Position numbers and translations under genes: made by a program
Shown here: one piece after another, positions 1 through 64,000 of the stretch
How positions within the stretch are numbered: position 1 is the stretch's first letter
Layout: every line of letters begins with the position of its first letter
The notes under the pieces: generated by a model
What the model saw: the letters and a program-made list of their open reading frames with translations, nothing else
Databases searched by the model: none
Told to the model about the DNA's origin: nothing
DNA from: Catajapyx aquilonaris
Lineage: Eukaryota
Reading direction: 5' to 3'
Assembly (NCBI GenBank): GCA_000934665.2
Contig: KZ538008.1
Location: 124,001-188,000 of the forward strand
DNA length: 64,000 nt

Positions 1-329
1 GCTACACCCGACGTAACCGAGCTCACAGAACAACCTCTTGTTTGCACTTCAAGTTTATCCACGGGGCTGCAAAACGGTACACAGACTAAACAAACAACAA
101 GGCAGTCTCATTCCTCCCATTCCACAAACGTAATGAGATTTCTCTATTCCCGCACGCTCTTTACATACACATGCACATTTATGCACAAAGGCTCGATAGC
201 GCTACCATCCTCCTATCTAACTCCCTCACCGTCACACGTTCCAACACAACAATTTGCTTCGGGAGGACATTCATGCATATTTCATGGGAGTCATCGAGCT
301 TTTCATGCGCTTTGACCTGAGATTCTCAC

Positions 330-1170
330 GTCCACCTAGCGATACCTGAGAGCATCCGAGATCTTCGACACCAGGCAGGTCTGGTGCAAACAAGAGTCCA
401 AATCCTTCACCAAGTACGACCTTTTATTACCAGAATACAAGCGGCATTACAAATCTTCCGAGTAACAATAGGAATTACAAAAGGATTCTCTCCAAAATGA
501 ATAGGCGCTATCTCGACGACTCCACTCTTCGCTCAACATGGTGTGCAACATCCCACCTTGGTCTTCAAGATATCCTACGACACTAGGATGCCTCCAGACC
601 AAGCATCACGCATGCGTCTTTTGGGATCAATTCCTCTGCTCTCATTCATTCGAAGAATGTGCTAGAGGATTCCCATGTTTCCACAGCGTTCCCATCGCAA
701 TTTCGCCAACTATAACTTGAGTAGGTTGATGGGTGTTTTATAGCCTCGAAAGAGCGTAGATTTACATTCAGAAGGCGAAATAGGAAAGCCATGCATTTCT
801 TCATACGGGATACCAGGGACAATCTAACTAGAAGGAACGGTGGCCGTAAAACCTCGGCTATGCAGCCGTTCCCCCTGCATACCAGTTTGCATAAAATGTC
901 ATTATTATGTGCTTGCTTCGCCAAGCCGCAGAGTTTGGATCCGTCGTTTAATCAAATTATTAATACTAGTGCGCGCTTTTTTAGGAGCCATACATACAAA
1001 TTTCTTGCTTCCTGATCAGACTATTATGCACCCTCTCAGGGGTACAGGACTCATATTGCAAGGAAAGCCTACCCCAAGGGAAGAAAGTAGCATGAACCGA
1101 CTAACAATGATCCAACTTGTACACTTGCAGCTGATTGCCGGACACTGCCAACTGCGTAATCGTTGACCCA
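330..1170 (+). mobile_element. Degenerate non-LTR retrotransposon (LINE) fragment, possibly R1/LOA/I-like
   Basis: Broken-frame peptides IGAISTTP...NMVCNIPP (~500-560) and QLIAGHCQLR (~1128-1157) resemble the GA.RTTP..AL....PP and QLLTGHC.L motifs C-terminal to the RT domain of these LINEs. Many stops and frameshifts. Confidence 0.35.
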
Positions 1171-4100
1171 ATACGAATAAAAAATGTAGTGAGAAGGTGA
1201 AAAGCTGGGATTCTCCACTATACTCAACACCTTCTATTACCGACTGGTATATTTAATAATTTTGTGAAAAGCCCATTTTAGAGTGAAGGCATGCAAACTA
1301 GCCTATAGTTAGGCACAAAGCTAATATGTATATTGACACAAGCTCGCATCAAAAGGCTTCATTGTTAATACGGTGCATTTTTTATATTCATATCACTGCC
1401 TTTAATTTCGGTCCGGGTCATCCGCTACGTCCCCATAAAAAAATACAATTACGCCCACATTACGCCCCTGGCAAATACATTCAGAATCAATCAGCCCGTT
1501 AAAAAAAAATAATAATAACGGCATCCATCTACCCAGTTTTCAGAGCAGAAGTACACGTTTATGAAAAATCCTCCAGCGTCGCATAATTGAAAGGCGAAAT
1601 TAACTCTTCAAACAATGCCACTAACGCCGCCTGACATTTTCGCCGGGCCTGGTCCATCACAGCAGACGTAGCAGCCTTTGAAAATAGGCAATACCTCCAA
1701 GCGAAACAAACTTGGCTTGAAAACGGTAATAGGAAAACAAGCCGGTCAATTTGGCACACGACATCATCAACTTTGATGTTACTGCACTACCGATTGCCTC
1801 CTGATGCCATAACAATGGCCGTATGATCCATACACTCCATTTTCGTGCCGGATAATGCCCCACAACCGCTTTTTACGCCGCACAATTATGATTTTACCGC
1901 ACACATCCCTACTGCATAAGTAACCCGTGTCGGTCTCGTTCCAGGCTCTCTCTCTTTTTTTTTAAACAAAAAATCTGGTCCGCCCAAAGACCTCCCGGAT
2001 TTTTATATTGACACGTCGACAAGGACCGTTTACGACTCGTCCAGCAATGTAGAACCGGACCTCCCCACCCCCCACCCCTCTTTCCGGATTCGTGCCTATA
2101 TGAAATGGCAGCAGCTGCAAAGAAGCGTTGGGGCCTAGTTCCTGCGGATTTCGCCTGCTGACCGCAACTACTCTACACGCTGTTCGCCTTCTCAGACTAC
2201 GTGACGCCATACTGTATACCGCATTTCGACGTTTTCATCTCAGATATTGCACCGCTCCAATAACCACGACGTCCAGGGGGAAAAAATAGATTGCTTTGAC
2301 TGGACGTGGGTATATCCTAGAAACGTAGGCGGCAGATTTTACAGGGTGCACCGCTTGGTTATTCAGGCAGGTAATTCGGATTTTCCCCATCAGTGACAAT
2401 CCGTTTTGATTCAGTACCGTCGCACATACCTCTAATAACTTCGAAACTGCATGCCGCCTCAAAAATCAAGAATAAGCCAGTAGATACGTATTAAATATCA
2501 GAATTTTTGGCCAAATATCTCGCGCTGTGAAGCTGCACTCAGAAAGACTAAAATATTTTTCAAACTATAACCAGCAGCTATTAAAGCTCCCCCATCATCT
2601 GCTGGCCTTAAAGGGCTTCACCGGAAGCACCATCAGACAGCGTTTTTCACCACGCTCAGCCCAAATACAGCCCCCAGAAATCTGACACCGTGAGAAAACG
2701 TGTATGCGACAACTTGATCCGATAATCGCTCAATAGCCCGTTACATGTGACTTGCGAATTTACACAACAAGCGGACCGTGAATAAAAAGATTGGAATATG
2801 AAATATGAAACTCGGTGGAAACAATCGAGTTGAGCCAGTGGACTTTCTGTTCATAAATCACCCCCAAAAATTGGCTTGTAGGAGGCAACAACAAAAATTC
2901 CGGGAAAAAACCTCTAGACAGTCGCCTCCACTGCAACTTGGCAGGCTTTTTCGGCAAAAACATCCATCATCTGAATCTGATGCCCTGTCAAACTCGCAGT
3001 CACATAGCTGCACCTGAAGCGAGACTTTGTGCCGGTACACCCCCTAGCCCATACTCTCCTGTTCTTGCGCTGATTAAAGGAACAATGAATCGTTCCAATT
3101 AGTCTTGATTAGATCCCCGGCCATAAAAATCCGAGCAAGTAATTTTCGCCCCGCTATATGGTGTCGGAAAGCAAGATTATCATCTAATCATGCAAAGTGG
3201 CATTAAGCGTCACGCATATTTCATTGGATGTCGGCACAGTTCAACCTTCCCAACTTTATTTCCTCTGCCGTGACAATTTAACTCGTTTAGCTCGACAGAT
3301 TATTGGGCTGCCACACACCAGAATTATAGCATTCGTCAAAGTCGTTACAAGTGAGCCGAATCCCACGAGACGTCTGCCTGGGACAATAGTTTCCGGGAGA
3401 ATCTACATCCGATCAATGTTCCGGCAACAAACAGAAACTTATCAGAAGGAGACGTGGGAGGGAATTGGCTACCAGCAAGCTTTGGCCCCCTTCCAGGCTG
3501 TCTTTTGCGCTTGTAACAATCCCAATTTAATAAGCATGCTTGATCAAGCCAAGCGCACCTTTGTGACTGTAAGTTGGCGAATTCAGAAAACCACCAGCAG
3601 CAGCTTAGTCTGCAAAATTTTGTTTTTTAAAAAATGTTGCCTCGCTCTACAATTCCTGGTGGCACAGCCATTTGTTTCGACATGTTTTCCACCTCTTGTC
3701 ATTGATTTGCCTACGAGAGTTGAGCTATAGTGTTGAGCACTGAGGAATAACATATCCGACCCTATATAGTGTCACACAGAATAACCAAACGAAACTGTTG
3801 ACGCTATGCGGATCAGTTTCATGGCATTGAGTTACGTAAAGAATAACTCATGCCTCTCCAATATGCAACATGACACACAATGTTCTAGCCGTAAGGGTTC
3901 CGGCTAGTTCATTATTTTTCAAACAACAGTTCCTCTCAACAAAATATTGTTTCGCTATACAGTAAGTTACACAGCAAATTCCAGTCCAGTTCCAGTCTAT
4001 GTAACTTCATATGAAGCCAATGCAGAAGAGTATTGAAAACGGACTAAAGTGAACCACATTTTGCTACATAGATAGTCGATAAGACCTTTCAAGGTGTGGC

Positions 4101-6182
4101 GTCGTGACACCGTTATGGATCGGAACGTCATCTGAAACTTGGCTAAGGAACACCACCCAAAATCTCCCAAGTTTGGTGTCCCATTTACATGCGGTAAGCA
4201 GATGTGGCGTCCTTGAATGTCGCCCAGCAAACTTTCTGGCTCGGTACTTTGAAGGATCATATAGATATAAATTTCATCACAAACATCTCGAGCACTCTTA
4301 ATAACAATTTTTCTTTCATGGCACAGACTAGTACTGTAAGAAATGTCATCTCTTTCATGTTACACTTCTTTACTAATAGTGTGTTATAAGATGTACTAAT
4401 ATGCGGCCAATAATTGAAAAGATGACGACCACTCGTGAAATCCAAAGTGGTAGTGGGCAGTTCGAATCCGAGACCTCCATATATAGAGTCTGTCACCTGA
4501 CCCTCTCCATCCTACTCCCCCGGTTCTTGTGTATTTACTCTTGTCCACTCGTATCAAAGCGTGTGCCTGCATTTGACAACTTGACGACCAATACAGGATT
4601 GCTGTTGCTTGGGCCCTCGGTGCCCTCACTGTGACTTGGAGTGGAAAGGAAGAACGAACCGAGTGCACTACACGAACACGATAGGCCTACAGTGCCACAA
4701 GCATGTGATCAAATTCTACTAACCAATCATTACATAAGTCCGCTCATACGGCATATATTTCAGCGGAAAATGAAGCAGTTTTGCGCAAAGAAATTGGCTT
4801 CCTTTATTCATCACTGATCTTGGGATATCACGCAGCGAACTGTAGTCAAAGTGCATCTAGTTCCATGATATCCTATTTCTGTGCCACAATAAGAAGACAT
4901 CCCGGTGACATTATTACACTGTATTTTACCTAATAACTACTTCCAATTTCAAATAACAAAAAAAAGGACTTGACAGATCCAATACATATGCCCCGAGGCC
5001 CGAGTCTACAATATCAATAACGAGAAGAAAAAAAAGGCCGAGCTGTTGTCTATAACACTTGCCCCGCCTCCCCCCACCCACGTCACACCCTCTTGTTATC
5101 CGGATCGATTGAGAGCTGCTCATCATGACTGCCTAGACAAGCGAAACCTCGTCTGTACAGTATCAGAATCGATTCAGTATCGCTAAAATTTTGAAGTGGA
5201 AAAAGTTACATCCTGGAAGTTAGACTCTCTCTGCACCAAAGGCATGCGGGTTGCCCCGAATATTCAGGATAATACTGTTCTCTCATCTTTTGAACTAGCT
5301 GCAAAGCAAATATTCGAACCCGACTTTGCACAGACGCATAATGTACGCCAACCATCTCTCGAGCTTTACAACTCCCATATAATTATATCAAGAAATTCCC
5401 ACTTACGCGCAGAGTTCAGTTGTTCCCGAATTACACGTCCCTCGCGACACAAAGTAGTTTTAATATTATTATTCCGAGTTAGTGCAAGCGTAAAATTATT
5501 TTTGCTCATTTCCACGCGTAACTGCATGCATTATTACCTCTCGCGTACTGATGAACAGGTTGTAAACGCGCTTGCTAGAAAAAAAAAGAGGGAGCAACGG
5601 GATAAATCCTATTATCAAAACGGGGAGACCGGAATGGAACAGTTTATTTTGCGCTCGACATCACCACCATACTCCGCGTATAAAACCCACACAATTTAAA
5701 TTATTCGGGGTGGTAGTAATTTGGTCCCTTCCCACCCCTTTTTTCCCATTCCCTACACTTCATTTCACTGGAACGCTCCATTTTTTAAAAGACAAATAGC
5801 CTTTCAGATGAAAGAGCCCCCAAAGTTTTATACATGGCTGCTGTTATGCCGAGTTTTTCGGAGGGCTCTTTTAGGCCATCCTACCAACGCAATTTGTCTT
5901 TGTCAATTGGTGCCATCCATCACCGGCCGAAGCTTCCTGGGTGTGTAATTAGGCTAAGACAAGAATCATCCCGCCAGGTGGTATAGCTTTCCCACCCTCA
6001 TTACATCCGTGTACACGGCTCTATATACAGCGCCTTACAGTAATTCTTCTCCGTTGGCAGTGAGTAAATAGTCTTCACAGCGCCATTCAGCAACAGTTAA
6101 GTTTCAAATGACTACAGGCTTCAACTTTCAATATCATCACGAGAGAGTTGCCTGTCACTTTAGCATCCCAAAATGCAGGGAT

Positions 6183-6183
<1 letters not shown>

Positions 6184-6268
<85 letters not shown>
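6184..6268. repeat. (TAA)~28 microsatellite forming the 3' tail of SINE copy 1
   Basis: Perfect TAA run; it produces the poly-I and poly-Y artefacts in the ORF track. Confidence 0.95.
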
Positions 6269-6602
6269 CCGGGTAGTGCTTGACCTCATCAGAGGTATAC
6301 AGCACGGACCTTTATTTATATGTCTCGTACATATGAGTATATTAGAACCTTTATACGTAACGCCCGGGCCCACGGGCAGGATGACAGGAGCGGATGTGCA
6401 AGGTGCAGTGCAATGTCTTAACGTGGCCATTTTAAGTGAACTCACCCGGGTGGTTTAGTATGTGGAAATACCACCCGAGACGAAGCCAGAGGTGACCCTG
6501 AACTCTGCACGAGATGAAGGGGGTGTCCCCGGGTTGGGATCGAACCCGGGACCTTAATATCCGTGGGCGCGTACGTTACCAAAGCGCCATTTCGCCTCCC
6601 CT
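6185..6602 (-). mobile_element. tRNA-derived SINE, copy 1, full length
   Basis: On the minus strand: A-box-like TGGCGCTTTGG, B-box GGTTCGATCCC (6536-6546), ~330 bp body and (ATT)n tail. Flanked by the 15-bp direct repeat aaaatgcagggatgt at 6170-6184 and 6603-6617. A very similar copy lies at 12429-12778. Confidence 0.88.
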
Positions 6603-6884
6603 AAAATGCAGGGATGTTGTTCAAGGTACGACGATCTGAAGTATTTTTTGTTACACAATAGAGGTAACACTCCTTACAGTCCAACGTTTTTTAGCAGCGT
6701 CAAACTTGATAAACTATTCAGAAACTTCCATATATTTTCATACTTCCAAAATTACCTAGAGTATACAGTATACCTTGATCCATATTATGTTAAATCAACA
6801 TTTTCAATACCGCCAGAGCTTATTGTTAGGATAGCTAATCAAACAGGAGGCCCTTGAAATAGTTGCCCATATTTGCCTGAGGAA

Positions 6885-7256
6885 CAGTGCCGGATTTACC
6901 CGCCCTCCCCCCTGCCGGCCTTAGGAAGTTATTGAGATCCCCCGCCCCCCTCATGCCGCTTAAAAAATGCAAATTTTCTCTTGAGAGAGTTCTCTCCTTC
7001 ATTTTAGTTCATTTTATTTAAAAATTTATATTTCAACTTATGGCCGCCCCCGGAGGACGGCCGCCTTTGGCTTTTCTGCCTGGTATTTTTGCCTATATTG
7101 GAAAATCCGATGCTGGGAATCCCCCGGCGAAAATTTTGATTTTTTAAAGGATTTCGACTTTATTTCCTGTTATTGTAGACTATTTAAAAATATTTATTCC
7201 AACTCGCGGCCACCCCTAGGCAATTTGCTTATACTCTGCCTAATGGTAAATCCGAG
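6885..7256. mobile_element. Probable nested or decayed MITE remnants
   Basis: Left end cagtgccggatttacc (6885-6900). Inverted, similar right ends ggaaaatccgatgctg (7100-7115) and ggtaaatccg (~7245), each preceded by a related gccgcccc...gcct..at segment. Confidence 0.4.
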
Positions 7257-10200
7257 GAATATTCATATAACGTGGTCCAAACAGGAAGAATCATTTCTTA
7301 TACTCTATGTAAGATGTTGTTCAGGTATCCCTTTGCTAATAAGCATCAAGCAGTGTATATCAACTCAAGTTGAGAAAGAAATGTCTATTTACGCGTAGGA
7401 TCATTTATTTTTGAATACCTAATACGGGCATAACTGAGACCCCAGGAAGGAACTTTTCATCTTGGCTAAATCATACTGACACAGTCTGGCAGAGCAGATT
7501 TTTGGACACCGTATTTTTTAAATACTCGAGCTATACACTAGGGCGCAAATAATGGCAGTTACTTTTAACTGCTAAAAGTATCCAAATTTCTGCTGACTGG
7601 GAAACTGTTTTAGAAGCAAACACTGCCTTTCCTCCTCGTTGGACCACCCTGGTCACATAATAATACAAAAAAAACACACATACGAACAAAATTATTAATT
7701 TGCATATGAAAGATGAGACCTATCGACAACACCATTGTCAGCAAAATAATTTTAAAGATTTTTCTTCCCCAATGCGCTTTTAGCCTCTAACCATGCACAC
7801 TGGGATCAATAAATCTCCCAAACATTCACTCACTCTTCCCCAAACCAATATCACAATACATTCATATTATTTTACGAATGACCTCATCAATGCGAACAAT
7901 TTATACATTTACAGTTACAAGCATTTGGGACCATTTATTTTCGAGTCAGTCCTTCGCACCTGAGTAGTAGCTTCATATACTGTAGATTCCTATAATTAAC
8001 GAGCCATAAACACAGCAGTGGAATTCAATACATCAACCTAAGCGGTGTGAATTAAATTTCATTTGATGGGACTTATTGTCAACAATTTACACCTTCCTGC
8101 AAATCCCCTGCATTCATGGAGAGCCTTCCCTTCTAAGTACCCCCTCGCAGTTGGAATTCTACACCAATTTACGACCCCCCCTCTCTTCCGGCAAGCCGTG
8201 GCTTTCGAGTGAATTGAGCGTAGGAAATGACCAGCATGCATAGCCACAATCACCCACTTTCCCGCTTCCTCGCCCACTATTATTAGGAACAAAGCGGCGC
8301 GTGCGAATGCGGTGACGCCAGCCTACATTACGTCTCCACACTGGCACCCAGCCCATATGTGTCCCTCCTTCCCCGAAAAAAGTCCAAGCTACTCTCCCAA
8401 CTGCCAGACACTGCCTCCAAAAAAAATCCGGAAACATCTCCCCTGGATTTTGAAGAATCCTAATCCGGAAGTAGCCTCCGCACTCTCCTCATCCGGAACA
8501 TCCGCAACAGATGGCAGTCGAAACAGGGCCGCTCCCAACTCTTCCATACCTCGCCATCTATCCACACCCTCACCAAGTCAATGAAGATCTCCCTTCCACT
8601 GCTCCGATGCTGCCAGCCAAAATCCAGGGAGAGCCCGGAGAAACTCCGGGACATTGAGCGACACGACTGCCACCTTTACCTGGAGCTACGAATGACTTTC
8701 ATGAGATGAGAGACTGGCAATATCGGGCGTGGGCGCCGCTTGTGGGTGACAAAATAATGGTACCTTTGGCACTTATTGTTGTGAGCGCCTGTCGTTTTGG
8801 AAAATGACTGGTCATATTTTAGCGTTGATATTGCAGTCAAAAGTGGCCTGAGTTTTCCCGTGAGCATCTGAAATGCTTCACGCAGAGGTCAGCTCCTCAG
8901 TGCCCTCTAAAGACCACATAACAATCAGAACTGCTCAGTAACAACAACTAAACAACAGGTAAAAAACAGGTAATTATCATTGCCATTGTGTTGCAATGCA
9001 GAAAGTAACTGCAATTAGTCTAGTAGCCATTACCAAAAATATTTTAGTGCCAGTACTAGCTACTACACGTTGTCGTTGCTTTTATTAGTTATGGCATACA
9101 TTTACTGGCGCATTCCACATCAAGGTAGGCCATGTGCTAGTAACCCTTACCGCAAAATGTCGATTGCTGCAACAATTTTTAAGCATAAATGGCAAGCACT
9201 GCATTTTTATGTGCAAATCCCCGTAATATTCCCCCATCCATTCTCATCCACCGTGCTGCGTAATTGTAACACCAGCTACAAAAATGGCCAGGGTTCTCTG
9301 CAGGAGGGGGGGGAAAAAACGCAAAAATGCACCCGCTCGTTTGTCGACGTTGGAAGGTCGTTCTAATAAACGCGGTAGCCGGATAAAAAATCACGAGCCG
9401 CGACTAACCCCATAAATTACCTAATTCGACCTTATTATATTTTGCCAGACCCATGCCACGAACGCGTAAACAGCTCCAAGTGAAATCCTGTGTATCTCTC
9501 CCCCACCCCTTCCCCCCCCCTCCCTCTGTGAATGGATAATGGCCACCAGCCCGCTGAGAATATTCAAATGTTATTTCCCTAATCGCCAGTAGGTAGTGCA
9601 TATGCGACTATTATTGGGATCAACGCAACAATTTCCATCCGCCCATTGACGGTTATTAATGAACCGCACTAGGCGATGACGCTCTTTTTTTTCCGTCAGA
9701 CGCGAAAAGCGCATTAAATGACGCAGTCCTGGGGGAACATCGATACGGGGCGGCGTTGTCTGTTATGTCACCCTTCCTGCCATCTCTCGTCCGCAAATTC
9801 AAACTTGGGAGCAGCCGCCTTTTGGCGCCCTATGAATAGCCATGGACGCACCCTTCTGGAATTGCTCCCGTTTATCGGCGGAAACAAGAGGACCACCAGA
9901 CACTCGACCTTGGGGCATTGGGCCAGCCGGAGGCCTCGGGTACATAAAAGAATCAGACCCCCGTGGTCCGGCTTTTTTGCATCGAACGGAAGGTGTCAAG
10001 TAGCGGGGTTTATCAAAGCCGGGCCGCGTTTTTGGTCCATTAGCGACGTGCCCCCTGTGTCAATATGGATTCCTCTCGACTTCTCCCTTTTTGTCACTTT
10101 GTACGAACAAATTGTCAGTTTCGTCAAGTGCAAAGTACGATTTCAACTTGCAACTTGTACCGACATCAAAGAGCTCTTTTGAGCTGAACAAGCAGTGCCT

Positions 10201-12428
10201 GAAGACAGAGATCTCTTCTTTTTTTCCCCCGTATTTATATTATCCTTCAACAGGGTTAAAAGCGCCATGTGAATGTGCCGTTCAACTGCACAGTTCCGCT
10301 TCCATGATGCATGCGATGCTTAAGATTAGCATACGAAATTGCACCGCTAGGCTTGCTCCAACCCATAAACCTTCAGTCTGACTTGGGCTTTTGAAGATAG
10401 CTCGCGAGATTTTCGAGGAGCTATCAAGTGAATGAATAGGTCCTGGGGTGCAAGGGGAGGAAGGGGGGTGTTGCGGTATGGACAGGATGCCGCAACCGCT
10501 CTTTCTTTTAGACCCGGTTTTAGTACGCGCTTTAGACACCGGGGCAAGGAACCGGGAACTTTGAAATTCAACAGCTGATCGCTTATCCTTTAGGTGGCAT
10601 GTGGCAGTCATCAGCTTGCAACACCTGTTGCCCTGAACAATATGTGAATCCCAATTACATATGAAGACACTGGTGTACTGTACACTCTCGCTCATTTTCA
10701 CTTAAAGCCGCCGTTATGTCCGCTCCATCTTCCAAATGGACCACCCTGTACGAGTGTATGTAAATTGTAATATTCCCATTTATCCACCCACGTAAATAAA
10801 TGGAATGCCTGCTTTCCCCCCCACTTGTTATATATGTAAAGTATGCACGCATTGGTCATACTAAAGCTCAAATAAGTAAGGCATGGCGGAGCTTCAACCA
10901 GGAAACAACATGGGCATGACGAGGGTGACAATCCGACAGTATACGGACACGGGTAGGGTCCAACCACACCCGGAGTAATCCAGACTAGCGACATCTTGTG
11001 GCCTCCCCTGTTACACCCGGGTCTTTGCATGTTCTTTGCTTTCAATCCGCTTTAATCTGCATCGCATTTGCATCCCAATTTCCTCCAAAGTAGTCGAGTA
11101 GGGCTCCACTTACATGCGCCAGGTGTGGTCATTCACTCCTCTTGTTCCGCCAAGAAGCCACCTCCATTCTCATCCGGGTTATACAATGCGACTTCTAATC
11201 GTTACCGGGAGGTGTCCGCCAGTCCCGACCTAACACGGCGAAGAAGCTTTTATCCCTTCTTAAGTGGCATTCGAATGGAGCCATTCGAACTTCTTACAAT
11301 GGCTGAATATCTGATGAGTTGCAGGTGAATGGTATTAGAAGTATTAACAACTTTCCTCTTCATGATCATTGTGATGCCTGCCAGATCGAGTGATGCTTGG
11401 CGATATAGAGGGCGTTTGGGGATGCAGGAAAATGTGATGGGAAGGTTACACGGTTTGTAATTAGTTCCCTGGCAGCCTCGTTTGAGGTTAGGCTGTCCGT
11501 AATCTGAGTGATCTTGCACCAAGTATGTTGACCTAGTCACGCCAAATATCCCAATATCATATAGGCTTATTTCGTTCCGGCCTAATGTTAGCATTTGCAC
11601 TATGACCCGTAGCTATTAGAGCCCCCAGCACACTCTTTATTAAAAATATGTACGTGTAATTAAGCATACATTGTGAAAATCCGCACTCTGCAAAAACAGC
11701 GCAGTGCTCATCGTAACCTACTGCATTTCTCGTAACCTAGCAACATGTGCGCTCTTTCGCCATCATTACCGTACGTATTGCATCATTTGGCCTCGTTATC
11801 ATGTGGCATTCTGCTTCGTTGTGGTTTTTCGGGCGGAGGGTGGCAGTAAAATTTGTAATCCAACTCCAAAAGAAGTGGATGATATCACGTAATGTAATCT
11901 GAGCGGCCGTGTTACCCACCCAAGTGGCTTTAGCCACCATCAAATTATTCTTTCCAACCTGTTCATATATACACTAGCCCCTGTGTGCACGGGGAGGAGT
12001 GAATAGATTCATAGATAAATCCGTTAATTAATTTTAGTTAGAAATACACTACAGTCGTGCAGTCATTAGTGCAAGATACTGGATGCAGTCATTATTAATG
12101 CCTACATCTTTCGCAGTTGAATGGCCCGGTGTAACAAGGTCCGAAGTTAAGCAAGGTAGAAAATTTGGCATGATAAAGTTAAAAATATTAAGAATCAATA
12201 CTGATACTCCACAGTATGCAAGCATACCTGGCAGGTTCATCTCAATAATAAGGAGTAGTAGGCTACTATAATGCCAAATTAAATTCCTATGGTTATATAG
12301 GAAACTCTTCCGCCTTTCATTTTAGCAGGTCTCGATCTCCGCTTGATATATTTCTTATACACCTTTACGGTATATTAGTATTTCTTTCATTGCACTTTAA
12401 TAACCATGATATTAAAGTTTACTATTAT

Positions 12429-12778
12429 AATAATTATAATAATAATAATCCGGGGTAGTGCTTGACCTCATCTGAGGTATGCAGCACGGACCTTTATTTA
12501 TTATGTCAAGTACATTTGGAGCCTTTATACGTAGCGCCCGGGCCCACGGGCAGGATGACAGGAGGGGATGTGCAAGGTGCAGTGCAATGTCTTTATGTGG
12601 CCATTTTTAGTGAACTCCCCCGGGTGGTTTAGTCTGTATGAAATACCACCCGAGACGAAGCCAGAGGTGACCCAATGAACTCTGCACGAGATGAAGGGGG
12701 TGTCCCCGGGCTGGGATCGAACCCGGGACCTTAACATCCGTGGGCGCATACGTTTCCGCAGCACCACTCCGCCTCCCT
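12429..12778 (-). mobile_element. tRNA-derived SINE, copy 2, full length
   Basis: Same head (TGGTGCTGCGG ... GGTTCGATCCC) and body as copy 1, with a shorter (ATT)n tail. Direct repeat atattaaagtttactattat at 12409-12428 and 12779-12798, partly overlapping the tail. Confidence 0.88.
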
Positions 12779-15700
12779 ATATTAAAGTTTACTATTATTA
12801 TTTATTACCATTTGAGCCATCGCACATGCTCATATATAGCGACAAGCAATGCCATCTGAATGCCATGCTTTAACTTTTAGTATTCAGCATTTTCCAAGCT
12901 GTTTGTTTGAATGATTTATTACACATTTTACTGCACTGATTTCGTGTAAATTTTTAGCGCATAATTGGGGTTAACATGCGTCTCCCTCATCATTGAGTAA
13001 CCCATATAGGGAAATATGAGGTGCAGTATTCTGCATATGTCATCGACGGTAGTATATTTTATGTGAGCCTATATTTATTATTTGACTTCAATCTACATCG
13101 CTTTTTCTGGGGAAATGTCGTTATGGTTTTTGTTTTAGTCTTCTTACACTATTCGCTGAGAAGTGAAACAGCAATTCCCATTCGCGTTAGACCCCACATT
13201 GGTATGCTGAAAACCAGACTGCAATTACTAGTAGAACAACACGAATTCGGCGTCGATTGTTATACCATATTAATTGTCGCCAGTGAACCCTTTAACACCC
13301 CCCTCCGGCAAATCCGCCCATTTCCCCCCTCGCCGTTTCTTCCGCCAAGCCACATCTAATTGCATGGCAAGAAGCAGAACTGCGCCAAACTTCGCTGCAT
13401 TCCCTGGACAAAACATGGCCCAGGCTCCCCAAGACTTACACCCCGTGCACTTGTGTGCACTTCCCAACCCCCGCATGCCGACAGGACTTGACTTTCCGGC
13501 ACGACGCCCCTCGCCAAATTAAATTCCGATCGACTCACAGCTTGTGATATTCACAGCGGACTTGTCAGCTCCGCCCATTTCCTTCATTACTGTCAGCAAT
13601 AACGTACCAGCCGCCCAGGTAACCCAGCAAGGTGGGGGTGAAAAAAATTATTCCGAAGACCCCTGCAGCACCGTGTCGCACTGACTTGCCAGTAGATTCC
13701 GGCTCATCGTGAAACCTCCATGCTCGCCTATAAAGACCCATATAAGGCACCTTCGCAGATATAATGACGGCTGTAGGGATATGCCGAGAGATCCCCCACA
13801 TGCAATTTGGCTGCCGATAAAACCCGGCTCCCTCATTTACTTTGCACATCCACGTTCAGATGACTGCTTTCTGTTTATCTAGCTTTAGTCCGGCTGGATG
13901 CATTTAACATGAATACTGGTTCTTTAGTCATTCCCCCTAGGTTTACGTTCCTACAGTATAAGCATATAGGATTATAAAGCAGCCCCTTGTGAAAAGCTTC
14001 CGGTTATTCTATCAGTGTCCTAAGTCTGCGTCACGATAGTTCGATGAACTGCCGCGAGAGAGGGGTAGCGACGCGTGATGAGTGCAGCCAGGCGGCGACA
14101 GTGTCGATAAAATGTTTCCGCCAAGCGCCGACTAATGGTGGTCTACATAATCGTCCGATTTAACGTGGCTAACTCGACACAAACTGACGGAATCAAAACA
14201 ATATTCCCAAACTCTTGACATCCCTAACGAGGGTGGATTAAAAAACAAGTTTTTGCGACAATATTTGCGACAACATCGCTCCGAATTATCCCACAGGTGC
14301 TGATATTGATATACTGGCGAGTGATTAAAAGCAGACTCAACAGTAAATTGATATACAGTATATTGCAGTATTTATATTAATGCTTGATTGCCTAATACTA
14401 ACACAAAATATAGGACCTACGCCAAATCATATTAAAATTGCCCGGATTTTTTAAATCAATGCATAGCCATGAAACATTCATTATGCATTCATATTGATTC
14501 ATCAACTGCAATGGCGCAATTATATATAAATCATATGTTTTTAAAACCTGATATCAGACCACTTGTCAGCACACAAAGTCCTCTTTTAAATTCCCATCAA
14601 CCCCCCTTATCCCCACGCTCTCAAACAAGCCCCTACCCGGAAAACAAGCAGCCAAGTGTGATGGGCACAGTATCACACACCAAGAATTTCCGACCCGTAC
14701 GACCACTCCATTATACAGCGCAATAAGTTATCAGCTTTGGCCAGCATCCAGTGAACGGGGGGCCTCCTCGATGTATCGTTGGCTCCGTAATAAATCTCAT
14801 ACTAGCTGATCTAGCTTTCGTTAGGAAAACAACGCCGCCTGCATTATACACACGGGGTTACTGCCACGGGGAACGATATTGGGTCGGGACGTAAAATGAA
14901 AATGATCAAATGTGATTGGGGCCGGATTATTCGAAAGCGATTCCTGTAGTCTGCGTGAAAAGACTAGGCATTACTTGAATTGACGCAGTCCTATCCACTT
15001 AGCCGCCTTCGCGGAGTCATTCATGAGATTTTGCTTGGGCAACGAAGCACGTATAAGCCTACTATTCCATTCCGAGCACTTCTTAGATCTATCGCAGCAT
15101 GATTTCTATGCATCCTGCATATTGAAAAGGCGCGGGGTCCTTATATTTCCCCGTACCGTTCCCGGAGTAGGAGCAAAGATCGCAGACCAAGTGGAAAAAA
15201 CGACCGACTTTTTTCTGTAACCGGCCTGCAGATGCCGCTGAATAAGTTACGGTCATCCAGGTCCATTTGCATTAAATTAAAATTAGGCCCGACTGCAAAG
15301 GTCCATTTCCCCTCCATTTAAAATATTGATTTCTTAGGGATGTGTATTTAAAACAATTTCCTATCTAAGGTAGAAATATATTCAATAGACCCTACAATTG
15401 TTAAAAATTTCAAATGTCAACAACCAATTGGCCACAGTCGTGTCACCTGCTGCTCCATTCCGCCCTTTACAAGCAGCCCTTTCCTATCGCTCTTTGGCTG
15501 AAAGTGCAGTGGTCCCGGATTTACATTGCACCAACTTGTGGAAGGAATATCTTGCACAACAGAATTCCCAAGGCGCATCATTATCATCCCCAAGAGATTC
15601 CAGTAGAATACTAATCCACTCAGCCTTAAATCAATCCGCGCACCTACTCCTTTGACAGGTACAAGAGCCGGCTGACTCGATTAGTTGGCGGTGATTGCCA

Positions 15701-18131
15701 AGCTGGGAATTCTCAAGACGAGGCGAAATGGGCCTAGGCGGAGCACTTGCCCGTGATGACGATCCCGATCCGGGGCTACAACTTTCAATGGTCTACGAGT
15801 CGCCCGGTGGCTGACTGCTATCATTGCCAAATCATAATTGATAGGACTCGGGGTCTGAACCAAGGTCGCACCCGGCCACTCGAATCGGATTTGCGCTCCT
15901 ACATTTTTACCGATTCTAATGGACGGCTGTTTGTACAGCAATTGACTTATTCAAATGCACTTATCAAATTACCCGGGGGACAATCAAATCGAGGTTTGCG
16001 GATGGGGGCGTGGTAAAAGGGACGAAGCGGCTAATCGCCAGGAAAAGCGGTCCCCCCAATTAATGCTGCACTTTGAAATTAAAGGCTCCCAAATTGCAAC
16101 TCTGGGCGCCAGCGCATTTATACGTGCAGCTGCAGCTTCCTCCATATCACTGAACACGGCGCTCTGTGTATTATTACACGCATTCGTGCGTAATTAGCTC
16201 AAATTATCAGAAAATAAACTCTGTAGTCACGCTATTAACCTACTAAAACAACACATCAAGTGTGTAATAAATTGCATCACATAGTAACCCTCTGTATAAA
16301 ATTATTCGCGATCCTATATAATTTCATTTATGTACACATCCAAAAATTCATACGCCTTGGCAATATCTGACTACATTTTTCAGCGTCCCCGCAGCCTATC
16401 TTGGTCACACTAACCTGCTGTGTATAACCAAACCCCACCAAAGTTCCGGCGGTAAGCAAGTTGCGCTGCGAGTGAAGCGATTGTTTTAACGACATTAGGA
16501 CCAGGGAGGATTGGGACGCATCCATTGGACAGACCGGCATGGGGCTATGACCATAGTCCCCCAGCATCCCTCCCCCGCCAGCAGGCAACAAGGCTTGCAG
16601 GCTTTATCAGGAGGGTGGGTTGCGAGAGCTTCTCACCGAAACAAAGGAGGCCACGCCTGCACGATCGATACTAATAGAATGGGGAGGCTAGAGAAAAGAG
16701 ATAACTGGCCTGCTCACTGCACATCATAGGCAACAGGAGGGGGTATAGCATAGGGTGGAGGTCTCCCTATCACTCAACCGGGAGCCCCCTTTTGCATCTT
16801 GGGGGTGTCTTAGGGGACCCCATCAATCCTTCCCACCGGGCTCAAGACGACGACGACGACATTTACTCCACTCGCGTGAATGTCAACTGTCCAAGTGACA
16901 GAAGGGCCATGCCGCGTCTCGCCTCCCTCCCTCCTCGACTATTCAAGCGCCCGTCCCCTAATTCGCTTGTCAAGCAGGCACCAACCAATTAAACGTGAGG
17001 CCGGCTCCGAAGGGTTTAGAAGTCCTATATTAATCTTCAGGGAGCAAGTGCAAAAGATCAATAAGAACTGTTGCTTCCAGACCAGCAGGGCTATCCATCT
17101 GCTAAACGACTGACAAGCCAGTCAGTGCTAACAAGTCATTCTGATCGCATTTTGTCACAACACTCGAATGATTTGGCCCAACCCTCCTAGTCATATATAC
17201 AGTAACTCGCATCAAATGTAGCGGAGAACGAAACTTCAGAGTACATTGCAGTGTTTGTATTCCACCAGAGATTTTCCAATAACCTGCCAATGTAGGGCAA
17301 GAGCCGGGGCATATGGCCCAGTGACCGTATATCTCCATGTAGCCTATAACAACAAAAAAACGGCAATTTTTTTTGACGCGCGGTGTGAAAGAGCGCTTGA
17401 GGTGTGCCGGTTTATTTGAAATACTATACAGTTGCTCCCAGTATATCGACAGGCTGTTACTGTACAACGCCAATAACACCAAGTCCCTGCAGATTTACTA
17501 ATGACAGCTGGGAAACCTACGACCTATGTCATGCGGTAAAATTACAAGCACTGCAGTCCGCTACTGAAACAACCTCATTAAATTCCGCAGCATTGTTGCC
17601 TCACAAGCCCCTACATTGGTTTTGATTCAACTTGACTATGAACTAGATTCGTAATTCATTTTCCTATTGTACGGGTAAAGTTTGGGCGGGAACACCCGGT
17701 CGGGATAGCATTATCTTCGCTACACCGATAACTAATACCTATAGCTCGTGTTTCCCGTGCCGACGGTGTAAAGCAAAGCAAGCAACGAGACGTTCAACTT
17801 TGTTTAACAAACTATACGGTGACGGCAAAAACGTACCGTATACATCAGCAGGGTGCGGTATCACCGTCGGTTTACGGTCAGCGCCATTTCCACGGTGAAC
17901 TTTAGAACCACCCAAAGTGAACAGTACCGCTGTGGTTAGCATACTTTATGTAAATTCAGTGACGTTGACTAAGCACGCGGCCAATAAATTATCCATGGTT
18001 TGTCTCGCTGTATTTGGTTAAAACGTATCACTCGGTTTTGTTCAAGTGCATCATTATTCTGTACACAATTTTCATCCACTCGGGTGTTAATATAATTGAA
18101 CCAATGACTCGGAAAACGTTTCATCTAGCCA

Positions 18132-18188
18132 AGTCCATTAGATTCATTTTCGGATACAATTTGTATTCCAAAATGAATCTAATGGGCT
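18132..18188. repeat. Short palindrome / hairpin
   Basis: ccattagattcatttt ... aaaatgaatctaatgg is a perfect 16-bp inverted repeat, extended inward by ggatacaa/ttgtattcc. Confidence 0.8.
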
Positions 18189-21100
18189 CTGTCATACGCT
18201 GCGTGTCCAAACTAATGGTTTCAAATGCGCATCGAAACACAAAGCGAAGACTAGCGCGTAAAAGAAACGTAATTTTTGTCCTCATCGTGATAAAACTCAA
18301 CAGCCTGTCAGTATATGCTCATGTTACGAGCTTATCATCGGCGATAAGGTAGAAAGCAGGGCAACGGCTATATACAACCAGCTGTTGATTCATTAACTTA
18401 CGACAATACTGCCGGAGTCGTGGTCAACAGGTGTTGGATACAGTGCTTCACTTGTCAATTACCGTACTTGTAAACTAACCAGCGGCAAATCCCCAAATCA
18501 AATTAATCAACTAGGACCAACACGATTCTACAGTTTACACAAGCCCATATTTTAATCCCAGTCAGGATTCGCGTCTTGCTGCATCTGAATATCAAATAGC
18601 AATGGAATCACGACGATAGCTTCAAAAAAGAAAATGATGGTTAATCTGCCAACCTACACGAGTTTAATCTGCCTATTATTGCTCAACCAGCCTAAAACAA
18701 ACCAAAAAATACCAAGCTACTAACACCATGTGTTACCGCCCCGTCTGCTCAAGTATAGCCCTCCCTAAAATAAAGCGCACTGTATATTTTTTAGTGAAAG
18801 GAAGTCCCATAAGCCCCTGAGCACCCATCCACACACACAACACGCATTGAATCCTAACTCAATCTCGCACATTCTGGCCCTGACGCGAATATTACCATCC
18901 TCAGGCACGTGCAGAGAGTATCCAGGCTGATACACTACCCCCCTCTCCTCTTCCTACCTCCAACACATTCATCCGGGTCTGAAACCTCTGCACTCCTACA
19001 TTTCCATTGAATACAAGAAGGCTGTTCTCGCGTTTCCCAGGGCTGCCCAGCGGCTCTTCATCGCATTTGTGCTACGTGCACGGCTTACTGTCCACTGCTC
19101 TCCAGGATGCCTCACAGTCCTACCCGTCCTTTCCAAAAAAAAAAAAAAAAATGTTGTGGAAACCATGGGAGGGATCGGTGTGAATCTGATCTTTACATTG
19201 CCACTGGCTGATACAAAATGCAAAACCTTTCCGCGCAGAGTAAACAAGGTTGATTAAACGCCTGGCAATCTGGAAACGCGAAAATGTCCCGGCGTTGCCA
19301 CACAATAATTTGCCGTCTACACACAGAGAATCCCTCTTCACCTGGCAGGCACGTTCAGAAGTCATCCGCCTCGGGGACAGAGGTCATCCGCCCTCGACCC
19401 CCGTTCAATACAACATTTTAAAAAAAATTTATTTAAAAAATCGGTATACCGATATGCAAATAAGTACCACTTCGACATTCTGACATGTCAACTTCATTTT
19501 CATTTTTTTCCAAATATCCCTGATCGATGCCCATTTTCGATCAATTCAACCTGCACTTTTCCGCGTTGCCACGTCGCTCCGGATAGCTTTCGGCGGAACA
19601 CACTTTCTGCAGTGCCTATACCCCGGAACAGATACATCCCCGGAAACTTTTTCTTCTCGCCTCATTTGCCCAGTCTACATTCTTCCCTTGGCGGCAAAAA
19701 GTTCCGCTTTAATTTTATTTTTTCTCTCGCTCTCTCCTCACCATCCGGCCCAACCTCTCCAGCATGAGCTCAACAGCACCTTCTCCATAGCACAAAAAGG
19801 CACAAGAGAAGAGTTGAAATGGGGTGCGGAACCGAGTCAGGATCTGAAAAACACTCTCTGAGGTTTCGCCACTCCTTGGCAGAGGTTTCTGCTGAATGCC
19901 ATTAAACGTCACTCTATGCTTTCCCAGCGTAAACGTGTCCTCGTCGCTTTGGGTCGATATTAGTGAAGCAAGCCTAGAGGTGGTGGCTCCAACACACCCC
20001 CCCCCCCCCCTTTTCCTTCCCTTCAAAACCCCCTCTCGAACCAACACCGCCCTTGCTCTTCCAATCAGGCTATTCTCACCTAGTAAGGCACGTTCGAGGC
20101 CTGTCATGTACGCAGGCCAGCCCCAATTTCCTCTGGCCACCCCCACCAAAAAACAACCTGATCCGGAAATTCGCGAACAAAAATACCGAACCTCTATAAA
20201 TCCGTCAGAACCCTGAATTGCAAAGGGATGTCATATCCGGATTTCAGCCGGAGTGGCCCCCTTTATTTTTTTCCCCCACCTCTCTTCGAAATGGACTTTG
20301 TCGCCTCCCCGTCCCCAAAGTTGCAGCCTCCCTCAGGCATTGGAGAATATTGGGCTCAAGCCTAATGGACCGCCTGGCCAAACTAAAGGTCCGATGGCCG
20401 GCCTGTGCACCGGATCACAATCGTTGGCTTATTCTATTTGTGTCATCCCATCCCTGCCCCTGCGGGTCACGTATGCAAACGAGGCGCTTTTTTTGTTATA
20501 TTTTGCAGAGGGTTGCTTTGATGCAGAGTTTCATGGTCATTATGTAAAGCCCCATAGCATGGATGCGCAGTACTGAATTCGCACAGTTTTTCACAAAACG
20601 AATCTTACCCTACAGCTATTGGCGATGGGGTCGGGTCTCGGGTGAGGTTTACTTAGCTGGAGCGTAGGATGTTCCATTTCCCATGCGGAAGACAAACTAG
20701 TGTTTGTAAATGCAGGCTGCTGTCGTGAACAAGCCAAAATTGGGCCGACTTCTTGTCAGTCTTAGCGGCTATTCAGACTGCTTCATAATGATTCAGACCT
20801 AAGCATAATGGAATGAAACATACAACTTAGCGGTTGAGCGCCAGTTTTTGAGTAGTCGCATATAAAAAGGATCTGGCATGGGTAAAGTCGCCGACATGAT
20901 CCGGCTCATGTCAGTAATAAGATGAATCCCGCAGAGTGCAGGAATATGCCGCAGGATTGGTTCCGCCTTTTCCCAGTTACACTATAGGAGCAGTTCATTC
21001 GCAACGCACTCCCAGGAGGCATGACGTAAGCACCAAAAAAACCCAGGAAGGCATGCCTCTGCTAGTGCAACACAGGGCGAGGCCGGATTCCAAAAAAGAG

Positions 21101-24100
21101 GAGAAAATTCTTATGGTCCTTTTTGGTAGCCCTTTCTCAATTAGGCCTACACAGCTATATTCGGAAACCTGCATCCCGCTGCATTGCAGTAATTGAGAAA
21201 AAGGTACCTTAGCGGAAATGTCAGTAATAATCCGCTTATGCTGGCACATGGTTGTCTAATATTTGAAACAACTCGCGATGTGGAATGACGTTTAATTCAA
21301 TGCCACAATGTTAAGTTCCCTTATGCATCTGCCCATTTCGTACAGACACTGTACATAGGCATACCCCCTGGCGCCTGCTTGCTCTAGAGCCAACATCCAG
21401 CGGCCCGAGAGAGATTCTATTTACATGCGTGCCCCTGGCAGCTCTGACAAAGGTCTATGGTACTAGCTCTATGCCCGCTATACGCCTTGTTCACTCGGGC
21501 ATTTGTCACCAGTTCAATTTATTTTACTAGATCAAACAAGCAGCAGTTGAACTTTAAACCAAGCATATACAGCTTCAAATATCACCAAGCAAATCTGCCC
21601 CACCCTGTGGGCATATGCATATATCCCACCCTGGCAATTTAACGTACCAGCAAGAAATGCACTCCTTTCAATATTCGTCTTCCGCGGCCTAATAAAGCGA
21701 CGCCATTTGTTCCCCTGGCATGCTCAGGAGTTAGAATGCAAGGATGGGGAAAAAAGGGGGCGCAAAAACTGGAAAGTAGTGGCTGCGAATAGGACGTAAA
21801 TCCTAGGGCGCAAATCCCCAGTGGGCACCCAGAAATTCTCCTCACCTGCCTGCAGCTGTCAAACCTTATCCCACGTACGCTCGACTTTTTTCCCCCCTTC
21901 TTCCTTCTCTCTCTTCCCTTCCTTCCCTATTTTTTTCTATTCCTCCCACCCAACCCTCATCCGCTCCCACCTTTCCTGCTTCCCGGAGCGGAGTTGCACC
22001 AACAAGCATCACCCCTTTTCCCTGGATCGATTTGAGGAATCCCCATTTCCAAAACTGATGCCATAGACCTCGTGAATGCCAAACATTTCCCTTGGGGGGG
22101 TTCCCACTCCGCCAATGTCAATACGGGTTACAAGTACATCAAGCAACATAGTGTGTGTGCAGCAGCAACAGCACTCCTAGCTGTACCAATCGGGTGTGGC
22201 GGAATTTGCGCACAAAACTATGCCAACTATTGCGACAGATAGTAATTAGGTAATAAGGCGATGGGTCCCAGTCGGCAAGTGCGGTCTATCCCTATCAGAT
22301 TGCAATCCTGAATTCCGCATGCAGTCGTTGCGGTGATGAAAGCGACGTCGGAATGCGTATCGGAAAATTCGGCGGTGAGTTTCCCCCAGTCTGACTGCGA
22401 GGTGCCACCCAACTATGCTCCGTATAAACGAGGAAGAGACTGCTAGGTGGTTGTGGCCAGGAAAGACTTCTAGAGCAGTGGACAATCCTGACAATTGAGG
22501 ATCAGGGGGATGTACCCGTGAAATAGGGCCGGAACTTATGGTGGCACTAATGAAGCATCCCCAACATTCGATATGTCCACTCGTTTCTAGTGGGTGCAAT
22601 AAACTTCATAGGCAGATGCACTTGACACTCGGCTACGGCTTCAATTAGTGTGAGTAATGTGGTGTGTTCCAATATATCGTGCTGCAATGGCTTAAACTCG
22701 GAACTAGAGGAGAGTGCGTGCACGTTCCACATGAAGTATAAGCTCACCATGGTTGGAAGATTATGTCTAGACAACCTGGCAGCCTGTATTTGAGAGTGTA
22801 AATCTTGGCTGTTTCTTACAATTAAAATATCTAGTTGGTTGTGAACATCCCTGCTAGATATATAGGATAATAACATACTATTTGATCTATACTTCGAAGA
22901 AATCAATATAATAATTATAACGTGGCAAAGAAACGTTGACGTTATTTTGGCGCTAACAGTTACATGAGTGCTGCGCGAAAACCTCGCGTTGGTTATTAAC
23001 AAATTGCTGTCCGTGATATATGAAGAAACTTTTAGGTGGCAACTATAGTAGCCTGCTCTCCTAGTGAGCCAAACTCTCTGCAACATGTGTCGGATAGCAA
23101 GTACATCCTTGCTCACTTCACAAGCGGCCTCCCGGCTAACAACTGAAACATGCCTCATTGTAAAGCTACCCTACTGCTTGTAGTTATATTTGAGTTAATG
23201 TTTATATTAGGTTGCTGGTTATTTGCATCCATGTACAAGGACTATGTTTTTTTCAATGTACTGTACCGTTTCATTTCCACGGTTTTAAGAGAGTGCTGCG
23301 GATGAATTAACCTGAGGTTTATACTGTCTCTCATTTTGTAGCTGCAGGATTGTGTACGATCCGAATCCCCCTAAAGAGCCTGTTGGCACAGCACGGGGTA
23401 TCTCAAATAAGTATTACAAAATATCTCCTGGTTGCTTTTAGTGCAGTATATGAAGGACAATCCGAGAAGTATCGGTACCATTCAAAATGACTCGCATTTT
23501 TTACGGCATGGCGTTTCCGCTTTTTCATTTATCTATCACCAAACCCGATAAGTATCGATAAGTATACTTTCACGAGCAACAACCGTAAACGAGGGAAATA
23601 ACACAGTGGACACTGTCACATTCGAGATTATAGTCGCATTAATCTCTTATGATGTGCTGGCCTTCTGTGACTCAGATGCCATACCTGGTTGTCACAGCAG
23701 ATGGCAACTTATTCCTCTCAATCTCACGTAAAGCATTCGATAACGCCTAAGAATTCTCAGCCTTAAGCACACTAATATCTCGGTAGGCAAATATAAACTT
23801 CCCGTCATTTTGATATAACTCACTGCGTCGCGGAGTCGCGGACGTAGACTGTAATAATCCCCCAAACGTTACTTTCTCTAATAGCATCATTCCTCTACTC
23901 TGGCTAATGTAACAACTCCTCATGACATTACACCAGCGAAATAATGCGCCCATGAATAATTGAAAGCAGGCAGAGGCACACAAGTTACATCACATCCAGC
24001 ATGCACCAGGTACGACATCCTTATTCTACTATGGTAATCATGATCACATGGATGAATCATATGATATATCAACCAATCCTAGAGCTGTTGCTTGGCACTA

Positions 24101-27100
24101 GCTAATTAGATCATGCGACCGACACGGTTGCTACAGTCAACTTGCACGAACGCTCCCGGTACAGTACATCATATTAGCGATCACAAACACCACAAGGATC
24201 AAAGCTGGGAAAAAGTTACATGGATCCCTCGCTCGGATTCGTTCCAAAAAGGTCCCTACTTCCAACCCAAGTAGCAATAAGCGCCCTATAACCCCTTACA
24301 GAAGCTGTATAGCCCAGCTTCGCCTACTGAAAGCAGCAACAGCATCACATCAAAATTCAAAGACGGTCGCTTAATTATAAACAACCTGCATAAGCTATGT
24401 AGCTCAGTATCTTAAACGGGGTAATCCACTTGCAGTTTACACGTTGGCGCTCCATCAGCCCCGGGAACTAACGCATTCCTGAAAGTCGGTCGCCCGCAAA
24501 ATCTCATTCAGCAGTTATTCGTGCCCCCCTGCTAAATTTCTCGCTAAGCACTTTCCCCCACGCATATTCTCAGCAGTACGTGCGTCAACACACCAGACTC
24601 TGTAATCACTGCACGCCTGACACTTATTATTTTGTCAGCTCCCAGCATGTGACGTCCCCCCCACAATCACTGACCAGAAGTGTAATTCCCCCCAGCCAGC
24701 ACTGATGCTCTGCTGATGCCTGGCTGGCAGTGTTGCAAAGGACATCACACTGTGCATGCTCGTTAAAAAAAAAAAAAAAAAAATCCTCCCGAAAATTCAT
24801 TAATGGGGCCTGTGGGCGTCCATAACAGGCCAGGCCTGCCCCTGTTCTTCCTAACTGTGAGCCATAGAATGATGAAGAATGGAACAGTTTCGACCTTATT
24901 GACCATCGCCTGGAGCGGTTAGTAATGGTGTTACGATCATCAGGCCTTTGGGGGTTCGATCNATGGGGAAAGGGGGGGGGGGCCTATGCGGGTAAAAGGG
25001 GGGTACAAAATTGCCCTGCGCGTTATTTAATATGCATCCTATTGAAGTACGCGTGCCAAAAGACCATCATAGGTATACCTGTTTTACAAACCGGGCAGAT
25101 TCGTCCGCTTTGGATTTTGAGTTGGTGGACTGGACCATATTTTCGTAATCAGAACTCAACTATGGTCATTTTCAGACGGATTGCGTCCGGCTGCTCCCTT
25201 GCAGACTTCGGCCAAAGTAGAGCAGCCTACTAGACCTCTAATAATAACTTGGTATGTAATGGGCAAATAATAGCGTTTGCAGGCTTCCAAAGAGGACATT
25301 TTGCTACATACTGTACAATTCCATCCAACTACTGCAAAAGCAAACACTGCAACTTTTAAGCGCACCTCTATCATTTAATTTATAAATTGTTCTCTCTTCA
25401 CAAGAGTGAGCTGATGGTTATAAAAATTCTGCAACTGTACCTAAGCCTAATCCCCTCACAGAACGCACATTTCTAAACACCAGCTGTTCCAGTCTGAAAG
25501 CATACATAATAGGGCAAGTGCTGATTAAAATTCAAATCGTTACTTTTTGCCTAGTTTTGCTCATCCGGGAATAAGCATTACATTTCGACTCGTGCAAAAC
25601 ACGTCCCGTCACTTGAGCCATTCAGAATCATGCTCTCAGTTTTCGGTTCCACCCTCAGGAAGCAGTGCAATGTTAACTGCTTCCGGAATGTAAATTGGTA
25701 GTGCCTATGTATAGCATGCATGTCAATAAGGTAGGCGAACCCGTTTCGTATAATGCTACCCCTGGGGCTGCAAAAATGTGCCATTATTTGATGCTCTGAT
25801 TGGTTGGGGGAGGAAAGTCAAGTTGACAAAGCAAAAATTCGCTTATATTTCTGCCTCAAAACATTGTTATTAAGCGGATCGGTATAGCTCTATCAATTTT
25901 CAGCCAATATATATTATTTTTCCGATTGTCCAATCAGGAAAAAAACACATGGATTGAACTACTGCCGTGGGGAATCCACCGTAATGCATTACCAGCGCAT
26001 AGGATAGGGGTCAAAGTCCGGCTGCAGGATCGAGGCGAACCTCGCCAACCAACATTGCATACTTCACAAAAATTCAAAATTAATGCAATTAATGCAACTC
26101 GGACTACAGAGGGCCCTCAGGAGCCAATGAAAAATAAAAGCGCCGGTTGAGAGTGATTTGTGTTGAATTCAAAAATATATAGCATACCTCAAAACCGGAC
26201 ATCAATACTTTAAAAACTAGTATAATATCAGGGAAAACCTCCAGTAAATGCAGTACTTCGCTAGTGAGACTGCAGCAGTATAGTTCCCTTGCGCTCCGGA
26301 GATAAGCTATACGCCAGGGTAGCTTAGGGCTATACGGATGTAATATGTCTACGGCAGACTGCGCATTCACTTAATTATTTTAATATAAAAACGACATTAA
26401 TTATTAAAAACTATCTGATGCACTTTCCCTGCCACATCCATTAACATTTACACTCCATTACTCTCCCATGCCTATACCTAAAAAGCTCCTAATTTGCCCA
26501 ATTATCCCATCATATTGGCAAATTGAGCTGCAGGAAGCATGTAACCACCATCCCATCGCTACAAACTTCGCAAATTCATAGTATGTTACAGCTTGGCTAT
26601 ACACGTGCCGCATTTGTGCCTGACTTTACGAGCAAAGAAATTCCCTTGTCAGCATCTTACAGATCTCTCCAGACGCGTGTGAAATTCACGCTCAAGTCCC
26701 CTAAAAAGAACTTGGTGTAAATAAGGCATAAAAAGTCCGCCGAGGTGTAATGTCTCGCACAGTAGTTCCGGAGCGACATCTGCATGTCTCAGAAACTCGC
26801 TCCAGCGCTCCTTTTGCCAATAACAACAACCGGCTCGAGTTGCCTCGACATGTCTCCTGCAGGCCCACCTTTAAGCGCAGTCATGTCCGAATGAGGAAGC
26901 ATTACCGCATCCACAAAACAAAGCATTCCAGTTTCGTCTGGCACTCTGCGGAATTAAATAAGTACATTTTATTTATAACAAACATCTAATTTTCTTTCAC
27001 ATCACAAACTCCAACACTGCAAAACTTCAATTCGGCATAACAGGTCCGAGCCAAACCACTCGTGAAGTCCCCGTAATTCCACAGAAAACTACCTGGTCAT

Positions 27101-30100
27101 AGTGCCCAGCCATCCGTTTTATTCTTCCTGACGTCAAAAAGGCCCACACCCAGCCAGCCTCCAGATCCTCCGATCCATGATTGATCATCATCATCATCCA
27201 GCGCGTTGTGGGCTTGACACATTTGGGTGACAGCTTTAGGTGTCGCAGCAGCGGCTGTCTCATCACAGCATTTTGCAACCGGGCGCCTCATTCTTTTTGC
27301 GGCAAATCACAACTCCGGACTCCCGCCTGCCTAATCCGGGATGTATCCGACACCTGCGAACTGCTAACTCCGACACTGCAGGCTAAGAAATCGCGATTTG
27401 CTGCAATGGTGCGTCATATGACGCAACCGGTTCATACAGCGAGGGCTTTCATCAATACTTTGAGTGGGCTCGCATAGAGCACACCGGAACGCAAATCGTT
27501 TCCGCATGCAGTCTGCTTATAAATACAACGAGAGAGGCCAACTATGTCGACCCCGGATGGCTCTTCGGGTTAATTACGTTAATTTATGTGCCTGCCAAAT
27601 AATACTGTGTGATGGTTAAATAAACTAAAGGCGTACATAACCGCTGACGCACAGCTGCTAGGAGCTGCAATTTGTTTAAGCTCCTTGCCCGGCTACATAG
27701 CAGCTATAAATATTTGGACAGAAGCTTCTAAACATTATATTCAAGGAGGGCAACGGTCGAATAATTTTGGCTAATTACACCTCATGGGGCGGGCTATAGA
27801 TGCCAGTAAAAGGAGCAAGTTTGAAAAGTTACTCGCAAGGTGCATTTAGATTAATGTGATTGGCGTGAATAACAGCCTGCTTTATGCGCTAATGAAACGC
27901 TGCAGGATAGCGTTTTTAATTGGTCCGTTTACACTTCCAGCAGAAAAAGGTTTTGCATGTCACAACGAGCCGACTAATCTATACAACGATACATTATCGC
28001 GCAACTATTCTTATATCATGCCTATGCAGATTGCCAACATAGACTGCTACAATGTAACAATATAAAATAAACAGTGATGCTATACCCTGCGCATTAAAGG
28101 ATCCTCCGTTCTCTCGATACCCTCCGCAGCATTTGCACATATTGAACTCTCTCCCTCCCCAGCCACGCCCCGATCAACAAACCCCGCATTTCAACTCCCC
28201 ACATGCATATAGGCCCATTTAATTAAGACGGAACCGTTCGTGCCACTTGATTTGAATCCCCCTTAACCCCAGCCAACGATTCCGGCCGGATCAGCCTCCC
28301 ACCGGGTCAACAAACCAACCATATGATCGCAGCCAATTTGTCAACTATAGTCTGCTGGACCTAAAGCAACATGGCAAGAACACTCGCTAACAAAAAAAAA
28401 AAAAAGCTTATATAGACAGACAGGAACCATTGATATGCAAACGACAGCCGTCTCTACCATCCCTTCATCTTGCTGCAGATAGCAAAAGCTATTAGGGTCC
28501 ATCTCCCAGTGGCCAACGTGGCCGGAATGGCCGAAAAGGTGTCCCCCAGAGGAGCTAGGATGACACTGGTGGGGGCCACTAGAGAGTCCGGGAAATAAAG
28601 AACGGGGGGCTATGGTACAGCAGCTGGAAAGAGAGAGCCTGGCTTGCGTTTGTGAACAGAATGCCCAAGGAAAAGAGCATTGGGCACGATTCTCCGGGCT
28701 TGGCTCCCGGAAATTAGGAAGTGGTGCTTTGGGGATGGGTTTCGCTGCATAATGATGCGGGAGGAATTGGGTGAGTACGGGGAATGGAAACAAGATTGGG
28801 AGTGGGGGGGACTACACCCACAGCATTTTTTTTTTTTTTTCACGCAGGTTCCGTCGTTTTGACATCACCACTTGGTATGCATTCCGGAGCATCTGACGCC
28901 TCCGGGGAGACATTCATTACCCAATTGAATAATCATGCACACGAGTGTCGTCGTCAAAAAGGTTGGGTGGGGAGGGAGGAGGTTGCAGGGGATAAGCTTG
29001 TTTTGACGTTGCGTGAAACCGGGCTGCAGTTTTGATTTGCATACAGTATACCTATATAGCAGCAGTGGAGCTCCGACAGTGCTGAGATCTTTCGATATTT
29101 TCGTCGCATTTTCGAATTTCGGTTGCAATATTTCAATATTCTGCACAAATCTTTACTATAGCACAGCCCTGACAGGGACCTTCCTGCTCGTCCTGAGCTA
29201 TACAAATGGCCACAATGCTCCTGCCATACCCTGACACCCCCAATTGTTTCATCTTTGATTGGCCTCCCCCGCGCTGTGATTATTATTCGTTTCCAAATTA
29301 ATCCAGACCAGGAGCAAAGTAAATAAAAATGGCCGAGTTGATGCCGCCTCCACTATTTATAACTGACAATTTCCCACCGGTACATACAACGCATTAATTA
29401 TCGGCAAAATGGCCGCGTCCGAATTGTAACTCACGCACTCATTGGTACCTCGGGAGCGACGGTTCTAATCGCAACGTGCAATCTCATCAACAAAGTCGCA
29501 GTTGCAACAACACTAACGCGTAAAGCTTTAATTGATGGTCATGGTCAACCACGTGGGAACTTTAGAGCGACGAATAATTGTCGGCAACAGCGACGCTTCC
29601 GGCGCTAAAAATGCCCCTGATTTACGGCCCGGACGCTAATTCCCGGATTGTAAGCCGTGTCAAATTTCATCAAGATGCACATCCGCACGCGTCCAAGTGA
29701 CTGCACGCGCCACCATTAAAGACCAACTGCTTTCTGAATGACTGGTCCTGGTCATAAAATTTACTGCTTCTTCTTAGCCCGGGTATAGAAGTGGTAAAAC
29801 CTGAGATAAGAAGCCCGAACAGCTTCCGGAAAAAAAGTAAAAAAAAAAAAACCCTTCCAACCTCCCAAAAAATTCATGGCTGGTAAGCTGCACGAAGACG
29901 GGAAGTAGCGTTACGTACAAGGAAGGATGGTTAATTGAAGCCGTGGCGCTTCTAAAGGTGTCGGCGTGTTATTCTTTCGGGTGATGAAACATGCTGGCGT
30001 GTCTTCCTGGGCCAGCCTGGCTTATTCTTCGTCACGTGCGTGCCGCCGTTTAAACATCACCACGCGAATTGGAGCATCATTGACCTTGTCAGGTGGCATA

Positions 30101-33100
30101 AAACAAATCGCTCCATTCATTTGCACCGGCACGCAATTCCGTCAAGTGCTGTTACAACATGATCCGTCATATAAAAATGTGGGGGGTTCTATGTGCAACA
30201 TTTCGATACATCGACCATGCGATACCGCCGATATATCAAAATATTATTTTACTATTTGCAATATTTTCGGTATAAATATTGGTCGAGTGCCATTTATTTG
30301 CTGTAGGAAACCTTGACAGCCATAGCCCCAGAGCAGTAATTCCGAATATAATCCGCCGTAATAACTGCTACTTTAATGGATTATAGGTGAGTAGTAACAT
30401 CGCACGAAACGGGTCCGGATGTGGTTTGATCGACCGTCGCAAAATGGCTAAAAATGTTGGGCCAGGATAGTACATAAAAGCATACCATACCCCAGCTGAA
30501 GAGCATATTTACCAAATAGCATCCCCCTGCATCATCCAGCCGCCTCCTCCCCGCCGCCACCCGAGCTAATCAATTCAGTAAAGAGGGAGCCTCCAGCGAA
30601 ATTGGTGCACACACTATGAATTACTGTTAATTCGGACTTGATTGAAAGGCAATTGCCTGTTAAATTCATAATTCCACTTCAGGCTAATGGAGCGCTCCCT
30701 TGGACAACCCTAGTTAGGGTTACCGCCAGGCCCCCTATTTTAACTACATTTCCACAAGACCAGGCCCCGTAAACTATCCGTCCGGGTCACGCCCATTACC
30801 CTCCCAAGAACTGCATGTGAATCCTCCTGACAAAAAGGAATGAGCCAGTTGGCCAGTACACCACCGAACAAGTTGGCCAATTTCTCCCAAGGAGTTTGAG
30901 GCCCGGGTCATCCGCCAGGAATGTCCGCACAATATTGCGGATGTCCCTGCAGCAGCGTGCACGTTCCTCGCTCCTTAATGAGTTATCGTGATTACGTGAC
31001 ACTGCGATTTTAGCCGAGGGGGAAGAGGCCTGCATCCCCCGATGATTTGCTGCTAATGGTAGACGCCTTCCGTTGCTTCATAAATGAAAATTGCGTCCAG
31101 TGAAACGGCCGCGCAATTAGCGCTCCCTCGCATACACCTACCCTCTTCCGCCTCCCTCATCATCATTATCATCACAATCAGTTAATAAGGCGAAACTTTT
31201 TCTTGCGAGCCGCACCGCATTAATGAAGCCTTCATCGGGTAATGATTTTGCCATACCCCTCCCAACGGAAGAGCCGCATCTTTTATCCCTGTGGACCAGC
31301 TGTCAGCCATGGTAGTCACGTCACTTGATCGACTTCTTCTCATCAATCTGATTACAAGCTACATGTTCCATGTACGGCTATAGCATGGTCCTCAGTCAGG
31401 CTCGCGACACTGCTGCCTTCTGGGGTATATACACTCGCCACTGCCTCATCCTCATTTTGGCAATCTCATTAAAGAGTATTTAAGCTAGAGACGTGCCGCA
31501 ACCCTCCCTGCCATTATGAATGCACTCGTACAATCGGATTATCTGGCATCAGGGTGCGAATTACTCTTCCAGCTCCTGTCCTGAGGATGAGCAGGTCAAT
31601 AATAACTACCGGGGGATATCGACCCGCCTTGAGACAGAACACCCTCGAGTCATATACCATTAGCATTCCTGCGCTACCGAGACTTTTCTTCGCCTCCCCG
31701 CATCCACAGACGACTTCCAACTTCTTTTCCTTCATCTCTTTTTACCTCAGCCAATACTTCCTCCACAACAGAACTGTGCTGATAGAGCGCCAAGGACAAC
31801 ATTTCAGCGCTTCTCGATAATGTGATTGATGCCGAACTAGGTCGGAGTACTCTGGCTTTGGTGAAAGGTGCACGGGCTTCTTTCCCTGCCTGTACGACCG
31901 GTGACTTGGAAGTTCTTCGTCCCACTTGCAGGAACGAGGAATTCGGGGCCGATTCCACGCATCAGATATTGCAGCTCAGCTGTGGAGCCTTGTGGCTTTT
32001 TGCACTACTAAGCACGAGGGGACACTTACACCGCACCTGTCTCCAAACATTTGGAACCGGTTATATACACGGTCCTTTCTGCGTAATGAGTGTCGATAGT
32101 GATGGTGGCAGTCCATCGCAAAGCTCTTTCCGCCTCCTGTTACCAAGCAACATCCTGCCAGCCGTATATACTGTACAGTACGCGTAGTATACCAGTTTCA
32201 GCGTGTTCAAAGTGAACTGATTTAGTAGTTACCAAAAGTTTGAAGTTATACTCTCTAACTGTGAATTCCATGGGCACCAAGTACTGTAAAGCCTACTTTC
32301 AGGCACTGAATTTAAATCACTTACTTCTGAGCTGAAGGCACTAGAATGACCCACTTGGAACCATTGGCGTCATAGATTACGGGTTTAATGTATTTTTTCT
32401 CAGGAAAATTTTCCAGCAGTGGTCAGAGGTTAACCAGGATGATTCAACCCAATGTAACACGCTGGTAATACTCTATTTTGGCTGATTTATACCTCTCACC
32501 CACTTTGTTGGTTGAGCAGCTCAATAAACTTCAGAGTCACTACAATCTGCCACTGTAACAATAGGAGGAATACCACTTATATGTGGTATAATTGCAGTGA
32601 TGAGGTCTCTGATAGAATGAACTGCTCCACAAATTACGCATATACTAGAGGGAAGTGAATTATAACGAGGACGTTACCATGCAGCTCTGCTTTGACCTAT
32701 ACTGCTTCCAGTACTATATACAGTACACTCTGACTATTGTGTAACCTTCGTAGCTATTCATTAATATTTTGTATTTTAAAAAAAGGGCGGAATTTTCTTT
32801 GTCGGAAATGGAACCGTGGTAGTTTTGTCATCTGCGGATTCCGTATCACTATACACTCTTTTTGAATTATTTCTTTCAATTGACAGTTTCAGCAGATGGG
32901 CTGTACGAGACAGCCGCTCCAAATCGGACACATTGGTGGTTCATCTATACTCTATAGCCAACAAGGCTATTTGCCTTTGCAATTTATGGCGCTTTTTGTT
33001 GGTTTAATAAAAGTACTCGATTTGTGTGAACTGATATAAATGCAAGCACTGATGTGTGAGTAAAACTGTTACTAGAATTGTACAGTAACAGGGCTCGGGG

Positions 33101-35091
33101 TCACCCAAATGGCCAATAGTTCCACCACAGGGCTACAAAACAAAAAATTTAACATTTATATCCTGCATTTATTCCGTTCCCAAGTAAGTAACTGTCTGAG
33201 AAGATGGGAGCTTATCCCCATAAAGTTAATAAATCAGTTCAGTGTAACAAATTAGATTCACACCAGATAAGTCAAAAAAACACCTCTACTTCTTCACGAA
33301 GCAAGCTTTAAAATGATCCACGGCAAAAAAAACAAACTCTGAAAATGAATTACACCCAGCAGGTAACGGCCTGACACGGCGCGATGCTTCCAGTACCAAA
33401 GCAAATTTTAAATATCGCAGGTGTCTAGCCAACTTTTGCTCTAAAGTGGTCCAGGCCATGCCCTAACACTGCATTAACCGTGTTTAGCAATACCAATGAT
33501 GAGTTAATGTAATATAATAAATTATTTAGCATCCACTATGAAATATGGGTAGCGATTCTGTTTGCTGTCAGTGTGAATCCAGGCCGCGGTTCAATTATCT
33601 ACAAACACAATTTTCACCGCTGTAACTATGTAATTACGTATTAGGCCGCCCATTAGTATCAATACTGTATATCTCAGCATCATTCGTCAAAGTAAACCGT
33701 TAAATTCCGCCCCATGATTAAAGGGCATGCTATATTCCACTGCGGCACCTGCAACAAATTACGCCTATTTGTTCTTGCCCGAGTAATCCTCTTAATTTAT
33801 GAACCGGTCACACCAAAAAACATCGCACCTAAGCCAATTTGCAGAACAAGAAAAAGAAAGCCCAAAATTGTATTTCACGTGCCAGTTTCATGGCTAAACC
33901 CTCTCTTCCCTGGTAATAAACGCTTCATAAAATTCAGCGGGTTGTAAGGCCAGAATTCATATAGAGCTTAACCGCACCCCGTTCATTTTCATTCTCATTT
34001 CTTCTTCTTTTTTATTCCAACCTCTCCTTCCTATCCTGGGCGCTGGAGGTGTTGAGAAAAGTTCCCACGACCTCGTTACGCGGACTTCCCTCGTTTTTCT
34101 CCCAATCGTGGGTTGAAAATCAATCGCCATTTTTTTCCCCTTACCCCCACTCTCGTCACTATACCCTCTCACATCTCTTTGAAAAGTTCCCATCCATTCT
34201 GGACGTTTCATGTGGCTGACTGGAAACACTGGCCGGTCTTAATCAGCTTGCGCAAATTATGGGAAACTAATCCGGGGAAGGCTCTTTCCGAGCATCACAC
34301 CCGATTTGTAACGTGTTTCCAATTTTAATAATTAGTGCCGAAGGAACTGGGTCACGATGAAACTTTTAATCCGGCTCTCAAGCCAAACAAGGAGTAAAAG
34401 ATGGTCCTTTCCTTCTTCGGCGCCTTGTTTGCAATAATGGGAACCGAGTCGAAACGGGCCATCATTTGTGGTCCCGAATCTTCCGAATCCGCATGATTAA
34501 AAATGCAACATTTAGTCTAAATAATGCACAAATTTTGTAATTCATTACTACTGGAAAAAGGCAGATAGACAGTTATCTCTTCAGGAATTTTATCAGTGTA
34601 CGCTATCAGTCAATCGCCGGTTTGCACTATCACTACTAGATGACATTACACGTTTCCTTTTACTAATCTGTGTTCGAAGTCCTCTCAATTAAAATCAGCT
34701 TCACAAAAACCGGGTATAAAAAATTGATCTATAGTCCGATCGACTTGGACGGGTCCAGCCAAATCCCTGCCTCCGTTTCACCCGTCCCATGCCCATAGCC
34801 ACTAATCCTGACCGCTCCGGCCACCTTCCCATTCTATCGCCCCCCAAAAAATCGCTCGTAATCTGCCTACAGGTGGCGCACCCCTCAATTCTGCATGATA
34901 TCCCCAGCTGGTTGACAAATGCACACCCCCCCCCCCCCCAANCCCCCCCCCCCAAAAAAAAAAATCCTTTGATCTTTCGGCAATGTGCAAGGCTCGGTTG
35001 TAAACGCACTTTGGACCAGATCCACGACCATTACGTGGCCGAACGCCGGCGTCTCTCTTTTTTTATCCAACAACAAAACGCTTGTGCTTAC

Positions 35092-35223
35092 CTAAAAGGG
35101 CCTGGAAGAGGCGTGACTTGAAGATCCGGATGACCCTCTCGATGGCCAGTCGCAGTTGTTTGTCCTGAGGCCGTGTCAGCTTCGCATGATAGTCTTCCAG
35201 AAGCTCTAGCGCTCGGTGCGCCT
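35092..35223 (-). CDS. dlg1: Discs large 1 (MAGUK), coding exon 2, L27 domain
   Basis: ttttcttacag|AG GCG CAC ... TTA G|gtaagc; 132 nt, phase 1/1. Encodes (E)AHRALELLEDYHAKLTRPQDKQLRLAIERVIRIFKSRLFQALL(D), near-identical to the Drosophila Dlg-S97 / SAP97 L27 N-terminus. Confidence 0.96.
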
Positions 35224-38200
35224 CTGTAAGAAAAGAAAAAAAGAGTGGGGGCGGGATAGTAGGGAGTTAGCAAACAATCCACTTCTTCCGATATCCGTTT
35301 CTTCCCCGATTAAACCACTAGAGGTGAGCAACACCATTGAAAAAATAGAAGAAGAAGAAGAAAAAAAAAAATCAAGGCATAGAGTACTTCTCAACTTTAT
35401 GGCTCGTGATTCAGGCCGAGAGGGTAGGGAATATGAAAATTATTACCTTCGTGCCGTAATTTCGGAACTGGATATTACGACTAATCATGTGCTCTCCAGT
35501 CTTTTGGCCAATAGCATGCAGGTTTTTTAGCGCTCCCGAAACAACCTGCGTCTTCCCTACATTAGCGCTAATTATTTTTTAAGTACCCTGTATCGCTGAC
35601 AGTAATTGCACCGTTTTGTAGTTGCAAGCTGAAAAATTATATCCCCTGCAATTACGAGCGCTTTGCAAAACCGATTGGCTCCTCCCATTTAAATGGCATC
35701 AACAGGTAGGGCAATTGTCGCGTCCATTCGCAAAAGACGAACAGGCGACATATATAATGCATAATTTCATGCCAGTTATACTTCACCTTTCTTACTCCGG
35801 GAGTTTCCATTTCATGAATAGAGCCTGTCTTTTGCAAAGAGCAAAATTATGGCAGCTAAAACTGAAAAGCTCTCCGCGGTCTTTGAGCACCAGATTATGG
35901 CCGGGGGTAGGACAGCCACGGACCGGGGAGGCTGGTGGGGGAGGGATAAAAACCTATCAAAACAATGGCAAAATCCTGACAGTTCCCATCTGGCCAGAAC
36001 CCCCACACCATTCATTTTGAACCGACCTCGGACTACACAGTTTGACCTTGTTTCGCACCCACTTCCGCACTAGGTCAAACTCCCATACCACAAGAGGTAC
36101 GACCCCCCGCTGCAAAAAGGCAAGAAAATCCCCATGGCCTTTTGCGGGCCATCGAGCGGCCCTGATTAACCCGTCTTTCTGCCTACCTGTGGAATTAAAA
36201 CAAATAACATGCTTGTTTGCTCGGCTCCGCTGCCAAGTGGATCGAGTAGAATGAATGTGATGGTCCTGCAGGGTTTCTCTCCTTGCCCGCTGAACAAACC
36301 CCTAGGGCTTCCCAAGTGCAATGAGGCGAAGAATTAGATCCCAATCCACGAAGCCTTTTAACCAGGGCCTGCTACTATATACAAAAGCAATAAGGTCTGG
36401 GTGGCCACAAACCTGCACTGCTGGAAAATTAAAGGTGTGCAAACCATACCGAGGTTGTCATGAAAATGGTTTACGGCCAGGGCTGTATAACCAATATCGC
36501 CCGGATTTTATCGTCCGGGTTTGTGTCCCAGTCCGGCTCATTGAAAGTTAATGTCGGTGGCTATCAGCTGTTCGCAATCTGACATCGCAATCAAGTTGTG
36601 ATTCAAGGCCAGATATCAGTGCTGCAGCCAATTTGCCTCGTTCTGCACTGACCATATAGCGGGTGCATATATCTCATGAAGCTTGGCAATGTGACAAGCT
36701 CCTCAATATATATGCATTAATCATCGCTTCGATTGGGAATTAGCTACTCGGACGCAACTGACACCCAAAAGCAAAAGTCACATGCTAAATGAAGCGTCTA
36801 ACATGCCCAACAGGGTTGCAGAGAGTGAGGGGAGTTGGTAATGCTGCAGTGTGCAACGAATTAGCATAAATCATTCTCAATCTACATGCATATGAGGGCA
36901 CATGGCAATCACATGAGAACAACAACAGTGTACAGCATACAATGTGGATAAGTATTTGCTTAGGCATGGTACGCACACAGTTTGTTCTGTCACTGAATGT
37001 ACCCTGTTTACTTCGGCGCAACGCACGTTGAGTTATACTGTTCTTCAATTTCTGACCAAAATTTCTGCCAAAATTTTTCAAGGAAGTTGGCACCGGTGTT
37101 CCAATTGTGCTTGTGCCAACTGGTAATTGAATGCCAGACAAGTAATTATGGAGTCACAATGCAAAAGGACTACTTTTAGGGAATTCTGCAATTTGGGGTG
37201 AGTAGTGGGAGGTATGAGTTGGGTGAGGTTAGGCTTGATCTTATGCCAAGTTCTAGGCCAGTGTTCAGCTCCACCCAGCTACCCACCATAAACTGCAGAA
37301 GTTCCCAGTTTTTGCTCAAATTCTGAAGTGAATTAACAGCCTAGGAGAACTCCTACTATCATGCCCAGCTGTCAGCAGAACAGATCGCTTTGGACACATT
37401 CAATAGTCGATAAAGGACTGATTACATGTCTGCCACGAAGCAAAATTCGCCAACACATATATCTTCCACTGGAAATTTACATTACCCTGCCCTTTTCATG
37501 GCAGGAATTTCTCTCCCCTAGGGTTCCACAGTAAATTAATGTGTCAGTGGAATAAAATCAAGATTTTTGGCCCATAAAAGATGGAGTTGCACTTTATATC
37601 CACTAAAAAGCCAATAGCTGAATGATGGTAGATATTGTAGCAAAATTACTGTTGAAATCCTCCAACCCATTTTAAGTTGTTTTTTTTCCACGTGCATAGA
37701 AATCTCCACTACATTACTTACTAGAATGTATATTTATAATACTAGCATATTGATTTGTCCCACATAATGTTACAAGCAATTGTTTGCTCTGTAGAGATCT
37801 CAGAATTAACCTACCATATAAGTCACTAAATTATTTACCTTGTATCCACAAATGTCGCATTCAAAGGAGTAATCTTCCACATGGCATTTCTTGAGCCATA
37901 CAGAGAAGACTAACATCACTTCTAAACAGTGGCAGTTTATTTATGAAGTACCCAGCACATTCACATGTGCATCAAAGTAATTGCAAATATATCAGGTAAA
38001 TATTATTATGACATTTAAAATATATCTGTAACAGGGTGTATCCATTAGAGACAGTTTTGCAAACACTTTCCAAGTAGTGAACAGGTTTTCATCTGAGGTG
38101 ATGGAAACACATTGAAATATATGCAATGCCGACCAACCAAAAGTTCTGTAATTGGCAAGTTTCTATTATATTCCAAGGGTAAATTTTACATTGTTTTCAC

Positions 38201-40062
38201 TATTAATAATGTAAACATTCAGTGGTTATCAAAACTTCAGCATCGCAATACAAAGGTGTTACATTAAAGACAAACTACTTTCTTGAATTCCAAATGTGTT
38301 GCAGAAAAGGATGCAGTGGAATTGTACTGTACTAATGCAGTCACAGAAGAGTGAAAGCCGCACCTTTCAGAAGTAAATATTATTTATATGAAAAAATAAT
38401 GATTCAGCATTCCTGTTGCCTGTACAAGTGTACATATCACTTGTACTCGTATATAATCACTGTCTCACTTAAAGAATATCTATGTCATTAAACCAGATGA
38501 ACATCCCACATAACAGTTGGATGTAAGGGAAAGTCAGTCAAGACTACTGTCACACCAATAAATAGCTGCAACATACAATCCTTACTGTCCAATGTTAGCA
38601 ATGACAGCTTCAAGGTCAATTACAACTTGATAGAAATTACTTTAAAAATCAACTGGTAGTACATCACCCATGACAACAACGAAAAGTTTGTACACATCCT
38701 GCATGATGCAAAAGCGAGCTGCAGATGTTGACTAGTTAACAACTTTCAACCTCCATCACCCTGTGGGTACCAGCATCACATTACAGTAGTCGCACACCCC
38801 AAAATACTAGGTGAAGGCTTCAAGGGATTATGGACGTAATCTTGCACAGGATGAAGCAATACTTCTAGTGCAGAGCTCTCAAAAAAACACCTTTTGATAA
38901 TTAATAAGCCAACAGCAATAGTTACTTTAGTGTATTTGAAGACTAAAAGCAGATGAAATTATATGACCAACTTACTATAATTTCAGTGTATACTTCTTTT
39001 GTTTACTTGAATAATCATAATTAAATTACTACTAACCACTAACTACAATGAATGTAAAATCAATTTCCATGTGAAGACTGAACGCTGATATCTGATGATT
39101 TTGGGCAGTAAGTTTCCCAAAAATAGCAATTAGCACAAGCTGCTTATACTATTAATTACCAAAAAGATGTCACATTTTCATATATCAATACAATGTCAAT
39201 CTTGCTTCATCCTGCAGACCAATGTGACGCAGTACACCCCAAGCATATTCAGGAGATGAAAGTTGTGAACTGCAATGATACAAACATCAATTACTTTATT
39301 GGCAAATCAAGTATTATGTAGACAGAGTCAAAACTTTTGTAGTTCTGCAGCTAAGGAACTAAAGGAGGCCTTTACAAAAAAAGAAATAAAAAAAGAAACC
39401 CAAAGTATTTTGAAGGTCAACCTGCAGTACATCATGGCCATCAAGGCCATATTTTCCTTCGAGCACTGCAGTAAATGACAGGAATGTTTGTTGTGCAAGT
39501 TTGTTCACTGCAGGTCTGCTTGCACTGACCCAGCTGAGATGTGTCTCAAATATTGGATTTACCCATGCTTCATGGTATTGGCAATTCCAATGAGATGCAG
39601 TTTGTCTATTCAATAATACCATGAGTTATTACTATGCAACTGCAGTGAAACAAACATTAATTGGGCCAGTCACCCCAATACTGGTACATGGCGATACCAT
39701 GTTGTCAGCATTCAATAATAAACTAGTTTCAATGCATTTCAGTGACAGAACAACTTGTGTAAAGCTGGTGTACTGGTCACTCTGGCAAGAGCTGAACGAC
39801 CCTTGCCATTACGACCAGACGGCTTGCAACAGCTGTCACTCTGAACATGTACGCCACATTACGGCCTGCCCTCCGCTCCAAGTGGCAGCGGCAGGAATAT
39901 GCTTGGAGACTTGCTGGCAGGGTGCGACGGACCCGTGCACCTGGACAGCAAGCTCCGACCCGCCTGCTTGTTTATCCACGTCATGGCATGCAGTGTCTTG
40001 CATTGCATGTGCCAGCAGTGCGTCATGCAGTGCTTGTGCTGGATCATCCTGGATCTTACCAC

Positions 40063-40081
40063 CTTGCTTACGGACGGGCAT
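40063..40081 (-). CDS. dlg1: Discs large 1, first coding exon (MPVRKQ)
   Basis: ACC ATG CCC GTC CGT AAG CAA G|gtggtaaga. MPVRKQ is the SAP97/DLG1 N-terminus, and the phase-1 end joins exon 35092-35223 in frame. An alternative donor 3 nt further on would end the exon at 40060. Confidence 0.9.
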
Positions 40082-40299
40082 GGTTGCAAGCAGTCTCTGG
40101 GCCTCGATGGCTATCGCCTCTGGCAGCAGGTAAAACTCGGGGCCGCCCTCCAGCTCTCCTCCTCTCGGCACTGCCTTGGCCCCCCCCTCTCCTTCTCTTC
40201 TTCCTTCGTCACTACTACTACTACCACCACTACGTCCACCCCAGGTCGTCCTGTCGGTTGGTGCCCTCTCCTCCTCCACCCGCACTCAGAGTCAGTCCT

Positions 40300-40736
40300 G
40301 TGGCCCAGGGGCCGCCCCTGCACTCCACCACCACCACCACCACCACCGACCTCAGTGGTCTTCCTCCTGGTCCTGTTCCGCACTATGGAAACCGGACACC
40401 TCGGCAGCCAGCCCGCACCAGTGCCGCCCTAGAGAGGGACCCGGACATCAACACGGGGCCAGGTTTTGGCGGAGAGTTGTAAAGTGGTGTATAGCAGAGG
40501 GGGGGGAGGAGGAGGAGGGATGGGGGATGACACACACACACCGGAGGAGGAGGAGGGTGAAGGGGGAGTGTTGCAGTCTGTGGCGGTGGGGGAGGGGGGG
40601 ATAAGAAACGATTCAATATGGCGGCTGCAGAGGGGGGGAGTTGGTTCCAGGGGGATGACGCGGAAGGGCGCTGGGGTAGGGGGAAGATGGCCGCCCCCAG
40701 TCGCACGGTGTGACCAAGGCTGATTCTACTGCAATC
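40300..40736. promoter_or_regulatory. Putative bidirectional promoter / 5' UTR region between dlg1 (-) and TMEM126 (+)
   Basis: The two ATGs are 655 bp apart. GC-rich, purine-tract sequence with two YY1/Pho-like motifs: CAATATGGCGGC (40614-40625) and AAGATGGCCGCC (40684-40695). Confidence 0.6.
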
Positions 40737-41678
40737 ATGGCTCTGCAACGAACGAGAGGCGCCATTCCGAAAGATGCTGTCAGTCTGACAGAAAAAGAGG
40801 CCAGAGCACATCAATGGAAAATGGTGCAAGAGTGGACTCCCAAGAGGGATACGTTAGTATTGTTTGCGGCTATAAGCAAAGTCGAAACTGTTATCCTACT
40901 GATAATAGTCACATCTGTACATGGCAATAAGGTTGTGTTTTCATTTAAGTAGCTAGCCCCAAGTGACTTTTCCTGTACATGCCAAAGGTATCGCAAACAA
41001 ATGTATCACGCAAATCGGCTGATGCCTAATACCCTTCCAGGTGGCCGTTTCGATATGGAGTCATTATTTTGTCCGCATCCGCAGCACTGTCGAGCTTCAT
41101 GATCAACAATCACTTTCGAAATAAGCTCCGCCTAATGTCGTATGGCCGCGTGTCCTCGTACTTGCCAATTGTAGTTTTACCATCTCTTGCTTGCACCTTA
41201 TTCCATTATGAGGTAAGTCCTGCCACTGAATGAATTTACCATAACATGATGTTTACTAATCTTTTTCAGTTTGTGACAAGCAGCATACTGGTTTTTAAAA
41301 ACGAATGTCCAACGTGCCTTCAGCTGAAGGCCTCAGCCATTCAGTGTGCATGTGGTACTGTTTATCCTTTTGTGATGGCTCCACTGGCTTCATTTGCTGT
41401 AAGTATACGTTCTATGCATGTTAAAATTGAATATAAATCCAACTTTTCTGTTCTAGTATGCCACACGGTATCTTACCTACAACGTGCCTAACTTCCTACA
41501 GCAGCCACAACTGGCTGCTCAGCTGCTGCAAAAGTTATCTCGTCCCCTGATGGGTAAGCTCGGAATCAGCTTCTTGGCACAGATGGCAGTGGCAACAATA
41601 CTCACCCACATGGAAGCAAAGTCCCTGTACAAAATGTATAAAAAGATGGGAGAAATAGAGACGGACATAGTGTACTAA
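40737..41678 (+). CDS. TMEM126: Transmembrane protein 126 (mitochondrial complex I assembly factor family), 212 aa, 4 exons
   Basis: Exons 40737-40852, 41041-41212, 41270-41398, 41457-41678 (639 nt, all GT-AG, frame closes). Peptide MALQRTRGAIPKDAVSLTEKEARAHQWKMVQEW..INNHFRNKLRL..SSYLPIVVLP..ECPTCLQLKASAIQ..GTVYPFVMAPLASF..ATRYLTY matches arthropod TMEM126. Confidence 0.9.
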
Positions 41679-41759
41679 AAGCAAAGTCTTGCTTGGTTAA
41701 AAATCTTATTTTTTATTTTTTTGCCATCAATTTTTTTTAAATCCCATTACTGACCATAA

Positions 41760-41765
41760 AATAAA
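41760..41765 (+). terminator. Candidate polyadenylation signal of TMEM126
   Basis: AATAAA about 80 nt after the stop codon. Confidence 0.5.
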
Positions 41766-44700
41766 AAAGGTGCACAACGCATCACTCATCCACTGAACCA
41801 AGCAGGTCTGAGACAAAGACCTGCCCTCACACTGTAGACGGCTATAAATGTTTCCCCTCCACACTAAAGTGGGGACGGAAAAACTCTGGCCTGGTCCTAC
41901 AACTAGGCACAATGTTTACCAAGTACCGACCTCTTGCTAGACACTACCAGGTGCTGCACTAAGGAATCCTAACTACTGGTTTAACACAGGCTTTTTTGGA
42001 GGGACCTGTGCACTCGTTTCTGTTTGGAAACAAATGGGGATAAGAGGCTGGAAGGCTTGAGTTTGCCTACTTATCTTCCACTTGTGCTTCTCTGATGCAC
42101 CGCCCGTGTTTTTATCCATAAGTACTGCACAAATGCAATTGTGAGCAATGGCTATCTTTGATGCATCTTCTTGGGTGAAGCAAATGGCCCAACGGCACAG
42201 CTGATGGCAGCCGTATGATCAGTGCAATATTTCATGAACCTTGTCATTTATACCAAGAGTTTCTTCCCTTGGGCTGCTTGGCAAAACATGACTGTGACCC
42301 CCATGCAGCCTGCTTTAAGCTTCAAAATGACATCAAGTGGCCCAAAGCAGAAGCACAAGGATCCTGGGGATCACAAATCATATTAATGCACAGAATTTAG
42401 AAAGCAGTCAAGAGAAGAAACTCATGTTACACTTCACCCAATCCAATGGCATGGAAGCCAAAATTATAATGCCTCTTCTCTAAACTAGCATACATTGGAA
42501 ACGAGGGCACAGATCCCTTGGACTCTCCCTGGCTTCATTGCCTCTAGAAATCACCCAGGTAATCGTGGGTGTGGATTGGACCGTAGACTCAAAAAAATCA
42601 ACCTAAGGATGTAACCCAGGCGTCAAACCAACCCACTTCAAAGTTTGCAGCCTTTGGAAAGAGTGGTTTGTACAGGCACTGAGGCTACCTTGGGTAATTC
42701 CTAGAGATAAGGTCTATTTTTGAGACTGACCCTCTCTTCACACAAAAAAGGGTGGTCAAACTTTAAGGGAGAATTTTTGGGACTTTTTAAAATCGGTTAC
42801 ATTATGATCACATGAGTTAGCGAGGAAGCGTCCAAATGCAAAGCATAGTGCAGCAGTAACCACTGCTCTTCTGGGCAGATTTAATATAAATCACAAGACT
42901 TCCTTTGAATTAGACACCCCTAGGTCGACACTCAAGAATTGGCAGGCCATTCATCTATCCAGTGGGTTATGCGCGTGACAAATGCAGTTGTTCACACCCC
43001 CAATAAGGTGTAGGTGCGATGTTTTAAGTGTTTCACGCGGTTAATTCTCCCTGAGGATGTGTGTGTGCTAAAAAGATCAGCAAGGTGTTACTCCCTGGAA
43101 GATATTACAATGCCTCTTATTGCCACTTCACATTCTCTTTGGCCTCCATTTATTGGGTGGGTTTGTGACTTGCTCTATGTAACTGCACTCGGGAGATGCA
43201 CGGAGTGAAAGCTTTAGCCTTGTGTATGTCAATTGGACAGAAGCAAAGATTTTCATTTCGCTATGTGCACCTCTGCGCTAAAATGCCTACCACATTCGAA
43301 AAAAAATGCATGTCAACAACTTCCTCTCTCTTTTTTTAAGCTTGTACTCTTCTTTTAAAAACTGTTAGGTAGAGGGAGCATATACCATTCAACAAGTAAA
43401 CATTAATATCAGATAATGGTTATAACAGTACGACTGCTGCTTGGCAGTAAGGCAAGAATTAATGCAATTTTTTAATCCTCTTGGCATCTCACAACAGTAA
43501 TTTGTTTGGGAAAAAATAAAGCTTTTTTTTTGTTTACTCGTGTCTCACTAAATGTTTCACCCTCCCAAGACTGTAAATATTGACTCTCGAATGCACAGGA
43601 TATGCCCTAGTGCAGCTATACTTACGACCCCATTAACCCCGATCTGAAAATTTGTTTTTCCCCAATGACCAATTTCCTTCTTTCCTTACTGCACTTGGGA
43701 TCTCCCTCGCGCTTCCAGAGTCGGCCGCGCATTGGCTCGCCCAAGAGATCCAAACCTTTGATTGCACGTGAGACTGTATAGACACACTTCCACAAATACA
43801 GATAGCATGAAAAAAAATTGCAACCATGTCTAGCCATTGAAGAATTACCATGGGAGATAGCGTGCTTCTTTTCATTTCGACACTGGTCGCTACATTGGTC
43901 GCCCTCACAACAATCCTAGCTGTGGGCTCACATCGAAGTTTAAAGATAAAACCACTGGAACATTTACGAGTAAGTCCCCAAGCTCTATATCTGTAAATTT
44001 TCACCTTTTCAAAAAACCATGATGTATAATAATTATTCTGCACAACAAATGCAGCTGACTTAACCTACATAAAATACCTCTTTAGTACACATCCTAAAGC
44101 TGTTCAGATTTTAAAACTAACGTAACTTTGCTTTGTGGTTAACACGGACGAAGACTTGTCACTTCACTGGTAAAACCTGCTATATAGGGACCTTGCCATC
44201 AATGAATAGATAGATATGTGGTAGTTATGAAAGGAGAGCTGAAAGCAAAGGCAATATATTGAACTGGACACAATGCATTGCTATGTTTGTCCGAGAAAGC
44301 ACTGGCAAGAGAAGTCCTGAAATTTCTTCTGTAACAGTCGTACAGTAGTAGTTTTGGTTAGTTCCTCAGCTCGCCTTTCTAAAAATAAACTGATATGAAA
44401 TTTGTTAAGTTACAATATATTGTTAGTCTTGAAATAATTGGTACTCTAAATCACAACGTCCCTACTATCCATGATCCTAACACCGTCAAAAACCACTCAG
44501 AAGAGGTTTTCCACAATTCTGCCACAAGCACACTCTAGTAAAACCACAAACTAGAATATGTATATAGTTTATACTCTTTGAAGTGTTAAGAAAATGCTCC
44601 TAGTTTTCGAAGCTCAAACCAACTCCCCCAAAGCATCACAATACCAGTTAAAATAAATCCCATGATATACACAAGCACTACGGAGAAGCAAGCTATCAAC

Positions 44701-47700
44701 TTTGTTCAATAACAGCCCTTGCAATGGCTTCTGTTGATTCAGTTTAAACTGCACACCGAGATCTTCAGCAAACAACAGATTCCACAGTAAAGCCATCACA
44801 TAATACTACTGCAGTGTCAAAACTACATTTCTCATTCACACAAATGTGGAACTCATGTTTTGAAGTTTTGAAAGCGCAGGTCCACCATTCCAAACTTACA
44901 CTATGCATACACGAGGAAAAATACATGTACAGTATTAATAATGTGGAAGTGAAAGTAACAAGCACACAATCATTTTTCTGTTTGGATCTCCTGATTAATA
45001 AGTAATAACCCAACATGTGGTTCTCTCAGCAGAGAGAGGAACATACTTGCTGGAGACATAACCACTAAAGGACCAGGACTCTCCACACAACAATAAAAAA
45101 ATGTATAAATGGCATACCAACACACTCGTGCTTAGTACATGTGGAGCAAATTGTTTCCCATACTCCTCTCTAAAATGGTAGAGCATAGAATCCAACATGC
45201 AAAGACTACATTACATTTTCTCCATTTTTTTGTTCTCGTTTCTTTTTTCATTCCCTTACCTACCAAGAAGCTATGCATAGTAGATGACAAGGAAGCTATG
45301 AGGACTCATTTCCAAACTGTTATTCTTAGTTGCTGTTGGTTGTGAGAATGAGGTGGGCACAAGAAAATTCAGTCATTCCTGGCACTGACTGTCCAGATTA
45401 ATCATGAACATGTCTTTGCTGAGATTGAATTCTCCACTCTCCACACACCTACACCAACACTTCCCGAAAGCATTGCTTCATTAATAATTCCAAGCTAGGA
45501 TAAATTTCGCTTGTGACAATGTTTTGCTGCCAACCTTATTCAAGAGAGTAACAATGTGAATAGCATGCCCATACTTCTCTTGGAAGATCACAAATATGGA
45601 CTCTGCAAAAGTTCCTTGCAGAACAGCTGCTTGCATTTTTGTCATTTCCAAACACAATGCTAAGCCCGTCGCAAAATATAGCAGAGAACTTGTCATAAAT
45701 AAGAGTAAATAAAATTAACACAGAATGAACCAACACCATGAAAGGTAGCAATTTTTCAACTTTGCAAGGCATTAATAGAAAGTAGTAGAGTAATAAATAT
45801 AAGTACAAAGGAGTCCAAGAACAATGATTCAATCTACAACTCCTCAACAGCATCTCCAGCAAGGTGTCAGCATTCCAAAAAAAAGGCAAAAGCTTCAAAA
45901 AATTATGGAAATTTATCTTCATTTTAAAATACAGATACAAGCAAATTACTGGCTGCCTGTAAATTGAGGATTAAATTCAGCTCAAGTTAGCATGGTGTTA
46001 CGCATACACAAACGCTGACACATTTCTATGTCGAATCAATTGAAACGTTGCACAACAAAATTCCTTGGCGTAAGTACATTATTTTTGGCTGTTTCTGCTG
46101 CACCTTGGTACTGAAAAATGCAATCGAGCATTGTAAAGAGTCTTGTTCTTGGGCCACTATGTAAAAGATTAAAAAATAATCACACAAGGTGTCATCATCT
46201 TCAGGTACAGGCAAATTTTGGATGTAAGCCTGTGACTCGAGACTTACCCACACTTTGCGTAATACCTGCAGTGAATGTAGGTGAGGAAGAGGAGTCAAGT
46301 AGGTTGGTTAGGGTTTGCTCTGCATTTAAGGCCTAGATGGTTAAACATGCTGCACGTCTTGGCCAAACTAGGGTCCTTTTCAGCATGCTAGAGGTACACT
46401 CCTCAACTGCAATAATCTCACAAGCTAGATTTGGTAATTCGCTAGTACAGTACTCACATGGCCTGCTTGCCAATCAGTTTTACTTATTCCTCTTTTTCTT
46501 TTTTCTTTTTAAAATTCAGTGACACCTACATGTGGTGGAACAGCCCCTTTACCTGAGTAGAGGGTGGGTGAAAGACTATTCACAAATTGGCTCGGGACTG
46601 GACACTTTTGAGTTGCACTACTCCCCCAAACACACTGCAGTGTAGACAGCTGTCCTGTATTTTGTAGCATCTGTTCTAATCTTTTCTGGAATCACCAACC
46701 ATTGAAAATAACACCTGACATTTTTAAATATTCTTATCTTCACCTCATTTTCATGCCAGGCTCATTGGCTTGTGTTGAAATGCAATGGTTTTTTTTCCCC
46801 CTTTCATTTGTCTTCTTCAATGATACTTCATTACAATTTTCAAATCAAAAAGAATGGTTCTGCAACCCTCCAATATATTGTTTACCTACATGATTCAAGC
46901 AATATTGAAACTTGAAAGTAACATTATGTTCACTGGAAATACCATCATAAAACCAAATGAATTTTCTCAACATACACCCAAAATCAAATAACAGCATTAA
47001 ATTTTGTGAAAAACTTAAAATGTGCCAATGTTTCAATAATAGTGCCAAATTAATGCATGTCATTTATGCATTTCTTGTCCCTATTCTGCATTTTATTTCT
47101 ACTGCTCAAAATAATTGCTGGAAGTAGGCCTGAAATGATTCCCTTTACAATAAATTTGATGATGAAAAGTTAGCATTCCATCAATAAGATTCATGCTAAG
47201 ATTTGTGAAAGGGCAACTACTGTACTCCAAGATTGCATACAAGTTATGATGAAGTTACAAGAAGTAAAATATTTGACAATCCTTTTATGTAATTGCTTCT
47301 CGTAAGAACTTCTGTCCAAACTTCTGATCAACCTTGTAGTCGGCACCCTATGAATGCCTACCCAAAAAGAGCCACGTAGAGAACACATTCGGTTCCAAGT
47401 CATTCCTTTGAATATCATTTTGAATGAATAGAAGTCAATGTAATCCTGTTGTTTTGTAACTCAACTGTAGCTGTACTAGGTAAATGCCTCACTCCCTTGA
47501 GTCAGTTGAATAAATGAGCATTACACAAGTACAGTATACAACTAAAGACTACTCTCAACTTTGTTACTAACTTGGCACCACAGCTCACCATCCAAAGTTT
47601 ACACCAACACATCTTAATCGCTAGCCCCTCAGATCAAACTATCATCTGACTTAGGATGTAAGAAATTCCATGTTCTAGTCATGCCTCAAATTCCAAGGAT

Positions 47701-48569
47701 ATGCCAAATAAAGGAATAACGTTGTTGATCTTCTTATGACCCACCACGAATAACCTCAGAAATACATTCCTCCTGGCCTACCCCAGCTTCTTTTCTCATG
47801 CAACTTCCAGGCACATATCCATTGAGCATTAGTAAGGGTAATGTGCCTCCTAGTATGAACAATAGAAAATTACTGCCAAAACGGACAATTTACAATCCCA
47901 TATTCTACACAAGCATTACAACTTGGATTACGTGATTAGTGAGAAGAATAGCGTAAGTGCCATTCAAGTCCATAAACACCAGAAAGTTGCAAAAAGCAGG
48001 CCAACAAATGACATTCAAAGTAGATAATTTATGTTGTCAAGCTTAAGGGTTTGCATAGATATCTGCAATGAACTAGAGCAAGAGTGTACTTAAATTCATC
48101 ATTTAGAAGTAAAATTAACATGCCTTTCTGCCAGCTTTACTTTCTGAAGCTAACTGCTCTGAAACTGAGATCAGCAACACTGTGCCATTTGTAAGTGTAA
48201 ATTGAATAATCCTTCTTGAAGTCCCGCAAACAGCAAACTTTCTGTTTAGCATTTATTTTTGGTTCCCTTCATTATATCTCCAGTCACATCCTTAAATAAT
48301 TGTGCAAGTCCCATCACCCAATACAAAACAAAACAGAAACACAGAAAGCATACTGGGTCTTATTTTGCCCCAGTGAATGGTGCGAGAGAGAGACAGGCAC
48401 AGGATTGATGAAATCGTCACACTTGGTGGTGTAAACCATGTCAGTGGGCACCTTGCAGTGCATATGCATACGAATTTATTGTTGAGTTTTTAAAATTTTA
48501 TTTTGTAAATGGTCACCCACTTCCCATATTTAGTTCAAGCATGAAAGAAACACTCATTGTCTTAAGCCA

Positions 48570-48665
48570 TGTACTATGGGCGCCAAAAGAATTGACCGGA
48601 ATTGATGGGTATATAGCGCCATATACCCATCAACTCCGGTCAATTCTTTTGGCACCCATAGTACA
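48570..48665. repeat. Long inverted repeat (45-bp arms, 6-nt loop)
   Basis: Arms 48570-48614 and 48621-48665 are reverse complements with two transition mismatches. Confidence 0.93.
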
Positions 48666-49614
48666 ACAAAAATCTTATCCAAAAATATGCAAGTGTACTG
48701 CAAAAAGTCCACCAATTTTATTTCCAATGCAAAGGGTGACCAGTCCATAAATTCTAGCCCCACGCCCCCTCCTGGAGTATCCACTTGGACAGAGATAAAC
48801 CATGTATATAAAAGAAGTACGCTTTCCAGTGAAGTACTATCACACAAGATGGTTGAGATAGTTCACATCATTGTAATATATATTTCATGCATGTGTTGAG
48901 TAAACTGATATTGAAGGGCTCCAGTCCCTTAACGTTTAGAAAATTCAGTGCAACTGTAGTGCATAAACAGCAGCCTAAGCATGAAATGGAATGCAAAGCT
49001 TCCAAAAGTACAAAGCCTCACTACTTGTAATGACTTCACTGCATGAATTCAAATTTTCCCTCCTTTCCTTCATTCTTCAAATCAACAATATTCAGAACTA
49101 CAAAACATGCCCACCTACCCCTTTCACAACTACTTTCAATCATGAAAATGCAGCAATTAACCTCACATTCAATAAAAAAGAAGTGGCAGTGGCATTGGCA
49201 CTGTTGCGTAATCAAACACGCCCATCCTTCTTCCTTGTTCATCATGGGATAACACAACAAACACCCAGGTCAATTATTATGCAATATGCAAAATATTAAA
49301 TTCAATCTCAAATGAATGAAAAATCAGATCAACTGATGATTTCTCCCATAATAAACAAGTTCATCCATGACTGGGTGGGGTCATCAAGATTTGCATTCCA
49401 TTCCAGTAACACCCTAATAAAAATACAAAATATAAGTAAACAAACTGGGCATATCAAAACAAATCTGTTTATGCAATTGTTGCTTTCTTTCTCCATGTCT
49501 TTAACCCAATCATAAGCAATTAATGAGCCTGACCTTACATTCAAGTGTATCTGCAAATCGTCGGGTCTACACTGCAGCCCATGCAAAATTAACCCCACCT
49601 AAGTTCCACATGTG

Positions 49615-56671
<7,057 letters not shown>

Positions 56672-58851
56672 CTTTCTTCTTCCTCGTCCTTTCCTCCGCC
56701 TCTTCCCCTCCTCCTGCTTCTTCGCCCCTGCTCTGCCCTTGCCTTCTCCCTGCCTGCTGCCCGCTATACCTGCCTGGGCTAGCTCACTTGCATCGGGGCC
56801 AACACTGGTCGCACCACCCAACCAAGACACCCTCACCACAACAAGTCAGTCTCTTGTGACTCACTTTCACTCGCACACCCTTGGGGCGTTGAGGTGAGCG
56901 AAGGAGGGAGAGAGGGCAGGTGGAGGAAGGAGAGAGAGAGAGTGAACAGCTGAGGAGAGAAACAGCAGTTGAGTGAGCTGGTAGCTCCCCCCTCCTCCTC
57001 CCTGCTTCCTCTCCTTTTTTTCCCCTTTTCGAGGGGCAGCCAGCAGCCAGCCAGCCTGCCAGCCAGCCAGGGGGAGGGAGGGACACCACTGCAGACCCCC
57101 CTCACTCTCACCCCACTTCGCCAACCACCCACACACGCAATGATGTATGCTGGGGGAGGGCGGGGGTAAATAACGGCTATTAGTAGCTGCTACTTGGCAG
57201 CATTTTTACAGCACGTTACTAGAGTTAGCATCCAAAATCGGATTACATTATTAGAAAGGTTGCAACAGTCCAACTGTTGCAACTGGGCGAATCGATATCA
57301 TTTCTAGTGTGGATATGACACAGAGAGTAACAAATCGCGCTTAGTACTTTGGCGGAAGAGCCGTTGTGCGATACTCCTGCTATCTGACGGCGGACTTGTC
57401 AAATGTGTGGGTGCGTCCGATTTATGGCACTGTGCGTGCTTACTGCTTAGTGAACTAGTGAAGTGTGCAATGTAAAATGGTAAGGCATCGCAAATAGAGC
57501 GATTTAAACCATGTCGACTGGAATGTTGCACGGATCAGTCCTGCAGGAAGGTCTGTCGCGCGACTTGCTTCTACAGGACCTTGGGAGGTTGGCTAATATG
57601 CAGCCTGGTCCTCCTTTCATGATATGCTGCAATGTACGGCGAACACACTTCTGCGTCGTTGCATAGATGTGGTGCATACATAGCGTCACGATAATGCGGA
57701 TATTGCTACTTGTCCCGCCGACACACTATAATTTGGTGTGGCTGTGTACCAAAATGTTATTTATCCAAGGTTAAAACATGTCCTTGAATTGTCAGAATAA
57801 AGACTGCGGTCAGCCTCAACCTGTTCAAGGAAAAATGGTGACTCATTTGATTGAATATCATAATCTGCTGAAAACAAAGCATGTGTTACTTATGGAGGGA
57901 TTGCCCCCATATGGCTCTATTGAACTGTTTGGCGTATGAATATAACCAGGTCATGCAAATTAATGAGCCGCTATGTAGCAGATGTGTGAACACGTCCATC
58001 GCTGTGAAAAAAATTACGCTCGCACTTATTAGCACAATTATTGGCAATTTGCAGGCGAGGTCTGGCACGTCCAGTTATCAAAAGCGACTTTGTAAGCAGT
58101 TATCCTACAGTTTTGGTCTAAGCAGATGACAACAAGGTAATAATCTTCTGATTACACTCTCACTTCTCTTCAACATAGTGTGAACAACGTATGTGTCAAT
58201 TCACACGTGTCACATTAATTTTAGTAAAAAATGTCAGGTCGAAACTGCTTACTAATAATGTGATAAGTGAATCACTCGAGTATTGATAAGATATCCGTAG
58301 TCTGTTACGTGGTTTCGACCATGGACGTAGCATGTGAAACTACCAAGGTATTTAGCTTTAAAATGTGTGCTTGTTTATCAGTCGAGTACAACCTCAATTG
58401 CCAGGGTCATAAAGGGCAATTGGCAGACTATGTAATTATCAGTATGCATAATAGTACTGGTTACATCGCTGCGAGGGAACGACCCAGGGTCTCGACAATG
58501 TAGAGTCGGTTCCAAAAATAAGGTTGCGTAATTTTTGCATCACCTTAGTTGAAGTCTCGCCAACATAAATGTTTTGACCTTGGTACATAGAGCGTGATGT
58601 CTATGGCACTCAAGCCGGACGTCCTTCAGGCGCTTTTTGAACGCGCCTAATTCCCCTCCCATGCCTATCATTAAACATATTTTTGGAAGACGTGTTTACC
58701 GAACCGGTGTTATCAGGAAAACTTTTCTAATTATCTACGAGCCATGACGCAACAACAGCTCATTAGGGTGACAAATACGGCCCGAAATCGATCATGACCT
58801 GATGAGGTCACTATATTTTTGCAGCTCGTTGGTAGGAAGTGTGTGCGTTAC

Positions 58852-60793
58852 ATGGAAGGCGAACAAAAGTTTACCAGCAGGTACGTTTTATTACTGGTGA
58901 ATCCAGAACAATGTCACCAAAAACGTGCTTTTCAGATGGTTAAAACCATTTCTGGCCAATGAGAACCCACTTCCTGATGATCCAACATTTGGACAGAAAA
59001 TACGTCACGGATGTCTTTGTCCTCCTCATGGCTACCTTGCCCATATCTTCACCCTCGTTTTTATACTGTTCATGTTATGGTCCATATCCTATGGGCTATT
59101 TGGACATGAAGCACTTCCTCCTGGAGGCCAAGTCTTTGCTTTGTTGCTGCTGTCAATAGGCACATTTATGGGTGCCCAGCTGGTCAATATGGTGCATCTT
59201 CCACCTCTTCTTGGGATGCTGCTGGCTGGAGTGTTGCTCAAAAATGTACCGTATGTGAGAGAGCAGGTTGGGGACAGGTTGGATGACAGGTGGTCGGCGG
59301 TTATTAGGTAAGATACAGTAATTAGGAAAAAGTCGTATCTATACATTGCTGATATGTTTCAGACAAATTGCTCTGGTGGTCATACTCGTACGAGGAGGGG
59401 TTAACCTGGATCCGCACTTGGTTTGGAGACTGAAAGGAATTGTGCTGAAGTTGTCGATTATTCCTTGCTTAGCAGAAGCAGTGGCTGCTGGGATTGTTGC
59501 CCATTTTTTGCTAGATTTTCCATGGATCTGGGGGTTCCTGCTGGGGTGAGTTGACATGGTTGTTTACTTATTGTGGGTGTCAGATTTGTTCTGTCTGCAG
59601 TTTCGCCGGCTGTGGTGGTGCCGTCTTTGATTGCACTGCAGGAGCAACGAAGAGGTACAGCAAAAGGTATTCCAACACTAGGAATTGCCGCCTCTTCCGT
59701 TAACCAAATTGTTGCAATCGTCGTCTTTGGAGTACTGCTGGGAGCTACATTTTCTCAAGGTACAGACGTGTTGTATCGCATATACCAGGCTGCTTAAGTA
59801 CCATTTTATTGCAGGAAATGTTCTTGATACAATTTTCCAAGGGCCTATCCAGTTAGGAATTGGTATAGGTTATGGACTTATTTTTGGCATCGCAGCGTGG
59901 TTTATACCCCATGAGAAGGAAGTGAGTGTTCATTAATACTTATTTTACAAGTTTTAAAGTGCGACTGTAATATTTTCAGAACAATGCAGCTTTCTACCGT
60001 TTCTTGATAATAATGGGTGGAGGATTAACTGCAGTGTTGGTTGGTCAAAAAATTAATTACCCAGGAGCCGGAGCACTTGGTTGCCTTCTGTTTGCATTTA
60101 TGGCTGGATTTGGATTACGAAAGGCTGGAGGAGATGCACTGGTTTGTGTTTAATTAAGATGCTAATATTGTCGTATAATTAATGATCTTCATTGCAGGCA
60201 GGCGTAGTAACTGGATTTGCTGTAGCTTGGGACATATTCCAGCCCCTTCTATTTGCATTGATTGGCGCAAAAATCGACATAAATGAACTGGAACCTAGTT
60301 TAATATGGAAGGGGTTCTTATGCATTGCTGCTGGATTGCTGGTAATTCATTTCATGTTTGGAATTCATCAATGTGTCCATATTATTCCGATTTAACTTAC
60401 AGTTTTGTTGTGCCAGCTGCTTTTTTCTCTCAATGGGTGCATCTCTTAACATTAAAGAACGTATGTTTTTGGCGTTAGCTTGGATTCCGAAGGCTACAGT
60501 GCAGGTAACTTTTGAATTTTTCTATCCATAAAAAGTAAACTAACCGAACTTTGCAGGCTGCCATTGGCCCTCTTGCTTTGGACACCGCAATAGCAACCCA
60601 AGCAGGCCCTGAAGACTTGCAACGCGGCCAGGAAGTTCTAACCATCGCCGTCCTCACCATCCTGCTAACAGCACCATTAGGAGCCATCGCCATCAACGTG
60701 TCTGGACCTCACCTTCTGCAAAAAGAAGACACCAGCGAAACCAATCAGGAATTGATGCCCAACAATGAATCCAGAGCAATTGACTTGGAGTAA
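58852..60793 (+). CDS. SLC9B/NHA-family cation/H+ antiporter paralogue A, ~503 aa, 9 exons, non-canonical ion-binding site
   Basis: Exons 58852-58880, 58936-59307, 59363-59545, 59584-59759, 59815-59921, 59980-60141, 60198-60341, 60403-60504, 60557-60793 (1512 nt, frame closes). Motifs LPPLLGMLLAG, WGFLLGFVLSAVSPAVVVPS, KGIPTL, WDIFQPLLF, AWIPKATVQAAIG, ILLTAPLG are SLC9B hallmarks. The start exon is less certain. Confidence 0.93.
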
Positions 60794-60814
60794 AGTGTGT
60801 GAAACATGTCGAGA

Positions 60815-60820
60815 AATAAA
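60815..60820 (+). terminator. Candidate polyadenylation signal of NHA paralogue A
   Basis: AATAAA 21 nt after the stop, followed by a TG-rich tract. Confidence 0.55.
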
Positions 60821-61069
60821 GACTGTCATATTGTGTTCACTTGCATGTGTGTGTGTTTTGCAAATTTGTACAATTAAATATTTTAAACGTAAAATGTGCG
60901 AATTCAAATTCCCGCACCTTTTGTAGGTTCAGTGTTACGTCCACAGATGTCAGAAGCGTGCAATAAAATGATTTACGGTACTATCGTTACATACTATTTC
61001 ATCTCTTGGAAACATGTGTTTGTTGCACTTGTTTGTTGCATAGCTGCTGGATCCCTGACGTTTTTAACA

Positions 61070-62859
61070 ATGCTGTATGCCTGGGTAAGCATACATTGTA
61101 ATGGAATTGGCAGCATGCATGTCATATGTGTTTCTTCCAGGGAGCCAACAGCCATGGCCAGCTGGGGTTGGGACACAAGTCAGAGCAGTGTGAGACACCG
61201 GTACTGGTACAGTTTCATGCGGATGTTGTTGCGGTTTGTGGAGGTGGAGGACACACACTGGTTCTGGACAGGTCTGGCCAGATTCACTCCTGCGGACTGA
61301 ACAGTGAGGGGCAACTTGGGCGCGGAGGGGATGGGAGCTTGTTCCAGTCGGTTTGCATGGATAATGCGGCAAGGCAGATTGCATGTGGGTGGGATTTTAG
61401 TCTGGCTGTGACCCATGATGGGGACTTGTACAGTTGGGGGTCAAATAGGTATGGACAATTGGGCGTTGGCAACACTGTTCAGCGTAGTGACAGGCCAGTG
61501 AAGGTGCCGTTATGTGATGTAGTCAGGGTTGCAGCAGGATTGAGGCATGCGGCAGCAGTGACTTCAAGAGGAGACCTTTATGTTTGGGGCAGTGGACGCA
61601 AAGGGCAACTTGGTATTGCTCAAAATGAAGTGCCACTCCCTATCAAAGGTAGCTGGATCGTCTATGCCCCATGTTAAGGTGCCAGCAGACCAATCTAGGA
61701 AATATTTGTTGAATTCATCAAGTATTATCAATTGCCTAGTTTTTTGCCTGCAGTGTTCAGCCTGATTTATTGCAAATTACATAACTTGCAGTTCATAATT
61801 TAGGTTGCATCTGCATTTATGAAAATGTTGTGGACACTTTCCCTTGTGAACGTGTTGTGAAATCATCACTTCTGGACAGTCACTACCACACGTGGAGGCA
61901 ACAGGAGCAAGTGGAAATGAGCCTTGGCAATATTTTGATTTATGCAGACATGAGGAATTTAGTGTATAATCTCAATGGGAAAAAGCCGTTGCTGGTTTCA
62001 AAACTGAGTTACTCTTCAATCAAAACTCAAGAGTCAGGTTGCTACCGACAATAATTACCATGCTAATTCTCTGTGGTTAGTTTGACAGATTATGCTAATG
62101 TGGCTCAAGACAATAATTATTCCTTGGGTATAAATACTCCCTCCCATGTGGTTAGTTATTTTTAATAGCAGTGATTGGATTACCTGTCATCCTTTTCTGA
62201 AGCCTAGGGTGTCCATAATTTTTCTAAGGTGACAGTGAAGATCATTATGATCATTAATTGCATTTAGTTTCCAGTGTTGAAGGCATTTTACATGTAGCAT
62301 GTGGACAGCACCACACATTGGCAGTGACATGCGATGACGAAATTCATGCATGGGGCAGTAATAACTACAGACAATCTGGAGTACCTCCGTTAGCGCCTCA
62401 CGATGTGAAGGATCTCAAGTCTGGATGGAATCATGGAGTAATTCTCACAAGTAGGCTACATTTGCAATGTGGGAAACCATGTGAGAACTACAGTTCATTA
62501 ACTTGGCAGGGAACGGACAAGTAGTCACGTGGGGTCGCAACAATTTTGGACAACTTGGAAGGGATGGTGACCCAGCATCACCAATGCTAATTCAAGCCCA
62601 GTCAGGCATTCGTGAGATTGCAGTTGGTTCCGAGCACAATGTGGCATTAACTGGTGAGTTGCCAAGAGTCACTAAATCAATACCCTTTTGACATGATTGC
62701 ATTCTCATTGCAGAGAGTGGCACTGTGTTGACCTGGGGATGGAATGAGCATGGCAACTGTGGAACTGGTGATACCATGAATGTCCTCCGCCCAACTAGAA
62801 TATGTCGAATTGGTAAAATAGTAGGTTGTGGTGCTGGAACGTCCTTTTTGGCAACATAA
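61070..62859 (+). CDS. SERGEF: RCC1-repeat protein, SERGEF/DelGEF-like, 331 aa, 5 exons
   Basis: Exons 61070-61084, 61141-61648, 62268-62450, 62510-62653, 62714-62859 (996 nt, frame closes). Peptides AWGANSHGQLGLGH, GGGGHT, ACGWDFS, AAGLRHA, SGWNH, GSEHN, WGWNEHGNCG, VGCGAG follow the SERGEF pattern. Confidence 0.85.
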
Positions 62860-63060
62860 ATGAAATATATTTTAAGGATTTAATATATAAACACGTGTCT
62901 AAAATGAAACATTTATTTACACCTGTAGGAAGGCATTCTGTGATGCGCAGTTGTCACTTGCAACTCGAAACTTACACTAGTAATACTTTAAAATGTTTTG
63001 CACCCACTGTTAATGTCTTTGATAAGGCGAGGCACTTGTCCCTATATGCACAATGGGCAA

Positions 63061-64000
63061 CTACATGAAAGTGGACTGAACATTCTGAATAATCTCCTCT
63101 TCTTGAGCCATGAGATTAAGTTCAGAGCAGACAGATGGTGGCTTGGGTAGACCTCTAAGTGCCTCAGGATCCTGCAAAAAAGTAGCATTATCATCCATGC
63201 AAATCGGATCAATTTAATAAAGATACATACCACCTCCTGTCCCTCCTTCCTTGCGGCTGTGATCAAACTTAAGCTCTTCCTCTGACCTGGACTGAGCCTG
63301 GTTAAAAGCCGAGGTCCAGTGACAGCAATCCAGATGGCACCAAGAGGAGCGGTGATCAGGATAGCCAATACAGCAATGGTAAGTATCTGACGTGCATCAT
63401 GCTCCGCTTTTTCGGATGGATGGCTCATTTGGTGCACCTTGTCCAATGCCAGCGGACCTATTGCAGCCTGAAATTCCACTTGCATTAGGACACAAATACG
63501 AGCATTGATTAACATGTTAACTCACCTGCACTGTGGCCTTTGGAATCCACGCAAGGGCCATAAATATTCTCTCCCTGAGGTTCATTCCTTTCACTACTGC
63601 AAAGCTCATCAAAATTCGCACCTGCAAAGTTCAAAGTACTGCCTTGTAAACTTGTTATAAGCAGATGTACATGTAAATGTAGTGTATTGAACTTACAAAC
63701 ACGCCGCAAAACAGAACTGCTATGAGAAGGCCTACAGCCCCACCTTCGAGGCTGGAGAGGTCAATCTCTGCTCCAATGAGTCCAAACAACAATGGCTGGA
63801 ACACTGCCCAAAGTACTGCAAATTGGCCAGAAACTGCATGCTGGAATAGGAAAAGCCATATCAATTCAAGGTCTGAGGCATTGTACAATTTACTGAACAA
63901 GTCCAGGTAAATGGGACACCCATCCACATACATGTGCCTTCTCCCCTTCTCTTCTCCATCCATAAGCTCCAACACATGTGAAGAGCAGGCAAGCCAAGGC
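63061..64000 (-). CDS. SLC9B/NHA-family antiporter paralogue B, 3' part only (5' end beyond the window)
   Basis: Exons >64000-63932, 63840-63697, 63621-63526, 63467-63231, 63171-63061. Peptide WAVFQPLLFGLIGAEID..VRILMSF..ERIFMALAWIPKATVQAAIGPLALD..ILITAPLGA. The last exon is less certain. Confidence 0.92.

Follow-up and report, generated by a model that had tools for sequence, protein, structure and literature searches.

A Dlg gene and a TMEM126 gene diverge from a short spacer in the 64-kb window analyzed here (the whole stretch of DNA under study), much as TMEM126B presumably diverges from DLG2 at short distance in humans. The two genes belong to different Pfam families and are not paralogues. 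Their arrangement raises the question of whether it was inherited from a bilaterian ancestor or arose more than once, and, if inherited, what has kept the two genes together. An earlier, sequence-only reading of this locus proposed that the pair predates the protostome-deuterostome split and is held by a shared promoter that couples a synaptic and junctional scaffold to a complex I assembly factor. We find a real, transcribed head-to-head gene pair, probably one conserved from very long ago yet of a fairly ordinary kind.

A transcribed head-to-head gene pair

Dlg starts at an ATG at 40081 on the minus strand, with a peptide that begins MPVRKQ. Its first coding exon holds the start codon within the first 19 coding bases (MPVRKQ plus G; 40063..40081, ATG CCC GTC CGT AAG CAA G), with 40063 as the last exon base, followed by the donor GTGGTAAG. 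An RNA-type contig of run X1 splices 40063 to 35223, skipping 4839 nucleotides with GT..AG ends on the minus strand (CT..AC as read on the plus strand), and so marks out intron 1 (35224..40062, minus strand, 4839 bp). Exon 2 (35092..35223, minus strand), placed by its Pfam match, its splice context, a contig piece and the same joint, encodes the first two thirds of the L27_1 domain and matches PF09058 with 79.6 bits (E 1.5e-22; cut-off 29.7), while the contig overhang past 35092 translates to (D)IQEFYELTL, the remainder of the domain. This N-terminal Dlg-type L27 domain assigns the gene to the Dlg subfamily of MAGUKs. A crude motif scan found no PDZ, SH3 or GUK exons in the 64-kb window, and the identification of Dlg therefore rests on the N-terminus and the L27 domain. 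The intron that follows exon 2 extends out of the window.

Upstream of the start codon lies a C-rich 5' UTR of at least 355 nt with CCA/CTC-type tracts (40082..40436, minus strand), as judged from the run X1 contig and from base counts. The contig of this exon (record 1 of run X1) spans 40063-40436 unspliced, with 0 gaps and 0 differing letters, and a good-looking acceptor near 40120 goes unused in it. A dlg1 transcription start far upstream, beyond TMEM126, would have spoken against the sequence-only reading; what the RNA shows instead is an exon that continues unspliced for 355 nt above the ATG. Among the run X1 contigs listed, no joint leads from Dlg exon 1 to upstream sequence, and no Dlg exon was found upstream past TMEM126. 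We take run X1 as RNA-derived, its contigs carrying six canonical splice joints; the contigs listed are part of a set with 24 further pieces, and contig depth cannot rank genes. Transcripts of both Dlg and TMEM126 are present in this run.

TMEM126 lies on the plus strand in four exons, from the ATG at 40737 to the stop at 41678, and its 639 nt encode 212 aa. Exon 1 (40668..40852), with a 5' UTR from at least 40668, is defined by record 2 of run X1 and the joint 40852-41041; exon 2 (41041..41212, WPFRYG...SYGRVSSYLP) is the best conserved part; exon 3 (41270..41398) is bounded by the joints 41210/12-41268/70 and 41398-41457; and exon 4 (41457..41678), placed by the gene model, our own profile and a joint, runs through the stop codon. 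All three introns, of 57-188 bp, are thus backed by contig joints. Against Pfam PF07114, exon 2 scores 33.3 bits (cut-off 25), which assigns the gene to the family, and exon 3 scores 19.3 bits at the adjoining profile positions 76-112. Homologues were gathered by exhaustive search, and our own profile, built from 117 family representatives, matches exons 1-4 in profile order (E 2.3e-9, 8.3e-25, 2.7e-17 and 1.4e-14). In a TMEM126 tree of 21 rows, just 1 of the 18 inner branches is well supported, and the tree does not place the window's gene. Human TMEM126A/B and the Drosophila orthologue CG13392 are described, in the literature excerpts consulted, as mitochondrial inner-membrane proteins of complex I assembly, and by analogy the product here is predicted to be a TMEM126A-like mitochondrial complex I assembly factor. 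A short upstream reading frame, read by eye, opens in the TMEM126 5' UTR at ATG 40687, its stop codon ending at 40713.

Profiles and spliced contigs thus agree on what had been read from the letters, namely a dlg1 ATG (minus strand) and a TMEM126 ATG (plus strand) diverging from a 655-bp GC-rich spacer. With each gene identified both by profile and by spliced RNA, chance is no issue for the identification of the pair.

On its far side, TMEM126 is tail-to-tail with AMMECR1 (41779..56845, minus strand; the upper coordinate is where the open reading frame with the likely first coding exon ends), which is placed by its PF01871 match (69.8 bits on 50919-51242), by open reading frames and by contigs of run X1 with the joints 49779-50928 and 51135-52875. 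An unspliced AMMECR1 3'-end contig ends 101 bp from the TMEM126 stop codon, and one 69-aa exon of the gene shares 99% identity with a protein of Timema shepardi. CREBZF, which the human order would offer as the outer neighbor, is ruled out by the PF01871 identity of this gene.

The spacer between the two ATGs (40082-40736, 655 bp) has a GC content of 0.63, and 40001-41000 is the highest-GC 1-kb bin of the window (0.575). Its CpG observed/expected ratio is just 0.46, so the spacer is rich in G/C tracts rather than a classical CpG island. The 5' ends of the Dlg and TMEM126 contigs (40436 and 40668) are 231 bp apart, bearing in mind that contig ends only bound the start sites, and the gap between them (40437..40667, 113 G of 231 on the plus strand) is, from the contig ends, the composition and a motif scan, a candidate core of a TATA-less bidirectional promoter region. 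The motif scan of the spacer found no TATA box and did find YY1-like ATGGCG and ETS-like CGGAAG words. With opposite strands, ATGs 655 bp apart and contig 5' ends, though not mapped start sites, less than 1 kb apart, the locus has the geometry of a bidirectional pair. It resembles mammalian-type bidirectional promoters (starts <1 kb apart; Adachi and Lieber 2002, as cited in the portion of PMC3514665 consulted) in this short distance, in its TATA-less, G/C-rich composition and in its YY1-like and ETS-like words, and differs from them in that it is not a CpG island and is known from contig ends rather than mapped starts. A scan for bacterial-type promoters and terminators found nothing, which is irrelevant for a eukaryote.

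The pair in a second insect and in vertebrates

A metagenome scan with a Dlg exon-1 pattern matched at least 117 stretches, and among the matches listed exactly one, L060, also carries a TMEM126 gene. This contig from a cockroach-like insect has TMEM126 on the strand opposite to Dlg, with the ATGs 708 bp apart. The TMEM126 intron positions agree with those of the window in 3 of 3 compared, the proteins are 47% identical (66.7% in exon 2 alone), and the first 30 bases from the Dlg ATG, 11 intron bases included, are identical at 28 positions as counted by eye. The nearest relative of the L060 protein is a Periplaneta americana fragment (67% over 98 aa), and this affinity, together with the 47% protein identity and the Timema shepardi-like AMMECR1 exon in the window, indicates two different insect orders. 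Judged from these sequences, the pair is kept in a second insect order. The two insect spacers have no significant similarity to one another (best local match E 0.35) and have one 10-mer in common against 0.25 expected from shuffles; a motif, AA(T/G)ATGGC(G/C), occurs twice in each, counts that are not significant.

Other Dlg loci from the scan show no such neighbor within the flank covered. The 2482 bp upstream of L020, a true Dlg 5' end whose genome is AT-rich and rotifer-like with short introns, hold no TMEM126, and L055 and L019 have none in flanks of 931 bp and 628 bp; L105 and L116, with just 300 bp of flank, are uninformative. In L020, a weak Pet100/Med6 match on the upstream side of Dlg falls in a low-complexity frame and does not mark a gene. 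An L27 alignment search of genome and viral contigs found no relative, and an insect-specific Dlg exon-1 pattern had no match in genome contigs.

The human gene order on which the comparison depends holds up in a published deletion table (PMC9140951, the part consulted), where TMEM126B and TMEM126A come just past the 5' exons of DLG2. A deletion at 11q14.1 takes exons 1-6 of long DLG2 transcripts together with TMEM126B, TMEM126A, CREBZF and more (Table 2), a span which places TMEM126B/A just beyond the DLG2 5' end. The first DLG2 exons encode a complete L27 domain (PMC7962242, in part), and the same kind of Dlg 5' end therefore faces TMEM126 in both phyla. Insect and human loci are alike in having TMEM126 directly past the 5'-most, L27-encoding exons of a Dlg gene. 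They differ in the tandem TMEM126B/A of mammals versus a single insect gene, in the next gene outward (CREBZF versus AMMECR1 in the window), and, from the excerpt consulted, in the start codon of the L27 isoform, which lies in a later exon of human DLG2 (exons 3-6) and in exon 1 in the window. According to the account consulted, TMEM126B is a mammal-only duplicate, so that the ancestral partner of Dlg would be TMEM126A-like. Excerpts of other vertebrate studies annotate one associated sheep SNP to DLG2/TMEM126A/TMEM126B, place DLG2 and TMEM126 genes within one 2.7-Mb interval in chicken, and name tmem126a and dlg2 among the genes neighboring differentially methylated regions in trout.

Outside insects and vertebrates, the evidence is indirect. 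The linkage-group table is the sole place in Simakov et al. 2013 where Dlg and TMEM126 were found named; it marks the DLG family '?' in Trichoplax and amphioxus and lists TMEM126 as Ta_1 and Bf_3. Group 1, the Trichoplax label of TMEM126, is the DLG family's group in most other lineages. The table suggests, weakly since the far-upstream L27 exons are often missing from Dlg gene models, that the two genes lie on different scaffolds in the amphioxus and Trichoplax assemblies. TIMMDC1, considered as a CG-number neighbor of fly dlg1, was dropped; it is CG9852 in the record consulted. The proposed age of the pair thus stands in part: its occurrence in insects (the window and L060) and vertebrates speaks for an origin before the protostome-deuterostome split, and the L020 locus without TMEM126 and the differing amphioxus and Trichoplax scaffold labels speak against it. 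From the two major lineages covered, we infer that the pair likely descends from the bilaterian ancestor.

Such pairs form a known class. In the sections of Irimia et al. 2012 consulted (PMC3514665), 595 conserved ancestral microsyntenic pairs, defined by linkage in at least 4 of 11 major lineages, are reported, 54.8% of them 5'-5' in human, and flies keep just 46. Dlg-TMEM126 resembles the 5'-5' members of this class (e.g. HSPD1-HSPE1) in joining unrelated, divergent genes across a spacer of <1 kb in an arthropod and in vertebrates, and differs in being known from two lineages, insects and vertebrates, versus at least four. We found no TMEM126 or DLG names in the supplements of Davila Lopez 2010, where other identifiers were possibly used, and DLG1/DLG2 just as ohnologues in the supplement of Touceda-Suarez 2020. 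A full-text literature search did not find TMEM126 with microsynteny or with bidirectional promoter, hits for TMEM126 with synteny being irrelevant by title, and the consulted parts of papers that name TMEM126A or TMEM126B with DLG2 held no discussion of the gene pair. A literature search on CG13392 yielded no map position for that fly gene.

What might hold the pair together

The reading we prefer is that of an ancestral 5'-5' pair retained through promoter proximity, and as a whole we give it about an even chance (roughly 0.5). The L27-isoform promoter of Dlg, a single gene in insects, and the promoter of TMEM126 would fire in opposite directions from one short, TATA-less, G/C-tract-rich region; the adjacency would go back to the bilaterian ancestor and survive in like form beside vertebrate DLG2; and the promoters would be so close or interleaved that a break between them damages at least one gene. 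Retention by such proximity is, on this reasoning, probable. A stronger version, in which the Dlg L27 promoter and TMEM126 form a bidirectional unit of bilaterian age (>500 million years) that selection keeps whole since the two genes rely on common core elements, perhaps YY1/Pho-like ATGGCG sites, is one we entertain tentatively.

The pair may also be old without being held by anything. Ancestral adjacency might simply have gone unbroken so far in slowly rearranging lineages, the two promoters being independent, and both the lack of conserved sequence between the two insect spacers and the absence of the pair from a fast-evolving genome (L020) fit that account. We nevertheless consider it unlikely: over 500 million years along two branches is a long time for an adjacency to survive neutrally, and in the class as described in the consulted part of PMC3514665, 5'-5' pairs preferentially keep their orientation. 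The target of 0.2-0.7 kb is small, yet any break inside it would strike a promoter, which is already a constraint. Separate arrivals of TMEM126 at the Dlg 5' end in insects and in vertebrates are a still less likely source of the pair. They are favored by its being known in two major lineages only, by the indirect indications of different scaffolds in amphioxus and Trichoplax, by the rotifer-like Dlg locus without TMEM126, and by the Trichoplax group 1 label, as chance meetings would be likelier if both genes sat on one ancestral chromosome. Against them stands the specificity of the match, with TMEM126 adjoining L27-type first exons of Dlg in both phyla. On a chromosome with some 1000 genes, a random landing beside the Dlg 5' end would have rough odds of ~5e-4 per lineage, which would make two independent landings 20-200 times less likely than one retained ancestral adjacency; and, in the part of PMC3514665 consulted, randomized genomes gave near-zero chance matches under the four-lineage rule.

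The coupling proposed by the sequence-only reading, in which co-expression is selected and a common promoter ties the dose of the junction and synapse scaffold to that of the complex I assembly factor, seems to us doubtful indeed. The joint presence of Dlg and TMEM126 transcripts in run X1, the motif repeated in each insect spacer, and the somewhat higher co-expression of conserved 5'-5' pairs relative to controls, a property of the class (PMC3514665, consulted in part), are in its favor. Against it, the motif counts lack significance. The literature consulted on the pair, which was seen in part, describes no functional link from Dlg to complex I assembly, and none is otherwise known to us. 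Linkage also seems dispensable in Drosophila, where we take CG13392 to be on 2L and dlg1 to be X-linked. Nor does the pair itself imply that cell-junction scaffolding and complex I assembly are functionally linked. Least credible to us is a regulatory block, in which long-range Dlg enhancers in or beyond TMEM126 and AMMECR1, as bystanders, lock the neighborhood rather than the promoter region. In its favor, Dlg is large and complex, with several promoters and very long introns (4.8 kb for intron 1), and regulatory blocks are known as a second cause of pair conservation (PMC3514665, in the part consulted). TMEM126 is, however, tiny, its introns of 57-188 bp unlike those of typical long-intron bystanders; the outer neighbor differs between the window and human; and no conserved non-coding sequence was found in the spacer between the two insects.

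Consequences for Dlg and TMEM126

If the pair is ancestral, the L27-type first exon would be the original 5' end of Dlg, and the pair would offer a fixed landmark for aligning the confusing alternative Dlg promoters of insects and vertebrates. The far-upstream promoter of human DLG2 would then have upstream DNA in common with TMEM126B, which bears on the clinical reading of 5' DLG2 deletions. Should the more tentative reading as a bidirectional unit under selection be true, the distal DLG2 and TMEM126 promoters in humans would be one regulatory unit, and 5' deletions in DLG2 could disturb a gene for complex I assembly as well. Beyond this, Dlg-TMEM126 would be one more among the several hundred known deeply conserved head-to-head pairs.

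Transcript support for the divergent pair

The window is animal DNA, and on its plus strand we find TMEM126 in four exons (40737-40852, 41041-41212, 41270-41398 and 41457-41678, with the start ATG at 40737), which form a reading frame of 639 nt and encode a 212-aa protein. Exon 2 by itself scores 33.3 bits on the Pfam TMEM126 profile PF07114, against a cut-off of 25, and exon 3 scores 19.3 bits on profile positions adjoining those of exon 2; taken singly, exons 1 and 4 have no Pfam TMEM126 match. All four exons match, in order (E 2e-9 to 8e-25), a custom profile made from 117 representatives of the family, out of 150 that an exhaustive search yielded. On the minus strand, the coding part of Dlg exon 1 runs from an ATG at 40081 to a donor 19 bases later at 40063 and reads MPVRKQ; continued into the intron, this frame matches no family. 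A motif search places the continuation 4.8 kb beyond exon 1, where exon 2 (35092-35223, minus strand) matches the Dlg-type L27 domain (PF09058 L27_1, 79.6 bits, E 1.5e-22), with acceptor and donor phases compatible with exon 1 and with a subsequent DIQEFYE exon. A crude motif scan found no PDZ, SH3 or guanylate-kinase exons in the window, so the identification as Dlg is one of N-terminus and L27 domain.

Transcripts come from X1, a public sequencing run of unrecorded kind that contains 55% of sampled words of 40000-41700, and whose contigs, placed on 35000-54999, are spliced. Their joints reproduce all three TMEM126 introns as modelled, connect Dlg exon 1 to exon 2 (40063|35223, GT..AG on the minus strand), and span two introns of a third gene in the same interval. 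The Dlg contig covers 40063-40436 without gap or mismatch, so the exon 1 5' UTR is at least 355 nt, and its overhang past 35092, translated as (D)IQEFYELTL, completes the L27 domain. With the TMEM126 contig starting at 40668, 69 nt ahead of its ATG, the listed 5' ends at 40436 and 40668 are 231 bp apart, a figure that rests on contig ends, which are not start sites. None of the X1 pieces listed (24 others are unlisted) links Dlg exon 1 with one lying past TMEM126, and they therefore give no sign of the arrangement that the sequence-only reading had named as fatal to its proposal, a dlg1 start site far upstream beyond TMEM126. Upstream of the Dlg ATG by 38 nt, a pyrimidine tract and AG (40119-40136, minus strand) resemble a 3' splice site; the X1 contig reads through this site near 40120, which is therefore unused there. 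An alternative upstream 5' exon for Dlg is possible, and none is seen in the X1 contig.

The spacer and the outer neighbour

Profile matches and X1 joints together confirm the head-to-head arrangement first noticed from the sequence: the Dlg ATG at 40081 (minus) and the TMEM126 ATG at 40737 (plus) diverge from a GC-rich spacer of 655 bp. Its GC is 0.63, with G- and C-tracts throughout, and 40001-41000 has the highest GC in the window (0.575); the CpG observed/expected ratio of the spacer is only 0.46, and no TATA word occurs in the 655 bp. The TMEM126 5' UTR holds an upstream reading frame of 8 codons in a strong start context (40687-40713, plus strand; MAAPSRTV), ending 24 nt ahead of the main ATG. 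The start of this frame falls within the word GAAGATGGCC, which we take to resemble the YY1-type motif just downstream of mammalian start sites. Also within this UTR, 40706-40716 (minus strand) matches YGGTCACACTR, the 'Motif 1' of housekeeping core promoters in flies, at 10 of 11 positions.

TMEM126 is tail-to-tail with AMMECR1 (41779-56845, minus strand; PF01871, 69.8 bits). An AMMECR1 exon of 69 aa shares 99% identity with a Timema shepardi protein and at most 94% with the next best hits, which makes a Timema-like stick insect the most likely source of the window. An unspliced contig of 3350 nt (41779-45128) reaches to within 101 bp of the TMEM126 stop codon and suggests a very long AMMECR1 3' UTR. 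At human 11q14.1 the gene past TMEM126 is instead CREBZF, which the PF01871 match rules out as the outer neighbour here.

Dlg and TMEM126 in other animals

Metagenome contigs scanned with back-translated Dlg exon 1 plus donor gave at least 117 stretches, 80 of them with 10-kb flanks, and the 117 listed include six true Dlg 5' ends; prokaryote-genome and viral collections gave no match. One of the six, L060, carries a second pair. Counted by eye from the Dlg ATG, 28 of the first 30 bases (11 of these 30 being intronic) are the same in L060 and the window, and a complete TMEM126 of four exons (4398-4516, 6724-6895, 8161-8286 and 9502-9732) lies on the opposite strand, the two ATGs 708 bp apart. 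All three TMEM126 intron positions compared agree between the two loci. The L060 protein shares 47% identity with that of the window and, over 98 aa, 67% with a partial sequence from Periplaneta americana; L060 therefore comes from another insect order. TMEM126 intron 1 is about 2.2 kb in the cockroach-like L060 versus 188 bp in the window, and 5200-5600 within it looks, by eye, like a retrotransposon fragment. The two insect spacers have no significant similarity (best local match E 0.35); their sole shared 10-mer is CAATATGGCG, where shuffles lead one to expect 0.25, and the YGGTCACACTR-like word has no counterpart in L060. A word of the type AA(T/G)ATGGC(G/C) occurs twice in each spacer (window 40615-40625 and 40684-40694; L060 3934-3944 and 4081-4090), counts that are not significant against shuffles and serve as a lead only.

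At the other five loci (L055, L105, L019, L116 and L020) the L27 exon follows right behind a short intron after Dlg exon 1. All except L105 are AT-rich (GC 0.29-0.37), have introns close to 50 nt in length, retain the one that follows MPVRKQ and carry an extra one within the L27 domain; we guess that these four are rotifer-like. The DNA upstream of Dlg is 83% identical between L055 and L019. Neither Pfam (90 upstream frames) nor the custom family profile detects TMEM126 in the upstream flanks of the five, which span 2482 bp in L020, 931 bp in L055, 628 bp in L019 and 300 bp in L105 and L116. L020 is the sole fair negative because its flank is the only useful one, so that the six 5' ends among the matches listed comprise one positive, one fair negative, two weak negatives and two that are uninformative (300-bp flanks).

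Human TMEM126B and DLG2 are, we assume, divergently transcribed with a short distance between them. A deletion at 11q14.1 tabulated in PMC9140951 (Table 2) takes in DLG2 exons 1-6 (long transcripts), TMEM126B, TMEM126A, CREBZF, CCDC89, SYTL2 and others; by that table, TMEM126B/A lie directly beyond the DLG2 5' end, in agreement with the order given in the sequence-only reading. The first DLG2 exons are reported to encode a complete L27 domain (isoforms 7/8, PSD-93 zeta; PMC7962242, also PMC5518101), and therefore a Dlg 5' end of one kind faces TMEM126 in human and insect. Because TMEM126B is described as a mammal-specific duplicate and TMEM126A as ancestral (bioRxiv 10.1101/2020.09.18.303255, citing Elurbe and Huynen 2016), the window should be compared with the TMEM126 locus rather than with TMEM126B as such. 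Elsewhere in vertebrates, reports annotate a single sheep SNP to DLG2/TMEM126A/TMEM126B, place chicken DLG2 and TMEM126 genes within one 2.7-Mb interval, and name brown trout tmem126a and dlg2 among six genes neighbouring four differentially methylated regions.

Age and retention of the pair

In the linkage table that Simakov et al. 2013 give as supplement file 7, most lineages have the DLG family as well as AMMECR1 in ancestral linkage group 1, so this 60-kb stretch holds old chromosome-scale neighbours together. That table puts Trichoplax TMEM126 on a scaffold of group 1, and the labels of all three fit an old shared chromosome; the family is unrecognised in Lottia and Capitella. The same table gives DLG as '?' in Trichoplax and amphioxus and TMEM126 as Ta_1 and Bf_3, which suggests different scaffolds in these early assemblies and counts weakly against adjacency. 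The weakness arises because Dlg models often miss far-upstream L27 exons and the scaffolds are fragmented. In flies, we take CG13392 to lie on 2L and dlg1 on X. CG13392 is the fly TMEM126 orthologue according to PMC8346666, and loss of the pair there would be unremarkable, as just 46 of the 595 ancient pairs are reported to survive in flies (PMC3514665).

Those 595 conserved ancestral microsyntenic pairs, as described by Irimia et al. 2012 (PMC3514665), are mostly 5'-5', with orientation preferentially conserved and short spacers, and are explained there by shared regulation or regulatory blocks. That study asks for four or more lineages, whereas Dlg-TMEM126 is seen in two and is not yet established by its standard. 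For a chromosome of about 1000 genes, we estimate roughly 5e-4 per lineage for TMEM126 landing head-to-head at the Dlg 5' end, at which rate a single ancestral adjacency kept in both lineages is 20-200 times more likely than two independent landings. On these rough odds, common descent of the insect and vertebrate adjacency is probable (about 0.8). The ancient bilaterian pair of the sequence-only reading is thus partly supported: the head-to-head pair in two insects and the vertebrate gene order speak for it, the fair negative of L020 and the weak Trichoplax and amphioxus labels against it. Its further idea, selection for co-expression through a coupling promoter, would have as its sole support that X1 contains both transcripts. 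Retention would be explained most simply if the two promoters, roughly 0.2-0.7 kb from each other, could not be separated without harm.

Full-text searches turned up no paper that mentions the pair, which may still figure in supplementary lists or under other identifiers. Conserved 5'-5' pairs are well known as a class, and Dlg-TMEM126 is probably one more of them.

Follow-up and report, generated by a model that had tools for sequence, protein, structure and literature searches.

An intact SLC9B-like gene of Catajapyx aquilonaris with Asn-Gln and Cys in place of the ion-site aspartates and arginine

Introduction

Two aspartates and a basic residue count as the parts by which all cation/proton antiporters (CPA) work. 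The second aspartate stands at motif position 7, which is Asp278 in bison NHA2 and Asp164 in E. coli NhaA. Excerpts of Masrati et al. (2018, PMC6181914) give Asp at position 7 in 94% of CPA proteins and describe Asn or Gln at position 6 in CPA2 clades that include some CHX and Kef-type transporters. The closest described relatives of the gene reported here are the mammalian NHA2 (SLC9B2) proteins, with bison and human structures (7p1i, 7b4l) that display a 14-helix architecture, an extra N-terminal helix with a CPPHG motif, and the crossover motifs AVSPAVVVPS and PKATVQAAIG. For bison NHA2, excerpts of PMC8850199 report that the D277C-D278C mutant is transport-dead and R431A severely impaired, that activity requires dimerisation, that Glu406 pairs with Arg176, and that swapping the Glu214-Arg431 pair alters cation specificity.

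Other members of the group have been assigned other activities. Drosophila Nha1, an arthropod NHA paralogue, has been proposed to be an H+-Cl- cotransporter, not a Na+/H+ exchanger, and CPA2 proteins have been reported as channels (reviews PMC9174904 and PMC9644288, in excerpt). For human NHA1, the excerpted text of PMC9174904 states that no residue change causes a charge imbalance at the site, and it does not address fly Nha1 in the same way. The NHA family has expanded in crustaceans, and excerpts of review PMC9644288, in whose main text the words aspartate, binding site and motif do not occur, state that it is not known which ions each paralogue carries.

Here we describe a gene of this family, gene A, in a 64,000-nt stretch of contig KZ538008.1 of Catajapyx aquilonaris (the window). 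A first-pass annotation made from the letters had called it an intact NHA/SLC9B paralogue with a co-ordinated loss of charge at its ion-binding site, and the present analysis follows up that claim.

Results

The model of gene A, scripted from window coordinates, joins nine exons in frame (Table 1) into a coding sequence of 1512 nt, 503 codons plus TAA, with no internal stop. All eight introns are GT..AG, with canonical sequence at each of the 16 splice sites and with lengths, from the first to the eighth, of 55, 55, 38, 55, 58, 56, 61 and 52 nt. The earlier picture of an intact gene, with nine in-frame exons, no stops and conserved AVSPAVVVPS and PKATVQAAIG motifs, is borne out, and every coordinate given, including those of the altered residues (NQ at 59702-59707, Q266, K368, C393), proved correct.

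Table 1. Features of gene A and of the neighbouring paralogue B (positions counted from the first letter of the window)
Feature	Position	Strand	Remarks
Gene A	58852-60793	+	9 exons; 503 aa
Exon 1, gene A	58852-58880	+	ATG at 58852, 29 nt coding; predicted 5' end, from the in-frame splice model
Exon 2, gene A	58936-59307	+	N-terminus, extra helix TM -1 (CPPHG motif), TM1-TM3
Exon 3, gene A	59363-59545	+	TM3-TM4; holds kept Arg134 (bison R176) and Glu172 (bison E214)
Intron 3, gene A	59546-59583	+	38 nt; predicted junction
Exon 4, gene A	59584-59759	+	Crossover helix TM5a-b (AVSPAVVVPS), TM6 with altered ion-site pair
Exon 5, gene A	59815-59921	+	Contains Gln266 (59850-59852)
Exon 6, gene A	59980-60141	+	A spliced X5 contig (record 7) covers this exon
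Exon 7, gene A	60198-60341	+	TM10; contains Lys368 (60270-60272); phmmer against 7b4l_A, E 2.8e-07
Exon 8, gene A	60403-60504	+	TM11-TM12a; Cys393 (TGT, 60406-60408); W418, K421 and T423 kept
Exon 9, gene A	60557-60793	+	TM12b-TM13, C-terminus; TAA at 60791-60793
AATAAA	60815-60820	+	22 nt past the gene A stop; likely polyadenylation signal, judged from sequence
Paralogue B, C-terminal part	63297-64000	-	tblastn and gene model; cut by the window end at 64000; convergent with gene A
Paralogue B exons	64000-63932, 63840-63697, 63621-63526, 63467 to about 63297	-	Gene model

Could gene A be a relaxed or dying copy, one whose loss of function is fairly recent and which is so far still transcribed and free of disabling mutations? 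We regard this as a possible but less likely reading, and the gene model bears on it from both sides. The oddly short intron 3 fits such a copy, as does a second AG 17 nt downstream (exon start 59601), whose use would shift the frame, bring in a stop near 59701 and truncate the protein. Against decay stand the 1512 nt without stop or frameshift, the 16 canonical splice sites and the 17 bases between the two exon-4 acceptors (59584-59600), which still complete the conserved GFVLSAVSP stretch; the acceptor ending at 59583 restores the family stretch GFVLSAVSPAVV, as in homologue P0002. We also considered a second, DD-bearing exon 4 and rejected it, as a tblastn search of the window with the spliced protein brought up no other copy; the introns flanking exon 4 are 38 and 55 nt long.

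Contigs from four runs cover parts or all of the gene: X1, X2 and X4 are DNA contigs from one sample, and X5 comes from a second sample in a second study, its kind unrecorded. The X5 contigs lack 60142-60197, 60342-60402 and 60505-60556, which are precisely introns 6-8 of the model, whereas the DNA contigs read through them. We therefore read X5 as RNA or cDNA, and the 3' half of gene A as transcribed and spliced. One X5 contig extends to 60823, past the stop. The X5 coverage spans exons 6-9 and none of exons 1-5, and the NQ codons and the 38-nt intron 3 are known from DNA alone; the expression proposed as a check thus appears for the 3' half, but not for the stretch that carries the altered pair.

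Contigs of X1, X2 and X4 each span gene A and show no difference at 59702-59707, where they read NQ. The window itself may derive from this sample, and the agreement is therefore not independent confirmation. It is very improbable that gene A is still a Na+/H+ exchanger, or that its NQ and Cys codons stem from misassembly or from a rare allele. The one point in favour is that the NQ codons are seen in the contigs of a single sample, possibly that of the window, but the contigs of three runs agree on them, D to Q takes two base changes, and both Cys393 (record 8, no difference) and Lys368 are also read in the second sample, X5. Moreover, five separate functional positions are altered, and NHA2 with both Asp mutated is inactive in the excerpted account of PMC8850199.

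Variants among the contigs are few. Four in exon 2 of the X4 contig are all non-synonymous (H67Q, T86A, P100S, E119D) and fall in columns that vary, T86A being a change towards the family consensus; one in exon 7, 60272 A>G, is synonymous, and the X5 contigs are unchanged there. The resulting ratio of 4 non-synonymous to 1 synonymous gives P 0.63 under neutrality and P 0.03 if 30% non-synonymous changes are expected, with no power at n=5. The ratio fits neutrality better than strong constraint, which favours a dying copy, and the variants are too few to exclude relaxed constraint. Single-nucleotide differences number 5 in 1509 exon positions and 4 in 430 intron positions (Fisher P 0.12, or 0.049 with the intron indel counted, again with no power), and a density that does not differ significantly by the first count points the same way.

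By alignment and tree, gene A belongs to the animal NHA-like clade of CPA2 (SLC9B). Four of its exons align colinearly to NHA2 chains in phmmer searches: exon 2 to 7b4l_A (E 9.6e-19, query 12-121 to chain 62-174), exon 3 to 7p1i_B (E 2.2e-15, query 2-60 to chain 178-236), exon 4 to 7p1i (E 1.9e-11, residues 1-57 to bison NHA2 238-294, ungapped), and exon 7 as given in Table 1. The Pfam profile PF00999 matches three of eight exon pieces at colinear profile positions with 16.0-21.1 bits, each alone below the 26.2 cut-off, exon 4 being the piece with 21.1 bits. In the trees gene A falls inside an animal set of 27-28 rows (SH-like 98 in FastTree, SH-aLRT 86-93 in quick IQ-TREE runs) and groups weakly (80-85) among pancrustacean sequences. 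Its end branch of 1.13 is ordinary, about that of its canonical neighbour paralogue B (1.10), against a median of 0.77 and three rows above 1.5 (P0238, P0205, P0014). In the tree gene A is not sister to paralogue B, which makes the copy an old one; both its age and its branch length argue against a dying copy. The three intron positions of paralogue B are those of gene A introns 6-8.

What has changed at the ion site? AAC CAA at 59702-59707 encodes Asn235-Gln236, which align without gaps onto Asp277-Asp278 of bison NHA2 (CPA motif positions 6 and 7), columns that hold Asp in 38/38 and 35/38 homologues, and Cys393 occupies the Arg431 column (motif position 8), which is Arg in 38/38 homologues and in paralogue B. 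Alignment to SLC9B sequences, which had been proposed as a check, thus places both the pair and the cysteine where expected. Gene A lacks three features of functional CPA Na+/H+ exchangers, the Asp at position 7, the DD pair and the basic residue at position 8. Judged from the aligned residues, two negative charges and a nearby positive charge are gone from the site, which is a charge-balanced removal. The Asn at position 6 recalls the CHX and Kef-type clades, but gene A has neither the Asp at position 7 nor, at position 8, the basic amino acid.

The alignment of 38 homologues indicates that these losses are concentrated on the ion site and not spread across the protein. Among 69 columns with at least 90% conservation, gene A differs at six, where the 38 other homologues differ at 0-8; of its six differences, A>G, L>V and V>I are conservative, and the other three are D277N, D278Q and R431C. 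Finding at least three of five known core-site residues among the six has a hypergeometric P of 0.0036, in a post-hoc test chosen after the data were seen. Neutral decay predicts neither this clustering of radical changes nor the charge-compensating loss of Arg431, and 63 of the 69 columns are intact; on the side of decay are the loss of activity-essential residues and of 7/22 conserved-charge columns, compared with 1-4 in named animal homologues.

Two further replacements had been counted into the co-ordinated loss of charge. That claim stands for D277, D278 and R431, but the Glu of LIGAE (bison Glu406, here Lys368) is not a conserved family charge (E in 11, A in 18 and Q in 5 of the 38 homologues), and the Glu replaced by Gln266 is only moderately conserved (27/38). 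As first read, paralogue B keeps the Glu of LIGAE and the Arg of VRIL (Arg431); it also keeps Lys459. Gene A shares the predicted helix architecture, CPPHG motif and both crossover motifs of mammalian NHA2, together with Arg176, Glu214, Val243, Trp456, Lys459 and Thr461 (bison numbering), Arg176 being kept although its partner at Glu406 is now Lys. Glu172, the counterpart of the NHA2-specific Glu214 in TM4, stands in a column that is E in 38/38 homologues.

The NQ pair is absent from all 348 homologues with the site aligned, among which 26 carry other non-DD pairs, so the NQ clade sought in relatives did not appear in this set. Variants in other animals include DN, ND, DA, DV, EN and YN, and NQ appears to be a new pair among non-DD variants already present in the family. 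The most similar cases are marine invertebrate proteins automatically named 'sodium/hydrogen exchanger 9B2-like', from Antedon mediterranea (XP_071952954.1), Liolophura sinensis (XP_064597395.1) and Lottia gigantea (LOTGIDRAFT_137052), with DN or ND pairs. They share with gene A the animal NHA clade and the departure from DD, but have a single aspartate changed, and they share about 43% identity with gene A without grouping with it. The arginine is kept in five full-length position-7 variants (Antedon P0215, P0072, P0038, P0054) and in the Liolophura ND protein P0206, and the Lottia record P0030 stops short of the Arg431 column. The sole homologue with an acidic residue at neither position is P0220, a 106-aa Y-N fragment of unknown origin.

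Word-based searches with exons 4 and 2 found no orthologue of gene A, the closest proteins having about 42-45% identity over the full length. An exhaustive representative search with exon 4 alone returned 946 proteins at E <= 0.001, of which the best 150 were examined; the best exon 4 match had 73% identity over a partial stretch. The only locus from a single metagenome scan carries DD. A control with the last exon of paralogue B likewise gave no match above 60% over the full length, so the missing orthologues reflect poor sampling of the lineage, not uniqueness of gene A. In the literature searched, with subscription journals outside its scope, no paper describes SLC9B proteins lacking both aspartates; nor did we find a study of the DN/ND '9B2-like' marine paralogues.

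Discussion

The protein of gene A is probably without the usual ion exchange. We infer this loss from the published mutagenesis of NHA2, and no canonical Na+(Li+)/H+ exchange would be expected because the mechanism rests on competition between Na+ and H+ for the aspartates. Our preferred explanation, to which we give a probability of about 35%, is that gene A is a retained paralogue acting as a non-exchanging protomer, a regulatory or scaffolding subunit. It belongs to the animal NHA (SLC9B, CPA2) family as an old paralogue, born by duplication at the DNA level, whose carboxylate-based cation/proton site was dismantled in a charge-balanced way (Asp277 to Asn, Asp278 to Gln, Arg431 to Cys). The parts of the elevator fold are retained, namely the two unwound crossover motifs, the extra helix at the N-terminus, Glu214, Lys459, Thr461 and Trp456, and the protein could still fold and form dimers by way of the NHA dimer domain, either homodimers or heterodimers with a canonical paralogue such as B. 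As a subunit of such a dimer it may regulate or scaffold; selective retention, dimerisation and any partner are our inference.

Two observations on the 5' half of the gene run against the preferred reading: the competing exon-4 acceptor would truncate the protein, and the X5 contigs miss exons 1-5.

What does an elevator fold do without its universal working parts? A naturally retained member that lacks all three would be a natural experiment on this question, and would also have a bearing on osmoregulation. If gene A were a young pseudogene, the finding would be ordinary. By the count of 26 in 348 homologues, the DD pair seems to be missing from a few percent of NHA-like sequences, and counts of paralogues alone may therefore overstate the exchanger capacity of a genome.

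A possible but tentative alternative is a re-tooled carrier, in which the elevator core still moves and the site binds another substrate or couples differently, be it a cation site with one carboxylate, a Na+ site without H+ competition, or a site for an anion or neutral solute. In bile-acid/Na+ symporters, which have the same fold, Na+ is bound by Asn, Gln and one Glu, and this lends the alternative some weight. Glu172, its salt-bridge partner Arg431 gone, could be left as the only titratable residue, the amide oxygens of Asn235 and Gln236 providing neutral ligands, but Lys421 (bison Lys459) may pair with Glu172, leaving an inert cavity. The focus of the changes on the ion site also speaks for a carrier, as does the retention of all other invariant core residues (Glu214, Lys459, Thr461, the crossover motifs), seemingly beyond what a scaffold needs; by their sequence, the kept Glu214, Lys459 and Thr461 would fit a working transport site as well as a scaffold.

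Further points in favour of a re-tooled carrier are the shift in cation specificity upon the Glu214-Arg431 swap in NHA2 (PMC8850199, in excerpt), the H+-Cl- proposal for Drosophila Nha1 and the reports of CPA2 channels (PMC9174904 and PMC9644288, in excerpt), and the recurrence of non-DD pairs. Against it stands the near-constancy of Asp at position 7 (PMC6181914, in excerpt), and among characterised CPA members we found none that works without an acidic residue there. A CPA-fold elevator with a rebuilt site, made of the freed Glu172 and the Asn235/Gln236 amides with Lys421 nearby, and with a new coupling or substrate, is accordingly conceivable rather than expected. If that were true, gene A would mark, together with the DN, ND, DA, DV, EN and YN variants, an unstudied class of SLC9B proteins with non-canonical sites, situated within those lineage-specific expansions of NHA genes for which a link to salinity adaptation has been made. 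In our set, the two sequences from insects (Zophobas and Periplaneta) are of DD type.

Gene model and transcription

Gene A, the NHA/SLC9B (CPA2) paralogue with altered ion-site residues, is compact, with nine exons. Assembled from three reading frames and then checked by script, the model yields 1512 nt of spliced sequence encoding 503 residues with no internal stops, and all eight introns are GT..AG (55, 55, 38, 55, 58, 56, 61 and 52 nt). The nine in-frame exons of the first-pass annotation are thus recovered, and its flagged codons (N235-Q236, Q266, K368 and C393) fall exactly where it had placed them.

Features of gene A and its neighbours in the window
Feature	Position	Strand	Remark
Gene A	58852-60793	+	nine exons
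Gene A exons	58852-58880, 58936-59307, 59363-59545, 59584-59759, 59815-59921, 59980-60141, 60198-60341, 60403-60504, 60557-60793	+	scripted model
Exon 2 variants H67Q, T86A, P100S, E119D	59107, 59162, 59204, 59263		contig of DNA run X4 only
Intron 3	59546-59583		38 nt
N235-Q236 codons	59702-59707	+	gene A model
Q266 codon	59850-59852	+	gene A model
K368 codon	60270-60272	+	gene A model
C393 codon	60406-60408	+	gene A model
AATAAA	60815-60820	+	22 nt 3' of gene A stop codon
RCC1-repeat gene	61102-62524	+	between gene A and paralogue B; PF25390 (RCC1-like) E 1.5e-46, PF00415 (RCC1) E 4.7e-36
Paralogue B	63297-64000	-	tail to tail with gene A; cut at window end

Is the altered site an artefact? 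Contigs from three DNA runs of one sample cover the whole gene and keep the NQ codons; this sample may be the window's own source, so the agreement is not independent. In X5, a run of unrecorded kind from a second sample and study, two contigs extending to 60823 omit exactly 60142-60197, 60342-60402 and 60505-60556, the predicted introns 6, 7 and 8, each GT..AG and each present in the DNA contigs. We take X5 from these missing introns as spliced RNA, which shows that exons 6-9, the part it covers, are transcribed and spliced as modelled; K368 and C393 are unchanged there. The observation is real, and it is very improbable that gene A is an artefact or still an exchanger.

Intron 3 is shorter than the other seven (52-61 nt), and its acceptor is followed 17 nt later by another AG. 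Splicing to that AG would give an intron of the commoner length, 55 nt, but would shift the frame to a stop near 59701. The stretch separating the two acceptors (17 bases, 59584-59600) encodes F-V-L-S-A of the conserved GFVLSAVSP, as in the protein of Nymphon, which argues for the short intron as the one in use. Regulated unproductive splicing could take place at 59546-59600, or this stretch could be where the gene is vulnerable.

Family, age and neighbours

When four exons were run singly against PDB chains, all significant matches were to NHA2/SLC9B2, in colinear order (exons 2, 3, 4 and 7; E 9.6e-19, 2.2e-15, 1.9e-11 and 2.8e-07). Three of eight exon pieces match PF00999 (Pfam), every piece singly below the gathering score. 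Trees place gene A within the animal NHA clade, grouped weakly with pancrustacean sequences such as those of Hyalella, Penaeus, Palaemon, Cyprideis, Periplaneta and Zophobas. The closest full-length proteins are just 42-45% identical, and a partial Hyalella protein reaches 50% across about 310 columns. Our searches found no orthologue, which says little because paralogue B, the canonical neighbour, likewise lacks a close match.

Gene A has an end branch of 1.13 (median 0.77), equal to that of paralogue B (1.10, from a partial sequence), and three homologues (P0238, P0205 and P0014) exceed 1.5. The two paralogues are not sisters in the tree yet have three intron positions in common, so the copy is old and came from DNA duplication. 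Within the window paralogue B retains the PKATVQ motif and, as first described, the LIGAE Glu and the Arg. The window holds no second copy of exon 4.

The ion-binding site

Exon 4 aligns without gaps to residues 238-294 of bison NHA2, placing N235-Q236 on D277-D278. We aligned spliced gene A with 107 homologues covering most of its length (from 146 proteins), thinned to 38 with less than 80% mutual identity. Gene A deviates at six of the 69 columns conserved at 90% or more; the other 38 sequences each deviate at 0-8, so gene A is no outlier overall. Three deviations are conservative (A>G, L>V, V>I); the others are D>N (D in 38/38), D>Q (35/38) and R>C (38/38). If the six hits had been scattered by chance across those 69 columns, three or more of the five core-site residues (D277, D278, E214, R431, K459) would be struck with P 0.0036, in a test picked post hoc. 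The residues singled out in the part of the NHA2 structural study drawn on here (PMC8850199), namely Glu214 (partner of Arg431), Val243 (unwound stretch), Trp456, Lys459, Thr461 and Arg176, are all kept.

At 22 columns, at least 60% of homologues carry charge of one sign. Gene A has lost that charge at seven (216, 235, 236, 266, 393, 437 and 477), a number equalled or exceeded in only 6 of 38 rows (7-9 each); named animal homologues (Nymphon, Mactra, Mya, Mytilus, Sycon, Argonauta, Zophobas) lose 1-4. Two of the charge losses first proposed fared less well: Gln266 is present, at a column where just 27/38 homologues have Glu, and the LIGAE Glu, which pairs with Arg176 in bison NHA2 (PMC8850199), sits in a variable column (E 11/38, A 18/38).

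Departures from DD recur within the NHA family; our literature searches found no study of them. The searches together gathered 392 proteins, and the site is aligned in 348 of these: DD in 322, DN in 11, ND in 7, DA in 3, DV in 2, and EN, YN and DG in one each, with NQ in none of the 348. The 26 non-DD proteins (P0215, P0206, P0030, P0220, P0209, P0218, P0265, P0267 and P0272 among them) include annotated variants from the crinoid Antedon (DN), the chiton Liolophura (ND) and the limpet Lottia (ND). Full-length variants reaching the Arg column retain Arg, unlike gene A, which alone among the homologues gathered combines the lack of an acidic residue at either pair position with loss of Arg. P0220, the Y-N sequence, is a 106-aa fragment of unknown origin whose preceding IAASSV stretch is common to gene A. 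P0147 (Cricetulus griseus, 494 aa) has two exon-4 regions, both DD, and is probably a model fusing adjacent NHA1 and NHA2.

Possible functions

What could such a protein do? An Asp at position 7 is reported in 94% of CPA proteins (PMC6181914); NHA2 without both aspartates is inactive, R431A is severely impaired, and the structural salt bridge between Glu214 and Arg431 tunes cation specificity (PMC8850199). From this mutagenesis we infer that gene A lacks canonical exchange. NHA2 activity requires dimerisation (PMC8850199), and we tentatively favour, at a probability of about 0.35, a non-exchanging protomer working via dimerisation. A re-tooled carrier, its site formed by the freed Glu172 together with the amides of Asn and Gln, is almost as probable on these data.

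It is unlikely that gene A is a relaxed or dying copy. Loss of Arg431 alongside both aspartates would leave the buried site in electrical balance, as expected under selection for a folded protein and not under neutral decay, and had a neutral history been long, more damage would be expected than is seen. Four non-synonymous variants to one synonymous do fit neutrality (P 0.63) and would be unusual under strong constraint (P 0.03 with 30% expected non-synonymous), but all four lie in variable family columns, and T86A goes to the family consensus. The DNA contigs also vary synonymously in the K368 codon, at four SNPs of intron 7 and by a 2-nt indel in intron 6; exon and intron SNP densities, from only a handful of SNPs, favour neither reading. 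The exon 2 variants fall within 157 bp with no synonymous change beside them. Gene A is a new, structurally striking form of a known family, with a putative non-exchange function.

Elsewhere in the window, 56300-57200 is GC-rich (about 0.51 GC), and each strand carries long open frames in which Pro, Gly, Ser and Glu abound; the single frame scanned gave no Pfam match. Two single N bases occur, at 24962 and 34942.
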